From: Candidatus Hermodarchaeota archaeon
Lineage (GTDB): Archaea > Asgardarchaeota > Lokiarchaeia > Sigyniarchaeales > SOKP01
Assembly (NCBI GenBank): GCA_048885925.1
Contig: JBHLLG010000007.1
Span: 22,806 to 86,805 of the forward strand
Direction of reading: 5' to 3'
DNA: 64,000 nucleotides
Under the pieces are notes generated by a model. It saw nothing but the letters and a program-made list of their open reading frames with translations, made no database searches and was not told the DNA's origin. Position numbers and translations under genes: made by a program. Shown here one piece after another: positions 1 through 64,000 of the stretch; positions within the stretch are counted from its first letter, which is position 1, and each line of letters opens with the position of its first letter.

Positions 1-777
1 GAAAATGAAGAATTAACAAATATAAAAAGACTAAACTTTCAACTAATGGAACAAAATGGATTACTTCGTTTAGAAGTAGAATCTTTAAAATCACAGATAC
101 AAGGATTTTTAGAAGACGCAAATTCAGAAGAATTGAGATTAGCTAATGAAAAAAATGATATATTATTATCAAAATTGAAAGATTATAAAACACAAATCGA
201 AAACTTGAAAGAGCAATTGGAAATATCTAGTGAACCTGCTATAATCTCAACAGCGGATGCGTTAGAATTTACTGAAATGAGAAATCAAATAGATAATTTA
301 AATTCTGAGCTATTAAAATTGAAGGAGGAAAATCAAGAACTTAATAATACAATAAATAATTTAAAAGCACAAATGCTACAAGTGAAAAATGAAAAAATTC
401 AAACAATAAGTAGCATTAAAGAACTTCCAAAAAAGTATCAGTCCTCTTTTTTCGATATTATGTATTATTTACTTGAAGAGGATAAAAAACAAATTATCAT
501 AGATTTACTAATTCAAAATTTAAATAGTAAATATATTGAAACAAAAAGAACAGCGATCAAAATATTAAGTAAAATAAAAGAAAATAAAGTCTATAATGCC
601 TTTCTTGAAGCATTAAATGATAAGAATTGGTTGATTAGATATAGTATTATTAAAGCTTTGAGTGAATTTGAAGAGAAAAGTGATGATTTAAAAGTAATAT
701 TAAACAAATTTACAAGAGATACCGATGTAGATGTTAGAGAGCTTGTATTAAAACTTTTAAGTGATATTACTGAATAA
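1..777 (+). CDS. Coiled-coil protein with C-terminal HEAT repeats (probably 5'-truncated by the window edge)
   Basis: Frame is open from base 1. Heptad-rich N-terminus. HEAT-like C-terminus (LNDKNWLIRYSIIKAL, DTDVDVRELV). Confidence 0.7.
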   Translation, partial: ENEELTNIKRLNFQLMEQNGLLRLEVESLKSQIQGFLEDANSEELRLANEKNDILLSKLKDYKTQIENLKEQLEISSEPAIISTADALEFTEMRNQIDNLNSELLKLKEENQELNNTINNLKAQMLQVKNEKIQTISSIKELPKKYQSSFFDIMYYLLEEDKKQIIIDLLIQNLNSKYIETKRTAIKILSKIKENKVYNAFLEALNDKNWLIRYSIIKALSEFEEKSDDLKVILNKFTRDTDVDVRELVLKLLSDITE

Positions 778-875
778 TATTTAAGTTATACAAACCAATA
801 TTTTTTTTAGACGTATTAATTAAATTTAATTCTCTAAATTTAACTATATAATTATTCATAAAAGGATATTATATC

Positions 876-1139
876 ATGCCTAGAAGACTATTCACACCGA
901 ATAGATGGAATTGGTCTCAAAAGGCTGAAAAATGGGTGTATGTTAGAATCAATAAAGAAGGTAAGAGAGAATATCTTTATCAAATAGAACCACCTAAAGA
1001 ATTTGTCAATTTAACAATTAAAATAAAAAAACTAAATGAAAAATTATTGGAAACTGCAGATCCGGATGAAAATGTGAAGATTTTCAATGAGATTATTGAA
1101 ATATCTAAAAAGATGCAAGAAATGGGGAAATCTATTTGA
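876..1139 (+). CDS. Hypothetical protein
   Basis: 87-aa ORF with ATG start, Trp-rich N-terminus and helical C-terminus; family not recognised. Confidence 0.6.
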   Translation: MPRRLFTPNRWNWSQKAEKWVYVRINKEGKREYLYQIEPPKEFVNLTIKIKKLNEKLLETADPDENVKIFNEIIEISKKMQEMGKSI

Positions 1140-1147
1140 ACTTTCAA

Positions 1148-1888
1148 TTATTGAACAATTTCTTTTACTTTTTCTCGAGAATAGTAGTCTGCTAAATAAA
1201 GCGGTTCGGGTTGTCTATGTTCTTTCGTTGTGAGCAAACATATATTTAATGCAGTATCAATATCAACTTTATACCCTTCACTTACGAAAACAGGATTAGA
1301 AGCATCTTTTAAACAGACAGCGTATCCAAGAAGTTCATTTAAAAATCCTTTAAATTTATTAATTGGCTTTCGTGACCATACTGGTGCTTTATAACCTTTA
1401 AATTTCTCTATTCTGTTCCAATCAGAATATCCAATAAACATTTTTTTTGCAACACCAATTGTGGGAATATTTAGAGCGATACCAAGATGAATTGCTTCTC
1501 CAAATCTTCTTGGATGAATTTTTCCGTGTCCATCACATAATATTAATTCTGGAGGACTAGGAAGTTTTAAAATTGCTGCTGCTAATATTTTACATTCTCG
1601 AAATCCTAAAAATCCTGGTTTATATGGGAAATTTATCTTATCTTGAGCAAAGCAGGATATTTCAATTTTACCTTGATCTACGTCCCAAAGAATGGCACAT
1701 GCAACTCCATATTCGACCTTCTTCTTATTATAATATGACACATCTACTCCGGCAATAGTTTTAATTGACTTGAAATTGTCAACTTTACTCTCTTCTCTAG
1801 TTTTGATTAATTTTTGAAATTTATTTTGAAGAGATTTAGCTTCTTCAAATGAGTAATCATCTCTTAATAACTCATACAAAATTGGCAT
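1148..1888 (-). CDS. nfi: Endonuclease V
   Basis: Motifs AGVDVSY, FPYKPGFLGFRE, DGHGKIHPRRFG, IGVAK, PEPLYLAD. Confidence 0.95.
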   Translation of the reverse strand: MPILYELLRDDYSFEEAKSLQNKFQKLIKTREESKVDNFKSIKTIAGVDVSYYNKKKVEYGVACAILWDVDQGKIEISCFAQDKINFPYKPGFLGFRECKILAAAILKLPSPPELILCDGHGKIHPRRFGEAIHLGIALNIPTIGVAKKMFIGYSDWNRIEKFKGYKAPVWSRKPINKFKGFLNELLGYAVCLKDASNPVFVSEGYKVDIDTALNICLLTTKEHRQPEPLYLADYYSREKVKEIVQ

Positions 1889-2046
1889 TTTAAAACTATA
1901 TTTAAATAAATCTTATGAATTATTACTTTCAATTATCCTATAATTATTCTTAATCTGATTTTTAACTTAAAAAATTAATAGCTATAAATAAAAAATTTAC
2001 ATTAATTAAAAAACAATTATTACAAAAAAAGGAAAAAAATAAAAAA

Positions 2047-2850
2047 ATGAAGATCGCAGTTTCAGGGAAAGGTGGAGTAGGAAAGACATTAGTTTCTGGT
2101 ATTTTAGCAAGAATGTTTGCAGCAGATGGATTTAAAGTATTAGCAATCGATAATGACTCAGCAATGAATCTTAGCTATACCTTAGGTATTGATGAAGAAA
2201 TAAAAAAGCAAATTGTCCCAATTAAAGAAATGAAGTCAATGATTGGGGAAAGAACGTTTGTAAAAGGTGCTGGTCCTGGAGTATATAATATAAACCCAGA
2301 AGTTTCTGACATACCAGATAAGTTCAAGGTTTCTGGTCCGGATGGTCTACAATTATTAGTATTAGGGGGAATTGAGGAGCCAGCTACAGGATGTTTATGC
2401 CCTGAAAATGCTTTGATAAGAACTCTTTTATATAATTTGTTTGTGAAACGAGATGAAGTTATCATAGTCGATTTTGAAGCAGGTATAGAACATTTAGGCC
2501 GCGGTACGGCAAAAGGCATTGATTTAATGTTAGTTATAACTGAACCATCCCAAAAATCTTTAGATCTCTGCAAGAAAATCATTGAATTATCTAAAAAGTT
2601 AGGTGTAATCAATATTTATTTAATAGCTAATAAAATAACAGATGAGTCCCAAATTGATATTATTAATCAAAGAATAATGGATTGGGATGTTCCCCTATAT
2701 CATTCGCTTCCTTTTGACCCAGAAATAGGAAAAGCTGATTTAGAAGGTATCTCTCCACTAGATTTCAATTCAAATTCAGAAGTAATTAAATCTATTAAAA
2801 ATCTTTATCTTAAATTAAAGAAATTAAAACAAGAATTATTTGATATATAG
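2047..2850 (+). CDS. cooC: CooC/AcsF-type nickel-insertion ATPase
   Basis: Deviant Walker A GKGGVGKT, Ni-binding GCLCPEN, DFEAGIEHLGRGT. Confidence 0.9.
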   Translation: MKIAVSGKGGVGKTLVSGILARMFAADGFKVLAIDNDSAMNLSYTLGIDEEIKKQIVPIKEMKSMIGERTFVKGAGPGVYNINPEVSDIPDKFKVSGPDGLQLLVLGGIEEPATGCLCPENALIRTLLYNLFVKRDEVIIVDFEAGIEHLGRGTAKGIDLMLVITEPSQKSLDLCKKIIELSKKLGVINIYLIANKITDESQIDIINQRIMDWDVPLYHSLPFDPEIGKADLEGISPLDFNSNSEVIKSIKNLYLKLKKLKQELFDI

Positions 2851-2909
2851 ATTGTAAAAACCTTCTTATTACCTAATTATATTTTAAAATAATCATTTAA
2901 AAAAGAGAT

Positions 2910-3434
2910 TTACCAGATATGGAGAAAATAAGTCATAATATATGATAATATTAATCCAATAAAGAAATGAATACCCCAACTTTTAAAATGATAAATAACT
3001 TTTTCAGAGTGCAATACTTTATCTTTATAGCTTTCCTTCTCCTTAAATTTTATCATAATTAAATTAATAACCACTAAACCAATAACATAAATCGGTTGTA
3101 AGAAATATATTGAAATAAGAATTTGGATTGGGGGATTCCCTCCAAAAGTCATATGAATGTGACCTCCAATATTGACTAGCTCAATTAGAAATCTGAAAAG
3201 TATGTAAGAAAGGGGATACATTCCAAGAAGGATTGCAGTTTTAATGTTTTTGCGATAAATTAGAATCATAATAATTACAACTTCGATGAGAATTAACAAA
3301 TTAATAATAGACCAATACTTAAAACTTGTTGGATAATAACACAGCTGTGAAATTATAAAAAGTATGTAAAGGTTAGGATAAATTAACAAAATAAGGTATC
3401 GGTTTCCTTTTTTGAGATCTTGCTTTTCTTGCAT
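2910..3434 (-). CDS. Hypothetical membrane protein
   Basis: 174 aa with about 5 hydrophobic segments. Confidence 0.55.
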   Translation of the reverse strand: MQEKQDLKKGNRYLILLIYPNLYILFIISQLCYYPTSFKYWSIINLLILIEVVIIMILIYRKNIKTAILLGMYPLSYILFRFLIELVNIGGHIHMTFGGNPPIQILISIYFLQPIYVIGLVVINLIMIKFKEKESYKDKVLHSEKVIYHFKSWGIHFFIGLILSYIMTYFLHIW

Positions 3435-3515
3435 AAAAATCTATTGAAGATTTTGAATATGTTATAATTTAGAAAATTAATTTAAATCTTTTGATCTTAA
3501 TTTCATTTTAATAGT

Positions 3516-3758
3516 TTAGATAACATCTGTAAGATCTAAATTTTGGTCTTCAGCGAGTTCTTTCCATTGGTCTATTGCTTCTAATGCTTCTTTCTCATTC
3601 ATCACTTCTATAGCATAACCAGCATGAACAATAACGAACTTTCCAACCTCAGGATTTTGAATTAAAGCAATAATAACGTTTTGCTTAATCCCATCAAAAT
3701 CTACTAATGCAGAATTTCCATTAATTTCTAAAATTTTTCCTGGTATAGCCAGACACAT
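3516..3758 (-). CDS. hypC: Hydrogenase maturation chaperone HypC
   Basis: MCLAIPG N-terminus and VIVHAGYAI. Confidence 0.95.
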   Translation of the reverse strand: MCLAIPGKILEINGNSALVDFDGIKQNVIIALIQNPEVGKFVIVHAGYAIEVMNEKEALEAIDQWKELAEDQNLDLTDVI

Positions 3759-3854
3759 GAAAATTCTCTAAAAAAATTATCAATAAGTAATTTTTATAAT
3801 CTATCCCAACAAATAAAAGTAATCTTTTTATGAAATAAACATGGTAAGTTTATT

Positions 3855-6800
3855 TTATCTCGTACTCTGAATGAATTGTTTTTCAGCTTCTTTTATTTTC
3901 TGCCATTTTTTCCTTTCCGAACGTAGTTTGAAAAGATCTATATCCTTATAAATCAAATCTTCCTGTTTCGCGGGTATAACTCTTTCTGTACGTTCCTTTT
4001 CTGGAGTATAAATAAGTGAATCACCATAATCTGCCACATTAGCAAAAAAAGTATATGCATAAACTGACCTCCGCGCATCAAAATGAACTGCTTTAAAATC
4101 AGCTGTAACTGGCGTAAAGGCTGGATTTAATATAATATCAACAGGGGGCTCGAAGTTTTTTAATTCAACTCTTAAATCCATATCAAGAAAATCACGACAA
4201 ATCGCAATAACCATTCTTCCATACTTAGTGTTACAAACGACTATTTTTCGAGGAAGATTACTTGTTTCTATTCTTTCTTTAAATTTTTTTCCTTCTAGAC
4301 TTATAATGGCAGGGATATGCTTTTCTTGTTGCCAGAGGATTCCTTCAGGACCAATAACTGAGCTAATATTATTTTTTGTTTGTATTTCGTGATTTGACCC
4401 GGGAATAATATACATTTTATATTTTTTAGCTAAATTTATTATATCCTCAAAATGAAGTTTATATTTGAGATCAATCGTCATTTCAGGAAAAAGTAAAATG
4501 TTTACCTTTGCTTGATGAGCCTTTTCGACCATTTCCTTTACTTTTGAATAGATTGCATCCACTTTATTCTCTTTGAGAGTCAATAGACCTGTAGGATTTT
4601 CATCATAAAACTCACTTAACATATCTCCGGTAGTAGAAATACCAATTTGAGCAATCCCTACTCTAAATCTATCAATTTGTTTTTCAGGTTGCCCCTTTAA
4701 TAAGTCTTTATAGATCAATTTATATTTCTCTTTAATTATTTTGGTTTCTTCGACTAAATCATATTTTTGTGTATAACTCTGTACTTCACTTATTTTTGGA
4801 GATTGACTAGTTTCAATAGGACAAGCTGGAGCTATTATCCCTACAGTGGTTTTTGTTAGAGAAGGTTGTATTATCGTATTTAAAGCTGATACAATAATAG
4901 TTTTTTCTTTCAATACCATATCTAATCTTTCTAAGAGCTCTTTTTCTTTATTCTTATAACCTGCTTTTGCATAGAGCTCAGCAGCAGATTTAAGGAAGCC
5001 AGATCCCAATTCTAAAAGTTTATTTCTATGCCCAAGTTCTATTTCTTGGTCTGCACTAATTAAGTGCCAACTTGCATCAAAATATATTGATGTGGCTAAT
5101 GCCCACTCGGATCCATTTTCAAATCCACCTTTGTTATAATAAGTAGCTGCTTTTCTCAGTATTATTTTAATTTGTGGATATAGTTCTGCTTTTAGTTCTA
5201 TTTTTGTAGTTTCATCAAATTTACAACCAAGCTCCAAAGCTTGGCAGAATGCTGAATTACCTAAAGAAAGCATTTTTAATTTATTTTCACTAAATAGATT
5301 ACTAGCTTTATCAAATAAAGATGAGGCGTTTGAATATTTTTGAAAATCATTAGAATTCTCAGCGAGTTCCATATTTTCCCAAGCTTTACAAAGATAATAT
5401 ACTGCTTCTAATTCTCTTCTATCCCTTTCTATTTGAAACTTTTTACATATATTTTTGAATTGCGAAGCTGCGATAGAAAATTTCTCTCCTGCGGTAAGAT
5501 GTTCTCCCTTTTTTCCAAAAATTCTCGCGTTTTCAACATCTACTCTCGCATTACAATAATTAATTCTAATTTTCGCAACATTAATCAATTTTTTGATACG
5601 ATCTATTTCTAATTTATCTTTAGATTTCTGCAAAACACCATCCAGAATTTTTAACGCATCAATATAAAACTTACTACTATCTATGTATTGTTGTATAGCA
5701 GCTGAATGTTCTTCTTGTTTACTTAGATGTTCTGCTTCTTCTAAGTAAATCCAAGCATAATAATAAGAAGCTTCGAAATTATAACTCGGTAAATTTCTCA
5801 GGATCTGACAAGCTTTTTCATAACAATCTCTTGCATTAATATGGTTCTCTTCTTTGTGATATATTTTAGCAGTTTCTATTAACACCCAAGAATCTGCATA
5901 TGATATTTTTTCTTTAATCCTTTCCATAAGTGGTTTGTATTTAACATTTTTTAATGATTTAGAGTAAAATTTTTGTGCTTTATGGTATAACTCAGCAGAA
6001 GACTTATTATTTCCTAATCTATCTTCTATACGAGCGATATACTCATAAGTAGCGGCAGCATAAGAATAACGACCACTTCCAATAGTTTCATCAATTAAAT
6101 TATAAAATATTTCTTTTGCTTGTTCTAAATATTCTAATTTTCCTGAAATTATACCAATATCTTCTAATAATAATCCTAATCGGATTTGTCCAATCAATTC
6201 TGCCGTATAAGTCTCTGGTGTATATTCTAAATATTTTCTAGAAGCTTCAGCAGCAGAAATCAACATTTTTATCTTATTTTCATCCTCGATAGCTAAATCT
6301 GCAAGAGTTTTGTATGCTCTATACATTGAAGAATAACCTGCTGCCCGAATGATTCCACCTTCATAGTTCTCGCCTATTTTTACTGCCTTTTGAGCATAAT
6401 TAAACATTTTACCAGAATAATTATTTTGTTCATCTTTTAAACTGGAAAGATGTGTTAATTCTGAATAAGAATACGTTAACATTTGGAAAGTCCATGCTGA
6501 ATATGGTAAATTGGGAGATATAAAACCTAGAGCTTGCTTAGCGTATTTTACACCTTGTTTAGCATAGGATTTTCTTTGAGGAATAGTAAAGAAGCTTCGT
6601 TGAGATATATTAGCATAATAAAAAACTGGTAAAAAATATGCATAAAAACCTAAAGGATGATATAATCTGGAAAAAATCTTTCCTATTTTTAACATTTCAT
6701 TAACATCATTATATATTCTTTTTTGAACATAATCTACTTTTCGCTGAAAAAAAGCCCACCAGTTAAGAAAAAATATTGCTGCATTTATTATCATATTATT

Positions 6801-7688
6801 TTTAGCTTTTCTTGCGTAATTTAATCCTTTTTCTAGGAGGTTAATTCCCTTATTACACCAATCAATCTGCTCTATTTCATCCTTAATAAATTGAATAGCA
6901 TATGCACAATACATATCCCCATAAGCATAATATATCATACAATATGCTCTATCTTCTTCAAAATCTTTAAATAAATCAAGGAGTTCTCTAATTTTATTGA
7001 TTAGATTAATAATTAGATTTTTTAAATTATCATCCTTTTTAAAATTCTTATAAAAGATCTGAAAAAAAGTAGTTGGTATTAACGCATATATAATTTCACT
7101 TAAATATCTGATATTTTTTACTTCTATTACAGAATTAAAAGCTTTATCTATTAATCCTAAGAATTTTTGATATAAAAGATCATATTCAGATTCTTCAGAT
7201 AGATAATGTACAAGCCAAGAGATGCAAAATAAAGCTCTACTCAGAGTTCTTGCTTTACTTTCATTGTCCCCTTTTTGGGAATATAAATCACTAGCTTCAA
7301 GGAAGGAGTTAATTGATTCTTCAAGTGAGTTCTTTATTTTTTCAATAGATTTTGGGATAAATACTTGAGCATATAATTTTTCTCCCATACATTCTAATTC
7401 TTCTTCTATAGAACCAATCTGATTAAATAATTTTATTGCTTTAGTATAGGCACTAATAGCTTTGCTACATCTATTATTTAAATCAGCTGCTGAATCTACA
7501 ATTTCTGAGGCCATCATACTAACAAAACCTAATTTTTTAAAAGCAATGGCAGCCTTCTCAATCATCCTGTTTTCTATAAAACAATTTGCGATTTGTTCAT
7601 AAAGGTTTGCTGCCTCTATCCAGTTAAAATTATCTTCCTCTAGTTTTGCCTTTTCTAACAGTGCTTCCTCTTGCGTATTTTCAACCAT
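3855..7688 (-). CDS. Large TPR/alpha-solenoid protein with C-terminal carbon-nitrogen hydrolase (nitrilase-fold) domain
   Basis: About 950 aa of helical repeats, then a Glu-Lys-Cys triad context: FPEM, QEKHIP, AICRDF. Confidence 0.75.
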   Translation of the reverse strand: MVENTQEEALLEKAKLEEDNFNWIEAANLYEQIANCFIENRMIEKAAIAFKKLGFVSMMASEIVDSAADLNNRCSKAISAYTKAIKLFNQIGSIEEELECMGEKLYAQVFIPKSIEKIKNSLEESINSFLEASDLYSQKGDNESKARTLSRALFCISWLVHYLSEESEYDLLYQKFLGLIDKAFNSVIEVKNIRYLSEIIYALIPTTFFQIFYKNFKKDDNLKNLIINLINKIRELLDLFKDFEEDRAYCMIYYAYGDMYCAYAIQFIKDEIEQIDWCNKGINLLEKGLNYARKAKNNMIINAAIFFLNWWAFFQRKVDYVQKRIYNDVNEMLKIGKIFSRLYHPLGFYAYFLPVFYYANISQRSFFTIPQRKSYAKQGVKYAKQALGFISPNLPYSAWTFQMLTYSYSELTHLSSLKDEQNNYSGKMFNYAQKAVKIGENYEGGIIRAAGYSSMYRAYKTLADLAIEDENKIKMLISAAEASRKYLEYTPETYTAELIGQIRLGLLLEDIGIISGKLEYLEQAKEIFYNLIDETIGSGRYSYAAATYEYIARIEDRLGNNKSSAELYHKAQKFYSKSLKNVKYKPLMERIKEKISYADSWVLIETAKIYHKEENHINARDCYEKACQILRNLPSYNFEASYYYAWIYLEEAEHLSKQEEHSAAIQQYIDSSKFYIDALKILDGVLQKSKDKLEIDRIKKLINVAKIRINYCNARVDVENARIFGKKGEHLTAGEKFSIAASQFKNICKKFQIERDRRELEAVYYLCKAWENMELAENSNDFQKYSNASSLFDKASNLFSENKLKMLSLGNSAFCQALELGCKFDETTKIELKAELYPQIKIILRKAATYYNKGGFENGSEWALATSIYFDASWHLISADQEIELGHRNKLLELGSGFLKSAAELYAKAGYKNKEKELLERLDMVLKEKTIIVSALNTIIQPSLTKTTVGIIAPACPIETSQSPKISEVQSYTQKYDLVEETKIIKEKYKLIYKDLLKGQPEKQIDRFRVGIAQIGISTTGDMLSEFYDENPTGLLTLKENKVDAIYSKVKEMVEKAHQAKVNILLFPEMTIDLKYKLHFEDIINLAKKYKMYIIPGSNHEIQTKNNISSVIGPEGILWQQEKHIPAIISLEGKKFKERIETSNLPRKIVVCNTKYGRMVIAICRDFLDMDLRVELKNFEPPVDIILNPAFTPVTADFKAVHFDARRSVYAYTFFANVADYGDSLIYTPEKERTERVIPAKQEDLIYKDIDLFKLRSERKKWQKIKEAEKQFIQSTR

Positions 7689-7920
7689 CTACTATCAGTT
7701 TCTCAAAAAAGATGTTTAATTCTTTTCTTCCCTCAATAATCAAATTAAATGTGATTAATATAAAGATATTTCTTTTTTAATTTTATATATGTTTAAGAGT
7801 GTTATAATCTCTTTCTAATTTGTAAAAATAATAATCTCATTATCAATTTCAGACTAATGTTTATGAACTCAAGAAATATCAAATTTAATATTCTTGAATC
7901 TTCTTTATGAAAGGATAGAC

Positions 7921-8715
7921 TTATGGTTTACCGGAATAGAAAGCAATAAGGTCGGATAACCAATTAAAGATTTCTTCTTTTGAAAGATTATCAATATTAA
8001 ATTTTAATCTTTCTAATTCTCTTATGATATTTTTAACATCTAATGGAACAGATCGCTGACATAACTCGAATAAAAATTCATTACTTTTTGTCACTAATGA
8101 TTTTATTTCCAAATCCATGGCATCAAACATAGTTGAATTATCTAACTCATCTACCGTTTTGTTAAGATCTGCAAGGAGATTTATTAAATCAAAAAGTCTA
8201 CTAGTTTCATTCCCTTTAAATGAACTATCAAATTGAAAGAAAAAACCTCTATAATCATCGATAGGAATTAACTCAGAATATTGGTTGGCTATTCGAATAA
8301 CTGATTTTACATGCTTATACAAATTAGAAGGAGCCCAGGCATATAAATCAAAACTTGATTCTACCTCATTACTTCGGATGTCTAAATTAAATTGATGTTC
8401 ATCTTTGAAATATCCAAAAGGAATAATAACAAAATCCAATGAATTTATATCAGTTTTAGTTAAAGCAAAGTTTAAATCACCTATAGTATAACTCTGATCA
8501 ATTGAATGTCTATATAAGTCAAATTTCACTCTTTTAAAAGCTGGTTTATACATATAAAATAATAACCCTTCGAATCCTTGAAGACTAAATTCTACTGAAA
8601 AATGAATAATCCTTCTTATATTCGTTCCATTCTTAAATCTTATATTAAGAAATAAATGATAATAATTTTCAAAGTATTGGAAAAACCAAGGAGCATCTCT
8701 CTTTAAATTAAGCAT
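7921..8715 (-). CDS. Hypothetical protein
   Basis: 264-aa ORF; no family recognised. Confidence 0.6.
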   Translation of the reverse strand: MLNLKRDAPWFFQYFENYYHLFLNIRFKNGTNIRRIIHFSVEFSLQGFEGLLFYMYKPAFKRVKFDLYRHSIDQSYTIGDLNFALTKTDINSLDFVIIPFGYFKDEHQFNLDIRSNEVESSFDLYAWAPSNLYKHVKSVIRIANQYSELIPIDDYRGFFFQFDSSFKGNETSRLFDLINLLADLNKTVDELDNSTMFDAMDLEIKSLVTKSNEFLFELCQRSVPLDVKNIIRELERLKFNIDNLSKEEIFNWLSDLIAFYSGKP

Positions 8716-9020
8716 GATAATATAAACTTTGTATTATTTTTGTTTTTTATTTTAAATAATCCCTTAGATAAATACAAGGATATTTTTTATTTATACAAAA
8801 TTCTCAAATTTCAAAATATTAGAAAAATCTTTATTATTTAAATCTTACAATCCTAAAAACAATGTTAAAAAAAAGAAGAATAAAAAATAGCTGTATGTCG
8901 TCTAGTTCGATAATTTTTTAAGCAAATCATAGAAGAACTAACAATTAAACACAAATTTGATTAAAAGCAGATGTTAAAATTACCTTCAAAATGTTTTAGA
9001 AAAAGCTCATAATAAGTTTT

Positions 9021-9320
9021 TTACTCATCATGCTTTTCTTTTTTCTTTTTTTTATGAGAAGATTCAAAAAATAAAGATTTTTTCAATTTGAACTCAATCT
9101 TTCGTAATGTATCTTGTAGATCCAAAGTATCATAATCTTTCATAAGTAAATCTATCAAGCTATTCTTTAACGCTTCTAAATTATCAACTCCACATTGATA
9201 ATAGACACTATCGTGATCTAGTGCTAAATTCAAAATCTCAAATAATCCGTAAAGGGCATCCCGTACTTTATCATAGTAATCCCAAGCATCCTCATCAAAA
9301 TCATCGTCTGAATTACTCAT
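9021..9320 (-). CDS. Small hypothetical protein
   Basis: 99 aa with acidic N-terminus and basic C-terminus. Confidence 0.6.
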   Translation of the reverse strand: MSNSDDDFDEDAWDYYDKVRDALYGLFEILNLALDHDSVYYQCGVDNLEALKNSLIDLLMKDYDTLDLQDTLRKIEFKLKKSLFFESSHKKKKKEKHDE

Positions 9321-9605
9321 AAACTCTCAATAAGAATGAATTTTGAATATCATATAAAAATTTTTAGTAAAAAATAAAAGATTTGTTGCTCATTCTCCTT
9401 TTTTTTGCAACTCGTTTTGCTATTGGATTTATTTATTTATCTAAAATTTCCACAAATTTTATAATGTAATTAAATTAACAGAGAATTCCTTCAAATATGA
9501 AAAAATTCCTCTTTTCATATTTTTTAATGAAAATTTATTACTAATTTTTAATGTTAAATAGAAAAAAAATAAAAAAAAATAAAATATTTTAAAATTTTCA
9601 GTTAT

Positions 9606-10484
9606 TTATAAACCAAGCTTTTCTAATACGCCAGATAATCTTGTACGATGAAATTTTAATCCTAATTCATCAGGATTAAATCCCATTGCTAAAGCATATA
9701 ATTCAGTTAAATATAATACTGGAATACTATATTCAGTTTCAAACATTTTGCCCAGATCTCTCTGACGAGTATCAAATTGTTGAAAACATGCAGGACAATT
9801 TACAACAATAACATCTGCTCCGGTTTTTTTAATATTATCCATTTTTTTCTTTAAGTTTGCCATTCCATGCTCCTCATAGGCATTGGTTACTGCTGCACCA
9901 CAACATAGTGCTAATTCTTCATAATCTACAACTGTAGCGCCAGAAGCAGTTACCAATTCTTTTAAATTAGTTGGTCGAATCGGATCATCAGACTCCATCC
10001 ATTCAGCAGGTCGCATATAATGACAACCAGGATGAACTGCTACCTTCAGACCACTTAATTGCTTTGTTATTGCATTTCTAATCTTATCCTTACCTACTTC
10101 ATCTTTCAATACATCGACAAAATGTTTTACATCAATAGAACCTTTAAATTCCTTTCCAATTTTGGCTAACTCTGAATTAACCTTATCTTTCTTTAAATTA
10201 TCATGCTTCAATTGATGTTGAACTCCCCTTAAAGTATTAGCACAGCCATTACACAAGGATACAATATCTTTTCCTTCAACTTCAGCAAGACAAAGATTTC
10301 GAGCCCCTATTACCAACCAAGCATCATTATCAAAACTTTTCATACCAGTTGGATCTGGACAGCAAGAGAATGGCGCTTGAGAAGTTTCTATTCCTAGCTT
10401 ATCAAAAACTTTTCTTGATGCAGCTTCAATAAAAGGGATTCTATTACCAATAGTACATCCCTCAAACATTTTATATTCAGTCAT
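9606..10484 (-). CDS. hdrB: Heterodisulfide reductase subunit B-like protein (two CCG domains)
   Basis: GCT...CCP...CNGC and HPGCH...CCG...CPAC motifs; directly downstream of hdrC. Confidence 0.9.
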   Translation of the reverse strand: MTEYKMFEGCTIGNRIPFIEAASRKVFDKLGIETSQAPFSCCPDPTGMKSFDNDAWLVIGARNLCLAEVEGKDIVSLCNGCANTLRGVQHQLKHDNLKKDKVNSELAKIGKEFKGSIDVKHFVDVLKDEVGKDKIRNAITKQLSGLKVAVHPGCHYMRPAEWMESDDPIRPTNLKELVTASGATVVDYEELALCCGAAVTNAYEEHGMANLKKKMDNIKKTGADVIVVNCPACFQQFDTRQRDLGKMFETEYSIPVLYLTELYALAMGFNPDELGLKFHRTRLSGVLEKLGL

Positions 10485-10501
10485 TTTTAATTACCCTCGA
10501 G

Positions 10502-11017
10502 TTATTTTAATTTTCTATCAGTTCTAATATTCTTTAATAATGTCTGTACTTCACTTATATTCGGATCTTTAACAGCTGGTAAACCTAATTGCTCTCTTCG
10601 TCTCTCAATTGCAGGTTGCGAAGGAATTGCTTTAGCGTTTTCAAATATAGCTTTTGCTTGTGAATATATAAATTCTGGACCTTTACCTAAAGCAATACTT
10701 TGATTTTTTAGAAAAGTAAAGATTTCTGTAAGTTCAATCTTTTGAGGACATACTTCATCACATGTATCACATACAGTACACCCCCAAATCCCTAACTCGT
10801 CTCCTCCAAGGAGTAAATCTTTATATCCTAATAATGCTGCTAAGATATTGCTTCTAGGATTATATCCTGTGGTTGTATAAAAATCAGTTGTAACCGCAGT
10901 TACAGGACAATTATCAGCACATCTACTGCATTGATAACAATATTTAATTACATCAGGCCCAATGTGAAAATCCATAACTTGTTTTCTAAATTCGAAATTT
11001 GCTTCCATTTTTCTCAA
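10502..11017 (-). CDS. hdrC: Heterodisulfide reductase subunit C-like protein (2x[4Fe-4S])
   Basis: CYQCSRCADNCP and CTVCDTCDEVCPQ; start may be the ATG at 11008. Confidence 0.88.
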   Translation of the reverse strand: MRKMEANFEFRKQVMDFHIGPDVIKYCYQCSRCADNCPVTAVTTDFYTTTGYNPRSNILAALLGYKDLLLGGDELGIWGCTVCDTCDEVCPQKIELTEIFTFLKNQSIALGKGPEFIYSQAKAIFENAKAIPSQPAIERRREQLGLPAVKDPNISEVQTLLKNIRTDRKLK

Positions 11018-11051
11018 CTTTTTTCTTATTATTTGAATGATTTTTTTTATT

Positions 11052-11129
11052 TATAGGCTTTAACCCCACGCAAGGGGCAGTTATATCCAATTTAATTCAT
11101 TTTTATTGGATATTCATCCTAAGCCTACA
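11052..11129 (-). promoter_or_regulatory. Candidate SECIS-like RNA structure at the 3' end of vhuU
   Basis: Minus strand: outer helix UGUAGGCUU/AAGCCUAUA; AUGA followed by the 9-bp helix AUAUCCAAU/AUUGGAUAU with apical AAAA; second hairpin GCCCC-UUGCGU-GGGGU. Confidence 0.6.
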
Positions 11130-11263
11130 TTCAATTTTCGAGAGTAAATCTCGGTGCCCTCTTCATCAACAACTGTGATGTGAGCAGCACACGATAGTCA
11201 ACAGTCAAAACAGCGAACTATCATTTCTAAGAGATTTACTACACCTTCTGGTATATCACTCAT
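11114..11263 (-). CDS. vhuU: Selenocysteine-containing [NiFeSe] hydrogenase small peptide VhuU (absent from the ORF track)
   Basis: Manual translation MSDIPEGVVNLLEMIVRCFDC-U-LSCAAHITVVDEEGTEIYSRKLNVGLG. In-frame TGA at 11200-11198 is at the Ni-ligand position. It supplies the C-terminal metal motif that VhuA lacks. Confidence 0.92.
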
Positions 11264-11305
11264 TTTTTTTGTTCACTTTTTTCTATTATTTTCAATATAT
11301 TTAAT

Positions 11306-12610
11306 TTACTTAATCCATGGGTCTGGTAATTTTAAACCATCAAGCGCCTTGTCTTCAAATACTTGTTTAGCAACATGCATTAAGGTTTTTTCAATTCCAG
11401 CAATATTATGGTTGGTTGCTACTAAGAGGTTTGCTTTCTTACAGATACCATCGCTATCTGAAAAGATATGGTATAACAATAATCCTCGTGGTGCTTCCAC
11501 TAGACCAACACCATCTGCTTCTCTTGGTTGAACATCTAATGTTTTGCAATCTGGGTTTACGATGTCTGGATCTTGAAGTAAGGTTGCAATCATTTCTATA
11601 GATTCAACTAATTCAATTAATCTTGCCCAGTGATATGCAAAAGTATGGTGTGAAACAGCACCTACTTTACTTCGCATTGCTTGCAATGCCTCATCGGCTA
11701 AGGGTGTTGCCATTTTATCAGCAGCATTAATCATTGCTAGTGTATTTGCCCTATATATACCTTCAGGATACCCCGCTGGTTTGTAATACATGTGAGTTGC
11801 ATAAGAATGTTCTGGAATATGCTCTCCTAACGCGTCTAAATAATTTTGCGGAATATAATCAGTTTTTTCACCATTGGGGGATACAATTCTAATATCTCCT
11901 TCATAAATATCGTGGACACCATTCTTAGTCATACCTGCATAGTAAGTGGGTACTACTCCTACATTAGCTACAACATCCCAATAATCTTCTACAACCTTTA
12001 AACCAATATCTACTGTCTTTTTAGTCCATTCTACTTGGTCATTTATTTGTTTCAAGAAGAGATCACGTGCTTCTTCATCCATAGCTTTTTTCATACCACC
12101 AACTATTGCTGAAATTGGATGAACCGATTTACCACCAATCGTTGCACATAACTTTTGACCAAAATCCATCATTTTTAAGGCCATTGCACCTACATCAGGC
12201 ATTTGATTTATTACATGGACAACATTCCTCAATCCTGGATCTGCCATAGGTCCGAGTAAGAAATCTGGAGCTGCTAAAGCATAAAAATGTAAGGCATGTG
12301 ATGAATATTGTTTTGCATTGATTAGCAATTTTCGTAATTTTAAAGCTGGAGTAGGAATTTCAACACGCCATGCATCTTCTACTGCTTTTGTGGGTGCCAA
12401 ATGATGAGGTATTGGGCAAATTCCACATATACGCGGAGTGATTCTTGGGATATGTTCGCAATATCTACCTTCTAGAAATTTTTCAAAAAATCTTGTCGAA
12501 GTAATATTGAATTGAACATTTTGTACTTTCCCATCGTCACCTAAAACCAGCCTTAACCCACCATGCCCCTCTAATCGAGTTACAGGTTCTACTTCTACTT
12601 CTTTTACCAT
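11306..12610 (-). CDS. vhuA: [NiFe(Se)] hydrogenase large subunit, Mvh/Vhu (group 3c) type, lacking the C-terminal CxxC
   Basis: TRLEGH, RICGICPIPH, EAPRGLLLYH, VATNHN; ends without DPCxxC. Confidence 0.92.
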   Translation of the reverse strand: MVKEVEVEPVTRLEGHGGLRLVLGDDGKVQNVQFNITSTRFFEKFLEGRYCEHIPRITPRICGICPIPHHLAPTKAVEDAWRVEIPTPALKLRKLLINAKQYSSHALHFYALAAPDFLLGPMADPGLRNVVHVINQMPDVGAMALKMMDFGQKLCATIGGKSVHPISAIVGGMKKAMDEEARDLFLKQINDQVEWTKKTVDIGLKVVEDYWDVVANVGVVPTYYAGMTKNGVHDIYEGDIRIVSPNGEKTDYIPQNYLDALGEHIPEHSYATHMYYKPAGYPEGIYRANTLAMINAADKMATPLADEALQAMRSKVGAVSHHTFAYHWARLIELVESIEMIATLLQDPDIVNPDCKTLDVQPREADGVGLVEAPRGLLLYHIFSDSDGICKKANLLVATNHNIAGIEKTLMHVAKQVFEDKALDGLKLPDPWIK

Positions 12611-12614
12611 TTTA

Positions 12615-13925
12615 TTATACGCCTCCTTTTCTTGATGCTAAAGTAAATTTTTCAAAAGTGCCAATGTGATCTTTCACCTGCGATAGAATTTCTTCTTTGC
12701 TTAAGCTCACTTTAAAACCCTTAACTACTGTATTAGCAAATCGTTCTGCTTGATTAACACCCCACACTGTTTGACCATAACATCCAGTACAAGGGGCGTT
12801 AACTTTTACACATAAAGCACCGCAGCCAGCTCTAGTAACAGGTCCCATACAGATATAACCCTGTTCAATAAGACAATCCTCCATATTTGGAAGATCTTCA
12901 TAATCTCTCTTTACTCTGGTCATTGTTGATTTACTTCCAATAATTCTTGGACATGTATCGCAAACGTTTGATATTTCTGTAAAATCCGGATTTTTGCCTA
13001 AAAAGTTTAACAACGTAGATCCAATTTCTTCCGTAGATGGGGGTAAATTAGCTAAAGGTGTCTCAGGAGATCCACGTTTTTTGATTTGTTTTAATATATC
13101 TCCTGCTAGATCAAAACCTGCCATAAGTGGTAACCCCAAAAACAAAGTTGAAAATTCCAAAATCGACTTTTTATTACCTGAACTGATTGGAGTGAGATTT
13201 TTCACCATACTACTTAATTTATCAGCTCTTGAGTCTACTGTTTTCGCTGGTCCATAACAGCCAACACATGGTTTATTATCACTTGTACACTTTAAATTAC
13301 AACCTATACTTGTGATAGGACCAAAACATAAAGTACCTCTCATGAGTAAGCAATCATCTTTAATACTACAGTCATTGCAGAATGCGAGGTCATTCATTGG
13401 AAATGGTTTTTGACCTAATAAAAAGGCAACAGCACTAACAATCTGTTCTGGTTTTGGAGGACAACCTGCCATATAGACGTCTACGTTAATTACTTCATCA
13501 ACATTTATAATTTTATCCTGGAATTCGGGAACATGTTGAGTTGGAACTGTAGGTGTCTCATTTGTAGCAGATTCAACTTCGATAAATTTTCTTCTTTTCA
13601 ATGTTTCGATATCCCATTGGTTCGCTAATCCTGCTACATTTCCATAGGTAGCACAACTACCGAATGCAATTATCAATGCACATTTTTCTCTCATCAATTT
13701 AACATTTTCCAAATCTTGTTTAGTCCTTATTGCTCCTTCGATAAATCCTACTAAGACTGATCCAGAGGCTCTAGCTTTCAATGAATCTTCTTTAAAATCA
13801 ACTACAGCTGGCCAATATACAAATTCAAGTGCTGGTAGAACAGGCAACAATCCCAAATGTGCGTTCAAGAGGGATTGGTGACAGCCCCAACAGTCACTTA
13901 GTTGCATAAAAGCTACTTTCACCAT
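12615..13925 (-). CDS. vhuG: Hydrogenase small subunit (VhuG/MvhG) with duplicated C-terminal Fe-S module
   Basis: CWGC, GSCATYG, GCPP, then two copies of CxxC...CL...C.GP.T..GC...C....PC.GCYG. Confidence 0.88.
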   Translation of the reverse strand: MVKVAFMQLSDCWGCHQSLLNAHLGLLPVLPALEFVYWPAVVDFKEDSLKARASGSVLVGFIEGAIRTKQDLENVKLMREKCALIIAFGSCATYGNVAGLANQWDIETLKRRKFIEVESATNETPTVPTQHVPEFQDKIINVDEVINVDVYMAGCPPKPEQIVSAVAFLLGQKPFPMNDLAFCNDCSIKDDCLLMRGTLCFGPITSIGCNLKCTSDNKPCVGCYGPAKTVDSRADKLSSMVKNLTPISSGNKKSILEFSTLFLGLPLMAGFDLAGDILKQIKKRGSPETPLANLPPSTEEIGSTLLNFLGKNPDFTEISNVCDTCPRIIGSKSTMTRVKRDYEDLPNMEDCLIEQGYICMGPVTRAGCGALCVKVNAPCTGCYGQTVWGVNQAERFANTVVKGFKVSLSKEEILSQVKDHIGTFEKFTLASRKGGV

Positions 13926-14307
13926 TTTTACATCAAATTTTTTTTTTATTTTTATAAATAATTAAACGCTTTTTTAAAAAAGAATTGATGTTTAAAATTA
14001 TGCTTTATGTTATTAAAAAATTTCTGCTTTCTAAATATGGAGGATATATTTTAGTTTCAAAATTAAACATAAATGGAGTAAAAACAAAAAAAAAGTTCAA
14101 TTTCAAATTAATTTCTTAATATAACGAGAGATTTTCAAAAATTTTATCAAGCCTTAATTAATATAATTTTAAACTCCTTTAATAGCCAATCTATAAGCTT
14201 TGGCAGAAGTTTTATTAAATAAGTAATTACAATCAATGGAATAGAGATTTATTTTGCCAAATTTTTAAATTAAGTTTGTTTAATGATATAAACTTAATTA
14301 CAAAAGA

Positions 14308-14880
14308 TTAAAAAGAACCACATCCATCACATTTTCCATCGAGAAAAGCGGCACAATCGCTACATATATTTTCACATTTTTCTTCTTGACTTTCTTGGCT
14401 GAAAAGATTAATTGGTATATACTTAGGGGTGATAAGTTCAGACACGAATATAGTGGCAGAGTGAAGTATTCCTTTTTTATTCGTAGGTCCACAGTAATTA
14501 ATATATCTGTGAAGCACATCAATATTTTGGCCTATGACTCCTAATATTAAGTTATATTGACCTGTTACCTGAGCCAGTAAAAACACACGAGGGCAATTTT
14601 GATAGGCTTTAATTATATTTTGCACTTCATCATAATTACTCATTTCGATTAGTAAAAATAGAGATCTATATTGAAGTGTATTGATATTTGTATTCGCTTG
14701 AACCTTTAGAACTCCTGAATCCTCTAACTTCGAAATTCTCTTTGCAATACCTGTATGACTCATAGTTTCATCACCAGATTTATATATTACTTTTTCTAAG
14801 TTTGTCAAACTTTGACGCCCTTCTTTGAACAATTCTAATAAAATCTGTTTATCAATATTATCTAATTGCATAGTTTTCAT
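14308..14880 (-). CDS. Lrp/AsnC family regulator with C-terminal Cys cluster
   Basis: LDNIDKQIL...KRISKLEDSGV HTH, RAM domain (VTGQYNL), C-x3-C-x2-C-x7-C-x2-C tail. Confidence 0.85.
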   Translation of the reverse strand: MKTMQLDNIDKQILLELFKEGRQSLTNLEKVIYKSGDETMSHTGIAKRISKLEDSGVLKVQANTNINTLQYRSLFLLIEMSNYDEVQNIIKAYQNCPRVFLLAQVTGQYNLILGVIGQNIDVLHRYINYCGPTNKKGILHSATIFVSELITPKYIPINLFSQESQEEKCENICSDCAAFLDGKCDGCGSF

Positions 14881-15739
14881 ATTAAAACTAAATATAATTA
14901 ATTAGATCTTAATTACCAATTTTTAAAATTTGTCGTTTATAAAAAGTTAGCTTGATAATATTTCAAAATTTTATGTACGCTTTACATCTTTCTATTAAGA
15001 TATTTTATATTAATATTTACAACTTTAATTAAATTAAACAATAAATAATTAGTTTTCATGTATATAATGCCTTATCATCATTATTGTTTTTCTAATTAAT
15101 TAAGTAAATAATAGTTTACTTATTATATTTAATAAATATTAGGGGTTTTCAAACTGAAACTTTGAATAAAAAATCGTTGAAAAATGAAACTAAAAGGTAA
15201 TGGAATAGTATAATTATTTGAATTCACAAAATATAATGAATCCTTTTTTATATTAACGTTTCTAATAATATAATTATGACTTTGGATCAAATTGACAAAC
15301 AGATTCTTAAAACTTTATTTGAAAATGGTCGCGAAAGTTTAAGTTCTTTAAGTAAAATTGTATTAAAGTCGAATCAAGAAACAATGAGCCATGCAGGTAT
15401 TGCAAAGAGAATTTCGAAGTTAGAGGATTCAGGAGTTCTAAAGGTTCAAGGAAATATAAGTGCTAAGAGCTTAAATTATTACATTGCGTTTATTTTAATT
15501 GAAATGAGAAATTATAATGAAGTACAAAAAATTATTGATGCTTATGCAGAATGTCCCAGAGTATTTTTACTTGCTCACGTAGCTGGTCAATATAACTTGA
15601 TCTTTGGAGTAATAGGCCAAGATATTGATGTCTTACGCAGATATATTAATTACTGCGGACCTATGAATAAAAAAGGAATACTTCACTCTGCCACTATATT
15701 CGTGTCTGAACTTATCACCCCTAAGTATATACCAATTAA
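14408..15739. repeat. Two perfect inverted-repeat tracts shared by the Lrp paralogs
   Basis: 14697-14753 is the reverse complement of 15394-15450 (57 nt). 14408-14482 is the reverse complement of 15665-15739 (75 nt). Confidence 0.9.
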
Positions 15740-15839
15740 GCTTTTTAGTGGTGAAAGCAAAGAGCATAAATGTGAAAATATATGTAAAGCATGTGCTGCC
15801 TTTCTTGATGGAAAATGTAATGGATGTGGTAACTTCTAA
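15276..15839 (+). CDS. Lrp/AsnC family regulator with C-terminal Cys cluster (divergently oriented paralog)
   Basis: Same architecture as 14308-14880. Confidence 0.85.
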   Translation: MTLDQIDKQILKTLFENGRESLSSLSKIVLKSNQETMSHAGIAKRISKLEDSGVLKVQGNISAKSLNYYIAFILIEMRNYNEVQKIIDAYAECPRVFLLAHVAGQYNLIFGVIGQDIDVLRRYINYCGPMNKKGILHSATIFVSELITPKYIPIKLFSGESKEHKCENICKACAAFLDGKCNGCGNF

Positions 15840-16056
15840 TATAGACCACAACATTGATCTTATATAAATTATATTATAATAAACGGTGTTCTGAAACTTT
15901 ATTCAAAATAATGTCATATCTTGAAACTGAAAATTGAATTACTATTTAAAATCCTCACATTTCATAAAAATTAAAACGATATGCTTAATTTAATAAAAAT
16001 AAAGATTTAGATTTTCGAATTTTAAATCTATTAGATGATAATAAAAAATTGTTTTA

Positions 16057-16302
16057 ATGATGTATTTAATAAGAGACTATTTGACAGAACAAAAATTAAT
16101 CTCATTACCTCCCTCGAGTAAATTTATTTTATATCTACTGAAAAGAAATGGACCGTTAACTCAAGAAGAAATTATGAAAAGATCGCTTCTACCTAGTAGG
16201 ACAGTCGTTTATTCTTTAAAAAAATTATATGATCTAAATTTTATTAGAAAAAATGTTGATAAAAGAGATAAACGAATAAGATTTTATGAAATACTTATTT
16301 AA
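16057..16302 (+). CDS. Small MarR-like winged-helix protein
   Basis: LPPSSKFILYLL...GPLTQEEI...RTVVYSLKKL...DKRIRFY. Confidence 0.75.
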   Translation: MMYLIRDYLTEQKLISLPPSSKFILYLLKRNGPLTQEEIMKRSLLPSRTVVYSLKKLYDLNFIRKNVDKRDKRIRFYEILI

Positions 16303-16451
16303 CTTGTAATTTATCAGTGGAATCATGATCTCTTTATGCTTACATAACCTCTAATTCACAAAAAAATAGTTTAAAGCTCTAAAGTAAATAATTTTGCAAA
16401 TCATATATCTTTTTATTCCATTAATTTCGATGAAATAATTTTACGATTTTA

Positions 16452-16545
16452 GTTTCAAATTGTGACAATAATTGAAAAATTATGGGAAATTGAAACAATT
16501 CATGATTACATTGTTTAAATTAACCAGATAAGGTAATACTTAAAA
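16452..16545 (+). promoter_or_regulatory. Conserved upstream block: two 15-bp boxes 30 bp apart plus a TATA-like element
   Basis: GTTTCAAATTGTGAC-N15-ATGGGAAATTGAAAC-N13-ATTGTTTAAATTAACCAGATAAGGTAAT; matched with identical spacing at 25234-25141 on the minus strand. Confidence 0.65.
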
Positions 16546-16621
16546 AAGAAGTCACCTTTTTTTAAAATTGAAACATTAATTTAAATAAAAATTAATAATC
16601 TAAAAATAAAAGGTTTATATT

Positions 16622-17299
16622 TTGAGAAAAACTAAAATTCTTTCACTATTGATTTTTTCAGCCTTACTTATAGGAATTATAGGTGTAGCTGTAGGTTATC
16701 AAGAATACATATATAGATGGGTTAATAACGGAGCAGGTGGAACTCATGGTGCATGCCATGATTCGACTAAGACTAAATCAAGTGTAAATGGAACTTTAGT
16801 ATTGTCTATTAATGTAACAGGAGATTTATCCCCTTTACAACATTTTACCTTAGAGGTTGATGTTCTCAACTTTACAGAGGCTAATTTAGATCCTTATGCA
16901 GGTAGATTTACTTTAGGTGTACCCGGATATCGAGGTGATAACGCATTATTTACATCATCAGTAGCTCATCAAACATTGAATAGAGGAGAACAAGTAGATA
17001 GTTATGGATCCTATGATCCTTCTGATAATGATAATAAATTTGATCTAATTGCCCCTAATAAAGCTGGAACATATGATCTTTATGCAGTAGCAATAGCAGG
17101 GATGAATCAAACGGACGCATCTTTCTACAATCTTACTTACGTTGAAGATTCAATTGAAATTACTGTTACAGGCTCTACTGGTACAGGTGCAGAAACTATT
17201 TCGGGAGGAATTTTAACAATCGTTATTGGCAGCAGTGTTGCAGTAACATCTGTTTTAATATTAACAGTGAGAAAGCGAATGAAGAAAAAAGAATTGTAA
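16622..17299 (+). CDS. Exported, C-terminally anchored protein with HxxCH motif (HGACH) and beta-sandwich domain
   Basis: TTG start, signal-like N-terminus, HGACH at 16745-16759, C-terminal TM helix and basic tail. Confidence 0.75.
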   Translation: MRKTKILSLLIFSALLIGIIGVAVGYQEYIYRWVNNGAGGTHGACHDSTKTKSSVNGTLVLSINVTGDLSPLQHFTLEVDVLNFTEANLDPYAGRFTLGVPGYRGDNALFTSSVAHQTLNRGEQVDSYGSYDPSDNDNKFDLIAPNKAGTYDLYAVAIAGMNQTDASFYNLTYVEDSIEITVTGSTGTGAETISGGILTIVIGSSVAVTSVLILTVRKRMKKKEL

Positions 17300-17459
17300 A
17301 TTCAAAATACTAAATAAATATTATTTTTTTTTTATAATCTTAAATTTTAAAAGTTAAAAAAAATGTCTTAAATGTGAAAAATAGCAATACTCCTTACAAA
17401 CAAAAAGATTTGTCATTGTATTAAAATGTATCAGAATTATAATTATATAAAGCATTATC

Positions 17460-18191
17460 ATGAATATCCCAAAATTGTTACAGACTAATTTCCTTTTAAT
17501 TATTTCATTAACAATTTTGATGATTAATTTTTTTCTTATTTTAATCTTGACTTCCTTTAATCTCATTGTATGGGGAAGTCCTAATCGAATAGTATATATC
17601 ATTTTTTTTTATCATGTTTCTGGGGCTTGGCTTGCATATTTATCATATGGTCTAAGTTTACTATTTCATATTCTCTATTTGAAGAAACGAGAAATAAACT
17701 GGAATCGGTTGGGCACCAATAGCATAATAGTTGGAGTGTTTTTTACAGCATTTACATTAATTACTGGATCTTTATGGTACAATGCTACTTCTGGAGATTA
17801 TAACAATATTTACTGGCAATGGAGTGATGGTAGACAAACTATGACTTTAATATTGCTTCTTTGTTATTTAGCATATTTAATTTTTAGGAGTATGATTGAA
17901 GATAAAGAAAAAAGAGCAAAATTATCTTCAATTTTAGGTATTACTTTATTTCCTACAATACCCTTAAGTTATTTCTCGGCAATCATATTTACAAGCTTGC
18001 ATCCCCTAATTAATCCAACTCCTGGAGAGCCAGGTAATATTTATTGGGACCCCGTGAAATTATTCATGTTAATTTTTAATTTGATTGGAATAACCATCTT
18101 ATTTTTTTATGTTATTCAAAGATTAGGAGAATTAGATAAAGCAAAAGAAAAACTAGATAAAACTATACAAAAAAGGTTGATAGAGGAGTAA
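17460..18191 (+). CDS. ccmC: Cytochrome c biogenesis protein CcmC
   Basis: FFYHV, Trp-rich WQWSDGRQT (WWD-like), LHP; about 6 TM. Confidence 0.88.
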   Translation: MNIPKLLQTNFLLIISLTILMINFFLILILTSFNLIVWGSPNRIVYIIFFYHVSGAWLAYLSYGLSLLFHILYLKKREINWNRLGTNSIIVGVFFTAFTLITGSLWYNATSGDYNNIYWQWSDGRQTMTLILLLCYLAYLIFRSMIEDKEKRAKLSSILGITLFPTIPLSYFSAIIFTSLHPLINPTPGEPGNIYWDPVKLFMLIFNLIGITILFFYVIQRLGELDKAKEKLDKTIQKRLIEE

Positions 18192-18196
18192 TTTAA

Positions 18197-18349
18197 ATGG
18201 CACTACAATATTTTGATCAAGATTTAATAACAATAACAATTAGTTATATTTTATTTTGGGTAGTTATTATAATTCTAATCTTATATCCTAAACTTAGAAT
18301 AAGAAAAACTTTGAAAAGAATAAAAAAGTTGGAGAAAAATTTGAAGTAA
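18197..18349 (+). CDS. CcmD-like small membrane protein (absent from the ORF track)
   Basis: Manual translation MALQYFDQDLITITISYILFWVVIIILILYPKLRIRKTLKRIKKLEKNLK: one TM helix plus basic tail, located between ccmC and ccmE. Confidence 0.7.
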   Translation: MALQYFDQDLITITISYILFWVVIIILILYPKLRIRKTLKRIKKLEKNLK

Positions 18350-18353
18350 GTAG

Positions 18354-18701
18354 ATGATGAATATGAAAAAAACAAAAATTATTGCAATCACAGGAATTAT
18401 TATATCAATTATTGTTATAATTACGTTGCTTACATCAACTGCACGTCCTTATCTCACAGTCTCTCAAGTTGCCTTGAACCCTTCCAAATATGACAATAAA
18501 GAGATTCAAGTTATAGGTGTTGTACAAGGATTTGCTGGAAGTAATTTTAATTTAACTGAAAATGGATATAGTATTTATATAGATATAAATAGTTTAACTC
18601 CTTCAACTGATATGGAAAATGGAATTCAAGTTGTTGTAAAAGGAACATTTAGTTCATCTCTGGTTTTAATCGCAAACCAGATTCTTACACAGTGTAGTTA
18701 G
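18354..18701 (+). CDS. ccmE: Heme chaperone CcmE, Cys-type, ending at ...LTQCS
   Basis: N-terminal TM, YLTVSQV, OB-fold (VVVKGTF...ANQILTQC), ccm context. Confidence 0.8.
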   Translation: MMNMKKTKIIAITGIIISIIVIITLLTSTARPYLTVSQVALNPSKYDNKEIQVIGVVQGFAGSNFNLTENGYSIYIDINSLTPSTDMENGIQVVVKGTFSSSLVLIANQILTQCS

Positions 18702-18708
18702 ATCTTAT

Positions 18709-19434
18709 TTAATCATACAAAAGAGCACCTGAAGTTAATGCTATAATTGAGCTCATTAGAATTATATGTGCACCAAAAAATAGTACTTCGTAATATAGAT
18801 TTGATATTAATTCTCCTTCTAAAATTTTTATATTTATCGATATTATGGGAGTAATAATTGGTAGAATTAAAGGAAAAAATAAAATTGGTAAAATAAAGGA
18901 TTTATTTTTAACATACATCGAAAAGGCAGAAACAAAGCTCCCACATATAGATAAATCAAATGTGGGTAATAATATTCCAAGACTTATATAAATTAATAAC
19001 TGATTCGTATTAAAATTGCTAATCGATGGTGCTGATATAAAAAAACTGAAAAGAAATAAAATAATCTCAACGAAACTCAATAAGATAAAGCAAAAAAAGG
19101 TTTTACTAATAAGAATTAAGTTTGCTGATACGGGGGAAGAAATAAGTCCTCCTAATGTTCCAGAATCTTTCTCCTTTACAAAGAGTTTAGTCATAATATA
19201 AACAAGTGTAAAAAAAATTATAAGCCAGTTTTCAATAACAAAAATTTCCATAGGCATATTCTGATATTGAGTTCCGAAATTATAAACTGATGAAAATATG
19301 AAGATTGAAATTATATCAAAAAGAAAAATTGAAAATAAATCATTAATTTGTCGAAGTTCTGATTTAAGATCTTTAAATAATATTACTTTCAGCAACTTTA
19401 ACTTTGATTTGAATTTTATTTTCTCATTTTTCAA
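18709..19434 (-). CDS. ccmB: Heme exporter permease CcmB
   Basis: KDLKSELR, KEKDSGTLGGL, LPILFFPL; follows ccmA. Confidence 0.85.
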   Translation of the reverse strand: MKNEKIKFKSKLKLLKVILFKDLKSELRQINDLFSIFLFDIISIFIFSSVYNFGTQYQNMPMEIFVIENWLIIFFTLVYIMTKLFVKEKDSGTLGGLISSPVSANLILISKTFFCFILLSFVEIILFLFSFFISAPSISNFNTNQLLIYISLGILLPTFDLSICGSFVSAFSMYVKNKSFILPILFFPLILPIITPIISINIKILEGELISNLYYEVLFFGAHIILMSSIIALTSGALLYD

Positions 19435-19446
19435 TAAATATTCCCC

Positions 19447-20160
19447 CTAAAAATATGACTTAATTTCATATTCATTTAATTCCTCACGTGAAAAGGTTTT
19501 ACTGATTCTTCCTTTTTTTAAAATGATTAAATCATCACAAAGTTGTTGGAATACATCAATTTTATGAGTTGTAAGAATTATTGATATATTTTTATCATTT
19601 TTTAATTCTCTAAAAAAATTAATTAACATTTGGGTTGCATTGTAATCTAAACCCGAAAATGGCTCATCCAAGAAGAGGATTGGTGGATCATGTATTAACA
19701 CTCTAATTAATTCTACTTTTTGTTTCATTCCATGAGATAAAATTCTAACAGGTTCGTTGATCCAATCTGTTAAGTTGAATTTATTGCAATAATGCTTAAT
19801 TTTAGTCTCAAGATTCTTTTTCTCAAAATTCAAATGCAAATTAGCATAATATTTTAAATTTTCAAAAATAGTTAATTCTTGAAATAGAAAAGACTCATCA
19901 GTATTAATTCCAATATTTTGTTTTATAATGTCAGAATTATCCTCATAATTCATTCCATTTAGTATAATTTCACCTAATGTTGGTTTGAGCAATCCCGATA
20001 AAATCTTAATTAATGTTGTTTTACCTGCTCCATTTGCCCCCGCAATTCCAAAAATCGTATTTTCTCTAATTTTAAAAGAAATTTTTCTTAACGCAAAAAA
20101 ATATCCAAATTGTTTTGCAACATTATTGCAAGTTATTATGGTGTTATTTGATATGAACAT
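19447..20160 (-). CDS. ccmA: Heme exporter ABC ATPase CcmA
   Basis: GANGAGKTT, LSHGMKQK, LDEPFSGLD; ccm context. Confidence 0.85.
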   Translation of the reverse strand: MFISNNTIITCNNVAKQFGYFFALRKISFKIRENTIFGIAGANGAGKTTLIKILSGLLKPTLGEIILNGMNYEDNSDIIKQNIGINTDESFLFQELTIFENLKYYANLHLNFEKKNLETKIKHYCNKFNLTDWINEPVRILSHGMKQKVELIRVLIHDPPILFLDEPFSGLDYNATQMLINFFRELKNDKNISIILTTHKIDVFQQLCDDLIILKKGRISKTFSREELNEYEIKSYF

Positions 20161-20316
20161 GATCTCAATTGTAAGAGCTTAAACTATTTATCTATTGACT
20201 ATTAATAAGTGTTTAATTATTCAAAACTTTGTTTTAATATATTTATTAAGGTAAAAAATTATAAATTCTTAAAATGGAATAAAATAAAATTGAAAAATAA
20301 TATATTGAATAGATTT

Positions 20317-22035
20317 TTAGGCCTCAATTATTTTTTTCGTTGGAAAAAAAGTGATAAGAATTGAAGGAATTATTCCTATTAATAGTAGTATGAATCCTGG
20401 AATGAAAAAAATATCTTGATAATTCGAATTCATTAAAAATCCAGCAAGGATTAAGGAGATCCCTGCATGAATTATTGTTTTTGAATTCAATCTGAAAAAG
20501 TATTTTACTCCCTTTTTCATATTGAAATTTTTTATCAATTTGAATAGGGATGAAAATAACGATATCAAATAAATAAATAAAACAGGATTTATCCATATGT
20601 TTGAGGTAATTACAAGTATAAACGAAAGTACTGATTGAATTGAAAATCCTATAAGTATAACTAATCCTATCCATTTAATCTCGAAATATTCCCATAAGGA
20701 GCAAAAAGTAAGCGATAACGCTAAACCAGTAGCTAATATTAATGTTGTAATTATATAATAATCTATTTCAATTAAAATAATATCTAAAGGAAGAAAATTT
20801 GAGAGGATATAGGTAAAAGGGGGAACAAATAAGCCAAAGGTACATACAAAAGCTAAACCAAACAAAAATAAATAACTAAAATAATCAAATAGTAACTTTT
20901 TATTTCGATATTCCTCCATCAAATAATCTAGGACAATATAAATAACATAAAGGGAAAAAATGATTAATATAAGACCTAAAACTACTACCCATATAACTAG
21001 CTCTGCACCTTCAGCAAACGCATGAGCCGAACTTAACCCTCCTCCCCTTGTAATCAATGTTGAAAAAACGATTGAAGAAAAAATTAAACCCACATTAATG
21101 TTAATCAATTTAGGATTTTTTTTTTTAAAAATCATAGTATGAAAGAAAGCTGTTATGAAAAACCACGGAATAAGTGAAACAGTCTCAACAGGATCCCACC
21201 CCCAATATCTACCCCAAGGAGTCAAGGCAATTTTAGCCCAATATGCACCTAATCCAATACCTAAAGAGAGAACTAACCATCCAAATTTTAACGAAAAAGT
21301 ATAGAAATCCTGTTGATAGGTTCCTAATAATTTTTCTTTCCGAGTAATTGTTTCAGCAATTGTAATTGTAAAAGGAATCAAGAAAATAGCATACGCAATA
21401 AATGTAAAAAATGGATGCCATATCATAAATGGAGATATTAATAATGGATTTAACCCTAAACCATTAGGGAAATCAGGGGGTGAATTAATTTGAAATGGAT
21501 TCAATGAAAATAAAACAATCAAAAATATAATTGAAATAATTATTGAAATGATAACAGAACGTATAAAAACTAAATCTTCTCTATTTTGATTCTTAAGTCT
21601 ATATAAACTAATTATTATTGAATTAAAAACCATCCATGTCATAATCGAACCATCTTCTCCTGCCCAGATTGCAACAATTTTATATATTAATGAAAGTGTA
21701 GAATTGCTATAATTCATAACATATACTATTTCATAAATATTATTAAGAAAACTATACATCATTAATATAAACATAAATATTGTTAAATACACGTTAAAGA
21801 GAGAAAAGATATAATAATTTTGACGTTTAAAAACTATATAAACAAAATCAATAATCAATACGAAAATAAGAACCAATATAACATAATTACCTAAGGTTGA
21901 TATGAGAAGAACTCTAAAATTATATTCAATCAGATTTAAGACTAATGGTAGAATAAAGATTAATCCTAAAATTATTCCAATGTTAATAATAATAGACTTT
22001 TTTATTGACAATTCATCAAACTTCATATTTTTCAC
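20317..22035 (-). CDS. ccmF: Cytochrome c synthetase CcmF
   Basis: WAGEDGS, GLNPLL...WHP, WGRYWGWDPVET, FFH, SAHAFA. Confidence 0.93.
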   Translation of the reverse strand: MKNMKFDELSIKKSIIINIGIILGLIFILPLVLNLIEYNFRVLLISTLGNYVILVLIFVLIIDFVYIVFKRQNYYIFSLFNVYLTIFMFILMMYSFLNNIYEIVYVMNYSNSTLSLIYKIVAIWAGEDGSIMTWMVFNSIIISLYRLKNQNREDLVFIRSVIISIIISIIFLIVLFSLNPFQINSPPDFPNGLGLNPLLISPFMIWHPFFTFIAYAIFLIPFTITIAETITRKEKLLGTYQQDFYTFSLKFGWLVLSLGIGLGAYWAKIALTPWGRYWGWDPVETVSLIPWFFITAFFHTMIFKKKNPKLININVGLIFSSIVFSTLITRGGGLSSAHAFAEGAELVIWVVVLGLILIIFSLYVIYIVLDYLMEEYRNKKLLFDYFSYLFLFGLAFVCTFGLFVPPFTYILSNFLPLDIILIEIDYYIITTLILATGLALSLTFCSLWEYFEIKWIGLVILIGFSIQSVLSFILVITSNIWINPVLFIYLISLFSSLFKLIKNFNMKKGVKYFFRLNSKTIIHAGISLILAGFLMNSNYQDIFFIPGFILLLIGIIPSILITFFPTKKIIEA

Positions 22036-22124
22036 CTAAAATGAAAGAATATAAAACTTTAAATAAAGATTTTTGAAATATTTCATGACCTAATTAAAAA
22101 TTCTTTAAAGATTAAAAAAAAAGT

Positions 22125-24992
22125 TTAAGGAATAAATCTCTTCTTCTTCGAAGTTCTTACTATTAATACTATTCCCACAACTATAATACCGATTGTACTA
22201 GAATATATTATTAACTCATTTGTTTCTATTATTATCAAAGGATTAATGTTAGTTGATTTATCTGTAACCATAATGCTCTCAAGATAAGAATTCCAATTAT
22301 TATTAATGTCCTTTGCATGAATAGTAAAGAATAATTCTCCTGTATTACTTGGAGTCCAATTAATGTATTCCCAAGTATCTCCAAGTATATTCACCATAGT
22401 ATGGTTAAAACCTTCAAATTCAATGAAAACTTCACTGACACCAGAAAAATCGATAAGTTGTACTTGAATAGATACAGATTGCCCTAGAGTAATAGATTCT
22501 TCTGATTTCACCAGATTATAAAAATTTGGACCTGTCATATCTTTAATAGTAATGTTATCCTTTAATGAACCAATATTATTAATAGAATCAAATGCAAAGA
22601 TCTCATAGATTTTTAGACCTGTATTATTTGAAGTCCATATATTGCTTTGCCAGGTAAATCCTCCACTGAATGTCATTGTGTAGTTAATCTCTTCAATTTC
22701 TAATAATACTAGAGTTATTGGAGAAAAATCAGTAACATCTACTTGAATTATTGGCGTATTTCCTAATTCTAATGGATCAGTAATTTCAATTAAATTTGTT
22801 AATTTTGGACCAATTGTATCGATAACAGTAAGGTTATTATTTATGGAATTATAATTCTCATTTGAATCTTTGGCGTAAATAGAATAATTTTTTATTCCAA
22901 CAGATTGAGGAATCCAAGTATTATATTGCCAAATTGTACCTCCTATATTTGTCATCGTATAATTGCTCCCATCAATTTCTATAGAAACCAGTGTGATAAT
23001 TGAAAAATCTGTAGCATTAATTTGAATAATTGCTGTTTGTCCTATTTCTAATGGATCATAGTTTTCGTATAAGTTTGATAACTTTGGTGCTATAGTATCG
23101 ATTGTTTCAATAAATCCACTTGTACTATTCCAAATATTGGAATTATCTTTAATATAAATGGTATATGTATGCATATCGACTATACTGGGCTTCCAAGTAT
23201 CATATAACCACGTATTTCCTCCAATATAAGACATTGAATGATTCACACCTTCAAATTCAATTTTAACCTGGTTAATACCTGAAAAGTCTTTAGCATCAAT
23301 CGAAATCATAACTGAATTACCCAATTCGAGAGGATCACTACTTTCTGTTAAATTTTCAAAAATGGGCGGAGTTGTATCTAAAACCAATATATTATCACTA
23401 ATTTGATTCCAATTATTTAAAGAATCATTCGCAAGAATTTTAAACACTTTTATTCCAGTTGAAATTGGTGTCCACGTATATTCGTATCTAATAGCTCCAA
23501 CTTTCACCATTGTATGATTTATTCCTCCAATTTCGAAAAATACTTTACTTACTCCATCAGCATCTTCAATATCAACTTGAATAGTTTCGGGTTGACCTAG
23601 TTCTACGGATTCAGCACTTTTTGATAAGTTTTGAATTATTGGTCCTGATGATAGAATAACTTCAATAGAACCTATAGTCATGTTTAAATTATTGTTATTA
23701 TCAATCATGTAAATAGAATAATTATAAATCCCTATAGATGCTGGCTTCCACTGAGACCATCTCCACGTATTACTTCCAATAAAAATCATAGTGTGATTAA
23801 CATTATTATATTCAAGAAATACATCTTTTACTCCAGAGCCTGGCGAATCATAAACCGTAATTGTTATAGTTTCGTTATTCCCTAATGGGAGAGGATCAGC
23901 ACTTTCAATTAAAAAATCATATTTTGGTGCTATTGTGTCAATTACAGTAATATCACTACTAATAGAGTTCCAATTTCCTTCGATATCATTAGCATAAATT
24001 GTATAAGATTTTAACCCCATACTTATTGGTATCCAACTATTGTATTCCCAGGTTGAACTACCAATTTTCGTCATTGTATTATTAACATTATTGAGTTCTA
24101 TTAGAACGGAACTAATTCCTGATAAGTCAGAAACATTAATTTGAATAGTTTCTGTTTGACCTAGTTCTAAAGGATCAGCACTTTCAATTAAATTTGAGAA
24201 TGCTGGAACTGTAGTATCAATTACATTAATATTTCCAATAATCGAATTCCAACTTCCATCAGTATCATTTGCATAAATTTTGTAACTTTTGATACCAATT
24301 GTATTTGGAGTCCAATTAAATTCATATGTATTGCTTCCAATGTTTGACATTGTATAATTATTACCTTCTAACTCAATCAAAACAGTATCGACACTCGTTT
24401 CAGCGTCTATTACATCTATTTGAAAGCTTTCTTGCCCTCCTAGTTCTAGGGGATCACTGCTCTCTAGAAGATTATTAAATTGAGGTGGTAAGTTTTGTAC
24501 TTGAACATTTAGTATTAAATCTCCATGCGTAAAATATGAAGCAGAACCCCCTGCTCTGTATATTGCATCAGCGTGGAGAGTATAAGTTTGTTCAACAGAG
24601 GGAGCAGTAACTTGAAAGTTTAGAACTATAGAATTACCAGAACTATCTATGGAAACTGATTGTTGAGTTGTAACAAAAATAAAATCTTTATTATCAGCTC
24701 TGCCTGGACTACCACTTGGAAATCCTGCCTCAATATTGTTTCCCTGTGCTTCTGTAAAGCTTATTATTTGAATGCTAACTGTAAAAGTTTCGCTCGGATT
24801 GATAGTAGTTCCCGAACTTGATAAAAGCGTGATATATCCTGTGGTACTCTGTGTAATATTTCCATGACAACTACCATGACCTTCACCAGAAAAATCATTA
24901 AAATCTTCTGTTCTAGCTAAAGCAAAACCTAGAATTAAAAAAACCAGTATAATTGTGATTAAACCAGATGACATTTTTTTATTTATTCTCAT
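22125..24992 (-). CDS. Cell-surface protein: HxxCH (HGSCH) head domain, 8 Ig-like repeats, C-terminal TM anchor
   Basis: Signal-like N-terminus, HGSCH at 24878-24864, eight ~94-aa repeats starting P.F.NL.ES.DPLELG, C-terminal hydrophobic helix and KKKR. Confidence 0.8.
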   Translation of the reverse strand: MRINKKMSSGLITIILVFLILGFALARTEDFNDFSGEGHGSCHGNITQSTTGYITLLSSSGTTINPSETFTVSIQIISFTEAQGNNIEAGFPSGSPGRADNKDFIFVTTQQSVSIDSSGNSIVLNFQVTAPSVEQTYTLHADAIYRAGGSASYFTHGDLILNVQVQNLPPQFNNLLESSDPLELGGQESFQIDVIDAETSVDTVLIELEGNNYTMSNIGSNTYEFNWTPNTIGIKSYKIYANDTDGSWNSIIGNINVIDTTVPAFSNLIESADPLELGQTETIQINVSDLSGISSVLIELNNVNNTMTKIGSSTWEYNSWIPISMGLKSYTIYANDIEGNWNSISSDITVIDTIAPKYDFLIESADPLPLGNNETITITVYDSPGSGVKDVFLEYNNVNHTMIFIGSNTWRWSQWKPASIGIYNYSIYMIDNNNNLNMTIGSIEVILSSGPIIQNLSKSAESVELGQPETIQVDIEDADGVSKVFFEIGGINHTMVKVGAIRYEYTWTPISTGIKVFKILANDSLNNWNQISDNILVLDTTPPIFENLTESSDPLELGNSVMISIDAKDFSGINQVKIEFEGVNHSMSYIGGNTWLYDTWKPSIVDMHTYTIYIKDNSNIWNSTSGFIETIDTIAPKLSNLYENYDPLEIGQTAIIQINATDFSIITLVSIEIDGSNYTMTNIGGTIWQYNTWIPQSVGIKNYSIYAKDSNENYNSINNNLTVIDTIGPKLTNLIEITDPLELGNTPIIQVDVTDFSPITLVLLEIEEINYTMTFSGGFTWQSNIWTSNNTGLKIYEIFAFDSINNIGSLKDNITIKDMTGPNFYNLVKSEESITLGQSVSIQVQLIDFSGVSEVFIEFEGFNHTMVNILGDTWEYINWTPSNTGELFFTIHAKDINNNWNSYLESIMVTDKSTNINPLIIIETNELIIYSSTIGIIVVGIVLIVRTSKKKRFIP

Positions 24993-25140
24993 GTAAATCC
25001 CCTTTTTTTAAACGTTAAACATTAAAATTCTGAATTCTAAATGGAAATGTTTTTAAACGTTTAAATAAATTCAATTTTTTTGAATTTAAATTACTCAAAT
25101 ATATTATATATTTGATTAAATTAAAGAAATCTAAAATAAT

Positions 25141-25234
25141 TTATAAGATTACCTTAAACTGGTTATTTTAAACAATCGATTGATATTGTGTTTCATTTTC
25201 TGACTGTTTTTCTTTTTCAGTTTCAAATTGAAAT
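25141..25234 (-). promoter_or_regulatory. Second copy of the conserved upstream block
   Basis: Minus strand ATTTCAATTTGAAAC-N15-GTCAGAAAATGAAAC-N13-ATTGTTTAAAATAACCAGTTTAAGGTAAT. Confidence 0.65.
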
Positions 25235-25578
25235 ATCCAAATCTACTTGAATTTTACTTATTTTAGTCAAGTCAAATTAAATGCTATTTTATAAGATTTT
25301 TCAACTTTTCTATTCCAAATTTTATTTTTATATATGTAGTTTTTTTAAAAAATATAATTCAAATATTGCACGAATTGTCCCTAAAAACAGCTTAACTTTT
25401 TTGTTTAGGAAACAAAATAAAAATTTCAATAATTAAAAAGCTCATTGTAGAAATTAGGTGAAATTATTGCTATAATATTTTAAAAAGGCTTTGATTTTTA
25501 AAATATATTAATCAAGTTTATAAAAGTATAAAAATATAACAAAAAGCAAAAGAATTCATAAAATATTGGATAAGAACC

Positions 25579-26421
25579 ATGAAAAAGAAAATTCTTTTAT
25601 TTTTAATTATTGTCAGCTTAATGCCAATTTTAGTAATCTCTTTCGGAACAAGTAGACCTGGTTATGGTGATACTCATGATGTTTGCCATGATACAGCGGG
25701 ATATACAATTGATACTACTGCTTTAGAAGAGATTCCAGCAATCATATCATCAAATGTTATTTTTAATATTACGGCAACTGGATCTAATTTATTTGTTCAA
25801 GCAATATCTGGTGCTAAAGATAACGATCTCTTTGTAATATTACCAACAACAGATAGAATTAATGAAAGTTCTATTCATGATTTAGATCCAACTCCTAATT
25901 CAATTAAAGTTATATTTAACGTTACTACACCCTCAGAGGATGGTTATTACACAATTTTCATTATTGCAGGGAATGACGCAAGTGGACAAATAAACTTCGC
26001 TTATCAACAGATCTATATTAATGTTGGGGGAGTTACAGCACCACGCCCTGTTTTTAATATTTTTGATCATTTTGGAATGTTTCTTGGTTTACCTGCATTA
26101 ATTTTTCTGACACTAGGGACGATATTAGTATTAGTAAATGAAAGTAAATTTGTTAAAGTTCATGGGATTTTAGCAGGATCTTCTTGGATTTTAACATTAA
26201 TAAATGTAGTAACTCTAGTAACAAAGAATCCGGCTATCTGGGTTGCATTTCCTTTAACTACACATTGGACTCACATTTTTTTAGGAGGTTTTGGATTACT
26301 TACCGGATTATTTAGTATGTTTTTTGGAATTGCAGCAGAACGTAAACCAGCAAAAATAACGGGATATATTACATTGATTTGCTGGTGGGGAGCTTTCTTT
26401 TTTGGTTTTTTATTTATATAA
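25579..26421 (+). CDS. Exported HxxCH (HDVCH) domain fused to a 4-TM His-rich cytochrome b-like domain
   Basis: HDVCH at 25675-25689; TM His residues (DHFG, KVHG, THWTH); C-terminal half paralogous to 42511-43065. Confidence 0.7.
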   Translation: MKKKILLFLIIVSLMPILVISFGTSRPGYGDTHDVCHDTAGYTIDTTALEEIPAIISSNVIFNITATGSNLFVQAISGAKDNDLFVILPTTDRINESSIHDLDPTPNSIKVIFNVTTPSEDGYYTIFIIAGNDASGQINFAYQQIYINVGGVTAPRPVFNIFDHFGMFLGLPALIFLTLGTILVLVNESKFVKVHGILAGSSWILTLINVVTLVTKNPAIWVAFPLTTHWTHIFLGGFGLLTGLFSMFFGIAAERKPAKITGYITLICWWGAFFFGFLFI

Positions 26422-26510
26422 AAAGGAGGGAATAAATAATTACAACTAATGCAACTAAAAAAGGACTAAATATTGAACAAAATGTAAAAAAAGCAAGGAG
26501 ACAAAAATTT

Positions 26511-27926
26511 TTGGATTCAATTAAAAAATTTATTTCTCCTTATCATGTAAGTACTAATCCATATGAACTAGAATCTGCTTCAGCAGACCTCACATCATTA
26601 CCCTCTTATCATTATAAGTTTAAGAAAAAATATCTTGCAAGTTACATTATTCGTCCAGCAGATACTGATGAACTTTCTTTGACCATAAAAAAGTGTAGAG
26701 AATTAGAGATTCCAGTTACAATTAGAGCTGCTGGTACTTCTTGCTTTTCTTCAGCTACACCTTCTAAAGGTGGTGTTATTATAGATGTGCGTAGAATAAA
26801 TAAAATTCTTGAAATAGATACTAAAAAAATGACTGTCAAAGTTGGAAGTGGAATTTCTTGGTTAAATTTAATAGAAGCACTTGCAGATCATGGACTTGAA
26901 CCAAAAGTTTTTCCAACAAGCTTTAAGACTTCGTGTGTTTGTGGTTTTATAGCTACTCCAGGAAAAGCAGGGATTGGGGTCTTAAAATATGGTCCAATGA
27001 AAGATTCAATTATTTCACTAACCATGGTACGCCCTGATGGTTCAATAATTAAGGTTTCAAGAGATTCAAACCAAGACGTTTCGCTGGATGATATTGTTGG
27101 AACTTATGGAATATATGGTGCTATTACAGATGTTGAATTATCAATAACTACACTTAAAACATCTTTAGAAATAATTGGTTATGGTTTTGATTCAATTAAT
27201 CAAGCTTTTAACTTTTATTCAACATTAAAGGATCAACTTCCAAATGTACCGTTTTTCCTTTCTATTTCAGGTAGAGATTTTGAAAAATATTCTCATGTAA
27301 GTTTCCCTGAGCGTGAATGGTTAGTTTGGGCAGTTTTTTATGATGATCCTGAGGAAACCTCTAAAAGCATATCGGCTGTTAAAAATTTTGCTTCAAAGAT
27401 GAATGCTTTCGAAGTTGAAAGTTCTTACTTAAAGGAAAAATGGCGAGATATTAGTGATGCTGAAGTATCGATAGGATTATCCGCGAGAAATTTAATATTT
27501 CAGGAATATTGGATTTCTGATGAAAGATTACAAGTTTTTATAGAACAATATATTAAACAGAAAAGACGGTACAAATTTCCTACAGCCACCTATTCTATCT
27601 CAGGAGAAAAAGGATGGACTAGAGTTAAGATTTTTGGTTTATCCGATATTAGTAAACCACGTGAATTTTTTGCTGTTAAGGCATTTTTACATGATTTATC
27701 AAAATATGCCTTTAATCAAGGTGATCGACTCTATACTATAGGAATTGTTAATACTTTCTATTTACATAAATATAAACCTGAAGAAGTGGCAAAGAGAAAA
27801 CAATTAAAGGATGAATTGGATCCCCAACATTTATTCAATTCATACAGAATAATTGAAGCAAAGATGAAATTCTGGAGAATATCTTTACTATTTAATACAG
27901 CGAAATTTTTATATAAATTATTTTAA
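26511..27926 (+). CDS. FAD-linked oxidoreductase (GlcD/VAO-PCMH family)
   Basis: IRAAGTS, GGVIIDV, GTYGIYGAIT, DPQHLFN. True start may lie upstream at 26436 or 26439. Confidence 0.85.
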   Translation: MDSIKKFISPYHVSTNPYELESASADLTSLPSYHYKFKKKYLASYIIRPADTDELSLTIKKCRELEIPVTIRAAGTSCFSSATPSKGGVIIDVRRINKILEIDTKKMTVKVGSGISWLNLIEALADHGLEPKVFPTSFKTSCVCGFIATPGKAGIGVLKYGPMKDSIISLTMVRPDGSIIKVSRDSNQDVSLDDIVGTYGIYGAITDVELSITTLKTSLEIIGYGFDSINQAFNFYSTLKDQLPNVPFFLSISGRDFEKYSHVSFPEREWLVWAVFYDDPEETSKSISAVKNFASKMNAFEVESSYLKEKWRDISDAEVSIGLSARNLIFQEYWISDERLQVFIEQYIKQKRRYKFPTATYSISGEKGWTRVKIFGLSDISKPREFFAVKAFLHDLSKYAFNQGDRLYTIGIVNTFYLHKYKPEEVAKRKQLKDELDPQHLFNSYRIIEAKMKFWRISLLFNTAKFLYKLF

Positions 27927-28053
27927 GAATTATTGTAATAATTACAAACATAAATCAAATTAATGATATTTAGAATAAAATATAATGATTAACTTTAATA
28001 AAAAATTAGAATATCTTAAATTGAAAACAATAATAGATAAGAGATAAGAATAT

Positions 28054-29394
28054 ATGAATGAAAGTGAAGAAGCATCAGATTTAAAAGATGTAATTACTTC
28101 AGGTCCTCCAGTTGCAGGATTAGTTGCTCCTTCTAGAGAAAACCTCATTAAACCCTCAACAAAGTTGAAGGATAAATACTCATATGAGCGTTGTACCCAT
28201 TGTGGATATTGTCGTCATGTTTGTAAGGTGTATAATGTATCTTGGAGTGAAACGGATTATGCTGGTGGTCGTAATAGAATAATTAAAGCATTAGATCGCA
28301 AAGATGTAAAATTTGATCGTGAAGAAATCATTCCTTCTGTTTTTCGTTGTATGTTATGTGGAAATTGCCAAGAAGTTTGTCCAGTTGGAGTTGAAACTTT
28401 GAGTGTTTTTCAACACTTACGCAAACAAGTTGTTAAAAAGGGAGCTATACCCGCAAAGTTAAAAATCCTTAAAAATTCGATATTAGAAAATAACAATCCC
28501 TTCCTTGAACAACATGTAGATCGATTTAATTGGTGTGAATCATGTGAAGAAGGCGCAAGAGCATATTCACGCGCAAAAGATAAGTTTGATGCCTTAAAAG
28601 AAGAAAAACCTTATACTGTGGGTTATTTTGTCGGTTGCACTTCTTCTTACAGGAATAAAGAATTAGTTTCATCTACGAGTAAAGTTTTAGAGAAATTGGG
28701 TATTGAGTTTGTTGTTTTTCCCGATGAACAATGTTGTGGTTCAGTTTTATTTCGAACCGGATTAGAAAATGCCGCTCTTAAACTTGTAAAACATAACTAT
28801 AAAATGATCCGTAAAAGTGGTGTAAAAGAAGTCGTATTTTCATGTTCTGGTTGCTTCTCGACATTTAATCTCGAATACTCACGATTAATCGATCATCAAC
28901 TTGAATTTAACCTTTACCATCTTACTCAATTCGTTTTGAAAACTGTGAAAGAAAAGAATCTTAAAATTAGATATACAAAACGTTCAAAAGATGACCCATT
29001 ACTTATTACATACCATGATCCCTGTCACTTAGGTAGATATTGTGGAGTTTATGAAGAACCCCGAGAACTAATAAAAATGATTGAAGGAGTAAAGCTTTTC
29101 GAGATGAAACATAACCGAAATATGTCTTGGTGTTGTGGTGCTGGAGGTGGTGTGAAAGCGCTTTATGGTGATATCGCAGTTGAGGTAGGTAGGGATAGAT
29201 TAAATGAAACTCGTGCTTGTATGATACGAATTCGTGAGGATCGTCTTAAAGAAGCGTTAGAAACCAGTGCCGAGGTTCTTGTCAGTTCTTGTGTTTTTTG
29301 TAAGAATAATCTATTCGAAGTAGCAAATGAAGATAATTCTCCAATAAAAGTTATGGACATTTCTCAACTTTTAGTCGATTGTGAATTTTATTAA
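28054..29394 (+). CDS. GlcF/HdrD-like Fe-S protein (2x[4Fe-4S] plus two CCG domains)
   Basis: CTHCGYC, CMLCGNCQEVCP, CCGS, YHDPCHLGR, CCGAGGG. Confidence 0.88.
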   Translation: MNESEEASDLKDVITSGPPVAGLVAPSRENLIKPSTKLKDKYSYERCTHCGYCRHVCKVYNVSWSETDYAGGRNRIIKALDRKDVKFDREEIIPSVFRCMLCGNCQEVCPVGVETLSVFQHLRKQVVKKGAIPAKLKILKNSILENNNPFLEQHVDRFNWCESCEEGARAYSRAKDKFDALKEEKPYTVGYFVGCTSSYRNKELVSSTSKVLEKLGIEFVVFPDEQCCGSVLFRTGLENAALKLVKHNYKMIRKSGVKEVVFSCSGCFSTFNLEYSRLIDHQLEFNLYHLTQFVLKTVKEKNLKIRYTKRSKDDPLLITYHDPCHLGRYCGVYEEPRELIKMIEGVKLFEMKHNRNMSWCCGAGGGVKALYGDIAVEVGRDRLNETRACMIRIREDRLKEALETSAEVLVSSCVFCKNNLFEVANEDNSPIKVMDISQLLVDCEFY

Positions 29395-29471
29395 AAAAAT
29401 TAATGAATTTATCCCAAATCGTAAGATTTTCTCAAAAATATTCGATAATTAAATCATAATTATTTATTTCC

Positions 29472-29864
29472 TTACGTTTTATTTATTGGTTCAAATCCAA
29501 TAATGTGAGGAGAGTCAATAATTTTACCCTTTGCCCATACAACTTTGACTGTCATACCGATTTTTAAATTTTTTTTTGTTGTATTTAATATAGGCATTAT
29601 AATTGGAGTATCAGACTTATCAACTTGAACCAATCCATATAATTCTTTATTATGTTTGACTTCTTTTCTTTTTATTGAACTTCCCGAATTTATATAATTT
29701 TTTAAAACGCCAGTCTCTGGTAATTCTATGAGTTCATCAGTATCTTCTAAACAATTTTGACATTTACTTTTAGGAGGAAAGTACACTTTTTTACATTTAG
29801 AACATTTAGAACCATAAATTATCTTATCATCTAATCCGCTATAGAATTCCTTTAATATATACAT
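29472..29864 (-). CDS. DUF35-like Zn-ribbon/OB-fold protein
   Basis: GSKCSKC...FPP...CQNC followed by an OB-fold (LKIGMTVKVVW). Confidence 0.8.
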   Translation of the reverse strand: MYILKEFYSGLDDKIIYGSKCSKCKKVYFPPKSKCQNCLEDTDELIELPETGVLKNYINSGSSIKRKEVKHNKELYGLVQVDKSDTPIIMPILNTTKKNLKIGMTVKVVWAKGKIIDSPHIIGFEPINKT

Positions 29865-30196
29865 ATTTGTAGAAGATTAAGATAAACCTAAAGTTATTTT
29901 GTTCAGAACATTAAAGACAATAAAAATATTAAAAAGTTTCGATCTTAAACTTTTATAATAATTTTTGTTTAAAGATAGGAAATCTACATGATTCTCATAG
30001 AACTTAAAAATAAATATTGTGATCTTTCTTTTCTTTATCTAGTAGCATTTTTTGTATATAAAAATAGGGAGTTTCATTTTTTTACTATTTAGAGAGATTT
30101 GCAAATTTGAATTGGGTTTTAATACAATTTCTGTTAGAGAAATTAAATAATTATTTTAAAACTTAGTTTTTCAATTGATTTAAGTTTACTAATTGA

Positions 30197-32182
30197 TTAA
30201 GGTATATATTGAAATTTATTTCCATCTAACTTCATTTCTTGATTAGATAATAACAATTTTATTGATTTAGGAAGATAAGAAATTTTATTACCAATAAGAA
30301 TTAACTTTTCAAGGAAATTCAGCAAACCAATTGAATTTGGAATCTTTTCCAATTGATTATCACTTAAATTAAAGATCCTAAGAGATGTTAATTTACCAAT
30401 GTTTTCAGGCAGAATTTCTAATTTATTATGAGAAACATCTAAAAATTCAAGTGAAGAAAGTGAGCATATTGAATCTGGCAATTTTTGTATTTTATTATTA
30501 TTTAAATTTAAGTATTTAAGCTTAAATAGAGATCCAATAGAATTAGGTAGTTCATCTATTTTATTCCAACCCAATTTCAGAATTTCTAGTGATTCATGCA
30601 AACCTATAAATTCAGGAAGCATTTTAAGCTTATTATCTTCTAAACTTAATATTTTGAGGGATGAGATGGAACTTATTGAGCTAGGAATTTTTTCTAAATT
30701 ATTATTATCTAAGTTAAGATTTTCAAGGGAATAGAGTAATCCAATTGACCGTGGAAGATTCTTTATTTTGTTATAGTTTAAATTTAATGATTTAAGATTT
30801 TTAAGAGCTCCTATCGAGGATGGAATTTTCTGAAAAGTATTTTTGCTAGCATTAAGTTCTTTTAATGATGTAAGACGCCCAATTGATATCGGGAAATCGG
30901 ATATATTATTTGTCTCTAAATTTAAATATTGGAGAGTCGAGAGGTTTCCTATTGAAGAGGGTAATTTGTATAATTTATTATAACTCAAATTTAAAGATTT
31001 TAACGCTTTAAGAGAACAAATAGATTTTGGGATAGTTTTTAAGTTGTTGTTTTTTAAATCCAAATGTTTTAAATGATCGAATGATCCTATTGATTCAGGA
31101 AGATTGCCTAGTCTACATCCTTTTAATATTAAAGAGCAAAGCGATTGGAAATATTTAATAAAATCTGTTATTACTGTTAAAGGTTCGTTTTCAATACAAA
31201 TTGAAATAACTTCTCCCTTCTCTATATTATACTCGACAGAAGGGTATTTCTTTTTGAAAAAAGCCAAAGTTAAATAATTTCTTAGAATGTCTGATAATTT
31301 GGAAACTGAAAAATTTTCGAGTTTTTGATGAAATTTTAATAATTCATTAATTGATGACCTATATTTTGTATCAGATATTTTATCAATTTGAGTTATCAGA
31401 ACATTCTTCGCAGTATTATTATTTAACCTTTCAAGAGCTTCTATTAATGCAATTGCATTTTTAAAGGTGAATTCATTCTTTAGAATCCATTCTACTTTGA
31501 AAAATTCTATTTTCTTTAAATATTTTAAATTTTTTATTCCTATTATATCAGAACACTCTTCTAAAGATTCCCTATCACGCCAATTAATGATTTGATTATC
31601 TACATTTGAAAAATCTAGATCAGTTATAAATCCATTTTCAATTCTATAATTTATTTTCTCAAATTTATTTTTCAATCTATTAATACTTATTAGATTGATG
31701 AGTATTTCTACAAAATTCTCAGAGGAATTTTGTATAACTAAATTTTGAGTAGATAGGGGAATAGTTTCATTAAAGATTTTTTCATTAGATAGTTTTTTTA
31801 TTTCATCCAATAATATCAAGATAATTTTATAATCTCTTATTTCCTCCAAAGATTTAATTATTATAATTAGACATTCATACGAAGATTCATGTTGAAGAGC
31901 CCAAATAAATGGATTTAAGGCTTTTTTGATGAATTTATCTTTTAATACTTGAGCTGCAGAATACCGTAAATTTTGATTTGATTCAGAGATTAATATCTGT
32001 TCTAGAATTTTAAAAATTTTTGAATGTTTAAAATCGATTTTATTTAATGTATCAATACTAATTTTTCTAATTATATCATCATCGACATTTTCAATTAGAG
32101 TAATTAACAAATCTATAGTTTCAATTTTACTTGTCTTTCCATTTATGAAATTTTCATAAATTTTTCTTGGCGTTAACTCCAT
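30197..32182 (-). CDS. Leucine-rich repeat protein with HEAT-like N-terminus
   Basis: About 13 tandem 23-aa LxxLxLxxNxLxxLPxSIG repeats. Confidence 0.9.
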   Translation of the reverse strand: MELTPRKIYENFINGKTSKIETIDLLITLIENVDDDIIRKISIDTLNKIDFKHSKIFKILEQILISESNQNLRYSAAQVLKDKFIKKALNPFIWALQHESSYECLIIIIKSLEEIRDYKIILILLDEIKKLSNEKIFNETIPLSTQNLVIQNSSENFVEILINLISINRLKNKFEKINYRIENGFITDLDFSNVDNQIINWRDRESLEECSDIIGIKNLKYLKKIEFFKVEWILKNEFTFKNAIALIEALERLNNNTAKNVLITQIDKISDTKYRSSINELLKFHQKLENFSVSKLSDILRNYLTLAFFKKKYPSVEYNIEKGEVISICIENEPLTVITDFIKYFQSLCSLILKGCRLGNLPESIGSFDHLKHLDLKNNNLKTIPKSICSLKALKSLNLSYNKLYKLPSSIGNLSTLQYLNLETNNISDFPISIGRLTSLKELNASKNTFQKIPSSIGALKNLKSLNLNYNKIKNLPRSIGLLYSLENLNLDNNNLEKIPSSISSISSLKILSLEDNKLKMLPEFIGLHESLEILKLGWNKIDELPNSIGSLFKLKYLNLNNNKIQKLPDSICSLSSLEFLDVSHNKLEILPENIGKLTSLRIFNLSDNQLEKIPNSIGLLNFLEKLILIGNKISYLPKSIKLLLSNQEMKLDGNKFQYIP

Positions 32183-32356
32183 TTTAAAAAAATTAAGATT
32201 TATTTTAGATTATTTTTTGCTTTATCAAGATCACTTTGAATATTCTTTGATCTCCTCTCCCCAAAAAAGAAAAAATATATTTTTAAATATCATTTACTGC
32301 CAAAAACTGAACATAATCTGATTTGGTATAAATGTAAATTCAACCTTATTAATATC

Positions 32357-32557
32357 TTATCGCATTTCAACATTCAACAGATTAGAATAAACTTCTTTCC
32401 CGTTTTTCTTTGTAATGGAAAATTTTAAATGAGGTGTTCCTGCTAAGAGTAGTCTGAAATATTGATCAATATTTTCTTTTCCTTCAATATCGAAATCAGG
32501 TACTGATATTTTTTCCTCTTGTTCATGTTTATCTTCTACTAATGATACTTCAACCAT
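32357..32557 (-). CDS. Small hypothetical protein
   Basis: 66-aa ORF with ATG start and upstream AAGGT. Confidence 0.5.
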   Translation of the reverse strand: MVEVSLVEDKHEQEEKISVPDFDIEGKENIDQYFRLLLAGTPHLKFSITKKNGKEVYSNLLNVEMR

Positions 32558-33184
32558 ACATTTTCAACCTTTTATTTTAAATTATATTTAAATTTATTAC
32601 CTAGAATTAAGATCGAATGTATTATATATAAATTTATCTGTTTAACGTTAATATAAACAACACAATCGACTCCAGTTTCAATTTGCCACAACATTATATA
32701 CAAAAGTTTAAATTTGAAAATTAAACTAGATGCAAATTATGATTTATGATAATTATTTTTGGAGATATGATCAATCCCCAACATTTTTAAGTCTTTTATA
32801 ATAAATTCCGATCTTTTACATTAAAAAAATATTCCAATTCTTTATAAAATATAGGTTATTAATTAAAAAGGGTAAAATTAGATATTAAAATCAAAGTTTA
32901 AAATTAACACTGTGAATTGATTCGATTTAATTTTTTTAATCTTTGGATACATATTCTAATCACTTTTTAATTAAAAATTAGATTTTATAATTAACTCTTT
33001 TAGTTTGACTGAATATTCCCATAAAAAAGTTTTTCACCCCAAAATGCACAAATGTTAAACTTCTATTATCCTTTCCTCTTGTAATGCTTAGAAATTTTTT
33101 GAAGATTGATTTAGTTCGTATTTCCGTGTTTATATAATTGTTAATTTCTCTAAGTTCCTTTGAATAATAGTTGATTAAATTATT

Positions 33185-33421
33185 TTGCCAACTATTTACC
33201 CAAATAAAGCAAACGCCCCATGTTTAGGATGTTATGGTCCTCCAAGTGGAATAAAAGATCAAGGTATGAAATTCATAAATACGTTAGGATATTTATGCAC
33301 GGATCTTAATTCTGATGAAATTACAATTTTTATTAAAATTCCAGCCTACTTATTTAATAGATTTACACTAGCAAACAGTCTATTGAAACATAAATATTCT
33401 GATAATATCTACGGTACTTAA
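33185..33421 (+). pseudogene. Remnant of a hydrogenase small-subunit (MvhG/VhuG) C-terminus
   Basis: NAPCLGCYGP...DQG.KF...FNRFTLA matches the C-terminus of 12615-13925; the rest of the gene is absent. Confidence 0.65.
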
Positions 33422-33595
33422 TCATCTGATCTTTCTATTTTACATTCATAAAGTTATTTTTTATTTTATGATAAAAGAAAATAGTCTATCTCGTTAAAAC
33501 AACATAAGATTCATCATTTTTAAGTCGATTAAAAAAAGTTTTATATATCCAAACACCTAAATTAAATTAATTTAAAATAATTATTAGAGATTGTT

Positions 33596-34402
33596 ATGGT
33601 ATTCAATCCACTTGGTGAAGGATTGGCTATTTTATGGGATTTTATTGCTTTATTTATCTCGCTTATTTCAGTATTAATGGTAGTACAGCTAAATGCCGTA
33701 ATTCAAAAGAGTGGGAAAGTATCTACAATAGTTACAAGAAAACTGGTACACATATTTGCTGGACCTGTATTTATTTTTACTTGGTTACTTTTTACTGGAA
33801 AAATTTTTAGTCGTTATATTGCCCTAATAGTACCTATATTATTTGTTTTACAATTTATTGCAATAGGAACGGGCAAAATAAAAAATGAAAGTTTTGTTGC
33901 ATCGATGTCCCGAACTGGAGATCCCAAAGAATTACTCGGGGGAACACTATACTATGCGATTATTATGGTATTTATGACAATATTATGGTTTTATGTTCCT
34001 TCAAGTAGTATTGAAAATGGGAATCCAACTGCATTGTTTATCATTGGCTGTCTTTCTGGTGGTGATGGTTTAGCGGATATTATTGGACGAAAATATGGTG
34101 GTGAAAGGAAGTTTGGAATTGGAAGAAGCGAAAAAACTCTTGCCGGTACTTTAGGAATGTTTTGTGGTTCATTTTTAGTAAGCCTAGTTTTAATTCTAAT
34201 CTTTTCTTTGGAGGTTTCGAATCTAAATGTGATTTTGCTTTTAACACCATTATTAATAATCAGTTTAATTGCAACAATAGTGGAAGCATTATCACCAAAG
34301 GGTATTGACAATTGGACGATCTTTATATCAGTAATTGTCGTGATTCTTATAATCTCGATTTTCCTCCCTAAATTTTGGCCATATTCCTTTTTTAGTTTTT
34401 AA
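33596..34402 (+). CDS. Phytol/farnesol/dolichol kinase family membrane protein
   Basis: RKLVHI, GDGLADIIG, KTLAGT, VEALS...IDN. Confidence 0.85.
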   Translation: MVFNPLGEGLAILWDFIALFISLISVLMVVQLNAVIQKSGKVSTIVTRKLVHIFAGPVFIFTWLLFTGKIFSRYIALIVPILFVLQFIAIGTGKIKNESFVASMSRTGDPKELLGGTLYYAIIMVFMTILWFYVPSSSIENGNPTALFIIGCLSGGDGLADIIGRKYGGERKFGIGRSEKTLAGTLGMFCGSFLVSLVLILIFSLEVSNLNVILLLTPLLIISLIATIVEALSPKGIDNWTIFISVIVVILIISIFLPKFWPYSFFSF

Positions 34403-34423
34403 AAATAATCTATAAGTTTTACA

Positions 34424-35239
34424 ATGAACAAAAAGATTATAGTGTTGAAGCTTGGAGGTTCTCTTTTAACAGATAAATCAATTCCCTTTAAATTAAGAGA
34501 TAATATCTTAAACTCAGTAGTAAAAGAAATAAAAGAATGCATTGATTTAGGATTAATTGAAGAACTTGTAGTAATTCATGGTGTTGGTTCTTATGGACAC
34601 CCTCCTGTATTAAAATATAATCTACATAAAGGATTTAAGAGTCCAAGCCAATTAATCCCTCTTTCAGAAACTCAATACATAGTTAATAATTATCGAAATA
34701 TGATAGCTAAATCATTTCTAGATCTTGATATTCCTATTAACCTTATGCATGCTTCTTCAATAATCGTAGGTGAAAGTATGAAAATAACTGACTATTACTT
34801 CAAGGCTTTACGAGGATATTTATCCTTGGGAATGGTGCCACTTATCGGAGGTGATATGATGTATGATAAAAATATGGGATTTAGTGTCTGTGGAGGAGAT
34901 CAATTAGCAGTTATAATTTCACGCGAAATTGGGGCAGAGTATTTAATATTCGCAACTGATGTACTTGGAATATATGATAAAGATCCAAAAGATAATCCTA
35001 ATGCTTTATTACTTAAAGAAATTAATATCAATGAAATTGAACAGCTACTTGAAAGAAAAGAAGTGGTAAATAAAATCGATGCCAGTGGAGGGATGAGAGG
35101 TAAGTTGATTTCTCTTATCTCAGCGAAGGATCTGATTAAAAAAGGACTAAAAGTGTCGGTAATATCTATGATAAAGAGGGATACGCTTAAAAATTACTTA
35201 CAAGAACAAGATATTAATGTAACTAAAATAGTTTTTTGA
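34424..35239 (+). CDS. ipk: Isopentenyl phosphate kinase
   Basis: LKLGGSLLTDK, HGVGSYGH, GGD, DASGGMRGK. Confidence 0.88.
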   Translation: MNKKIIVLKLGGSLLTDKSIPFKLRDNILNSVVKEIKECIDLGLIEELVVIHGVGSYGHPPVLKYNLHKGFKSPSQLIPLSETQYIVNNYRNMIAKSFLDLDIPINLMHASSIIVGESMKITDYYFKALRGYLSLGMVPLIGGDMMYDKNMGFSVCGGDQLAVIISREIGAEYLIFATDVLGIYDKDPKDNPNALLLKEININEIEQLLERKEVVNKIDASGGMRGKLISLISAKDLIKKGLKVSVISMIKRDTLKNYLQEQDINVTKIVF

Positions 35240-35319
35240 TACGTACGAATTTTTATTATGATCAAGTACGGAACAGGTATAAATTTAGATTAAAGGAAAA
35301 ATCTGTTTTTAAAGATTTT

Positions 35320-35640
35320 CTAATTTTTTATTTTTTTAAATAGATGCCGAAATCCCATGATTGGGTGAGTATATATCATGCGAGGACCGGCATATCGCAT
35401 TACTTTTCGCACTTTCTCTCTCATTTTCGGATTATAACAATGAATCGGGCATTTCTCACATGTGGGTTTACTTTCACCAAAATGACAATTATCTAATCTT
35501 TTATTGGCGTATTCGAAGAGTTCTAAACAATCTAAACAAAATTCTCTTTTAGGATCATGAGTATTTTTACAATACATCCTAACCATCGTTTTTATTGTTA
35601 TTCTTTCTTTATCTAAGCGACTTTTTGAAGAGTTCTTCAT
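35320..35640 (-). CDS. YgbA (nitrous-oxide-stimulated promoter) family Cys-rich protein
   Basis: MYC..H...C..C...YA..RL..C..G..KP.C..CPIHCY...MRYAGPRM...HP. Confidence 0.85.
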   Translation of the reverse strand: MKNSSKSRLDKERITIKTMVRMYCKNTHDPKREFCLDCLELFEYANKRLDNCHFGESKPTCEKCPIHCYNPKMREKVRKVMRYAGPRMIYTHPIMGFRHLFKKIKN

Positions 35641-35813
35641 AGAATCAAATGATATAATTGAAAGTTTTATAATAATTTACTTAAAAAAAAATAATTTCAA
35701 TATATTAGAAAAATTAATTTTATTTTAGTCTAATACTTTTAATTTATAAAATTAAGTTTAACTTAAAGTAAAGATTATTTGATAAAACATACTGCATTAT
35801 CATAATAAAGCAT

Positions 35814-36998
35814 ATGGAAAATTTCAATCATAAAACATCAATAATTGAAAGAAAATACTTTTTGTTAGTACTAGCTTTAACATTTATAGTTAATTTTGAT
35901 AGTACTGTTGTTATTCCTATAATATCTATTTATGCAACTAGTTTAGGTGCACCTATCATTCTTGCCTCTTTAATTGTTGGTATCTATTCGATTGTTCATA
36001 TCCCCTCTAATATAATTGCGGGGAGATTTATTGACAGGATTGGAAGAAAAACTTTAATAGGGATTGGAGTAATGTTAGATGGTTTTTCAATTTTTTTGTA
36101 TGCCTTAGCGAAAGAACCATACTTATTACTTTTTGCTAGAATTATCCATGGATTAGGTGGAGGTTTTGGGGGCCCAGGAACAATGGCATATCTCTCAGAC
36201 GTAACACCAAAAGAAAGGAGTGGAAGGGGAATGGCTCTTTATGGGATCTCTTTCGGGATTTCGCTTCTGTTTGGATTTATGATTGGCGGAATGGGAGCAC
36301 AAGCCATTGGATACAACAAATTTTTTATAATTGTTTCAATAGCTTTATTTGCTATGGCAGTCTCATCTTTATTTTTGCCTAAAGTTTATCATCCAGTTAA
36401 AGAAGAATTAAGTTTCAAGGAAGAATTAACAATTTTTAGAGAGATAATTGTTTCAAAGAAGATGATTCCTCCTTATCTAGCAATATTAGCATTAAATTTT
36501 AATTTAGGCATAATCACTGCAACTTATTCTATTTTATTAGAGAATGTTGGTTATAGTCCCGGTCAAATAGGAATAACTTTTAGTGCTTTAGTCTTTCTTT
36601 CAATATTAGTTCACTATCCTTCAGGTTCATTTGGAGATAAAATTGGTCAAAGGAAAATAATGAATGTTGGATTGATATTTGCTTCTGCAGGATTTTTAGT
36701 TTTAATGATATCAACTTCATTTCCTTTTCCTATTTTAGGAATGATTGTCTTTGGGATTGGACATGGTATGATTTTTCCAACTTCAGCGGGGATTATTAAG
36801 AATAATACAGAAGAGAAAAATTATGGGGTTGCTACAGGAACTTTTTATGCTTTAGTCGTTGCGGGAATAGCGATTGGAGCACCAATCTCAGGATTAATAT
36901 TTGACTTATTAGGAGATACAGCTATGTTAGCCATGGGAATAATTGTTCCTATGTCCATAGCGATTATCCTACTTTTAATAACCAAAAGGTCTAATTAA
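35814..36998 (+). CDS. MFS transporter
   Basis: About 12 TM; motif A GRFIDRIGRK. Confidence 0.9.
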   Translation: MENFNHKTSIIERKYFLLVLALTFIVNFDSTVVIPIISIYATSLGAPIILASLIVGIYSIVHIPSNIIAGRFIDRIGRKTLIGIGVMLDGFSIFLYALAKEPYLLLFARIIHGLGGGFGGPGTMAYLSDVTPKERSGRGMALYGISFGISLLFGFMIGGMGAQAIGYNKFFIIVSIALFAMAVSSLFLPKVYHPVKEELSFKEELTIFREIIVSKKMIPPYLAILALNFNLGIITATYSILLENVGYSPGQIGITFSALVFLSILVHYPSGSFGDKIGQRKIMNVGLIFASAGFLVLMISTSFPFPILGMIVFGIGHGMIFPTSAGIIKNNTEEKNYGVATGTFYALVVAGIAIGAPISGLIFDLLGDTAMLAMGIIVPMSIAIILLLITKRSN

Positions 36999-37154
36999 TC
37001 TTCTTAAAATCAATATATCTTTAAATAAATTTCCAATTTTAACAGAATAGTATAATTAATTTTTCAAGAAAATAAAAGCAAAAAAGATAAAAAAAGTAAC
37101 ATTCCAATGGAATGTTTTATTTAGATTTTAATTTAAACCGAATTAGTTAAGAAT

Positions 37155-37898
37155 TTACGATATTGTTCTTGTAAGAATTGAGCGTTGCTTAATTTGGTTG
37201 ATAATAAGACCACTTGTCAACATCAAACTTCCCGTTATTGTTGTGACTATACCACCGATAAATTGAATCTCTATAGTTTCCCAGAAGTTAATTCCATTGA
37301 CTACATGTGCATCAGCTAAGAAACTCGTTCCGAGGAAAGAAACAAACGCTAACCAAAAAAAGAATATTGACATAAACATCAGCTGTTTTGCAATATTCGT
37401 TGCCATCTTACTTCCTAGCCTCTCTCTCGTTATAAAATTTTTGACAGTGTGTCTTGTATAGGGCACAACTAAAATAACTAATAGTATGATTAAAATTAGT
37501 AGGTTTATCAGAGTTCTTCCCCAATGAGGTGAACCAATACCCTCAAAAGGTTCCGTAAAATTCTTCGTATCCGCAATGAGTGCGGGAATTAATCCAAAAA
37601 TAAATCCTACAGCACTAGTAGCTAAAGCTGCCCAATATGTCCATTTTTTACCAGTTAAATACATATAAATAACAAATCCCCAGACAAAACCAAATATCCA
37701 TGTTATAATGTTGCTTGCTTGAAATAAAAGGAGATTATCAGCTACATAACCGAATGCCATACTATATGGCATAACATCATATCCTCCCCATGCTACACAC
37801 GCGGCACCATATGCACTTAAAAGCATAACTGCTCCTGCCATTGCAAAAAAAGCTAACAATATGATACTAATACCAAATTCAAATCTTTTTATTCTCAT
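37155..37898 (-). CDS. Hypothetical membrane protein
   Basis: About 6 TM; SD-like AGGTG upstream. Confidence 0.65.
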   Translation of the reverse strand: MRIKRFEFGISIILLAFFAMAGAVMLLSAYGAACVAWGGYDVMPYSMAFGYVADNLLLFQASNIITWIFGFVWGFVIYMYLTGKKWTYWAALATSAVGFIFGLIPALIADTKNFTEPFEGIGSPHWGRTLINLLILIILLVILVVPYTRHTVKNFITRERLGSKMATNIAKQLMFMSIFFFWLAFVSFLGTSFLADAHVVNGINFWETIEIQFIGGIVTTITGSLMLTSGLIINQIKQRSILTRTIS

Positions 37899-37941
37899 TT
37901 TTTAACACCTTTAATTGTTTATTTTTTTATTCTCTTTTAAT

Positions 37942-38736
37942 TTAATCAGCAAATTCAACTCCTGGAACATCAAATCTCCATCTCTGCACATATAGCCATC
38001 CAATAACAAGAAATACGACCGAAAATAACATTAAGTATGGAAATAGTCCCATTAAAATAAAAGGATCAAGTACATCAGTAATTCTAGGATCAACAACGAG
38101 TATGCGGAAGATACCAGCGAGACCTAATAGTAAACCACCTACTGCGACAAGATAGGCTGCTTTTGTAGTTTCTTTTGTTTTGATTGTAGTATATATTGGA
38201 ACACCTACCATTATGACCATTGATGGAATCACCGAAAACAGAAGCAAAAGTGCGGGTACCCATGTTATTTCAATAGCATCCAATCCTAGTAAATTTAAAA
38301 ATAAAGCTCCTGAGGCATGGGCTACACTTGAGAAGCCTAGGAAGACTCCCATCAGAAAAATGTACACAAAGTATAACTGATGATATTTAAATCTGCCTAA
38401 TAATCTCTTATCTGAGAAAACATCGGATAACATTCCTGTAGCTATTAATCCCGGAATAAAAGAGAATAAAAATGCTACAACAGAATCAAGTAGGAGTCCA
38501 TAACTTCCTGTATTTGCTACCTGATGAAATACTATCCAAGAAGCAATAAATGATAAGCCCCAATACAAATGATGTGGCTTTCTAGTATTTACAAAATCCA
38601 CCAAAAGTAAAAATGCAGCTACAATAGCAATAATTATTGCAATCCAGAGTAAAACATCTGCACTTCGATATTCACCAAGGGATAAAGGATTAGCTGGGCC
38701 ACTAGGGGGTTGAAGTAATCCCATATTTACTATCAC
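37942..38736 (-). CDS. Hypothetical 7-TM membrane protein
   Basis: About 7 hydrophobic segments. Confidence 0.65.
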   Translation of the reverse strand: MIVNMGLLQPPSGPANPLSLGEYRSADVLLWIAIIIAIVAAFLLLVDFVNTRKPHHLYWGLSFIASWIVFHQVANTGSYGLLLDSVVAFLFSFIPGLIATGMLSDVFSDKRLLGRFKYHQLYFVYIFLMGVFLGFSSVAHASGALFLNLLGLDAIEITWVPALLLLFSVIPSMVIMVGVPIYTTIKTKETTKAAYLVAVGGLLLGLAGIFRILVVDPRITDVLDPFILMGLFPYLMLFSVVFLVIGWLYVQRWRFDVPGVEFAD

Positions 38737-38833
38737 ATCTTTTTATATTTTTTTTTTAAAGTAGATTATACTTTGAACTAACCTTTAATTAAAAGTTTAG
38801 TTAAGAGTTATCAACGTAGTTTTCTTTATTAAA

Positions 38834-38924
38834 AATTCACTTTATAAAAATAAGTATTTTATTTATAAAGATCAAAGTAATAATTCACTTTTTAAAAATA
38901 AGTAATTATTTTATAAAGATCAAA
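38834..38924. repeat. Tandem 43-nt direct repeat (39/43 identical, period 48) in a divergent intergenic region
   Basis: AATTCACTTTWTAAAAATAAGTA....TTTATAAAGATCAAA at 38834 and 38882. Confidence 0.7.
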
Positions 38925-39145
38925 AAAAATATCCAATTTAAAATGTAGTTAAACTAAAAATTCTATACGTTAAATTTAGAAATTTCTTTTGAGATCATCT
39001 CGTTTTAAGAAAAGTAGATAATTTTGTCTATGAAATTATATTTAATTTTTTCCTTAGTTATTATCTTTTTAATTTTAAGCAAAATGTATATTAATTAAAG
39101 TGTATTTTTTTTAAAAAATAGAATCTAATATAGGTATGATAAAAA

Positions 39146-39658
39146 ATGCTTAAAAAAAGATTTATTTTTATATTATCTATTTTCTTGATTGTTAGTATCT
39201 CAACAGCTTCTATTGGCGCCAAGGCAACTAGTCCAATGCATTTAGAACTTTCATATGATGAAAATACCGATATCCTTACTGTTTCATTTATCCATGGAGT
39301 AACAGATCCAGATTATCATTATGTTAACTCTGTAACCATTAACGTCAGTGATCATATATTGCATAACTTTACAATTTCAAATTACTACTATACTAGCCAG
39401 CCAACAACAAACCTCTTTACTTATGAATATCCTGGTATTATAGCAAATGAATATGATCGCATAGAAGTAACAGCAAATTGTAATCTTCAAGGAAGCACAC
39501 TAAGAGTTATGGAAGAAGTAGGTCACCCCCATGGTAAGAAAAAAGATAGTTTTGCTTCTGCCCTCATACCATCATTAATTTCTGCTTTGTTTGTATTTGG
39601 AATAATTATGTTACCTCGACTTTTCCAAAAAAGAAGAATCAATAATTATAATTTTTAA
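39146..39658 (+). CDS. Exported, membrane-anchored protein with superoxide-reductase-like metal motif
   Basis: Signal-like N-terminus, HGVTDPDYHYV and ANCNLQG (compare SOR H-x5-HYI and CNLHG), C-terminal TM. Confidence 0.55.
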   Translation: MLKKRFIFILSIFLIVSISTASIGAKATSPMHLELSYDENTDILTVSFIHGVTDPDYHYVNSVTINVSDHILHNFTISNYYYTSQPTTNLFTYEYPGIIANEYDRIEVTANCNLQGSTLRVMEEVGHPHGKKKDSFASALIPSLISALFVFGIIMLPRLFQKRRINNYNF

Positions 39659-39863
39659 AAAAAAATAGATGTCTTTTTTTTACTTTTTCGTAAGACTATT
39701 TATTAATAAAGATTTCTAAAAATCATTTTAAGCCAATATTTTAAAAAAGGGGTCATCCTTTGAATTATAATCATAACTTATATTAATAAAAATAATATAT
39801 TTAAATCAAAAATAATTTCTCGTAATAAAAAATTATTTTAAATAATTAAATGAGGTTTATTAA

Positions 39864-41366
39864 ATGGAAATTGAAGAAAGTTCCATTACAACGGAAATAA
39901 TGATGGAAACACAGACAATTGAGAGAGAAAAGAAAGAAAGCTTCAAAAAAATTCATTATAGCTTAATTATCTTTATGTTTATTCAGGTTCTTTGGCTTCT
40001 TACTTTTTCAGAACCCTTAACAGTGCTTTTTGCTCGGGGAGAACCACTGATACCAATTCTTCACGATGATATAATATCAAGAACTGCTCGTTATGTAATG
40101 ATATATCATTCTTTAGCAGTACCCTTTTTAGTAGCAAATACCTTTTGGATCTTGGAATACTATGAGATTCGTAAAAAATATATACCTACCTTAAAAATTC
40201 TTCTTCTAGCAGGAGCTTACATGGTTGGAATTGCAGGATTAATTTTTGCCTATACTCGTATAAGATTATTTCATGAAATTTTCTACTTTGGGCTATTCTT
40301 AGTATTTTTAGGTGGAATTCTCTTTGTTATTTCAGCTTTTCCAATTCCTGGTAAATTTCCAGATCCTAAAACTGAGATAAGAGGATCAACATTTAATAGA
40401 TTAAATTTAGAATATATGAATCTTGTAATTTTAGCTATTTGCGTTATGGTTTCAACTATTATGGCAGCACTGGGAGCTTTGGAGAATTTTACTGGTACAA
40501 TATGGGGTTTAGATCGTTCTCCCGAAGCATTCTTAGCTGAAGCTATTATTAGACGCCATCCCCATGACGTTGTTGAAGATTTTATAGTCTCTCATCTTCA
40601 TATACAACTTGCGCAATCAGCAGCAATGGTATTGATGGTTGCTTACCGTACAAGTAAAATGTCAGGAGCTGCTTATAAATATACATTAATTGGCAACGCA
40701 ATTGGAGTTATCATATTATCTTACGGTTCATGGATTTTAAACCATTTTATTATTTGGGTTGGTGCAGGTGTATTAATTTTTTGCACGATGGCGGTTGCTG
40801 GATTTGGTTGGAAGAATATAATATCTGATAAATTAGGGGAAAAATATAAATCTTCATCTCGTGGAACAAAGATTAAGACTTTATTTAAAGATCCTGTAAA
40901 TTTTACATATTATTATCTCATCTTGTTTTCACATCTATTCGTTACAATAACTGGTATCATAGTTGGTCTCCAAGTAGATGAATATTATAGGCTTCCAGAA
41001 ACTATCGAATTAGAGTATGACTTCAATGTTGGTCATTGGCACGTTCTTTCTGTATTAATAGCAATGGTATTAATGCTTAAATCTATTGACTTTTTCAATG
41101 TACAAGGCCGGCAACGACAGATTCTAGGTTGGATATTTTTCTTTGGTACAACTTTAACCTTTGGAGCGGCAGATCTTTATATGATACGTCGCTTACCAGC
41201 TGAAAACACCCAGCCATGGGCAACTTTAATGTTTACAGGTATATGGTTTCTGGTGATAGGAGTAACATGGGCAATTTTTGCGATCATTAAACAAAATCGG
41301 AAAGATCGAAAAATGAAGAAATCATTACTTATCTTCGAAGAATCATTAATCTCGGCTGAAAGATAG
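39864..41366 (+). CDS. 12-TM His-rich membrane protein, divergent heme-copper oxidase subunit I-like
   Basis: H82 in TM2, H244/H246 in TM6, H294, VGHWH in TM10, YMIRR after TM11; next to heme O synthase. Confidence 0.5.
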   Translation: MEIEESSITTEIMMETQTIEREKKESFKKIHYSLIIFMFIQVLWLLTFSEPLTVLFARGEPLIPILHDDIISRTARYVMIYHSLAVPFLVANTFWILEYYEIRKKYIPTLKILLLAGAYMVGIAGLIFAYTRIRLFHEIFYFGLFLVFLGGILFVISAFPIPGKFPDPKTEIRGSTFNRLNLEYMNLVILAICVMVSTIMAALGALENFTGTIWGLDRSPEAFLAEAIIRRHPHDVVEDFIVSHLHIQLAQSAAMVLMVAYRTSKMSGAAYKYTLIGNAIGVIILSYGSWILNHFIIWVGAGVLIFCTMAVAGFGWKNIISDKLGEKYKSSSRGTKIKTLFKDPVNFTYYYLILFSHLFVTITGIIVGLQVDEYYRLPETIELEYDFNVGHWHVLSVLIAMVLMLKSIDFFNVQGRQRQILGWIFFFGTTLTFGAADLYMIRRLPAENTQPWATLMFTGIWFLVIGVTWAIFAIIKQNRKDRKMKKSLLIFEESLISAER

Positions 41367-41490
41367 AAAATGAGTTTTTTTTTGAGATTTTTTTTTATTT
41401 TTATTATTATTATAAATTTTTTACACGAAAAAGATTTATATTCTAATTTTAATTTCCTTGAATATTTGATTAAATAAAGATAAAAGCGAT

Positions 41491-42384
41491 GTGGTTATAA
41501 GTATGGAAATAAGTAGCTTATTATCTATATATGGAGAAATTATCAAAGCTAAGCAAACTATTTTACTATTATATACTGCTATAATCTCATACTTCATAAC
41601 TGTAGTCGAATTTCGATTAAATATTAATTGGGTAAATTTTATTTTTGTAATCTTATCATTATTTTTAGCAATATCAGGCTCGACTGCTTTGAACATGTAT
41701 ATTGATAGAGATATTGATGCAATCATGGAACGGACGAAAGATCGTCCCTTACCTAGTGGAAAGGTTACTCCGTCGCTAGTTCTTATTAATGGAATTGTAA
41801 TGACGGTTTTAGGAGTATTTATTGCGTTTTTTCTACTTAATTTTTATGCGACTTTAGTAATTTTTTTAGGCTTTTTCTTTGATGTTATTGTCTATAGTAT
41901 TTTACTAAAAAGAAGAACGAAATTTAGTATAATTTTTGGAGGTGTAGCTGGGGGTCTTCCTGCTTTAGCAGCTAGAGTCGCAATATTAGGATTAGTCGAT
42001 TGGATAGGATTACTGTTTTTAATCTTTATATTAACTTGGATTCCAGTACATATTCTTACTTTAGCATTAATTCCGAAGAATTATAAAGGGTATAAAGAAG
42101 CAAAAATACCTATGTGGCCTGTTGTTAGTTCAGAAAAAGGAACCATGAGAGTTATTGCAACAGGAGCCTTTTTTAGTTCGGTATCACTCTATGAAAGTGC
42201 TCAACTTTTAGATGCTAATGGCGTTATTAGGATTATTATTGCCATATGTTGTGTATTTCTCATATATTTAACCATAAAAGACTTAATAAAACCCTCAACC
42301 AGACTTACCTTTATAATCTTCAAAGTTGCTTCACTTTATATGATTATGGGATTTTTAATGCTTTATTTAGGCGTTGTCTTTTAA
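41491..42384 (+). CDS. ctaB: Protoheme IX farnesyltransferase (heme O synthase)
   Basis: NMYIDRDIDAIMERTKDRPLPSG, YSILLKRRT, GGVAGGLP, WIPVH. Confidence 0.92.
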   Translation: MVISMEISSLLSIYGEIIKAKQTILLLYTAIISYFITVVEFRLNINWVNFIFVILSLFLAISGSTALNMYIDRDIDAIMERTKDRPLPSGKVTPSLVLINGIVMTVLGVFIAFFLLNFYATLVIFLGFFFDVIVYSILLKRRTKFSIIFGGVAGGLPALAARVAILGLVDWIGLLFLIFILTWIPVHILTLALIPKNYKGYKEAKIPMWPVVSSEKGTMRVIATGAFFSSVSLYESAQLLDANGVIRIIIAICCVFLIYLTIKDLIKPSTRLTFIIFKVASLYMIMGFLMLYLGVVF

Positions 42385-42510
42385 AGTTAATATTTATAAA
42401 GATCCTTTTTATTAATATAAGCCATTTCTTTAATAGTAGTAAATTATTTAAATAAACACATAAATTTCAATTTAAAAATTATACAAAATAATAAAACTAA
42501 AGTAGTAATT

Positions 42511-43065
42511 ATGACAACATTTTTCGCTGAACTGGGCTTAATGATTTCAATTGCGATGATACTAATAGCCTTATGCATAATATTAAACACTATAAAAGCA
42601 AGAGAAAAAAAAGTGAATTATATCGTTTTAACTTTAATAATTATCTTTGTAATTTTGTTTACGATATTACTTATTATTAACGGTATTGCTTGGTTTAATG
42701 ATGATAGTCTTCATTTAGGATTAATTCTTGGTCTACCTGCATTGATTCTCATAACAACTGCAATGGTTCTCGTATTATATAACGAGCAGAAATTTGTTTT
42801 TTGGCATGGATTATTAGGCATCTCATCTTGGGTTGTTACATTAGTAAATGTAATTGCATTATTCTGGATGCCTGGTAATCAAGTAATTAACTATTCAGGA
42901 TTAACACACTTTATGCATATTATCGGAGGTGGAGGCGGTTTAGCAGCAGGTTTTACCAACGCCTTATTCGGAACTTCTGGACAGCGAAAACTCGCTAAGT
43001 TAACTGGTTATATTACAATGGGTTGTTGGTGGGGTGCTTTTTTTTTAGGCCTCCTTCTTTTATAG
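42511..43065 (+). CDS. His-rich cytochrome b-like membrane protein
   Basis: LHLG, FWHG, THFMH, TGYITMGCWWGAFF; paralog of the C-terminal half of 25579-26421. Confidence 0.6.
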   Translation: MTTFFAELGLMISIAMILIALCIILNTIKAREKKVNYIVLTLIIIFVILFTILLIINGIAWFNDDSLHLGLILGLPALILITTAMVLVLYNEQKFVFWHGLLGISSWVVTLVNVIALFWMPGNQVINYSGLTHFMHIIGGGGGLAAGFTNALFGTSGQRKLAKLTGYITMGCWWGAFFLGLLLL

Positions 43066-43095
43066 AATAATTTTAAAAATTGAGGTGAAGTAAAA

Positions 43096-44562
43096 ATGAA
43101 TGTTTCTAAAATTGAAAATAAACAAGAAGTCGGAAAGATAGAATCATTTACTAAAGAAGTAGAAGAGTTCATTGCTCCCGAACACATAACTACAGATCCT
43201 TACGAAATTGAAGCTTCCTCAGCTGATCTTAGTTTGTTACCAAAATACCATTACAAATTCAAAAAAGATTATCAAGCAACTCATATTATTCGTCCTGCTA
43301 ATATTGAAGAACTTTCAAAATTAATGAAAAAGTGTAATGAATATTCAATACCTGTAACTATTAGAGCTGCTGGAAGTTCATGTTATTCATCTTCAACACC
43401 CACTAAAGGAGGAGTATTAATTGACATTCGAAGGATGAATCAGGTACATGAAGTTGATGTTGAAAATATGAGGGTTAAATGCGATGCAGGTATTTCTTGG
43501 TTAGAGCTCATCGAAACTCTTCTTAATTATGGTCTAGCACCAAAATGTTATCCTACAAGCTACAAATCTTCATGTGTTGGAGGGTTTGTAGTTACATCAG
43601 GAAAAGCAGGAATCGGAGTTATAAAATATGGGATGATGAAAAATTCAATTCTCTCAATGGTTTTTATAAAACCTGATGGTTCTATCGAAAAAATTTCTAA
43701 GGATTCAAAAGGAGATTTATCAATGGATGATATTATAGGATCATTTGGTATTTTTGGTGTAGTTGCGGAAGTAGAAATGGAAATAACTACTCTTAAAACT
43801 TCGATGGAAATAACTGGTTACAGTTTTAAATCAATCGATGAAGCAATTGAATTTTATTTAACATTAAAAAATGATCTTTCAAACCAACCATTCTTCCTTT
43901 CACTTTCAGATAAAAGCTTCGAGAAATATGCCCATTGGACTTTCCCAGCAAGAAAATATTTTGTTTATGCTGTATATTACGATGATCCTGAAACAACCTC
44001 TCAAAATGTTTCGTTCGCTCAAGAAGTAGCTATAAAATTTAACGGATTTAAAGTTGAAGAATGGTATTTAAAAGAAAAATGGCAAAATATCGCTGATACA
44101 GAGGTTAATATCGGACGTCGATGTAATACTTTATTTTTCCAAGAATATTGGATAGCCAATGAAAGATTAGCCGATTTTTACAAGTTTTATGTTACGAAAA
44201 CACTGAATTATGAATTTAATAAAGCCTTTTATGTGATTGCTGGAAGTGAAGGAGGAAACAGAATTAAATTGTTTGGTCTTACTGATTTAAACAATTCTCG
44301 AGAGTTTTTTGGGATTAAAGCTATTTTCCATGATATAACAATGAATACTTATAGACAAAATGATAGTCTCTATACAATAGGTGTAGTAAATACATTATAT
44401 AACCTTAAATTTAATCCTAAAAGAGTGTCATATTTAAAACAACTGAAAAAAAAAGTAGATCCTGAAGACCTTGTTAACTCTTATAGGTTAATAAAAGCAA
44501 AAATGAGATGGAGTAGATTTCTTCTTCTTTTCTACATCGCTAAACTACTATACAAGACTTAA
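43096..44562 (+). CDS. FAD-linked oxidoreductase (GlcD/VAO-PCMH family), paralog 2
   Basis: IRAAGSS, GGVLIDI, GSFGIFGVV; colinear with 26511-27926. Confidence 0.85.
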   Translation: MNVSKIENKQEVGKIESFTKEVEEFIAPEHITTDPYEIEASSADLSLLPKYHYKFKKDYQATHIIRPANIEELSKLMKKCNEYSIPVTIRAAGSSCYSSSTPTKGGVLIDIRRMNQVHEVDVENMRVKCDAGISWLELIETLLNYGLAPKCYPTSYKSSCVGGFVVTSGKAGIGVIKYGMMKNSILSMVFIKPDGSIEKISKDSKGDLSMDDIIGSFGIFGVVAEVEMEITTLKTSMEITGYSFKSIDEAIEFYLTLKNDLSNQPFFLSLSDKSFEKYAHWTFPARKYFVYAVYYDDPETTSQNVSFAQEVAIKFNGFKVEEWYLKEKWQNIADTEVNIGRRCNTLFFQEYWIANERLADFYKFYVTKTLNYEFNKAFYVIAGSEGGNRIKLFGLTDLNNSREFFGIKAIFHDITMNTYRQNDSLYTIGVVNTLYNLKFNPKRVSYLKQLKKKVDPEDLVNSYRLIKAKMRWSRFLLLFYIAKLLYKT

Positions 44563-44593
44563 TTATTAAAAAGAATAGGATGAGGTAATAAAA

Positions 44594-45958
44594 ATGAATA
44601 GAGATAAAGTAAAAGATATTAATAAAGTAGTCACATCAGGACCACCAGGATCAGATTATTTTGCACCTGATCAAAGAAATTTGCTAAAACCAATTACTAA
44701 ATATAAAGAAGCAGATACTTATGAACGATGCGTTCACTGTGGATATTGTCGGCATGTATGCAGAGTATACAATACAACGTATTCCGAAAAGGATTATGCT
44801 GGAGGCCGTAATAGAATACTTAAATCCTTATCTAAAAAAGAAATAAGATTTGATAAAGAAGGGATTATTGATTCACTTTATCGCTGCATGCTTTGTGGTA
44901 ATTGTAGAGTTGTGTGTCCCATAGGAATTGATACATTAGAAGTATTTCAGACTTATCGAACGAAAGCAGTACGAAAAGGTGTAATGCCTCAAAAACTTAA
45001 GGTTTTAAGAGACTCCATTAAAGAAAATAATAATCCATTTCTCGAGAGTGGGACTGATAGATTTAAGTGGTGCAATACAGAATCGTGTACTGAAGGACAT
45101 ATAGCATATGAACGTGGAAAAGAATTATATAACAAAATTCTATCTGGAGAATATAAACCAGAAGATAGTAGTAATTTGGTTGGTTATTTTGTTGGGTGTA
45201 CTTCTGCTTATAGAAATAATGAATTAACAGTAGCATCAAGTCGAGTTTTAGACAAACTTGGTGTAGAATTCATAGTTTTTCCCCAAGAGAAATGCTGTGG
45301 TTCGGTTTTATTCCGAACCGGGGTTGAAGATGATGCGGTTGAGTTTGTTAAATATAACGTCGATATGATCCGTGAAATGGGGATAAAGCAAATAGTATTC
45401 TCATGCGCAGGGTGTTTTTCTACATTCACTACAGAGTATCCAAGATTTATAGAGGGTAATCTTGGATTTGGTCTTAATCACTTAGTTCAATATATTCCTA
45501 AAATTGTGAAAGAAAAAAATTTAAAAATTAGATATAGAAATAGTACGAAGGACAATCCATTAAAGGTAACATACCACGATCCTTGCCACCTTGGAAGATA
45601 TTGTAATATATATAGCGAACCACGAGAACTTATAAATATGATCGAAGGGATTAAATTAATTGAGATGAAACATAATAGGGATATGTCATGGTGCTGTGGA
45701 GCAGGAGGAGGGGTTAGAGCATTATATGGAGAAATATCAACTGATATAGCAAGTAATCGATTAGATGAAACAGTTGCATGTTGGGAAGATATAAATGCCG
45801 ATCGTTTGAAAGAAGCATTAGAAACAAAAGCCGATGTTTTACTTAGTGCATGTGTGTTTTGTAAAAATAACTTATTTTTAGCTGCAAGTGAAGCAAATTC
45901 AGAATTACCAGTTATGGATATAACACAAATTTTAGAAGATTGCGAATTCTCTCTCTAA
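44594..45958 (+). CDS. GlcF/HdrD-like Fe-S/CCG protein, paralog 2
   Basis: CVHCGYC, CMLCGNCRVVCP, CCGS, YHDPCHLGR, CCGAGGG. Confidence 0.88.
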   Translation: MNRDKVKDINKVVTSGPPGSDYFAPDQRNLLKPITKYKEADTYERCVHCGYCRHVCRVYNTTYSEKDYAGGRNRILKSLSKKEIRFDKEGIIDSLYRCMLCGNCRVVCPIGIDTLEVFQTYRTKAVRKGVMPQKLKVLRDSIKENNNPFLESGTDRFKWCNTESCTEGHIAYERGKELYNKILSGEYKPEDSSNLVGYFVGCTSAYRNNELTVASSRVLDKLGVEFIVFPQEKCCGSVLFRTGVEDDAVEFVKYNVDMIREMGIKQIVFSCAGCFSTFTTEYPRFIEGNLGFGLNHLVQYIPKIVKEKNLKIRYRNSTKDNPLKVTYHDPCHLGRYCNIYSEPRELINMIEGIKLIEMKHNRDMSWCCGAGGGVRALYGEISTDIASNRLDETVACWEDINADRLKEALETKADVLLSACVFCKNNLFLAASEANSELPVMDITQILEDCEFSL

Positions 45959-46147
45959 TTTTTTTTTTCATTTTTTATATTTTTAGCTTAACTTTTTCCG
46001 AGTAAAACTATTAGATTAATACATTTGTGCCTAATATTAAATATTTTGAGGAACGGTTCTAAGAAGAAAAGTTGAGTTGATATAGCTATTGTATTAATCA
46101 TTTTATAATAAAAAGTAGAAAAAAGTGATTTAAATAACTGATTCATC

Positions 46148-46948
46148 TTATAGATTTCTGTCTAAGAAGCCTTTAGAGGTTATTTTCTGCCAGTACTTCG
46201 GTGAAATGAAAAGGACTAAAACCACTGTGGCTAATATTGGACCGAGTAAGAATAAGGAGAATCCTTCGAATGGTGAGAATAAACCGGCAGAAAATCCAGC
46301 TACAGCCTCTAATATTGCAGCACCTAGCCCAACTTTCCGCACCCATTCACTTGGACGAAGTGCAATACCAACTGTTGCTATTCCAAAGCCAATAGAAGCG
46401 ATCCAATTCAAACGTTGCATAGCTGTAAAAAGTGGCCATCCAAGGGCTACTATACGATTAGTTGCGGCAACACCGTTCATAAAGGACAGAACCCAGGCCA
46501 TACCAACGATTAAACCAAGTAAAGCAGTTTTCCCTGAAAACCTTGCTATTGGTCCCATTAATAAAAAATATATAATCAGGTGTGTGAAGAATAAAGGGGG
46601 AAATAATGGTGGCTGGGCGGTAATAATTGCAGGAACTATGGGCCAGAAAGCACTCTGAATCGCAAGTACATTAGCTATTATTGCTAATGTGAAAGCTCTT
46701 TTATCATCCTGTATGAAAGCAATAGCACTCAGAAGATATAATACCCCTGCAATAATTCCAATATCTGAAATGAATGGAAAGATGAATTCTACAACTACAG
46801 CACATCCCAAACCACTAAGAGTACCTAGAGCTTCTTCACCAATTATCATAGGTTGATATGTCATTATGAAAAAAATCGGAATAAGAACAATCCCTAATAT
46901 AGCTCCAATTAAACAGAGAACTACTGCTAAAATTTTGTTTTTTGTCAT
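46148..46948 (-). CDS. Hypothetical multi-pass membrane protein
   Basis: About 8 TM, apparently two internal halves. Confidence 0.7.
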   Translation of the reverse strand: MTKNKILAVVLCLIGAILGIVLIPIFFIMTYQPMIIGEEALGTLSGLGCAVVVEFIFPFISDIGIIAGVLYLLSAIAFIQDDKRAFTLAIIANVLAIQSAFWPIVPAIITAQPPLFPPLFFTHLIIYFLLMGPIARFSGKTALLGLIVGMAWVLSFMNGVAATNRIVALGWPLFTAMQRLNWIASIGFGIATVGIALRPSEWVRKVGLGAAILEAVAGFSAGLFSPFEGFSLFLLGPILATVVLVLFISPKYWQKITSKGFLDRNL

Positions 46949-47027
46949 TTACCTAATTCCCTAATTTAAAAGTTATTCAAATATTTAATTATTTGAGTAC
47001 TTGATTTTTTTACTTAAAAGTTAGCAT

Positions 47028-47041
47028 CCGAACATGTTCGG
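47028..47041. promoter_or_regulatory. Perfect palindrome CCGAACATGTTCGG, candidate operator
   Basis: Upstream of 46948; the core recurs at 47913-47924. Confidence 0.6.
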
Positions 47042-47095
47042 TAATATTATTAATATCTATTAGAATGAGATATTTCTTCTTTAAATTATAATAGA

Positions 47096-47752
47096 TTAAG
47101 TTCCAAATTTAATTTTTTTCTTGATAATTTTTCTAAGTTGTTCTGATGTCCAAGATTTTGATTTATTTAATTTATTTGCTAAAGATTCCAATGAAATTTT
47201 TCTTGGAACCTCAAAAAAACCTAAATTTATTGCTGTATTAAGTATCTTAGATTCTTTTATAGTTAATCTATTTTTTTCATTATTAAAAGAATAGGGGGCA
47301 TTTCCAATTTGGAGTAATGAAAAATTAATGTTTTTTTCCTCAAAAAGTTTTAATAAATCATCAATTCGCTTTCTAGTCGAGATTACCTCCCATATTGCAT
47401 ATCTATCTCTTACTCTCACGGGGAAATCAATTAAAACCCCACATTTAATTACTGCGAACAATAAATAAGGATTTTTTGTTTTAATATTGATTTTCGCTCG
47501 ATTTTCTTCCTTAGTTAAAATACTAAATTCAAAAACAGATGGATGTGTAGCAATTTTATTAATAACTTGTTCGATTCTATAGTAGATAATTTCAATTATA
47601 GTATTTCCAATAGATTTCTCAAAATCATAAGGTAAGAAGTTTAATATATTTAGCTCTATATCGGGAAAGTTATCAAAAATTATTGAAAACCACTTTTGTT
47701 CTGGAATTCCGATTTTAATTGTAGCTATAGTTGTTTTGGTTGTATCCATCAT
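47096..47752 (-). CDS. Bat/HTH_10-type transcriptional regulator
   Basis: C-terminal LT.KE..IL..A..LGFFEVPRKISLESLA..L..SKS..SEQLRK. Confidence 0.85.
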   Translation of the reverse strand: MMDTTKTTIATIKIGIPEQKWFSIIFDNFPDIELNILNFLPYDFEKSIGNTIIEIIYYRIEQVINKIATHPSVFEFSILTKEENRAKINIKTKNPYLLFAVIKCGVLIDFPVRVRDRYAIWEVISTRKRIDDLLKLFEEKNINFSLLQIGNAPYSFNNEKNRLTIKESKILNTAINLGFFEVPRKISLESLANKLNKSKSWTSEQLRKIIKKKIKFGT

Positions 47753-47912
47753 TATATGATAAATTTTGAATTTTAATAATTTTTCTAAATCTAAAGTATA
47801 AGAAAGTTTAATCCTTAGACTCCTAAATTGAAAAAAAATCTAAAATATTGAATATTTTAATTTCACAAATTCAGAATTAAAATTCCAATTCTTATTGTCG
47901 TTCTTTCTAAAT

Positions 47913-47924
47913 GAACATGTTCGG
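47913..47924. promoter_or_regulatory. Second GAACATGTTCGG operator-like site
   Basis: Lies between the HTH regulator and the divergent gene at 47998. Confidence 0.55.
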
Positions 47925-47997
47925 TTTAATTATTATATCTAAATAGAATGCAATATTTCTTAAAGAATGATAAAAAAAATTTTGGATTTGAAATAAA

Positions 47998-48195
47998 TTG
48001 GAAAGCCGTAAAAGAAATGGTTTAATCCTAATTATAATAGGAGTGATTTTTATTCTTATAAATGCATTTGTGGTTTATCCCTATATTAATTGTTCTTTTG
48101 CCCCTCTTACATTTTGGCTTCTAGCACTTATAGGGGGGGTAGGGGGAATATTATTATTGTTTGATGTAAAATTATTTTATTCCGATGAGGATTAA
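47998..48195 (+). CDS. Small 2-TM membrane protein
   Basis: 65 aa, TTG start, two hydrophobic segments. Confidence 0.5.
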   Translation: MESRKRNGLILIIIGVIFILINAFVVYPYINCSFAPLTFWLLALIGGVGGILLLFDVKLFYSDED

Positions 48196-48518
48196 ACTTT
48201 ATCTAAGACTTTGGTAAAATAAGAAATTTAGTTTAGAAAACTACATCCCTTCTTTTAAAAATTTCTTTAAAATTGGCAGGAAATAATTAATTATCTTTAT
48301 AATATTAAAACAAATTTCATATAATGAATCATTTTTGCATTATTAAATAAAGAATAAAATTGACTTTTAAGATGAATGTTAAAAAAAATAACTTAAAACT
48401 CATGAATTTCCTAGGTCCATTAATTAGAATTATAATTTTCCAATTATCTTTTAATAAAAAAAAAGAATCTCACGGTTTTTTCGTGAGGGAACTAAACAGT
48501 AGTTTTTGAGGTTAAAAT

Positions 48519-49733
48519 ATGATGAGTTTAAAAATAAAACAAATCTTATTGTTATTAATATATTATCTTAGTCCGATTTTGGTTTCGATAATTTATTGGT
48601 TTGAAGAACCAGAGCTATTTTCACTTGAAAGTAATACTTTATTAATGAATTTAATTCATAGAACTGGTAGCATACTAGGTATATTTTCTTTTATCTGGAT
48701 GTGTTTCAACACCATTATTATTATAAAGTTAAAATTGATTGAAAAAAAATTTAGTCTAAATGGAATACTTAGATTTCATACATACATGGCTGCAATTGCT
48801 TTGTCTTTTGGAATTGCACATTACCCTATGGTACGCTTAGGAAGAACATACTCATCATTCCAGATAAGGTCAGGAACCATTGGATTTATGATTTTCGCTA
48901 CTTTAATGACTTTAGCCTTCATTTTCATGAGTAATCGTTTGATTAGGTATAAAAGAATCGAGAAGTTGAGAATATTCGCATATAAAATAAAGTTCAAATA
49001 TAAAGTTAATAAAATCCTTCATAACTTGATGTTGTTAGGGATTTCTATAATTTTCATCCATACACTAATAGCAAATACATCAACAAATTCATTGCTTATG
49101 AATAGTGTATATATCTTTTTCTTTACCATAACAATTATTGGTTGGATTAATCACAAGATAATCCGAATATTTCGTTTAAATTCAGATCCATACTTTTATC
49201 GTAAAGCTACTTGGGATGTTTCTGATTCAGAGATTCTCCTAAAAACAAATAAAAAGTGGGCTTTAACTTCGATTAAGCGAAATCCCTCACTTTACCCTTG
49301 TTTACAATGTGGAATATGTACAGAAAATTGTCCAATCTCTAAAGTTACAAAAGGAGATTACAATCCACGCCGGAATATTTTAAATGCACTCTTTGGTTAT
49401 AAAGATGTGCTTTTAGGAGAAAAAAATTTGGTAATTTGGGGGTGTACAAGTTGTAAAACATGCGATGAAGTATGTCCTCAAAATATAAAACTAACAGAGA
49501 CATTTGAATCTTTGAAGAACCAAAGTATTGCTTTAGGAAAGGGTCCAAAATTTATCATTTTGCAATCAAAAACGATCTTCGAAAATGGTAAAGCGATACC
49601 TTCACAATCAGCAATAAAGAGAAGAAGAGATCAATTGGCTCTACCTTCTATTCTACAACCTGATTTAGCAGAAATACAAACTCTATTAAAACACTTAGAA
49701 ATCGATAGAAAAATGCAATCTACTAAATTATGA
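48519..49733 (+). CDS. Fusion of a ferric-reductase-like diheme b TM domain and an HdrC-like 2x[4Fe-4S] domain
   Basis: His pairs H-x13-H (RFH...IAH) and H-x12-H (ILH...FIH). C-terminus (CLQCGICTENCP, CTSCKTCDEVCPQ, LKNQSIALGKGP) closely matches hdrC at 10502. Confidence 0.8.
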   Translation: MMSLKIKQILLLLIYYLSPILVSIIYWFEEPELFSLESNTLLMNLIHRTGSILGIFSFIWMCFNTIIIIKLKLIEKKFSLNGILRFHTYMAAIALSFGIAHYPMVRLGRTYSSFQIRSGTIGFMIFATLMTLAFIFMSNRLIRYKRIEKLRIFAYKIKFKYKVNKILHNLMLLGISIIFIHTLIANTSTNSLLMNSVYIFFFTITIIGWINHKIIRIFRLNSDPYFYRKATWDVSDSEILLKTNKKWALTSIKRNPSLYPCLQCGICTENCPISKVTKGDYNPRRNILNALFGYKDVLLGEKNLVIWGCTSCKTCDEVCPQNIKLTETFESLKNQSIALGKGPKFIILQSKTIFENGKAIPSQSAIKRRRDQLALPSILQPDLAEIQTLLKHLEIDRKMQSTKL

Positions 49734-49824
49734 TTTCCTTTATAATCTTAATTTTTAAGATTAATATTAAAAATTGTTTTAGTATCACCTAAACTCTTTT
49801 AATTTGTTATTCTTTCTATTTTAT

Positions 49825-50877
49825 ATGAGTGAGAAAAATGAGAACTTAAAAGTTATACGATTAGCTCATGGAGCTGGTGGAGTTCTACAAGAAGAATTAA
49901 TAGAATTCATAACTAAAGATATTCCCTTTAAAAATATTAATAATGGTATTGGTGTTGAGGAATTAGATGATGGTGCTACAATTCCATTAAAAGATTATGA
50001 CAAAGAGATTGTTATTACCGCTGATGGGCATACTATTTATCCAATTTTTTTCCCTGGTGGTGATTTAGGAACATTGAGTATATGTGGAACTGTCAATGAT
50101 CTTATAATGATGGGTGCTGATCCATTAGCTTTAACATCAATGATAATAATAGAAGAAGGATTTGAATTCAAAAAGTTAGAAAAAATTGTTCATTCAATGA
50201 ATACAATGGCACAAAAGGCAAATTTAGCCATAATTGCGGGGGATACTAAAATAATGCCCCGGGGAACCTTAAATGAAATAATTATAGCAACTTCCGGTAT
50301 TGGAATAAAAGATAAAAATATAAAAGTTTTAGATAATAATCTGAAAGTTGGAGATCATATTATTTTAACTGGTACTATAGGAGATCATGGAACAGCATTG
50401 ATGGCTTCCCGAGAAGGTTTAAATATATCAACAGATTTAAAATCGGATATCTCGTTATTACTTGAGATCTATGAAGCAATTAAACCTGAAATTAAAGGTA
50501 ATTATATCCATGCGATGAAAGATCCTACACGTGGAGGAATAGCTGCTGCTTTAAATAATTGGGCTGAAAAATCAAATATTAGTATCTGGATTGAAGAAGA
50601 AAAAGTTCCAATTAAAAAACAAGTAATTGCTATATGTGATATGTTAGGTTTAGATCCTTATAACATTGCAAGCGAGGGGAGGGCTCTCTTATCGGTAGAT
50701 CCAATCCATTCTCAAAATATATTAGATAAAATAAAATCAACTCAGATTGGAAAAGAAGCAGAAATAATTGGTGAAGTAAAAGCTGATAACCCTAAGCGAG
50801 TATTCTTAAGAACAATAGTTGGTGGCACTCGATTTATTGATATGCCTTTAGGTGAACCAATTCCTCGAATTTGCTAA
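49825..50877 (+). CDS. hypE: Hydrogenase maturation protein HypE
   Basis: AHGAGG, FFPGGDLG, MKDPTRGG, C-terminal PRIC; ATG at 49825 preferred as start. Confidence 0.95.
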   Translation: MSEKNENLKVIRLAHGAGGVLQEELIEFITKDIPFKNINNGIGVEELDDGATIPLKDYDKEIVITADGHTIYPIFFPGGDLGTLSICGTVNDLIMMGADPLALTSMIIIEEGFEFKKLEKIVHSMNTMAQKANLAIIAGDTKIMPRGTLNEIIIATSGIGIKDKNIKVLDNNLKVGDHIILTGTIGDHGTALMASREGLNISTDLKSDISLLLEIYEAIKPEIKGNYIHAMKDPTRGGIAAALNNWAEKSNISIWIEEEKVPIKKQVIAICDMLGLDPYNIASEGRALLSVDPIHSQNILDKIKSTQIGKEAEIIGEVKADNPKRVFLRTIVGGTRFIDMPLGEPIPRIC

Positions 50878-50888
50878 CAGGTGAGAAT

Positions 50889-51992
50889 ATGAATATTCCT
50901 AGTTTGGATGTTTTAAGAACCAAAGAATTTACCAATAAAATTATTAGGGCAATTAAAAAAATCGTAAAAGAAATAGGTAAATCAGTTAAGTTGATGCATG
51001 TTTGTGGTACTCATGAACATACAATTTCAAAATATGGTCTAAGAACATTATTACCTAAAGATATCGAAATATTATCAGGCCCAGGGTGCCCCGTATGTAT
51101 ATGCCCAGCAGCAGATATTGATAAAGCAGTGGAACTTGGAAAAAGAAATGATATGATTATAACAACTTTTGGGGATATGGTACGTGTTCCTGCCACAAAT
51201 ATTTCATTAGCTGAATTAAAAGCTAAAGGTGCTGATGTTCGCATAGTATATAGCCCTCACGATGCCGTTAAAATTGCTAAAGAAAATTCAAATAAAGAAA
51301 TAATTTTTTTTGCTATAGGTTTTGAAACCACGGCTCCCCTAATTGGATATGAAATACAGTCCGGTCCTCCTTCAAATTTTTCAGTAATTTGTGCTCATAA
51401 GTTAATTCCAGCAGCTTTAGAATTGTTAATGAGTCAATCCCAATTAAAAATTGATGGTTTTATATCACCAGGTCATGTATCAACAATTATAGGCTTAAAA
51501 CCATACGAAATTTTCTCTCAAGGATATAGAATACCTAATGTAATATCCGGCTTTGAGCCCAATGATGTATTACTTTCAATCTTAATGCTTTTAAAGCAGA
51601 TTAGAGATAAAAAATATGATACGATTAATGAATATTCTAGAGTTGTAAAACCTGAAGGTAATTTAATTGCTCAAAAAATTATTGAAGACATATTTAAGCC
51701 AGTTTCATCTCCTTGGAGGGGCATAGGTCGAGTTTATGATGGAGGATTAGTAATTAGGGATAAATATGAACAGTTTGACGCTGATAAAAAGTATAATATA
51801 AAAATTAAAAAATCTCAAGACATCCCGCCTGGATGTGTATGCCATTTAATCATGGTTGGAAAACTCTATCCATATGAATGTAAGTTATTTAGAGAAGAAT
51901 GTACACCAATGAACCCAATTGGACCATGTATGGTTTCTCAAGAAGGAACTTGTAGTATTTATTTTAAATATCATTTGGAAGGGGATTATTAA
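50889..51992 (+). CDS. hypD: Hydrogenase maturation protein HypD
   Basis: MHVCGTHE, GPGCPVC, GFETT, PGHVS, GPCMVSQEGTC. Confidence 0.95.
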   Translation: MNIPSLDVLRTKEFTNKIIRAIKKIVKEIGKSVKLMHVCGTHEHTISKYGLRTLLPKDIEILSGPGCPVCICPAADIDKAVELGKRNDMIITTFGDMVRVPATNISLAELKAKGADVRIVYSPHDAVKIAKENSNKEIIFFAIGFETTAPLIGYEIQSGPPSNFSVICAHKLIPAALELLMSQSQLKIDGFISPGHVSTIIGLKPYEIFSQGYRIPNVISGFEPNDVLLSILMLLKQIRDKKYDTINEYSRVVKPEGNLIAQKIIEDIFKPVSSPWRGIGRVYDGGLVIRDKYEQFDADKKYNIKIKKSQDIPPGCVCHLIMVGKLYPYECKLFREECTPMNPIGPCMVSQEGTCSIYFKYHLEGDY

Positions 51993-52861
51993 AAACACCA
52001 AGGAAAGCATTCATCATATTGCTTCATGTCCCACGAATCAGTAGAAGGAAAATTGCATCGATATCCCGCCTTAAAATTTTTCTTATAGTATGTTTTTACA
52101 TGGTTCCCATTAATTATTTTATCATAATCTACTCTGGTTAACCTTTGAGAGATTTGATTTTCCTTAGAAAATTTAGTACTATATTCAATACTACATTTCC
52201 AAAAATTAGTATTTTCTTTCATGAATTGTACCTCATCTCCCCTATCGTCATCAATCCATGAGACAAAACAGATATCTTCTTTTCCTTCCAATGAATTTTT
52301 TAAATATTTTAATCTTGATTCGAAACCGCCTTCGCTTGAAACCCAATGGCCGTTCCAATAACTTGTAAGAACTATAATTACTCTTCCCTTTAAATCCTTC
52401 AAAATAGGCCATTTAGAATCATTTCTCGTAAAATTTTTATAAGTATATAATTTATCCGAAGAGAATGATTTCAAAATTATTTCATTAAGTTTTTTAATTC
52501 CATAATCTTCATCTGGTTTATTCTCTAAATCAATTAAATTATCTTTCAATTCTATAAAAAGAGTTATAGGAGCATGATCACCTTTTTGTTCATTAGACCA
52601 ATCATTAATAACTTTAAGCCAATTTGAAAAAAATAAATCACTAGGATTCCCATCAATATTAAGAGCCGTATCATAGCTACTTTTTAAGTGATAAACTTCG
52701 AAATCACCGTTCTCATATAATTTATCACTATATATATCATATTCAAGCCCCCTTAATCCAAAGTTAAGTTGTTTTTTGATAGATTTTTCATAGGAATTAT
52801 GACTTGTTTTAAAGAATGCTTCATGGTATGGGGTATCCCATTTTAGATTAAAATCTTCCAT
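51989..52861 (-). CDS. PI-PLC-like phosphodiesterase
   Basis: SHNSY, GLRGLEYDI, VYH, HAPITLFIELKD, WP.L.DLKGRVI. Confidence 0.7.
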   Translation of the reverse strand: MEDFNLKWDTPYHEAFFKTSHNSYEKSIKKQLNFGLRGLEYDIYSDKLYENGDFEVYHLKSSYDTALNIDGNPSDLFFSNWLKVINDWSNEQKGDHAPITLFIELKDNLIDLENKPDEDYGIKKLNEIILKSFSSDKLYTYKNFTRNDSKWPILKDLKGRVIIVLTSYWNGHWVSSEGGFESRLKYLKNSLEGKEDICFVSWIDDDRGDEVQFMKENTNFWKCSIEYSTKFSKENQISQRLTRVDYDKIINGNHVKTYYKKNFKAGYRCNFPSTDSWDMKQYDECFPWCF

Positions 52862-53013
52862 TTTTTGAGCTCTTTTTAAATTTTATTCTAATAATAACTA
52901 CAAGTATTAGTACTAGGATTTTATTTTTTTTGCTAATAAAACATTAATTTTTTTTTGCTAGTTAATTATTAAATCTAACAAATTGGAATAAAAGATAAGA
53001 CAAGATTTTTCTC

Positions 53014-55404
53014 TTGAATAATAAAAAAACATTTGAAATTAATATTTCTGGAATTGTACAAGGAGTAGGCTTTAGACCATTTCTATTTAATTTAGCAAAA
53101 AATTTTGGACTAAAAGGATATCTCCTTAATCGCGGTAATGCAGGTGTCAGATTAGTATTACAAGGAAATACAAAAAATATTGATCAATTCATCATTGATT
53201 TGAAAAAGAAAAAGCCAAGTATATCTTTTATAGAAAATATTGAAATTAAAAAATTAAATATTGAAGAGAATTATCTAAGCCTTGAAATCAAAAATAGTGA
53301 ATATGGAAGAGGTATTAGTTTAACATTACCTCCAGATATATCGATTTGTGATCAATGTCTAGATGATATGAGAAATTCCCATTTAGAAAGATATTTTCAA
53401 TATCCTTTTATTGCATGTGCAGAGTGTGGTCCAAGGTTCACTACAGTATCTAAACTACCATATGATAGAATAAGAACAACTATGAATGAGTTCCCTTTAT
53501 GCAATAGTTGTATGAAGGAATATTCTAATTTTGATAATCGGCGATTTCATGCTCAAACGTTTGCTTGTTCTCAATGTGGTCCAAATTATGTACTTTATGA
53601 TAAAAATAAGGTGATTATTCAGAAGGATTCAATAATTGGCTATATAATTGAAACTGCGAAAAGAATTAATTCCGGTGAAGTTGCTGCAGTTAAGGGTATC
53701 GGTGGAGTTCATCTCGTTTGCCGAGCAGATGATGACGATATAGTTAAGAATCTTCGCAACCGTAAAGGAGGAAGAAAATTTAAACCATTTGCATTAATGA
53801 TTCCAAATTTAGAAGTTATAGAAAATAATTTCAAGATTTCTCAGAAAGAAAAAGAAATATTAACATCTTATAGACGACCTATTGTTCTTCTAGAAAGAAA
53901 AAGTAATCTCAATTCAGAAAAAATAAGTAATTTAATCGCTCCTGGACTAAATAATGTTGGAGTTATGCTACCTTATACAGGAATACATCATCTTCTTTTT
54001 AATTATATTGGAGATAAACCCCTTATTTACACAAGTGGAAATAGATCAAATGTTCCAATGGCCATAGAGAATGAAATAATTTTTGAACAATTAAAAGATT
54101 TAGCGGACATTTTTTTACTTCATAATAGGTCAATTTATCAAAGAATTGATGATAGTGTATTAAGAATCCATAATAATAGAATCAAATTAATACGAAGATC
54201 AAGAGGATATGTACCAGAATATTTACCACTTCCATTTAAGGTGGATTTACCTGGAGCCATTTCAACAGGACCTCTATTAACAACTACAGGAGCAATTCTA
54301 AGAAGAAATCGAATATTTCCAACGCAACATATAGGGAATATAACAAATTTGGAAACATATGAATTTTTAAAAGATGCTATCTTTCATATGAAAAATCTTC
54401 TACTAATAGAGGATTCTGAAATTTCCTTTATAGCTACTGATGCTCATCCAACATTTATTAGCACAAAATTAGGAAAAGATCTTTCTGGAATTTACAATTG
54501 CAAAATGTATCAAATTCAACACCATTTTGCTCATATCTTAGGATTAATGGCTGAAAATAAAATTGGAAAAGAAGAAGCTGTAGTTGGAATCAGTACGGAT
54601 GGAGTTGGTTATGGTGATGATGGTAATGTCTGGGGTGGAGAAATATTATTAGTCTCTTATAATGATTATAAACGTCTTAGTCATTTAGAATATCAACCAA
54701 TGATTGGAGGGGATCGTTGTACAAAATATCCCGCTCGAATGTTTATTTCTATTATTTTAAAGTCTTTGGGAGTTGAAGAGGCTTCAAAAATCCTCAAAAA
54801 TTATAATTTAGAGAAAGATTTAGAATATGGAAAGGTTGAATTAAATACAATTATTTCCCAATTTGAAAGAACTAAAAATCAATTACCTTCTGAAAATACT
54901 CCATTAACAAGTTCTACTGGTAGAATTTTCGATACAGTTTCTTATATGTTGGGAGTGTCAAATCTTAAAACATATAGGGGTGAACCTGCAATGAGACTTG
55001 AAGGATTAGCTTCTCAAGGAAATCCAAATAACGTACCATTATCAATAACCTCTTTTAAAAAAGATGGGATCTACATAATTGATACGTCCCAGTTAATTCT
55101 TGACATTTTATCTTTATTAAAAAGAAATAAAAATAAAAAAGCAGATATTGCTGCAAAGTTTCAAGTTGAACTGGCTAATATTTTTGCAGAAATAGCATTG
55201 AGCATCGCTAGAGAAAATGATATTACAAAAATTGGTTTAAGTGGAGGAGTTGCATATAATTATTCCTTTTCAAATGCGATTAAAATAAAAGTAAATCAAG
55301 CGGGATTTACATTTCTTGAACATGAATTTGTGCCTCCTGGTGATGCAGGTATAAGTATTGGTCAATTAATTGGAGGTTTATTTAAATTTCTAAATGAATT
55401 TTAA
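53014..55404 (+). CDS. hypF: Carbamoyltransferase HypF
   Basis: GIVQGVGFRPF, two Zn-finger CxxC pairs, QHHFAH, DGVGYG, PPGDAGISIGQ. Confidence 0.95.
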   Translation: MNNKKTFEINISGIVQGVGFRPFLFNLAKNFGLKGYLLNRGNAGVRLVLQGNTKNIDQFIIDLKKKKPSISFIENIEIKKLNIEENYLSLEIKNSEYGRGISLTLPPDISICDQCLDDMRNSHLERYFQYPFIACAECGPRFTTVSKLPYDRIRTTMNEFPLCNSCMKEYSNFDNRRFHAQTFACSQCGPNYVLYDKNKVIIQKDSIIGYIIETAKRINSGEVAAVKGIGGVHLVCRADDDDIVKNLRNRKGGRKFKPFALMIPNLEVIENNFKISQKEKEILTSYRRPIVLLERKSNLNSEKISNLIAPGLNNVGVMLPYTGIHHLLFNYIGDKPLIYTSGNRSNVPMAIENEIIFEQLKDLADIFLLHNRSIYQRIDDSVLRIHNNRIKLIRRSRGYVPEYLPLPFKVDLPGAISTGPLLTTTGAILRRNRIFPTQHIGNITNLETYEFLKDAIFHMKNLLLIEDSEISFIATDAHPTFISTKLGKDLSGIYNCKMYQIQHHFAHILGLMAENKIGKEEAVVGISTDGVGYGDDGNVWGGEILLVSYNDYKRLSHLEYQPMIGGDRCTKYPARMFISIILKSLGVEEASKILKNYNLEKDLEYGKVELNTIISQFERTKNQLPSENTPLTSSTGRIFDTVSYMLGVSNLKTYRGEPAMRLEGLASQGNPNNVPLSITSFKKDGIYIIDTSQLILDILSLLKRNKNKKADIAAKFQVELANIFAEIALSIARENDITKIGLSGGVAYNYSFSNAIKIKVNQAGFTFLEHEFVPPGDAGISIGQLIGGLFKFLNEF

Positions 55405-55554
55405 TTTTTATTTTAAAAGCTAGAGTACTTTTGTTGAAAATATTTACAAGTCAGTAATTTATTGATTTGTTGATAATAATAGCTTATTAATTAACAATAT
55501 TATTCAGTTTAAATAATAATATTTTAAAAAAAAAACTAATTTTTTGTTATAATT

Positions 55555-56961
55555 ATGGGTGGTCTCTTCGGAGTTTTCTCAAAGGAAAAGGATTGTTTAA
55601 AGGATCTTTATTATGGAACAGATTATCATTCTCATTTAGGAACTAGAAGAGGTGGATTAGCTGTAAAGAATGCGGGGGGATTTCAACGCTATATTAAAGA
55701 TATTACCACATCTCAATTCAGGTCAAAATTCGAGAAAGATATTAAAAAAATGCATGGAAATAAGGGTATTGGTGTGATAAGTGATTATGATGATCAACCT
55801 CTGATAATTAATTCACACTTAGGTGTATTTGCATTAACTACTGTTGGAAGAATTAACAATTTAGAAGATTTAGCTATGGAGGCTCTTAAAAACGGAAATC
55901 ACTTTTCAGAAATGCATGGAGGGGATATAAATCCTACAGAAATGATAGCAACTATTATCTGTCAAGGTTCGACATTTGAAGAAGGAATTCAGAAAGTTCA
56001 AGATATAATTGATGGTTCATGTACCATGCTGATCTTAACAGAAGAGGGTATTTATGCTGCCAGAGATAAATATGGAAGAACACCTCTCATTATAGGAAAA
56101 AAACCTAATTCTTATGCCGTAACGATGGAAACATGTGCATTTCCAAATCTTGGATATGAAATAATTAAATATCTGGGACCCGCTGAAGTAATTTTTATTA
56201 AAGAAAATGGTCTTGAGCAGAAAATTGCACCTAGTAATCGAATGCAGATATGTGGTTTCTTATGGGTATATTATGGATATCCTGCATCTAATTATGAAGG
56301 TATAAACGTTGAAACTGTACGTTACAAATGTGGTTCTTATTTAGCAAAAAATGATGATGTCAAAATAGATCTTATAGCAGGTATACCAGATTCAGGAACA
56401 GGACATGGTTTAGGTTATGCAAGTGAAGCAAAAATCCCATTTTCACGACCATTTGTAAAATACACTCCAACATGGCCTCGGAGTTTTATGCCTCAAGATC
56501 AATCCGTTAGAGATGAAGTCGCGAAGATGAAACTCATTCCTATAAAAGAACTAATCAAGGATAAATGTTTGCTTTTCTGTGAAGATTCTATAGTAAGAGG
56601 AACACAATTAAGAAAAACGATTCGAAGATTATATGATTTTGGAGCGAAAGAAGTTCATATGCGACCTGCTTGCCCTCCATTAGTTTATAGTTGCAAATTT
56701 CTTAATTTTTCTCGTTCTCGTTCTGAATTAGATTTAGCAGGACGATGGGCGATTAAAGAATTAGAAGGAAATAATATTGACGATCCTATTGAATATACTA
56801 ATCCTGATTCCGAAAAATTCAAAATGATGGTTGAAGTAATACGAAAAAAATTACATTTAACCTCTTTAAAATATCAGAGACTTGAAAGTTTAGTTAAAGC
56901 CATTGGGTTACCGAAGGAAAAAATATGTACTTATTGTTGGGATGGCACTCAAATGACTTAA
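55555..56961 (+). CDS. purF: Amidophosphoribosyltransferase, variant lacking the N-terminal catalytic Cys
   Basis: Starts MGGLFG; GIPDSG, EDSIVRGT, CPP, CTYCW. Confidence 0.85.
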   Translation: MGGLFGVFSKEKDCLKDLYYGTDYHSHLGTRRGGLAVKNAGGFQRYIKDITTSQFRSKFEKDIKKMHGNKGIGVISDYDDQPLIINSHLGVFALTTVGRINNLEDLAMEALKNGNHFSEMHGGDINPTEMIATIICQGSTFEEGIQKVQDIIDGSCTMLILTEEGIYAARDKYGRTPLIIGKKPNSYAVTMETCAFPNLGYEIIKYLGPAEVIFIKENGLEQKIAPSNRMQICGFLWVYYGYPASNYEGINVETVRYKCGSYLAKNDDVKIDLIAGIPDSGTGHGLGYASEAKIPFSRPFVKYTPTWPRSFMPQDQSVRDEVAKMKLIPIKELIKDKCLLFCEDSIVRGTQLRKTIRRLYDFGAKEVHMRPACPPLVYSCKFLNFSRSRSELDLAGRWAIKELEGNNIDDPIEYTNPDSEKFKMMVEVIRKKLHLTSLKYQRLESLVKAIGLPKEKICTYCWDGTQMT

Positions 56962-56967
56962 AATCAA

Positions 56968-58491
56968 TTAGATTCTGCTCTTAACTATTGATTTTTCCAA
57001 TTCAGCTAACTTTTTCACTGATTTTAATTGATATTCACCGGTTAAACATGCTAAGCATAGCTGGTTTTCATTCTTTTTAAGAGCGGTTATTAAATCTTCA
57101 ACGCGTTGATACAATAAAGTATCAGCTCCTACTTTTTTTCTAATCTCTTCTAAATAATTTTCACCATATATATTTTGAAATCTTCCAGCAATTAATTCAT
57201 CTTTTGTGGGAAAATCTATTCCCATATAACATGGACTGATGATAGGTGGGCAACTAACACGTAAATGAACGCGCTTAGCTCCACCTCTTTCTTTTAATAA
57301 TGACACAATTTGTTGAGTAGTAGTTCCACGTACAATAGAATCATCTAACAATATAACATCTTTTCCTTCAACACTACTTTTAATTGGATTCAATTTTTCT
57401 TTGACAGCTGCTTTACGGCGATCTTGACCAGGAATGATAAAAGTTCTCCAAATGTAGCGGTTTTTCATTAAGCCTTCTACATATGGCAATCCTGCCTCAT
57501 TTGCATAACCTACAGCTACACTTCTTCCTGAATCTGGCACTGGTACTATTATTGCATTTTCTTTTATCTCAGGATCTTTTAAAATAGGATCTTTCTTAGC
57601 TAAATTCATGCCAAGCCTTAATCTTGCTTCCGCGACAGATACGCCATCAATAATCGAATCAGGGCGTGAAAAATATACAAATTCAAATTGGCATAGAGCG
57701 GATCTATTAGATTTAATTAGCATTTCAGAATGAATATCCTTTTGATGGCTCAAATGAACAATTTCTCCAGGTTTAACATCTCTTAAGAAATTGCCACCAA
57801 CAGCATCAATCGCACATGATTCTGATGATACAAAATAAAGATTTCTTTCTTCTGATTTTAACTCCCCAATACATAAAGGTTTAAATCCTAAAGGATCCCT
57901 CATAGCATAAATATCGCCATCAGCAGTCATTAAAATTAATGAATAGGAGCCATCTAATAATTTACTTGCTAGCTTTAATACTTCTGGCCAATCTTCAGTA
58001 CCTAATGCAATAGATCCTATTAATTGTGCGATTACTTCTGTATCAGTATCAGTAATAAAAACACGACCCATATCATCCATATTTCTCTTAACTTCGTCGA
58101 AATTAGCAATGGTTCCATTAAATGCCATGGAAAATTCAACTTCATTGTTTTTAAAGTGAAATGGTTGAATATAATTAGAAGACTTATATCCAATAGCACC
58201 AGTAGTGGCGTATCTATTATGTCCAATACCTACATTGCCCCAATATTGTGATATAATTTCATTTTTTAATACTTTTGATACTAATCCACTTTTTTTATAT
58301 GTAAATATTTTTCCTCCAGTCTTTAAAAGTGAGATCCCCGTAGATTCTTGTCCCCGATGTTGTAATGCAATTAATCCTTGATATAAAAGTTTTGAAACAG
58401 AAAAACCTAAATCATCACATGTAACACCAAAAATAGCGCAATTTTCGCGAGGTTTTTCTCTCATTTTTTTGTTTATTTTTTGTCTGAACAT
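56968..58491 (-). CDS. purF: Amidophosphoribosyltransferase (propeptide plus Cys nucleophile, Fe-S type)
   Basis: ENCAIFG, LQHRGQES, GHNRYATTG, DDSIVRGTT, CLACLTG. Confidence 0.93.
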   Translation of the reverse strand: MFRQKINKKMREKPRENCAIFGVTCDDLGFSVSKLLYQGLIALQHRGQESTGISLLKTGGKIFTYKKSGLVSKVLKNEIISQYWGNVGIGHNRYATTGAIGYKSSNYIQPFHFKNNEVEFSMAFNGTIANFDEVKRNMDDMGRVFITDTDTEVIAQLIGSIALGTEDWPEVLKLASKLLDGSYSLILMTADGDIYAMRDPLGFKPLCIGELKSEERNLYFVSSESCAIDAVGGNFLRDVKPGEIVHLSHQKDIHSEMLIKSNRSALCQFEFVYFSRPDSIIDGVSVAEARLRLGMNLAKKDPILKDPEIKENAIIVPVPDSGRSVAVGYANEAGLPYVEGLMKNRYIWRTFIIPGQDRRKAAVKEKLNPIKSSVEGKDVILLDDSIVRGTTTQQIVSLLKERGGAKRVHLRVSCPPIISPCYMGIDFPTKDELIAGRFQNIYGENYLEEIRKKVGADTLLYQRVEDLITALKKNENQLCLACLTGEYQLKSVKKLAELEKSIVKSRI

Positions 58492-58599
58492 AATTTTGTT
58501 TTATTTGGGAGAATCAGTTTAATTATCTTCAATTAATTTAAATCATATATACTTTTTATTTATTAGTTTAATAGAATATTAAATATTTCTATAAAATAA

Positions 58600-59268
58600 G
58601 TGTCTAAAATAAGCAATAATTCAAAATATCTTGCTATAACTATTTTAATAGGTGGAAAAAGTACTCGCTTTGGAAATGATAAGGGTCTTTTTGAGTTGAA
58701 TGGTAAGCCATTAATTTCATATCAACTTGAAACTTTGAGTCAAGGCAATTTTGATATTTTTTTAGTTGCTCATTCTACTAAACAAGTTCAAAATTACATT
58801 AATAATATTGAAATCAATAAAATTTTAGCTTTTGTTATTGATGAATTTGGTATTCTATTTGATTCAACACTTAGAACTCCGTTATTAGGCTTATATTCTG
58901 GATTTAGAGAATTAAATAAATTGGGATATGAAAAATCATTTGTTATACCATGTGATTTGCCGCTTATTCAATTTAATGTTGTAAAATTTATGATTGAACA
59001 ATCCTATGGTTTTGATTGTTGTATTCCATGTTGGAAAAATGGCCTTTTAGAACCTCTTTTTACGGTCTATCCCATAGAAGAGACAATAACTTCTGCTGAA
59101 GAGAATTTTAATAAAAAAGACTATAAATTAGTACATTTATTGAAAGATAAATGGAAAATTAATTACATCTCAATTGAGAAATCAATTATACCATTAGATA
59201 AAGATTTAATTTCATTTATTAATGTAAATGAACAATCAGATTTAGAAAAAATTCAAAAAAAAAAATAA
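58600..59268 (+). CDS. mobA: Molybdenum cofactor guanylyltransferase
   Basis: LIGGKSTRFGNDK, PCDLP, EPL, FINVN..SDL. Confidence 0.88.
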   Translation: MSKISNNSKYLAITILIGGKSTRFGNDKGLFELNGKPLISYQLETLSQGNFDIFLVAHSTKQVQNYINNIEINKILAFVIDEFGILFDSTLRTPLLGLYSGFRELNKLGYEKSFVIPCDLPLIQFNVVKFMIEQSYGFDCCIPCWKNGLLEPLFTVYPIEETITSAEENFNKKDYKLVHLLKDKWKINYISIEKSIIPLDKDLISFINVNEQSDLEKIQKKK

Positions 59269-59300
59269 TTTTAAAAAAATAATTTAACAATTTTTTTAGA

Positions 59301-59795
59301 TTAGAAGCCTTCAGGACCCATAATTCCACCGATTAAACCCAAAACTCCACCACCAGCAAGAAGAATTGAACCAAGTGATATTGAGCCAAAACCAAGTGGT
59401 ATATCAAACGGTATTATTCCTTCAACTAATGGATCGGCTAAAAAGAATAATAAAGAAAGTCCAAGATCATCACCTAAATCTAGTTCAAAACCAGGAATTA
59501 AAATTAGAAGCACAGCAAGAAAAAGAGCAAATATCGCACCAATAATAGCAAGTGCACGTACCTTAACACCTATTAGGATAAAAACTCCAGAAATTACACT
59601 AACAATGTAAACAATAGTTAAAATTATAGCTATAACATCGCCAGCTTCAAATATATCCATGAGATTAATAAAAATACCTATACCATAACCAGTGTATGTA
59701 ACAGTTAAAATCTCAAAAGAATAGAAGGAAAATAATATTGTTGCAACTAATGCTACAATTCCTCCAATGATGCATAAAATTTTTCCAGCTCCCAT
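59301..59795 (-). CDS. Gly-rich membrane protein
   Basis: About 4 TM; starts AGKIL.IIG and ends GG.LG.IGG; paralog of 60397-60924. Confidence 0.7.
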   Translation of the reverse strand: MGAGKILCIIGGIVALVATILFSFYSFEILTVTYTGYGIGIFINLMDIFEAGDVIAIILTIVYIVSVISGVFILIGVKVRALAIIGAIFALFLAVLLILIPGFELDLGDDLGLSLLFFLADPLVEGIIPFDIPLGFGSISLGSILLAGGGVLGLIGGIMGPEGF

Positions 59796-60396
59796 AAATT
59801 TCCACTTTTCTTATTTTTTTATATTTTTTTATTATAAATAGAACTTTTCACATATATAATATTAAGCAAATTTGGTAAAAAATTATTATGTGAGTAATGA
59901 TATTATGAAAATCGAATATTAATATCAAAAATATGTATATAATATAGATTGATTACTACTTTTACAGATTTTTTTCTTTAACTTATTTAAAATATTTAAT
60001 AAAGTAATTGATAATAGAAATCAATGCTGAATAATTATTTCTTTTGCCATATGTTGAATCTTGACCAAAAATTTATACTATTTTGAAAGATTTGTCAAAA
60101 AAACTACAAGTAACGAATTTATCGCCTTGTTTTTTACACTAATTTCTTGACTAATATGAATTAACTTCTAATTTTTATTGATTTTTAATATACCAATCAT
60201 GGCATCATATCTATTTTCGACGATCTATCAGATTATCTAAATATACTGCTTTAGATGCATTATATTGAAAATATGGAAAGCTTTATTAATGATTAAATTG
60301 AATTAAATATCATAAAAGGAGTTATCCATAATTATAGTTTAAAATTGGAGAATAACTTTTATATAATTTAAATTATAGAGAAAAAAGGTTATAATT

Positions 60397-60924
60397 ATGA
60401 AAGCGGGAAAAATTCTAGCAATAATTGGTGCTATAGTAGCAATAGTTAGTGTGGGTCTTAGCTTTGTCTTACCAACAATATTTGGTTGGTATAGAATAGA
60501 ATTATCTGCTATAGGAATAAGTGCTGGAATCTATTTTACTGGAATCGGATCTGTTGCTACTACAGGAGGGATCGGAGGAATCTCTGGATTTGCTACTTTA
60601 GAATTAATTGGGGGTATCTTGTTAATAATAGGTGGGATTATATGTATTGTTGGTGTTATTAAAGAATCAAAAGCTGCTGGAATTGTTGGAGGGGTTTTGA
60701 TACTTTTAGCTCCTTTGATCTTGATAATAGATCTTCTAACTGGTTTTGGTGATTTTGCTGATCTAATCCAAACATTAGGCGGTCCATCCAATGCTAGCGT
60801 ATTTTGGGGTAGTTTTACAATAACAGGACCCCCTGATGTAATTATGTCTTGGGGTATATGGATCGGTTCTTTCTTGGCATTAGGAGGAGGAGCTTTAGGT
60901 ATAATAGGGGGAGCTATAGTTTAA
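60397..60924 (+). CDS. Gly-rich membrane protein (divergently oriented paralog)
   Basis: Same terminal motifs as 59301-59795. Confidence 0.7.
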   Translation: MKAGKILAIIGAIVAIVSVGLSFVLPTIFGWYRIELSAIGISAGIYFTGIGSVATTGGIGGISGFATLELIGGILLIIGGIICIVGVIKESKAAGIVGGVLILLAPLILIIDLLTGFGDFADLIQTLGGPSNASVFWGSFTITGPPDVIMSWGIWIGSFLALGGGALGIIGGAIV

Positions 60925-60993
60925 TTTAAAAATTAACTCTTTTTTTTTTTAAGATTAATCAAAGAATCTCTTAATTAATTATCTAAATAGTGA

Positions 60994-61371
60994 TTAACGT
61001 TCAATTATTAGTTCTTTTACTATATGCTGAATGACGGTTAATAATTCATGCATCTTGAAAGGTTTATCAAGAAAAGCGCAAGCACCGATCGATAAAGCTT
61101 CTTTCTTTACTGTAATATCAGCACTAGCGAAAATGATTTTCTCATTTTGATTAAGTTTTAATATTTCGATCATAGCAGCAAGTCCATTCTTTATTGGCAT
61201 TCGATGATCCATAAGAATTATATCTGGCTTTATTTTGAAATTTCTATACTTGTCAACAGCATCGTTACCATTTATTGCTGTATCTAATATCTCAAAACCA
61301 GCTTCCTTTAATATTAACGCATAAAGCCTCTGAAGTGACTGATCATCATCAACAATGAAAATTGTAGCCAT
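60994..61371 (-). CDS. Stand-alone response regulator receiver (CheY-like)
   Basis: IVDDD, LMDHRMP..NG, SA, KPF. Confidence 0.92.
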   Translation of the reverse strand: MATIFIVDDDQSLQRLYALILKEAGFEILDTAINGNDAVDKYRNFKIKPDIILMDHRMPIKNGLAAMIEILKLNQNEKIIFASADITVKKEALSIGACAFLDKPFKMHELLTVIQHIVKELIIER

Positions 61372-61681
61372 TTAAAATTTCTCTCAGAACTAATAATCTA
61401 GCAAAAATTATAATTAACTTCTTTCTAACAACCCTTAAACAATATGTATTGTATTAATTAAAATGTAACAAAAAAAAACTATTATTTAAGTTTAAACATA
61501 AAAATAAGAACTGCTTTAAACTTATATAATCTCTAAAAAGAAAATATTTAACTATCTTAAAAGATATAATAAATCTTTATAAAAATAATAAATTCTTTAG
61601 AATATTGAATATTGGATTTATTCTGAAAATTATTGATTACAAATAAGTATAAGTTCATATAGAAAACAAGGGAATGTAGCA

Positions 61682-63433
61682 ATGAATGATTTAATAATAA
61701 AAAATGGCTTAGTATATGACCCATTAAATAATATCGATGGTGAAAAGAAAGAAATTCATATAAAAGATGGTATTATTACAGAGAAAGTAAATAGTGAAGC
61801 TAAAGTCATAGATGCTTCTGGAATGATCGTAATGCCGGGAGGAGTTGATATCCATTCTCATATAGCAGGAACTAAAGTTAATTTAGGACGTTCGTTTCGA
61901 CCAGATGATAAACTCGAGGAATTCAATGAAAAAAGGACTAAAATAACGCGTAGCGGAACCGGGTGGTCTGTACCCTCGACTTGGGTGACAGGTTATCGTT
62001 ATGCTAGATTAGGATATACCACTGTCGTAGAACCCGCAATGCCATTATTAAAAGCTCGTCATACTCATGAAGAGTTTTTAGTTACTCCTATTATCGATAA
62101 AGCAGCTTTTCCATTGTTCGGAAATAATTGGTTTGTTCTAGAATTCGTTAAAAACAAAGAATTTGATAAATTGGCTGCCTATATTGCATGGATCTTAAAA
62201 GTAACAAAAGGATATGCTGTTAAGGTTGTGAATCCAGGTGGTGTTGAGAATTGGGCATGGGGGAAAAATGTTGATAGCCTAGATTCTACAGTTTTTCATT
62301 TCGAAGTTACTCCAAGAGAAATCTTAGAAAATTTAGCAAAAGTTAGCGAATCTCTTGGATTGCCTCACACGATTCACGTTCATGCCAACAATCTTGGACA
62401 TCCTGGAAATAAAAAGCATACGATTGAAACATTTCAAGCGTTAGAAAAAATCAAGGCGAAAAAAGGACGAAATTCGAATATACATTTAACTCATTGCCAA
62501 TTCAACAGCTATAATGGCACAAATTGGGGTGATTTTGAATCTGGAGCTGCTGATATCGCTGAATATTTAAATTCACATAAACATGTCACCATAGATGCTG
62601 GTCAAGTAGTTTTTGGTAAAAGCGCAACCACCACCATGACTGCGGACGGACCTTGGGTTGAAAGCGAATATCTCGCTTAAACAAGAAAGTTCGCTCTGCA
62701 TCATATTGGTGGTACAAGTGAGTGGGGAGTTCGTCCTGGGATAAAATGGATAAACGGGCAAGTGGAAGGTGAATCTGGCTCAGGGATCGTCCCATATTTC
62801 TTTTCACCAAAAGTGGCTGTTAATGCTATACAATGGGCAATCGGCTTAGAGTTAATGCTGTTAACGAAGAATCCGTGGCAGGTCTTCATGACAACCGATC
62901 ATCCTAATGGAGGGCCCTTTACAAGTTATCCACAAATTGTCCGTTGGCTTATGGATAAGAAATCGAGGGATGATGTCCTTCTAAATCAATGTTCCAAGAA
63001 AGCATCGGAGAAATCACAGTTAAAGGATATCGATCGCGAGCTCACATTGAACGAGATTTGTATTGCTACAAGGGCAGGCACAGCAAAATGTTTAGGAATG
63101 ACAGATCGCGGTCATTTAGGCGTTGGGGCAATTGGAGATGTTGCGATTTATAATTTGGATCCAAACAACATGGATGGACACACAATAGAAAAAGCCTTTT
63201 CCTTAGCCACTTACACTATAAAAGACGGTCAAATTGTAGTCAAAGATGGCGAAATTACAGCAACACCGATGGGCACAACTTTATGTGCTGAAGGAAAAGT
63301 TAAAGATAGTACCATGGAAGCAATGCTTGAAGTAGTCAAAACACATTGGCGTGATCACTACAGCATTAATTTTAATAACTATGATATCGGTAACTATTAT
63401 ACTCCAAAACTGAAAATTATGAATGGTACATAA
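61682..63433 (+). CDS. fwdA: Formylmethanofuran dehydrogenase subunit A; join(61682..62657,62688..63433), 573 aa after removal of a 30-nt intron
   Basis: PGGVDIHSHIAG, KVVNPGG, HVHANNLG, TMTADGP, TTDHPNGGPF, TRAGTAK. The two ORF-track pieces are in the same frame and separated by a single TAA inside the insert. Confidence 0.9.
62658..62687 (+). other. Bulge-helix-bulge (archaeal tRNA-type) intron candidate in fwdA mRNA
   Basis: Exon helix CGGAC/GTTCG, central 4-bp helix CTTG/CAAG, 3-nt bulges GGT and AAA, intron hairpin AAGCGA/TCGCTT. Canonical cuts give TGG GAG TTC (W-E-F). Confidence 0.85.
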
Positions 63434-63682
63434 TTTTAATACCTGGATGAAATTGGTGAAATATAACTTTATTAATATTTTTTAAATAATAACCTAAGAA
63501 GTTCAAGATTTAAATACTCCAAAAGTAAAAATAATAAAAGATCAAAATTTTATTAGAACCAATTTGTTTTCCTTTAATTATTTTATCCAATAAAACTATT
63601 ATTGTTTATCCAAGATCTTTTTGGAAATTCTTTTGAACTAATGTTGTTAAAAAAGAGAGAGTTAAATATTAAAAATCTTATA

Positions 63683-64000
63683 CTATACAGCTACAAACTC
63701 AATCGTTAGTTGATTATATAAATCGTTGCTAGGAACTGAAAAGTCATCAGCAGAATCTCCATTAATTTCTATATAATTTGTACCATTACTATATACAAAT
63801 GCAGATGAATCAATAGAATGGTAAAAGCTGTCAATAATTGTTGCTGTCTCATAAAAATCAAGAAAACATTCGGTAACACCATCTTTTAAAATTCTTACCC
63901 TATAACTACTAGAAGGACTGATACCCGCGAGTAGTATAGAGAGGTGAATTCGATACCAACCAGACTTTAATAAAGTAATACGAGTATTACTGTTTGAAAC
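63683..64000 (-). CDS. 3' end of a gene running off the window; beta-rich, possibly C1q/TNF-like domain
   Basis: Open frame of 105 aa (...RITLLKSGWYRIHLS...NQLTIEFVAV*) ending at TAG 63685-63683. Confidence 0.55.
   Translation of the reverse strand, partial: VSNSNTRITLLKSGWYRIHLSILLAGISPSSSYRVRILKDGVTECFLDFYETATIIDSFYHSIDSSAFVYSNGTNYIEINGDSADDFSVPSNDLYNQLTIEFVAV

Follow-up and report, generated by a model that had tools for sequence, protein, structure and literature searches.

How System I recognises the CXXCH motif, and why c-type cytochromes need two thioether bonds, are old open questions. In Euglenozoa, the single-cysteine motif of cytochromes reads (A/F)XXCH, and a His side chain can also bond a haem vinyl group, as is the case for CcmE His130 and for cyanobacterial GlbN. 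Single-cysteine haem attachment is described for the mitochondrial cytochromes c and c1 of Euglenozoa (PMC8262978). The Ccm system of E. coli matures single-Cys (XXXCH) cytochromes very poorly, and the trapped ternary complex of CcmE, haem and cytochrome represents a dead end (PMC3268396). For archaea, PMC9084895 describes a streamlined System I of CcmABCEF in Methanosarcina acetivorans, calls the CxxxY motif of archaeal CcmE universal and reports CcmD as missing; the absence of CcmH is normal in this domain.

The window analysed here, i.e. the whole stretch of 64,000 nucleotides, belongs to a source genome of 3.9 Mb (95% complete). Its ccm genes are ordered ccmC-D-E and ccmB-A-F and are interleaved with the genes of three related proteins, called P1, P7 and P8 in the following:

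16622-17299, forward strand: P1, 225 aa, HGACH at residues 42-46 (nt 16745-16759)
17460-18191, forward strand: ccmC (Pfam Cytochrom_C_asm 1e-16; TIGR01191 2e-19)
18197-18349, forward strand: ccmD-like ORF, 50 aa, single TM segment (Pfam CcmD 26.1 bits, cut-off 25.6, E 8.9e-6)
18354-18701, forward strand: ccmE variant (Pfam CcmE 1.2e-6)
18709-19434, reverse strand: ccmB (Pfam CcmB 1.1e-10)
19447-20160, reverse strand: ccmA, ABC ATPase (Pfam ABC_tran 6e-32; TIGR01189 112 bits, cut-off 131.6)
20317-22035, reverse strand: ccmF, haem lyase (Pfam/NCBIfam; against Thermus CcmF 6ZMQ E 1.6e-26)
24992-22125, reverse strand: P7, 955 aa, HGSCH at residues 39-43 (nt 24864-24878)
25579-26421, forward strand: P8, 280 aa, HDVCH at residues 33-37 (nt 25675-25689)
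26511-27926, forward strand: GlcD-like FAD-linked dehydrogenase (Pfam FAD_binding_4 2e-32; glcD 9e-32, below cut-off)
28054-29394, forward strand: HdrD/GlcF/TfrB-like Fe-S protein with 2x[4Fe-4S] and two CCG domains (also placed by synteny)

The gene content of the source genome matches the archaeal System I: as in M. acetivorans, CcmA, CcmB, CcmC, CcmE and CcmF are encoded without CcmH, CcmE carries Cys instead of His, and CcmF has the WWD motif and its His residues (PMC9084895). A preliminary description of this DNA had already recorded the lack of ccmH in the window, and PF03918 was not found in the genome; however, because this is the normal archaeal state according to that source, it is no evidence here. 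CcmF is canonical, with the WWD motif WGRYWGWDPV and with H207, H299, H338 and H523 invariant in 31 sequences. Three features differ from the M. acetivorans system as far as the source describes it (PMC9084895). The CcmE terminus reads …LTQCS, in which the Cys of the archaeal CxxxY is present, the Tyr is gone and the end follows two residues on. This QCS terminus occurs in 19/19 regular CcmE of the window's family, as against CPS[KR]Y in 29/30 from other Asgard families; comparison of CcmE with PDB sequences gave nothing meaningful. In CcmC, His52 and His181 are conserved and the WWD motif appears altered (…TSGDYNNIYWQWSDGRQT) by an insertion and an extra Ser in 19/19 window-family sequences, compared with one canonical sequence from the Cys-type family. 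Finally, in 18 of the 19 loci examined a ccmD-like ORF separates ccmC from ccmE, and the earlier ccmD assignment holds, with the ORF at 18197-18349 scoring slightly above the Pfam cut-off. Judged from these alignments, the Ccm set itself is divergent, with CcmE and CcmC changed and CcmF canonical, which goes beyond the preliminary description.

In P1, P7 and P8, a basic and hydrophobic N-terminal segment precedes the motif by 15-25 residues; this segment and the CTERM sorting signals of homologues predict that the three proteins are exported. P1 is a predicted exported surface protein with a beta-rich domain after H-x2-C-H and a C-terminal anchor, and P1-type homologues carry a Loki-CTERM/Heimdall-CTERM sorting signal (above cut-off in one of five scanned). 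In P7, a surface protein, the N-terminal H-x2-C-H domain is accompanied by Ig-like repeats of the Big_7 type, and a C-terminal TM segment serves as anchor. P8 fuses its N-terminal H-x2-C-H domain to a 4-TM domain in which His164, His195 and His232 are invariant and His229 nearly so. Aligned with each other, the three N-terminal domains are 26-31% identical, and H, C, H, DN..F and P...Y do not vary among them, in agreement with the initial observation of three exported homologues with HGACH, HGSCH and HDVCH around the ccm genes. No significant family was found in Pfam, NCBIfam, PDB-sequence or Atlas searches for the N-terminal domain, which matched no Pfam cytochrome family, nor for the P8 membrane domain. 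Where the N-terminal domain has weak matches in PDB and Atlas, these are cadherin-like, DUF11-like or Reeler-like Ig folds and not cytochromes; from these matches we judge the domain to be beta-rich and Ig-like. The NCBIfam family choice-of-anchor V (NF041895) gave repeated weak whole-domain matches (E 3e-6 to 2e-4; 13-28.5 bits, all below the 42-bit curated cut-off), and the domain resembles that family in being combined with one or another C-terminal anchor. All of these proteins carry the annotation 'hypothetical'; one P8 homologue bears the UniRef name 'Cytochrome oxidase subunit I profile domain-containing', which stems from automatic profile naming. Our literature search found no paper describing an H-x(2-4)-C-H motif.

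Where the classic c-type criterion CXXCH (or CX3-4CH, CXXCK) has its first Cys, P1, P7 and P8 have a His. Among close homologues with intact N-terminus, H-x(2-4)-CH is present in 213/215 (P1 52/53, P8 118/119, P7 43/43) and CH in 215/215, and none of 220 close homologues shows CxxCH. Because of this retention in N-terminally complete sequences, the His-for-Cys motif is a conserved and selected feature rather than a product of chance, and the earlier argument against random mutation is borne out. The notation HxxCH, however, was too narrow: the His before CH is conserved, but the raw upstream sequence shows it at spacing 2, 3 or 4. The same reading made us drop the idea that the first position is merely variable (H, S, E, A...; XXXCH). 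The 62 domain copies of the window's family comprise 57 His-type and five with neither residue, and none is Cys-type. Across the domain only C, H and one Asn form invariant columns. Searching genome contigs for related loci with P7 residues 1-175 yielded no confirmed relative.

Of the 20 domain copies taken from loci in other Asgard families, 19 have C-x(1-4)-CH at the aligned site, mostly CxxCH; the proposed tabulation of motif type across genomes gave a His-type window family and Cys-type relatives elsewhere. These copies include 13 P8 orthologues, all Cys-type and all with the 4-TM domain, 12 of which have a GlcD-like neighbour and most an HdrD-like one. An exhaustive profile search returned 785 matches at E<=1e-3, and the 144 new representatives listed split into 60 Cys-type (40 of them CxxCH), 47 His-type, 17 with CH only and 20 motif-less repeat proteins. 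Plain CxxCH directly after the signal peptide is thereby the commonest form family-wide (40/144 listed). Since relatives in another Asgard family, clear P8 orthologues among them, have a Cys-type motif, mostly CxxCH, in this place, the domain is most likely a c-type cytochrome module in which the first Cys turned into His, and haem its most likely cofactor. A tree built with the motif columns left out requires at least two His/Cys switches on its starred branches, and the AU test rejects a single His clade (p 9.6e-5); two or more paralogue clades of a single lineage gained or fixed the His.

These data also bear on the view that we deal with ordinary single-thioether haem proteins in which the His is tolerated lineage drift, with CcmE and CcmC drifting independently and ccm acquired horizontally. 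The first position seems dispensable, given that neither His nor Cys stands upstream of CH in 17/144 representatives listed and in 5/62 window-family copies. But the retention of His in 213/215 close homologues despite a spacing of 2-4 and its fixation in two or more paralogue clades are unlike neutral drift, which makes this explanation quite improbable.

The domain and the ccm genes also co-occur. Among the 134 window-family genomes, both occur together in 29, the domain alone in one, ccm alone in none and neither in 104, numbers that ignore kinship and overstate the number of independent events because kin are not independent. CcmE or CcmF is present in 29/30 domain-positive genomes of this family and CcmF or CcmE in 32/34 of the Cys-type family; in G272 (93% complete) a P8-like gene (…NDNCH) was found and no ccm. 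The synteny P1-ccmCDE / ccmBA-(P7)-ccmF / P8-GlcD-HdrD is kept in 20 loci. No exported CxxCH protein was found in the window, as noted initially, nor in the whole 3.9-Mb genome, where the suggested count of CxxCH proteins gave 39 ORFs and none that combines a signal-like N-terminus with an extracellular motif. The one exported candidate, 516 aa long and encoded on contig C95, was rejected, its CWACH lying in a cytoplasmic Zn-ribbon-like tail behind a TM helix. The H-x(2-4)-CH surface proteins appear to be the only plausible Ccm clients in this genome, in contrast to the CxxCH clients of the archaeal System I (PMC9084895). The proposal of a Ccm dedicated to HxxCH proteins is supported in part, by ccm linkage, by the co-occurrence and by the lack of a CxxCH client. 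Its corollary, that no disulfide reduction is needed, fits the source genome, in which CcdA (PF02683) was not found, and the 4/4 Cys-type genomes tested, in which it was. Nevertheless, a DsbD_TM match exists in 7/29 ccm-positive window-family genomes, two of the seven in or beside the cluster, and 'no CcdA because no disulfide to reduce' fails as a general rule.

A Cys/His metal site, an alternative already named in the preliminary description, is the main rival to haem, because His classically stands in for Cys among metal ligands as well. On this reading, the loop H/C-x(n)-C-H would bind non-haem Cu, Fe or Zn on an Ig-like surface domain, with His and Cys as interchangeable ligands, and ccm would serve an unrecognised client or share the regulation of a redox module. 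Cys-to-His exchange combined with flexible spacing is typical of metal-ligand loops, and the residues between the first ligand position and CH vary family-wide from 1 to 5. Such variable spacing is unusual for haem c, and so are the C-x-CH forms in the domain family, which are not known to serve as a haem c motif; both count against haem. In addition, no conserved Met or His was seen in the domain alignment as a possible sixth, distal haem ligand, and the weak PDB/Atlas matches are Ig folds. However, a metal site leaves the Ccm of the source genome clientless and both the 29/1/0/104 distribution and the interleaved gene order unexplained. Moreover, it sits uneasily with CxxCH right after the signal peptide as the commonest form, with the adjacent Cys-His of the invariant CH, which is the haem c signature, and with a motif change that coincides with those in CcmE and CcmC. 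On balance, we consider a metal site unlikely.

We regard it as reasonably probable that P1, P7 and P8 are His-type mono-haem c-type cytochromes with a single thioether, matured by a variant System I and belonging to a surface electron path. They would form an Asgard-specific family of exported or surface-anchored proteins, each with the haem motif at the N-terminus and an Ig-like beta domain behind it; in the Lokiarchaeia-type lineage, His would have replaced the Cys that opens C-x(n)-C-H. Haem would be exported by the lineage-specific variant of System I encoded next to them (CcmABCD, CcmE ending in Cys-Ser without Tyr, canonical CcmF), which would also join it to the one Cys of the invariant CH, the next residue, His, being the proximal ligand. 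Like euglenozoan cytochromes c and c1, the P1/P7/P8 family has a natural motif without the first Cys and with invariant CH; unlike them, it is an unrelated protein and fold, the euglenozoan maturation factor is not Ccm, and the first position is a conserved His at variable spacing instead of Ala or Phe. The situation resembles that of E. coli Ccm and engineered XXXCH variants in that System I would meet a single-Cys client, but here the whole natural client set is single-Cys and CcmE and CcmC are changed; the very poor maturation of such clients in E. coli counts against the haem reading (PMC3268396). The conserved upstream His could perhaps help to resolve the CcmE-haem intermediate. It might even replace Cys chemically, giving one thioether and one His-vinyl bond made by a co-evolved System I with a CcmE (Cys as penultimate residue, no Tyr ligand) and a CcmC (altered WWD) adapted to the task; we find this rather unlikely, and compared with CcmE His130 and GlbN such a bond in P1/P7/P8 is hypothetical only. 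Altogether, the altered Ccm and the His-type clients point, at the sequence level, to a mode of covalent haem attachment that has not been described before.

The GlcD-like gene is always located immediately 3' of P8, and in P0275 and P0279 the His-type domain is naturally fused to an HdrD-like Fe-S module. Modules of the HdrDE, DsrMK and GlpC type combine a haem-b membrane anchor with an HdrD-like CCG protein, and DOMON-cytochrome b561 fusions exist in eukaryotes. The P8 module resembles the former in pairing a cytoplasmic Fe-S/CCG subunit with a His-rich membrane domain and the latter in the predicted fusion of an outward-facing beta-sandwich redox domain to a membrane domain. Unlike HdrDE-type anchors, the P8 membrane domain has no Pfam match, and its three to four invariant His are what suggests that this His-rich 4-TM domain is probably a haem-b carrier. 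P8 would work with the GlcD-like and HdrD-like proteins encoded beside it, and together with P1 and P7 it would form an electron path, with direction and partners as we infer them, between cytoplasmic 2-hydroxyacid-type oxidation and the cell surface.

Two regulator genes upstream and a second, related module downstream complete the picture:

14308-14880, reverse strand: Lrp/AsnC-like regulator with Cys-rich C-terminal tail (NCBIfam LysM/AsnC/Lrp-type matches, all below cut-off)
15276-15839, forward strand: second Lrp/AsnC-like regulator, paralogue of the first (NCBIfam matches, synteny)
41491-42384, forward strand: haem O synthase-like prenyltransferase, CyoE/CtaB family (TIGR01473 200.1 bits against a cut-off of 210.3, E 6e-59; Pfam UbiA)
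42511-43065, forward strand: stand-alone paralogue of the P8 membrane domain (BLASTP against P8 residues 164-280: 50% identity, E 7e-31), four His conserved
43096-44562 and 44594-45958, forward strand: second GlcD-like and HdrD-like pair (family matches)

Orthologues of the 14308-14880 regulator with 63-85% identity flank the cluster in most window-family loci. Both Lrp/AsnC-like neighbours were considered as AhbA/AhbB siroheme decarboxylases and rejected, as in the window they match regulator families only. The haem O synthase-like gene belongs to the second module, where it adjoins the P8 membrane-domain paralogue; as a marker of ccm-positive genomes it was discarded, the link being partial only (11/29 against 6/105).

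ALAD is absent from the source genome and from 133/134 window-family genomes, so that haem would have to be scavenged, a point against the haem reading; it is likewise absent in 5/5 Cys-type genomes tested, which means that the His-type lineage is not singled out. The sole ALAD-positive genome of the 134, G226, is the only one with true AhbA and AhbB; its complete Ahb-type haem operon, located roughly 12 kb away from the His-type ccm cluster, speaks for haem, as does the haem O synthase-like gene of the window. Absent haem synthesis, the Ig-like repeats and the CTERM sorting signals would suit a purely structural or adhesive surface module beside a decaying ccm remnant. Yet all six ccm ORFs are intact, their catalytic His and WWD are kept across at least 20 genomes at 50-88% identity, and the natural fusions with HdrD-like modules speak against a merely adhesive role; hence, we take this to be extremely improbable.

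One entire lineage seems to use System I for clients that lack the first Cys, and its CcmE and CcmC show corresponding changes; it thereby offers a natural experiment on both questions raised at the beginning. If the haem reading is true, some Lokiarchaeia-type Asgard archaea place haem proteins on their surface and wire them to cytoplasmic FAD/Fe-S dehydrogenases. The cells concerned apparently lack the ability to synthesise haem, a point of relevance to models of syntrophy and of cofactor dependence around the time when eukaryotes arose. Should the combination of thioether and His-vinyl bond prove true, covalent haem linkages would gain a new class and Ccm a new client specificity, found on surface proteins for electron transfer in the closest archaeal relatives of eukaryotes.

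The window belongs to contig C7 of a genome of 3.9 Mb in 181 contigs (completeness 95%, contamination 4.4%) and has a G+C content of 26-36%. Its source can be taken as an Asgard archaeon, because close homologues of its proteins are named as proteins of Promethearchaeota or Lokiarchaeota MAGs. The three exported HxxCH proteins of the preliminary description, here P1, P7 and P8, were found at the claimed coordinates with the claimed motifs, and they do have an N-terminal module in common in which the motif precedes a beta domain (hereafter the domain). Between 16.6 and 29.4 kb the genes are arranged in three blocks:

First block, 16622-17299 (+): P1, motif HGACH
First block (+): ccmC
First block, 18197-18349 (+): ccmD-like ORF of 50 aa
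First block (+): ccmE
Second block (-): ccmB
Second block (-): ccmA
Second block (-): ccmF
Second block, 24992-22125 (-): P7, motif HGSCH
Third block, 25579-26421 (+): P8, motif HDVCH
Third block (+): GlcD-like FAD protein
Third block (+): HdrD/GlcF-like Fe-S/CCG protein

Just upstream of the ccm cluster, positions 9606-13925 (-) hold an Mvh/Hdr-type hydrogenase set, consisting of an HdrB-like CCG protein (9606-10484, -), a NiFe-hydrogenase large subunit (11306-12610, -) and a VhuG-like small subunit (12615-13925, -). A paralogous Lrp/AsnC-like pair (14308-14880 and 15276-15839) with an extra C-terminal Cys-rich tail (C-x3-C-x2-C…C-x2-C), which flanks the ccm cluster in most related genomes, may represent redox- or metal-sensing regulators. 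The window also encodes a 1277-aa ORF with no Pfam match (3855-7688, -) and a 661-aa leucine-rich-repeat protein of a eukaryote-like repeat family (30197-32182, -).

Close homologues were collected by word-indexed searches (P1, n=54; N-terminus of P7, n=46; P8, 120 listed of 200), of which five without N-terminus were left out. In all 215 N-terminally complete proteins CH is found at the same place, and in 213 of them a His precedes it by 2, 3 or 4 residues (P1 relatives 52/53, P8 118/119, P7 43/43), P0052 and P0163 being the sole exceptions; CxxCH does not occur anywhere in the sequences of these listed homologues. The motif is a conserved H-x(2-4)-C-H. A merely variable first position was considered and rejected, as His is kept once the spacing of 2-4 residues is allowed for. 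Two genomes, G189 (locus L040) and G228 (L041), form a divergent sub-lineage with P8-like proteins carrying …LGCH, i.e. neither His nor Cys upstream.

In the phylum, a three-sequence profile detected the domain in 65 of 399 genomes, and 40 loci were fetched and annotated by local BLASTP. The 62 copies in the window's family (f1) comprise 57 His-type and no Cys-type domains, five having neither residue, and 19 of the 20 copies in other families are Cys-type (CxxCH 9, Cx4CH 7, CxCH 2, Cx3CH 1), one having neither. Thirteen of the Cys-type proteins, each of about 400 aa, are orthologues of P8: all carry the Cys, which aligns in the His column in local alignments, and they have the 4-TM domain of P8 in common with it (identity 39-47%). 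A GlcD-like gene comes next in 12 of the 13, in most followed by an HdrD-like gene where the locus reaches that far; ccmF lies about 0.5-4.5 kb away on the same locus in nine and about 17 kb away on the same contig in a tenth. An exhaustive search by HMMER, using a profile of 56 domain sequences, retrieved 785 proteins at E<=1e-3, and the best 150 of these contained 144 new representatives: 60 Cys-type (40 with plain CxxCH), 47 His-type, 17 with CH only, and 20 giant repeat proteins matching on the Ig-like half only. Where names are given, the Cys-type members are 'hypothetical protein' entries from Candidatus Thorarchaeota MAGs and the His-type members come from Promethearchaeota or Hodarchaeota MAGs. 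Since the Cys-type relatives carry C-x(1-4)-CH, most often as CxxCH, at the same position, the domain family is best read, from its sequences, as a cytochrome-c-like module (a signal peptide, then the haem motif, then the beta domain) whose first Cys would have become His in one lineage.

The number of such exchanges was estimated from an IQ-TREE phylogeny of 53 domains, based on the 148 residues after CH and thus excluding the motif columns. P1 and P7 fall in a super-clade of 15 His-type and 5 Cys-type domains, set off by a starred branch (support 99); the remaining domains comprise 22 Cys-type, 8 His-type and 3 with neither residue. The window-family P8 sits, likewise starred (support 98), within Cys-type proteins of about 280-340 aa. 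The starred branches force at least two His/Cys changes. Uniting all 23 His sequences in a single clade costs 77.9 log-likelihood units (AU p 9.6e-5, for a group picked after a FastTree ordering had been viewed). Judged from this topology, the switch has very probably occurred more than once; as the tree is unrooted, we infer the direction from Cys to His only because Cys is the commoner and canonical state. That His became fixed in parallel in different paralogues of the same lineage speaks for a change in motif use across the lineage and not for drift.

The 20 loci of the window's family keep the same gene order, which starts with Lrp-like genes and P1 (each in one or two copies, the latter with ccmC-D-E), continues with ccmB-A, P7 where present and ccmF, and ends with P8 and the GlcD-like and HdrD-like genes. 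Of the 134 genomes in this family, 30 have the domain, 28 have CcmE and 27 have a CcmF orthologue (>=50% identity). CcmE and/or CcmF accompany the domain in 29 of the 30 genomes, the exception being G272 (93% complete, motif …NDNCH); ccm never occurs without the domain, and both are missing from the other 104 genomes. In the Cys-type family f31, CcmF accompanies the domain in 29 of 34 genomes and CcmE in three more, the remaining two being 60% and 74% complete. In family f16, ccm is present in 17 of 22 genomes and the domain in none. All these counts are to be read as patterns and not as statistics because kin genomes are not independent. The genome of the window contains exactly three domain copies according to the domain profile, all inside the window. 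A six-frame scan of this one genome, 95% complete, revealed no exported protein with an extracytoplasmic CxxCH: its 39 CxxCH ORFs are Fe-S, Zn-ribbon, dehydrogenase or short spurious ones. Only a 516-aa beta-helix-repeat protein with one TM helix (contig C95, L077:358-1908, -) has a signal-like N-terminus, and its CWACH lies in a Cys-rich Zn-ribbon-like tail behind the TM helix, i.e. on the cytoplasmic side.

The Ccm machinery, too, is altered, but not in CcmF, which is canonical: it aligns with Thermus CcmF (6ZMQ; E 1.6e-26) and has WGRYWGWDPV and four His, the latter invariant in 21 window-family and 10 Cys-type-family sequences, with a length of about 570 aa in the former versus about 690 aa in the latter. 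Divergent G189 has a tandem ccmF pair with 47-48% identity to ccmF of the window (L040). CcmE ends with …Q-C-S-stop in 19/19 regular window-family sequences and has …YCCDRSTGV in G189; in other Asgard families (n=30) C-P-S-K/R-Y occurs 29 times and CLSKF once. Within the 99 positions of the Pfam profile, its match ends at 92-96 in the window's family (at 93 in 18/28 genomes) and at 98 in nearly all Cys-type-family genomes. The M. acetivorans study in eLife describes archaeal CcmE as universally CXXXY and demonstrates the need for the Cys (PMC9084895); the regular window-family CcmE keeps the Cys but stops at …QCS. The same study, where it treats CcmD, reports this protein as missing from archaea, whereas the CcmD-like ORF here is above the Pfam cut-off and is found between ccmC and ccmE in 18/19 Asgard loci. 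In CcmC, the window's family retains two His, but the WWD motif is …TSGDYNNIYWQWSDGRQT, against …TWGSPWNWDPRET in the sole sequence compared from the Cys-type family.

The preliminary description had also supposed that such clients need no disulfide reduction. None of the five genomes tested has CcmH, which is the usual expectation for archaea. CcdA (PF02683) is absent in the window's genome and present in 4/4 Cys-type genomes, in line with that idea; however, it occurs in 24/134 window-family genomes including 7 of the 29 ccm-positive ones, located inside the cluster in G226 and just past the fetched part of the cluster contig in G228. Hence, CcdA absence with the His-type motif is a tendency and not a rule.

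Haem supply is a further point. ALAD (PF00490) was found neither in the window's genome nor in 133 of the 134 genomes of its family nor in 5/5 well-completed Cys-type genomes, with 11/14 reference genomes matched as positive control, and AhbD was not found above cut-off. Hence, these archaea would have to import haem, with His- or Cys-motif alike. The sole ALAD genome, G226, holds a complete siroheme/Ahb route in a single operon (hemB, hemL, an AhbD/NirJ2-like radical-SAM gene, ahbA, an ahbB-sirC fusion, hemA, hemC, cobA-hemD) about 12 kb upstream of its own His-type ccm cluster (L073, G226:C2:46000-65999); L073:17719-18858 encodes a 379-aa protein with weak likeness to a DMSO-reductase haem-b subunit and Sulfolobus CbsA. 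In the window, a second module (41491-45958) opens with a haem O synthase-like gene of the CyoE/CtaB family (200 bits versus a cut-off of 210), directly followed by a separate gene for a paralogue of the P8 membrane domain (50% identity, E 7e-31, four His kept) and a second GlcD-like and HdrD-like pair. This places a haem-modifying gene in an ALAD-less genome. The haem O synthase-like gene occurs in 11/29 ccm-positive versus 6/105 ccm-negative window-family genomes.

With Cys-type relatives and ccm genes at hand, haem is the ligand we predict, with some confidence, for P1, P7 and P8. The main rival, a non-haem metal site formed by H/C…CH, would also suit the Cys-to-His exchange and the variable spacing, and we consider it rather unlikely. 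No conserved sixth ligand is evident in the domain alignment, and the Atlas model of P8 (pLDDT 0.70) matched only Ig-like folds (TM 0.31-0.40, nine rows outside its own cluster). A natural set of His-type haem clients is surprising, since E. coli Ccm, in the experiments described in PMC3268396, matured single-Cys clients very poorly and a CcmE-haem-cytochrome complex was trapped. This trapped complex also suggests that the conserved His and the altered CcmE may help to resolve such an intermediate. The boldest version, in which the upstream His itself is bonded to a haem vinyl, appears improbable to us.

A possible function is indicated by Loki-CTERM or Heimdall-CTERM surface-sorting signals on P1 homologues, by P7 being a long Ig-repeat surface protein, and by invariant His residues in P8, with His164 close to the outer end of TM1, His232 close to that of TM3 and His195 close to the inner end of TM2 (43 sequences of both families, topology by inspection). 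Moreover, P0275 and P0279 are natural fusions of a His-type domain, one TM helix and an HdrD-like 2x[4Fe-4S]+CCG module. Together, these features suggest an electron path in which electrons would pass from a cytoplasmic FAD/Fe-S dehydrogenase via a membrane domain that carries haem to mono-haem proteins at the surface, with substrate, direction and external partner as presumed elements. Among the main texts of open-access papers, a full-text search yielded none on an H-x-x-C-H haem motif or on Ccm in Lokiarchaeia. The initial observation is thus confirmed and its interpretation partly supported and sharpened: what is new would be a form of cytochrome c maturation by System I whose clients carry His in place of Cys, which we regard as the probable reading as far as haem is concerned.

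What the first reader, a model, noticed from the sequence alone, without database searches (positions are those of the whole stretch)
62635..62704. Candidate bulge-helix-bulge intron inside the fwdA coding sequence: possible mRNA splicing in an Asgard archaeon
SEEN: fwdA reads ...ADGPW-[VESEYLA*TRK]-FALHH... with both halves in the same frame. The RNA folds by hand into a canonical BHB. The 5' strand is GGAC|CUUG|GG^U|UGAAAGCGA and the 3' strand is UCGCUUAAA|CAAG|AA^A|GUUCG. This gives a 4-bp central helix (CUUG/CAAG), two 3-nt bulges, an intron hairpin (AAGCGA/UCGCUU) and a long exon-exon helix (CGGAC/GUUCG, UGCGGA/UCUGCA, AUGA/UCAU). Cutting after the second nucleotide of each bulge removes exactly 62658-62687 (30 nt, containing the UAA) and yields UGG GAG UUC (GPWEFALHH) and a 573-aa protein. 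KNOWN: archaeal splicing endonuclease EndA cuts BHBs at these positions and RtcB ligates the exons; FwdA proteins typically read ADGPxE here; BHB introns in mRNA are rare, with crenarchaeal cbf5 the classic case. INFERENCE: the protein-derived and structure-derived boundaries agree independently, so this is probably a real intron rather than decay. It would make a C1-pathway enzyme depend on splicing, since unspliced RNA gives a 332-aa truncation. That would parallel non-spliceosomal HAC1/XBP1 splicing, and other 'split' Asgard genes may hide similar introns.
Basis: partly seen in the sequence, partly recalled or inferred. Interest (0 to 1): 0.95.

Follow-up and report, generated by a model that had tools for sequence, protein, structure and literature searches.

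The report
Spliced mini-introns in Asgard enzyme genes
A 30-base insert carrying a stop codon inside the fwdA gene of an Asgard archaeon has the shape that the archaeal tRNA-splicing enzyme cuts, is missing base for base from related genomes, and has two counterparts in other enzyme genes of the same genome, so these archaea very probably splice some messenger RNAs, although no RNA data yet show it.

Summary
The fwdA gene (window 61682-63433) carries a 30-nt insert (62658-62687) with an in-frame TAA, and the insert folds as a canonical helix-bulge-helix-bulge-helix motif.

Evidence that it is an intron:
- 16 of 18 aligned orthologues lack exactly these 30 nt and read the predicted junction.
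- Five other sequences carry a 30-nt insert at the same site: two species genomes and three metagenome contigs. One has a wholly different sequence. In the six-sequence alignment 91% of cells pair, and 6 pairs change on both sides, one of them in the central helix (0 of 500 shuffles reach this).
- Both exons are under strong purifying selection (pN about 0.10, pS about 0.72-0.74), so this is not decay.
- EndA and RtcB genes are present.

A genome-wide scan found two more such introns in the same genome, each with BHB-predicted cuts that match the orthologue gap exactly. One is in cooS (32 nt) and one in a 4Fe-4S ferredoxin next to an AOR gene (32 nt).

No RNA data covered any junction, so splicing is inferred, not shown. 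The closest known case is the crenarchaeal cbf5 intron. My literature searches found no report of this in Asgard archaea. Any regulatory, HAC1/XBP1-like role is speculation.

The parts
61682..62657 (+). fwdA exon 1. It ends with the first base (G) of the junction codon.
   Evidence: ORF and translation. FwdA family match. Orthologue alignment.
62636..62651 (+). 5' strand of the exon-exon (outer) helix: AUGA, a bulged C, UGCGGA, CGGAC.
   Evidence: 15 pairs with 62689-62704. 96.7% of cells pair in six intron-bearing sequences. 15/15 pairs form in G000 and G023, against a mean of 11.6/15 in 16 intron-less orthologues.
62652..62655 (+). Central 4-bp helix, 5' strand (CUUG, exonic).
   Evidence: It pairs with 62682-62685. 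100% of cells pair, with one change on both sides (U-A to A-U) in metagenome contig L069.
62656..62658 (+). 5' three-nucleotide bulge (GGU). The predicted cut is after 62657.
   Evidence: The cut position equals the orthologue gap boundary.
62658..62687 (+). The 30-nt intron.
   Evidence: Absent base for base from 16 of 18 aligned orthologues. Present at the same site and the same length in G023, G103, L067, L068 and L069. Single copy in the genome.
62659..62681 (+). Intron hairpin (h'): U62659-A62681, a 2x2 internal loop, the 6-bp stem 62662-62667 with 62673-62678, and the loop AUAUC.
   Evidence: Five of its nine aligned pairs show changes on both sides.
62678..62680 (+). In-frame TAA inside the intron. 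It ends the unspliced reading frame at 332 aa.
   Evidence: The other variants also carry an in-frame stop: TGA in G023 and L069, TAA in G103, L067 and L068.
62682..62685 (+). Central helix, 3' strand (CAAG, intronic).
62686..62688 (+). 3' three-nucleotide bulge (AAA). The predicted cut is after 62687.
62689..62704 (+). 3' strand of the exon-exon helix: GUUCG, a bulged C, UCUGCA, UCAU.
   Evidence: This stretch is invariant in 5 of 6 intron-bearing sequences, although third codon positions are only 51% identical gene-wide.
62688..63433 (+). fwdA exon 2. It starts with AG of the junction codon, and the stop codon is at 63431-63433.
   Evidence: Between G000 and G103, pN is 0.099 and pS is 0.742.

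Best explanation

Proposed mechanism:
1. Exon sequences on both sides pair with each other (outer helix).
2. Four exonic bases pair with the last-but-two four bases of the intron (central helix).
3. The rest of the intron forms a hairpin.
4. This leaves two 3-nt bulges on opposite strands.
5. The tRNA-splicing endonuclease EndA cuts after the second base of each bulge.
6. RtcB joins the exons. This creates a GAG codon and an mRNA for a 573-aa FwdA, and the 30-nt intron is released, probably as a circle.
7. Unspliced RNA would give a 332-aa truncated product.

What is shown: the motif, its exact register with the orthologue gap, its conservation with compensatory changes, selection on both exons, the presence of EndA and RtcB genes, and two further introns of the same build in cooS and a ferredoxin gene of the same genome.

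What is inferred: that cleavage and ligation actually happen on this RNA.
For: 1. Exact gap. 16 of 18 aligned orthologues lack exactly 62658-62687 and read CCN TGG GAR TTY, which is the predicted junction. The orthologue matches are 1719 nt against 1749 nt here.

2. The same site in other genomes. An insert was found in 3 of 153 genomes of the order (G000, G023, G103) and in 3 metagenome contigs. All inserts are 30 nt. L069 has an unrelated intron sequence yet a canonical BHB, in which the exon change CCU to CCA is matched by an A to U change in the intron.

3. Covariation. 91.1% of 168 cells pair, and 6 of 28 pairs change on both sides; 0 of 500 shuffles reach either value. Controls with the 3' partner slid by 1-3 columns pair at only 23.8-43.5%.

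4. Not decay. Between G000 and G103, exon 1 has pS 0.723 and pN 0.105 (omega 0.045), and exon 2 has pS 0.742 and pN 0.099. The intron is 24/30 identical, while third codon positions are 51% identical.

5. Machinery. An EndA gene (PF01974, 101.7 bits) and an RtcB gene (569.6 bits) are present. ARAGORN calls introns in 19 of 31 tRNA genes.

6. Two more cases in G000, found by my scan.
- cooS: a 32-nt insert. Exon 1 matches TIGR01702 profile positions 1-546 and exon 2 matches 547-621 of 621. 14 orthologues aligned across the junction lack exactly the 32 nt. Across three genomes 98.1% of cells pair and 4 pairs change on both sides.
- Ferredoxin: a 32-nt frame-shifting insert inside a C-x2-C-x2-C-x3-C motif. 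13 orthologues lack it and have 184-188-aa open frames, equal to the spliced length.

7. Not an assembly artefact. An independent contig of a DNA run (714 nt, depth 32.6) covers 62558-63271 with no difference.
Against: - No RNA evidence. In one search no joint was seen in any of the 4 runs, and the RNA-library contigs do not reach the site.
- The thermodynamic minimum-energy fold of the free RNA does not draw the exact central helix and bulges (-29.7 kcal/mol against -22.9 for the BHB).
- Only one EndA subunit gene was found. The hetero-oligomeric enzyme that the literature links to mRNA splicing is therefore not shown here.
- On structure alone the fwdA BHB is not exceptional. With my weighted score of 34 it sits among about 1,300 genomic hits, and decoys are nearly as many.
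- After the three top hits my scans show no excess of real hits over decoys.
- The covariation rests on only 6 and 3 related sequences.
Confidence: 0.85

Rival explanations
1. The insert is a disabling insertion and fwdA is a pseudogene in this lineage.
For: There is an in-frame stop. The insert is rare: 3 of 153 genomes. A FwdA-like paralogue exists next to fwdB.
Against: Both halves stay open and conserved in three species whose synonymous sites are saturated: omega is 0.045 for exon 1, and exon 2 has pN 0.099. The insert itself is conserved and covaries. Two other genes show the same pattern.
Confidence: 0.03
2. The gene is expressed without splicing. It could be made as two polypeptides, by stop-codon read-through that gives 10 extra residues, or by ribosomal bypassing of the insert.
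For: Both halves are in the same frame and the insert is a multiple of three. Exon 2 of cooS happens to begin with ATG.
Against: - No start codon or separate reading frame begins near the fwdA junction. The next listed start is a GTG at 62762.
- The stop is TAA in some variants and TGA in others.
- The 32-nt introns in cooS and the ferredoxin shift the frame, and the ferredoxin insert cuts through a Cys-cluster motif.
- I see no matching take-off and landing codons.
- None of these readings explains the BHB covariation.
Confidence: 0.05
3. The BHB is a real EndA cleavage site, but it serves only to cut and inactivate the mRNA. Alternatively, the exons are seldom ligated.
For: EndA also cuts non-intron substrates such as rRNA processing stems (abstract of PMC7714728 in the search listing). 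No ligated product was seen.
Against: Exon 2 is under purifying selection as strong as that on exon 1, so it must be translated in frame with exon 1. The cut sites restore the orthologous reading in all three genes. RtcB is present.
Confidence: 0.05
4. The insert is an assembly or binning artefact.
For: The genome is a 181-contig assembly with 4.4% estimated contamination, and fwdA lies near a contig end.
Against: The insert is in an independent contig of a DNA run with no differences. It is also in two other species genomes and in three metagenome contigs, with sequence differences among them.
Confidence: 0.01

Closest known systems
BHB intron in the cbf5 pre-mRNA of Crenarchaeota (Desulfurococcales, Sulfolobales)
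   Same: Both are short inserts in a protein-coding gene, placed in a conserved part of the protein and flanked by a BHB-like structure cut by EndA. Both show lineage-specific presence and precise loss. This comes from PMC2738675 (abstract, Background section and passages). The patchy distribution seen here matches that picture.
   Different: The host genes differ (fwdA, cooS and a ferredoxin, not cbf5) and so does the lineage (Asgard). There are three genes in one genome rather than one. The motif is a canonical hBHBh' in fwdA rather than 'BHB-like'. Splicing of cbf5 was shown experimentally, whereas here it is inferred.
Archaeal tRNA and rRNA BHB introns, including the very intron-rich tRNA genes of some Asgard archaea
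   Same: The motif and the presumed enzymes (EndA, RtcB) are the same, and the size range is similar. Asgard tRNA genes are reported to be heavily interrupted (passages of PMC11291895 and of bioRxiv 10.64898/2026.10.13.758758). In G000, ARAGORN calls introns in 19 of 31 tRNA genes.
   Different: Here the substrate is an mRNA, so the exon half of the motif must be built from codons. Consistent with this, synonymous sites of the flanking exons are constrained in intron-bearing alleles.
HAC1/XBP1 unconventional mRNA splicing (IRE1 plus a tRNA ligase or RtcB)
   Same: Both are non-spliceosomal. A protein endonuclease cuts a folded mRNA at two sites, a tRNA-type ligase joins the exons, and removal of a short intron changes the protein made. 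This comparison is recalled knowledge plus passages of PMC13149111.
   Different: The endonuclease (IRE1) and the RNA motif (twin stem-loops) are different. That system is stress-regulated, and nothing here shows regulation. I did not search for IRE1.

Membership tests
Archaeal BHB intron (EndA/RtcB-spliced) | [quoted passage not shown] | tested here: met
   CUUG/CAAG with bulges GGU and AAA. The central helix pairs in 100% of cells in 6 sequences.
Archaeal BHB intron (EndA/RtcB-spliced) | Flanking helices: exon-exon (h) and intron-intron (h'). | tested here: met
   The outer helix has 15 pairs, 96.7% paired. The inner helix is 77.8% paired, and 5 of its pairs change on both sides.
Archaeal BHB intron (EndA/RtcB-spliced) | Cuts after the second base of each bulge give a functional, in-frame product. 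| tested here: met
   The predicted excision of 62658-62687 equals the gap in 16 of 18 aligned orthologues. The same holds for cooS and the ferredoxin.
Archaeal BHB intron (EndA/RtcB-spliced) | The splicing endonuclease and the RNA ligase are encoded in the genome. | tested here: met
   EndA PF01974 at 101.7 bits and PF02778 at 31.9 bits. RtcB PF01139 at 569.6 bits. A second EndA subunit was not found.
Archaeal BHB intron (EndA/RtcB-spliced) | A spliced RNA and an excised (circular) intron exist. | not testable with these tools
The RNA-library contigs cover 61854-62175 and 62231-62466, not the site.
FwdA, formylmethanofuran dehydrogenase subunit A (TIGR03121) | The whole-protein score is above the curated cut-off. 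| tested here: met
   756.6 bits against 392.75, read through with X at the stop. PDB FwdA chains match at E 1e-171 to 1e-189.
cbf5 pre-mRNA intron family | The intron lies in the cbf5 (pseudouridine synthase) gene at its conserved site. | tested here: not met
   The host genes here are fwdA, cooS and a 4Fe-4S ferredoxin. The introns work alike but are not the same intron.
Group I / group II self-splicing introns | A ribozyme core of hundreds of nucleotides. | tested here: not met
   The insert is 30 nt. Rfam gives no match at E up to 1 in 62300-63000.
Transposable mini-element (MITE-like) | Multiple copies and target-site duplication. | tested here: not met
   Each of the three introns occurs once in G000, and other matches are 19 nt or shorter. 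No direct repeat flanks the insert.
IRE1-type (HAC1/XBP1) splicing | An IRE1 kinase/RNase and twin stem-loop cut sites. | not tested
   I did not search for IRE1. The RNA motif here is a BHB, not twin stem-loops.

The most novel reading that the evidence does not exclude
Asgard archaea of this family carry a small, evolutionarily mobile population of 30-32-nt BHB introns in mRNAs for oxygen-sensitive C1 and redox metalloenzymes (FwdA, CooS, an AOR-linked ferredoxin). Under this reading, splicing by the tRNA-splicing machinery acts as a post-transcriptional gate on these enzymes. Unspliced RNA yields truncated products, and the level of EndA/RtcB activity sets how much enzyme is made. That would make endonuclease-ligase mRNA splicing of the HAC1/XBP1 kind a trait already present in the archaeal relatives of eukaryotes.
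Probability: 0.12. Interest if true: 0.92.

Novelty: new member of a known kind. Interest (0 to 1): 0.8.

Why it matters
- Rarity. By PMC2738675 (Background section), the first archaeal pre-mRNA splicing reported was cbf5 of Crenarchaeota, and my library searches turned up no other protein-coding BHB intron. This finding adds three genes, central anaerobic metabolism, and the Asgard lineage closest to eukaryotes.
- Annotation. Gene callers will report these genes as truncated, split or pseudogenes, so metabolic reconstructions of Asgard genomes can be wrong. The Wood-Ljungdahl pathway, CO dehydrogenase and ferredoxins are affected.
- Evolution. The presence/absence pattern across closely related species gives a natural system for studying gain and precise loss of protein-spliced introns. 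It also shows how codons are constrained to build the exon half of a splicing motif.
- Testability. The claim can be tested directly with RT-PCR on enrichment cultures, or with deeper metatranscriptomes.

Tried and rejected
RNA evidence. The look-up of sequencing runs listed 20 runs, two of them RNA-type with a 0.07 share of words. Read laying on X1, X8, X19 and X20 showed no joint and no left-out letters. The RNA-library contigs (X20: 61854-62004 and 62025-62175; X19: 62231-62466) do not reach the intron, and X8 has no cover at 62685-62861. This says nothing about splicing.

Taxonomy. The protein-atlas search gave only FwdA-like clusters and no useful taxonomy. treekit.origins gave no lineage names.

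Genome-wide scans for further mRNA introns:
- Strict BHB plus ORF bridging gave 244 real against 194 decoy hits, mostly fusions of neighbouring genes.
- Structure score alone gave 14 real against 6 decoy hits at 44 or more, and 1339 against 1230 at 34 or more.
- A relaxed motif with ORF bridging gave 7 against 1 at 36 or more.
- With a coding-potential filter the counts were 358 against 303 at 24 or more, and 4 against 5 at 34 or more.
Beyond the three introns I see no excess. The scans cover only introns of 14-90 nt (12-200 nt) with at least 50 open codons on each side.

Candidates read and rejected:
- C94:5453-5492 is a strong hairpin just upstream of a start codon. Its 'exon 1' is not coding.
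- C3 (DnaJ) is ordinary coding sequence, with a chance open alternative frame.
- C98, C5, C52 and C1 have AT-rich or non-coding flanks.

Ferredoxin insert of G016 and G023. My first strict local scan missed a BHB, and several hand registers broke the frame. The register with 3 of 4 central pairs gives in-frame cuts.

AOR gene. I suspected that the AOR gene upstream of the ferredoxin was also interrupted, because only the end of AFOR_N matched. The N-terminus is in the same frame beyond the end of the locus, so the gene is intact.

Other negative results:
- A second EndA subunit was not found with PF01974 at E up to 10, nor with the alpha-like protein at E up to 1.
- Rfam gave no match.
- No flanking direct repeats were found.
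- The introns are not repeated in the genome.

Literature. Seven full-text searches (and the listing in 45) found no report of BHB introns in Asgard protein-coding genes.
Full report
WHAT IS THERE

The window lies at G000:C7:22806-86805 of a 3.9-Mb, 181-contig genome with 29% G+C. On the + strand, 61682-63433 is one frame interrupted by a single TAA at 62678-62680. Read through with X, it is formylmethanofuran dehydrogenase subunit A. TIGR03121 scores 756.6 bits against a cut-off of 392.75, and Amidohydro_3 has E 1.3e-63. Solved FwdA chains match at E 1e-171 to 1e-189, with a 10-residue gap opposite the residues around the stop.

- an outer exon-exon helix, 62636-62651 with 62689-62704 (4+6+5 pairs and two single-base bulges);
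- a central helix, CUUG 62652-62655 with CAAG 62682-62685;
- 3-nt bulges at 62656-62658 and 62686-62688;
- an intron hairpin at 62659-62681.

Cutting after the second base of each bulge removes 62658-62687 and leaves a GAG codon and a 573-codon frame.

IS IT MORE THAN CHANCE?

The 81-nt stretch is unusually stable: -29.7 kcal/mol, z = -4.70, and 0 of 200 shuffles fold as well. Structure alone is weak evidence, for three reasons.
- The free-RNA optimum pairs the centre differently, and the exact BHB drawing costs -22.9 kcal/mol.
- In my weighted genome scan the fwdA motif scores 34, a level reached by 1339 real and 1230 decoy placements.
- What makes the motif significant is its register. A strict BHB at one fixed position and length occurs at about 5 in 100,000 placements (52,361 hits over about 1.1e9 placements), and here the position and length are fixed independently by comparison with orthologues.

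COMPARATIVE EVIDENCE FOR fwdA

I searched 40 related genomes and 33 had a match. The close orthologues (82-87% identity) match over 1719 nt against 1749 nt here, without stops.

In the DNA alignment of 18 sequences, 16 lack exactly 62658-62687 and read CCN TGG GAR TTY GCN. That gap placement is unique, because shifting it by one base in either direction changes the conserved GAR codon. One genome, G023, has a 30-nt insert at the same place with an in-frame TGA.

Further searches gave these results.
- A pattern search of all 153 genomes of the order found the insert in 3: G000, G023 and G103.
- An exon-anchored pattern that accepts any insert of 25-45 nt found 3 metagenome contigs (L067-L069).
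- The same pattern found one species-genome contig (L070), which is identical to G103 over the stretch shown.

All inserts are 30 nt and all carry an in-frame stop (TAA or TGA).

L069 is the telling case. Its intron sequence is unrelated, yet it forms a canonical BHB with a 5-bp stem directly after the bulge. The synonymous exon change CCU to CCA in the central helix is matched by an A to U change in the intron.

On the six-sequence alignment (A1), one search gave:
- 91.1% of 168 cells pair;
- 6 of 28 pairs change on both sides (0 of 500 shuffles reach either figure);
- sliding the 3' partner by 1-3 columns gives 23.8-43.5% paired.
In the exon helix, the three pairs that vary on one side only keep pairing (G-U/A-U, C-G/U-G, A-U/G-U), and two further pairs are unpaired in one or two sequences.

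Six related sequences are few, and the tool's own caveat about relatedness applies. However, L069 sits on a different, well-supported branch of the FwdA tree (99% SH-aLRT with intron-less G012).

NOT A PSEUDOGENE, NOT AN ARTEFACT

G000 and G103 differ at 24% of fwdA bases (1338 of 1752 are identical).
- Exon 1 has pS 0.723 and pN 0.105, giving omega 0.045.
- Exon 2 has pS 0.742 (saturated) and pN 0.099.
- The intron is 24/30 identical, against 51% identity at third codon positions.

Both halves are therefore translated, and the intron itself is constrained.

The 3' exon strand of the helix (62689-62704) is invariant in 5 of 6 intron-bearing sequences. The outer helix forms 15/15 pairs in G000 and G023, against a mean of 11.6/15 in the 16 intron-less orthologues. 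So the protein motif already favours the helix, and intron-bearing alleles perfect it.

An independent contig of a DNA run (714 nt, depth 32.6) covers 62558-63271 with no difference. There is no Rfam match, no flanking direct repeat and no second copy in the genome.

MACHINERY AND ORGANISM

- G000 encodes one EndA-type protein of 198 aa with both endonuclease domains and an RtcB.
- A second EndA subunit was not found. Passages of PMC5829648 say that Asgard archaea have the (alpha-beta)2 type with the L1 insert that widens substrate range. Passages of a 2026 preprint report two paralogues in 44 of 60 Asgard genomes. The subunit make-up here is therefore open.
- ARAGORN with intron search tRNA genes, 19 of them with introns. 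Some of these calls may be false, and the low total suggests missed genes.
- The genome has four actin-family genes, the best at 440.9 bits, and an ESCRT-II domain at 44.4 bits that matches 0 of 14 control genomes. This supports the 'Asgard' label. The class was not determined.

TWO MORE INTRONS IN THE SAME GENOME

My scan for BHBs whose removal bridges two open frames gave, at the top, three hits with GC-rich helices.

1. G000:C31, minus strand, 18957-18988 (32 nt).
- Exon 1 ends ...KCNGCAFC and exon 2 begins RACDFG. The cuts create an Ile codon and restore a C-x2-C-x2-C-x3-C cluster motif.
- Here the minimum-energy fold itself is a 3-nt-bulge/helix/3-nt-bulge fold, with the central helix drawn one pair longer than in my BHB register.
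- 13 orthologues lack exactly the 32 nt. Their open frames are 184-188 aa, equal to 103+1+81.
- G016 and G023 have a different 32-nt insert at the same site. It has a 12-bp outer helix and 3 of 4 central pairs, one base out of register with G000, and still gives in-frame Cys-Val/Ile-Arg-Ala.
- G077 has a fourth variant. In all, 4 of 153 genomes carry an insert here.
- The gene follows an aldehyde:ferredoxin oxidoreductase gene directly.

2. G000:C4, plus strand, 38336-38367 (32 nt, with TAG inside), in cooS.
- Exon 1 matches TIGR01702 positions 1-546 (616.5 bits) and exon 2 matches positions 547-621 of 621.
- 14 orthologues aligned across the junction lack exactly the 32 nt, and their frames are 635-648 aa.
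- G068 (another genus of the family) and G077 have 32-nt inserts at the same site (3 of 153 genomes).
- Across these three, 98.1% of cells pair and 4 of the 8 inner pairs change on both sides. Slid controls pair at 18.5-46.3%, and 14 of 500 shuffles reach the observed values.

After these three hits, real and decoy counts are alike. I therefore claim no more introns. The scans are blind to long introns, to introns near gene ends and to looser motifs.

HOW IT MOST LIKELY WORKS

Shown: the RNA motif, its register, its conservation, selection on both exons, and the enzyme genes.

Inferred: EndA cuts the two bulges and RtcB ligates the exons, giving full-length FwdA. Unspliced RNA gives a 332-aa fragment.

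The three insertion sites all lie in highly conserved protein motifs (ADGPW|E, CxxCxxC|IRAC, APEY|MEQKA). PMC2738675 reports that the cbf5 intron disrupts the codon of a catalytic residue (passage). Conserved codons may offer a stable exon half of the motif, but this is my inference.

On the FwdA tree the six intron-bearing rows are scattered. The tree needs 6 changes and well-supported branches force at least 2. The label is no more clustered than shuffled labels, and the tree is poorly resolved inside the genus. This fits an old intron with repeated precise losses, as proposed for cbf5, or repeated gains. I cannot tell which.

WHAT IS KNOWN

PMC2738675 (abstract, Background, passages) describes cbf5 as the first archaeal pre-mRNA splicing, dependent on EndA and a BHB-like structure, with lineage-specific loss. 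Papers on Asgard archaea report abundant tRNA introns (PMC11291895 and the 2026 preprint; passages only). None of my searches found a report of BHB introns in Asgard protein-coding genes. The library is incomplete and supplements were closed. In mechanism this is a new member of a known kind. It differs in the lineage, in the number and nature of the genes, and in the clean canonical motif.

VERDICT

- The interpretation as a BHB intron is well supported by comparative evidence (confidence 0.85) but unproven at the RNA level.
- The regulatory analogy with HAC1/XBP1 is untested.
- Context worth noting: this fwdA stands alone near a contig end. FwdB (344.9 bits) lies on contig C11 beside a 30%-identical FwdA-like gene. 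FwdC (TIGR03122) was not found in this 95%-complete genome.

Noticed in passing
G000:C4:38336-38367 (+); locus L072 2337-2368: A 32-nt canonical BHB intron with an in-frame TAG lies in the anaerobic CO dehydrogenase catalytic subunit gene (cooS, TIGR01702). The exons match consecutive profile positions 1-546 and 547-621. The insert is absent from 14 orthologues aligned across the junction and present, with compensatory changes, in G068 and G077.
   Followed up: yes
G000:C31:18957-18988 (-); locus L036 1458-1489: A 32-nt frame-shifting BHB intron splits the C-x2-C-x2-C-x3-C motif of a 185-aa HydN/CooF-like 4Fe-4S ferredoxin, directly downstream of an aldehyde:ferredoxin oxidoreductase gene. 13 orthologues lack it.
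   Followed up: yes
L051 (G016:C24) and L052 (G023:C29), ferredoxin gene; L097 (G077:C14): The same ferredoxin site carries unrelated 32-nt inserts in other species. In G016 and G023 the central helix has only 3 of 4 pairs, and the cut register is one base off that of G000, yet the product stays in frame. This looks like a relaxed motif or intron sliding. The G077 variant has an irregular inner helix.
   Followed up: partly
G000, whole genome: ARAGORN finds only 31 tRNA genes, 19 of them with a called intron. That is too few for a 95%-complete genome, so many tRNA genes are probably hidden by non-canonical or multiple introns.
   Followed up: no
G000:C22:7621-8214: Only one EndA-type gene (198 aa, with N- and C-terminal endonuclease domains) was detectable. 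No second (beta) subunit was found, although Asgard archaea are reported to have the two-subunit enzyme.
   Followed up: partly
G000:C11:41256-44546 and the window's fwdA: FwdB lies beside a 30%-identical FwdA-like paralogue on contig C11, while the intron-bearing equivalog fwdA stands alone near the end of contig C7. FwdC (TIGR03122) was not found in the genome.
   Followed up: partly
G000:C94:5453-5492 (+): A very strong 14-bp hairpin inside a longer helix (-37.1 kcal/mol over 97 nt) ends 10 nt before the ATG of a 244-codon ORF. It scored highest in the BHB scan, but its 'upstream exon' is not coding. It may be a leader or terminator structure.
   Followed up: no
G023:C35 and G023:C48: The intron-bearing fwdA of G023 is broken across two contigs. 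Residues 1-274 lie on C48 and residues 250-583 on C35, an overlap of about 25 residues, so this looks like an assembly break rather than a biological split.
   Followed up: no

Follow-up and report, generated by a model that had tools for sequence, protein, structure and literature searches.

The gene fwdA of the window, as we call the whole stretch of 64,000 nucleotides that was analysed, is interrupted by an in-frame stop codon, and the locus raises the question whether this gene is broken or is made whole at the RNA level. An earlier note on this DNA had proposed that a bulge-helix-bulge (BHB) intron is spliced from the fwdA mRNA, and that it is probably a real intron rather than decay. Our analysis strengthens this proposal. 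Orthologues that lack the insert, borders that match the cut sites, covariation in 11 copies and purifying selection downstream make it very likely that the insert is a real BHB mRNA intron. The host belongs to the Asgard archaea and is of the Promethearchaeia (Loki) type.

The interrupted gene and its relatives

The gene (61682-63433, forward strand) reads ADGPW, then VESEYLA, a stop and TRK, then FALHH, with both halves in one frame; sequence and coordinates are as the earlier note gave them. The unspliced open reading frame has 332 codons and is ended by an in-frame TAA. Taking out 30 nt leaves 573 codons and a stop, again as had been claimed, and 573 amino acids is the length of FwdA orthologues (Table 1). 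Residues 4-325, encoded by exon 1, align to positions 2-323 of the NCBIfam profile TIGR03121/NF042911, and on adjoining parts of TIGR03121 the first half reaches 475.4 bits and the second 284.7 bits (curated cut-off 392.75). A six-frame match over the whole gene reaches 753.4 bits with one TAA inside, and this full-length match to TIGR03121 identifies the product as formylmethanofuran dehydrogenase subunit A.

The interrupted fwdA stands alone. FwdB lies on a different contig (C11), next to a further FwdA-like gene that is divergent. FwdC (TIGR03122) had no match in the 95% complete genome. The idea that a C1 enzyme depends on splicing, since unspliced RNA would give a 332-residue truncation, is qualified by the second FwdA-like gene beside FwdB.

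Table 1. Features of the fwdA locus, in window coordinates; RNA structural elements and cut sites are predicted.
Feature	Position	Strand	Remark
fwdA exon 1	61682..62657	+	325 codons and G (base 1 of the Glu codon); reading ends ...ADGPW
Exon-exon helix h, 5' strand	62636..62651	+	pairs with 62689-62704; C62640 bulged
Central helix H, 5' (exon) strand, CUUG	62652..62655	+	pairs with 62682-62685, 4/4 pairs
5' bulge, GGU, 3 nt	62656..62658	+	cut after 62657
Candidate BHB mini-intron, 30 nt	62658..62687	+	without counterpart in intronless relatives; sole excision restoring Trp-Glu-Phe
Intron helix h' and loop	62659..62681	+	U62659-A62681, 2x2 internal loop, 6-bp stem, loop 62668-62672
6-bp intron hairpin stem	62662-62667 / 62673-62678	+	within h'
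In-frame TAA within the intron	62678..62680	+	cuts the unspliced product to 332 aa
Central helix H, 3' (intron) strand, CAAG	62682..62685	+	pairs with 62652-62655
3' bulge, AAA, 3 nt	62686..62688	+	cut after 62687
fwdA exon 2	62688..63433	+	AG finishing the Glu codon, 247 codons, stop; TIGR03121 positions 331-554
Exon-exon helix h, 3' strand	62689..62704	+	C62694 bulged; 15/15 pairs in the window

The presence/absence alignment of fwdA genes that had been proposed as a check shows that the insert has no counterpart in intronless orthologues: none of the 30 relatives in the first comparison has it, and it is missing from 73 of another 76 loci in which the site is covered. Intronless relatives read TGG GAR TTY, where the window has 30 extra bases between G and AG. 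Glu occupies the junction in 85 of 86 distinct intronless homologues, and only the exact removal of 62658-62687 gives back Trp-Glu-Phe, since shifting the excision by one base in either direction yields Lys, Val or a stop instead of Glu. The borders derived from the protein are therefore base-exact from homology, and they coincide with the BHB cut sites, in agreement with the earlier note.

An insert of 30 nt at the identical site, always with an in-frame stop, is also present in five other genomes (G110, G023, G118, G142 and G143) and in five metagenome contigs, found with a search pattern that itself fixed some exon bases, giving 11 copies in all. The insert-bearing copies stem from several unrelated assemblies. 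Excision restores Trp-Glu-Phe in every one of the 11; the unspliced in-frame codon at the place of Glu is Lys, Gln or Glu (AAG in the window), and the peptides encoded by the 11 introns are unrelated to one another. G143 has a second insert, which contains no stop. To explain the distribution, the FwdA tree needs a minimum of 4-5 gains or losses, and this patchy spread implies repeated gain (between alleles), precise loss, or both. A search that allowed up to 6 mismatches found no further copy of the 30-mer in the genome, and Rfam returned no family at E <= 1 over 62300-63000. Two other kinds of element are excluded: an intein, given a stop within the insert and a length of just 30 nt, and a MITE-like insertion with target duplication, as there are no border repeats and no other copies.

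The source assembly, a metagenome-assembled genome, comprises 181 contigs and has 4.4% contamination, which gives some ground for suspecting an assembly or binning artefact, with the 30 nt absent from the organism's DNA. We regard such an error as extremely improbable. When contigs from public runs were placed on the window at 90% likeness, a 714-nt Logan contig of run X1 spanned 62558-63271 with 0 differences, 0 gaps and a depth of 32.6. This contig, which has no reported joint, carries the insert without a difference and therefore argues against an assembly error, which the earlier note had named among the outcomes that would refute it; the window may itself derive from X1. Other genomes, and metagenome contigs from further projects, carry homologous inserts, which points the same way. 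One run labelled 'probably DNA' (X19) contributed a single contig (62231-62466), which stops short of the intron, and a run from another study (X5) gave no cover over 62624-63071. An RNA run (X20, share 0.06) gave two 151-nt contigs, 61854-62004 and 62025-62175, which end about 480 nt before the intron; finding a sequence in an RNA library is no proof that it is transcribed.

The fold around the insert and its conservation

All the BHB pairings that had been drawn by hand are present in the window sequence, with two 3-nt bulges on opposite strands and a 4-bp helix. According to the cleavage rule, BHB motifs are cut between the second and third residue of the bulge (PMC2738675). The 81-nt region folds at -29.7 kcal/mol, compared with -16.4 +/- 2.8 in 200 shuffles, none of which was as good (z = -4.7). 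The window motif is relaxed on the side of the 5' bulge because helix h' has only one U-A pair there, followed by a 2x2 internal loop, and its strict BHB (-22.1 kcal/mol) lies 2.6 kcal/mol above the minimum free energy structure of the 69-nt segment. Relaxed BHB forms have been reported as substrates of (alpha-beta)2 EndA (PMC5829648). In G142, G143 and the metagenome copy mgL122, the single-sequence minimum free energy structure is exactly the canonical BHB in its strict form.

Covariation over the 11 intron-bearing sequences, another check that the earlier note had called for, revealed compensatory changes that keep the BHB motif. Pairs are formed in 93.2% of cells, against 84.0 +/- 1.2 in shuffles, and changes on both sides affect 11 of 28 pairs and 31 cells (11.2 in shuffles); none of 500 shuffles reaches any of these three values, and the counts overstate the independent events since about 3-4 sequence types account for all 11 copies. 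When the partners are slid by 1-3 columns, only 25-44% remain paired. Helix h' has changes on both sides in 9 of its 9 pairs. The central helix is 97.7% paired; at its column 18/49 the pair is U-A in six copies, A-U in four and a U.U mismatch in one (metagenome copy mgL125), and this flipping pair joins the third base of a Pro codon in the exon to an intron base.

Without a structure as input, RNAalifold finds the outer helix together with the 4-bp helix, the 3' bulge of 3 nt and the hairpin; it predicts the 6-bp stem on its own and leaves exactly the three columns of the 3' bulge unpaired. The middle base of that bulge varies between A, C and G, which would make the in-frame codon Lys, Gln or Glu, and is therefore not constrained by coding. 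The exon-exon helix has 13-15 of 15 pairs in the 11 intron-bearing copies, compared with 7-13 (mean 10.8) in 86 intronless ones, and the Glu codon is GAG in all six genome-derived copies, compared with 34 of 86 intronless ones. By these comparisons, synonymous sites of the exons fit helix h.

Reading frames of 246-247 codons past the stop are intact in all six genomes. In exon 2, the window and G110 differ with pN 0.10 and pS 0.74, and downstream dN/dS is 0.01-0.04 where computable; by these rates exon 2 is under strong purifying selection. G142 and G143 are sisters (clade SH-aLRT 100%) with pS 0.75 and pN 0.053, yet between their introns no more than 3 of 30 bases have changed.

These data bear on whether fwdA is a pseudogene, killed by a recent 30-nt insertion with the hairpin as a by-product of the inserted sequence. 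The in-frame stop and the resulting 332-residue truncation would suit such a history, the divergent FwdA-like gene beside FwdB (contig C11) could cover the function, and broken fwdA genes do occur in the family, as in G063, which has two stops by substitution. However, the insert persists in six genomes and five metagenome contigs whose fwdA is otherwise intact, the low downstream dN/dS speaks against decay, the intron shared by G142 and G143 changes far more slowly than synonymous sites, and the fold is kept by compensatory changes. We therefore judge a dead gene to be very unlikely indeed.

Splicing enzymes, further inserts and ribosomal alternatives

The genome encodes both a splicing endonuclease and the ligase RtcB. 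The catalytic subunit of EndA is a 198-residue open reading frame on contig C22 that is matched by PF01974 and PF02778, and its nearest PDB chains, 3p1z_B and 3ajv_B (E = 5.5e-38), are tRNA-splicing endonucleases; RtcB is represented by a PF01139 match on contig C12. A search of the genome with PF01974 and PF02778 gave no match to a second (beta) EndA subunit, and a single subunit was found. Asgard EndA has been reported to be an (alpha-beta)2-type enzyme, with a loop that gives broad specificity (PMC5829648). ARAGORN places introns in 19 of the 31 tRNA genes of the genome.

We hypothesize that cleavage and ligation of the fwdA transcript take place and are performed by EndA and RtcB. The transcript would fold with an outer helix between exon 1 and exon 2 and a central helix made of four bases of the exon and four of the intron, which would present both splice sites in 3-nt bulges on opposite strands. 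EndA would then cut after the second base of each bulge, and RtcB would join the exons, with G and AG forming a Glu codon and the product being the 573-residue FwdA. The 30-nt intron would be released, probably as a circle, and RNA left unspliced would yield the 332-residue truncation.

The same motif could instead serve regulation or processing, with EndA cutting the BHB to split or destabilise the transcript, or splicing it conditionally, so that there is no constitutive intron. BHB motifs are also used in rRNA processing, and in archaea, where translation can start on RNA that is still being made, the unspliced RNA could be translated up to the stop. Yet there is no start codon near the beginning of exon 2, the first being a GTG at 62762, 25 codons in, and the residues directly past the junction are conserved. 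That the codon is restored exactly in all 11 copies is what one would expect from selection for ligation, not for cleavage by itself. We consider a mainly regulatory or processing role improbable to a high degree.

The guess that other split genes hide BHB introns held for two genes. In cooS, a 32-nt insert shifts the frame, and the excision predicted from the BHB (junction 38335|38368 on contig C4) joins positions 546 and 547 of the TIGR01702 profile. A 4Fe-4S ferredoxin gene likewise has a frame-shifting 32-nt insert (predicted junction 18989|18956 on contig C31), whose excision restores the CxxCxxCxxxC motif and the 185-residue length of its orthologues. At ferredoxin site A there is a related insert that contains no stop. 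A genome scan for BHB motifs with continuity of the reading frame, which had also been suggested, led to these two introns. Its hits were not in excess over controls with slid partners (82 vs 74-95, 2085 vs 2012-2100 and 111 vs 105-127), so that the motif by itself has no diagnostic value. Motif quality and, after it, homology were all that singled out the three real cases, and the scan gives no number of introns per genome. A first scan filter dropped the fwdA intron of the window itself because of its relaxed h'.

Short hairpin-forming inserts that hold a stop in otherwise intact genes are also known from T4 gene 60 and the mitochondrial 'byp' elements, where the ribosome bypasses them. The fwdA insert could be handled in a comparable way, remaining in the mRNA while the stop is read through (adding 10 residues) or the hairpin is bypassed in translation. 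The insert resembles bypass elements in being short, hairpin-forming, in frame and equipped with a stop, and some related inserts have no stop (the second one in G143 and that at ferredoxin site A). Against bypassing, bypass elements have matched take-off and landing codons, and no matched or cognate pair is present in any of the 11 copies, that of the window included; translation would resume at AAG, CAG or GAG, and the AAG of the window cannot regenerate Glu. Readthrough would put Lys or Gln where Glu is nearly invariant, and it would insert unrelated peptides. The 32-nt inserts of cooS and the ferredoxin gene shift the frame, and exon-exon and exon-intron covariation in exact BHB geometry is not a feature of bypass elements, nor required for bypassing. 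Handling by the ribosome is thus highly unlikely, and splicing of a BHB intron remains the preferred reading.

It is possible, although we lean slightly against it, that Promethearchaeia harbour a population of 30-32-nt BHB mini-introns that has repeatedly entered mRNAs of C1 and energy metabolism (fwdA, cooS and the CooF/HybA-like ferredoxin), at several sites per gene and spreading between alleles of different genera. Archaeal ribosomes can engage RNA that is still being transcribed, and the in-frame stops and frameshifts of such introns would then tie the yield of these enzymes to the rate of splicing, a possible control point for the cell.

Significance and relation to known systems

Confirmation of spliced RNA would mean that the tRNA-splicing machinery of Asgard archaea also acts on their mRNAs. 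'Split' or 'broken' genes for fwdA, cooS and ferredoxin would then be intact, which would change reconstructions of the Wood-Ljungdahl pathway in Loki-type archaea, and the patchy, multi-site distribution would offer a tractable system for the arrival of introns in coding genes. A mini-intron population, if real, would be a living case of colonisation by non-spliceosomal introns in the closest prokaryotic relatives of eukaryotes.

The mRNAs of HAC1 and XBP1 are spliced without a spliceosome: an endonuclease that recognises structure makes two cuts, in stem-loops, and the exons are then joined by a ligase of the RtcB type. The parallel that the earlier note had drawn to this system holds for non-spliceosomal splicing, RtcB-type ligation and an intron that alters downstream translation, and it is an analogy rather than membership. 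Ire1 is unrelated to EndA and acts on two 7-nt loops instead of a BHB. Splicing of HAC1/XBP1 is a regulated stress switch.

Archaeal tRNA introns, very frequent in some Asgard lineages, have the same BHB motif and presumably the same enzymes, and, as described in sections of a preprint, they have arisen by repeated, apparently independent gains at sites capable of the motif, as the fwdA intron may have done (bioRxiv 10.64898/2026.10.13.758758). In contrast to tRNA introns, the host of the fwdA intron is an mRNA, in which the reading frame and the coupling to translation matter. The main text of the preprint contains none of the terms 'mRNA', 'coding sequence', 'cbf5' and 'open reading' (bioRxiv 10.64898/2026.10.13.758758), and a full-text literature search brought up no paper on BHB introns of Asgard mRNAs.

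The closest likeness is to the intron in the cbf5 pre-mRNA of Crenarchaeota (Desulfurococcales and Sulfolobales), the only gene confirmed as of 2009 according to the sections of PMC2738675 used here. Both are short introns in protein-coding genes (16-44 bp in cbf5, 30 nt in fwdA) with a BHB-like, often relaxed motif, and in both, cuts between the second and third bulge residue match the borders derived from the protein (PMC2738675). As portrayed in the same sections, they are further alike in being too short for a homing enzyme, in patchy gain and loss among relatives, in their link to a heteromeric EndA with broad specificity, and in routine mis-annotation of the gene as broken or frameshifted (PMC2738675). 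Splicing of cbf5 has been demonstrated by cDNA (PMC2738675), whereas for fwdA the intron is read from DNA. The hosts also differ, fwdA encoding a metabolic enzyme in Asgard archaea of the Promethearchaeia and cbf5 an RNA-modification enzyme in Crenarchaeota; unlike the cbf5 case, a single genome here has interruptions in at least three genes, with up to two sites per gene in relatives. The fwdA intron is a new case of the kind known from crenarchaeal cbf5.

Borders of the insert in fwdA

The fwdA gene (formylmethanofuran dehydrogenase subunit A) of the window is broken by an in-frame TAA at 62678-62680, after which the same frame continues to the normal stop. FwdA models fit the two halves on successive parts of the profile: with TIGR03121, residues 4-324 score 475.4 bits and the second half scores 284.7 bits. 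The product matches Pfam Amidohydro_3 at 1-291 and 306-472. In a six-frame search across 60 related genomes, 30 loci carry a stop-free full-length fwdA, and among the full-length matches an internal stop occurs in the window copy alone; a partial gene on G023:C35 was also flagged and turned out to bear the same insert. The window copy measures 1719 nt versus 1689 nt in its genus, a difference of exactly 30 nt.

All 30 relatives read DGPW-E-(F/Y/H) in protein and codon alignments, and the extra bases of the window copy split the Glu codon after its initial G, ahead of AG. An excision moved by one base would yield Lys, Val or a stop instead of Glu, so the borders are set by homology at 62658-62687. 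The earlier note had read the insert as a bulge-helix-bulge (BHB) intron with protein-derived and structure-derived borders in agreement. The two do coincide: according to the available text of PMC2738675, archaeal BHB sites are cut between the second and third bulge bases, and this rule gives the same positions.

A 714-nt Logan contig of the public sequencing run X1 covers 62558-63271 with 0 differences and 0 gaps, at depth 32.6 and with no joint reported, but it is by itself weak proof of real DNA because X1 could be the source sample. The doubt is removed by the same insert in other genomes, and an assembly error is excluded, as independent assemblies carry it. With one genome taken per species (80 fwdA loci, 76 covering the insert site), the 30-nt insert with an in-frame stop was found in three of the 76; a class census, in which fwdA scored over the cut-off in 123 of 160 genomes, added G143 and the partial G023 gene as carriers. 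A metagenome search with the exon bases alone fixed and any gap of 12-42 nt permitted returned five further copies, all of 30 nt and all with a stop. The insert therefore recurs at the same site in 11 copies, from six genomes and five metagenome contigs.

The fwdA of G063 (L118, G063:C164) was rejected as intron-bearing: it has two stops (TAG, TAA) by substitution and no extra length, and looks like an ordinary broken gene (pseudogene) or sequencing errors. Several fwdA contigs inside the Promethearchaeia clade are titled Nanopelagicaceae bacterium (Actinomycetota), Thorarchaeota, Odinarchaeota or Hodarchaeota (L065, L036, L044, L039 and others), and are probably mis-binned or mislabelled records.

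The window fwdA lies outside any fwd operon, its neighbours being a response-regulator gene directly upstream and a MobA-like gene (molybdenum/tungsten cofactor), which, like the hydrogenase maturation gene for HypF, is a few kb upstream. Elsewhere in the same genome FwdB is encoded directly upstream of a divergent FwdA-like gene; FwdC (TIGR03122) was not found in this genome.

Features in the window and elsewhere in its genome (G000; C, contigs; L, loci or contigs)
Feature	Position	Strand	Remark
fwdA	window, 61682-63433	+	
HypF	window, 53014-55404		
MobA-like nucleotidyltransferase	window, 58600-59268		
Response regulator	window, 60994-61371	-	
FwdB	C11:41256-42530		344.9 bits, over cut-off
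Divergent FwdA-like gene	C11:42942-44552		295 bits, under cut-off
cooS insert, 32 nt	G000:C4:38336-38367; L163:1937-1968	+	near-perfect BHB motif
Ferredoxin insert, 32 nt, phase 2	G000:C31:18957-18988; L127:1958-1989	-	BHB motif

Conservation of the fold and of the reading frame

All pairings drawn by hand in the earlier note are found in the window sequence. The 81-nt region has a folding energy of -29.7 kcal/mol, compared with -16.4 ± 2.8 in shuffles (z = -4.7); Rfam has no family at the insert region of fwdA. The proposed structure (28 pairs) was scored on the 11 copies against 500 shuffles. Paired cells make up 93.2% (shuffles 84.0 ± 1.2), two-sided changes occur in 11 of the 28 pairs, and 31 cells are changed on both sides (shuffles 11.2); no shuffle reaches any of these values, although the counts are not independent events because the copies are related and represent roughly 3-4 sequence types. 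Sliding the partners by 1-3 columns lowers pairing to 25-44%. Each of the nine intron-hairpin pairs covaries. Pair 2 of the central helix, which joins the third base of a Pro codon in the exon to an intron base, is U-A in six copies, A-U in four and U.U in one, and an exon-exon pair between the second base of an Ala/Gly codon and the third base of a Leu codon is C-G in five, G-C in four, G-U in one and unpaired in one.

Without a supplied structure, RNAalifold predicts the hairpin, both the outer and the 4-bp helix, and a 3' bulge of 3 nt. The single-sequence minimum free energy (MFE) structure is the exact canonical BHB motif in G142, G143 and the metagenome copy mgL122. In the window the strict motif lies 2.6 kcal/mol above the MFE, because the intron helix is interrupted beside the 5' bulge.

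The spliced reading gives Glu in all 11 copies. Of 86 distinct sequences that lack the intron, 85 also have Glu and one, L035, has Gln. Unspliced, the in-frame codon at this position is AAG, CAG or GAG, and the ten residues ‘encoded’ by the insert are unrelated between sequence types. Readthrough or ribosomal bypass, by which unspliced RNA would be translated past the stop, does not fit these data: such RNA cannot regenerate Glu in 10 of the 11 copies, there is no take-off and landing pair, and the sister introns in cooS and a ferredoxin gene are 32 nt long.

A dead gene does not fit either, given the covariation and the selection on the downstream half. The frame after the stop is intact (246-247 codons) in all six intron-bearing genomes. 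Between G142 and G143, which fall within a clade of 100% SH-aLRT support, the downstream half has a pS of 0.75 and a pN of 0.053, and 3 of the 30 intron bases differ; the intron has thus persisted through a long divergence during which exon 2 remained subject to purifying selection and the intron was constrained as well. The earlier preference for a real intron over decay is supported, and on these comparisons 62658-62687 is very probably a BHB intron in an Asgard mRNA.

Exon bases that pair in the helix number 13-15 of 15 in intron-bearing genes versus 7-13 (mean 10.8) in the 86 intronless ones, and GAG, whose G pairs beside the bulge, is used in all six genome-derived intron copies versus 34 of 86. 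A latent hairpin in the coding sequence is present in all relatives, and may be the reason that the site accepts an intron.

Distribution and introns in other genes

On the FwdA tree (92 distinct rows; IQ-TREE quick search, LG+G4), which is a protein tree and not a species tree, three intron copies of genus g28 fall within a four-row clade with 100% support, whose fourth member, L070, precisely lacks the intron. In genus g1 the three copies are spread over a 33-row clade. The tree requires a minimum of five changes, with at least four forced by well-supported branches, and mgL122 is mixed, its exon context being g28-like and its intron core g1-like. This patchy distribution and the mixed copy mean that the intron was repeatedly lost with precision, passed between alleles, or both.

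The earlier suggestion that other split genes may hide similar introns held for cooS and a ferredoxin gene. Whole-genome structure-plus-ORF scans gave hit counts no higher than controls, yet their best-formed matches, in these two genes, are real by homology. The gene cooS (anaerobic CO dehydrogenase catalytic subunit) is split into an upstream ORF matching TIGR01702 1-546 and a downstream ORF matching 547-621. At the same site, G087, of a different genus, has another 32-nt insert with a compensatory hairpin change, and G096 has a 32-nt insert with a more relaxed motif. In the 4Fe-4S ferredoxin gene (HybA/DmsB/CooF-like) the insert on C31 causes a frameshift; BHB excision restores CxxCxxCxxxC and a length of 185 aa, that of about 100 orthologues. 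G096 has this intron as well; the 32-nt intron of G023 and G016 is a different one, displaced by one base.

Second inserts, all of 30 nt, in frame, stop-free and with a relaxed motif, occur in the ferredoxin gene and in fwdA. In the ferredoxin gene of G023 (L159) and G096 (L160) one lies between C-E-T and C-E-S codons, inside the first iron-sulfur cluster motif, with 4/4 and 3/4 central-helix pairs and a weak exon helix; these small genes thus apparently hold two introns each. The fwdA of G143 (L117) has one at W-A-W-G|K|N-C-E-S, where excision in one register brings back the Lys codon, with a 4/4 central helix and an intron helix of 4 bp. Another, in metagenome fwdA L124 at W-G-A-K|P-G-V-K-W, includes a tandem repeat of 9 nt and may simply be a duplication.

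Putative splicing machinery and known systems

Genes for RtcB and for a single 198-aa EndA subunit are present in the genome. The EndA subunit carries both Pfam domains, and its nearest PDB chains are 3p1z_B and 3ajv_B (E = 5.5e-38); a search of the genome with the Pfam EndA models (PF01974, PF02778) found no second subunit. Asgard EndA is described in the available text of PMC5829648 as an (alpha-beta)2 enzyme with a loop that confers broad specificity. ARAGORN, whose intron calls are noisy, placed introns at varied positions in 19 of 31 tRNA genes, in line with the heavily interrupted Asgard tRNA genes reported in the accessible part of a 2026 preprint (bioRxiv 10.64898/2026.10.13.758758). 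The calls include a tRNA-Pro with a 1335-nt intron (C8:82388-83811) and a tRNA-Met with a 146-nt intron (C4:22663-22904).

No description of BHB introns in Asgard mRNAs was found in the open-access main texts searched. The nearest known counterpart is the intron in crenarchaeal cbf5 pre-mRNA, which, in the portion of PMC2738675 available, is 16-44 bp long, often relaxed in motif, patchy in relatives and cut by a heteromeric EndA. Judged from its DNA, the fwdA intron is the same kind of element; compared with cbf5, the Asgard case adds a new phylum, new host genes and several hosts in one genome.
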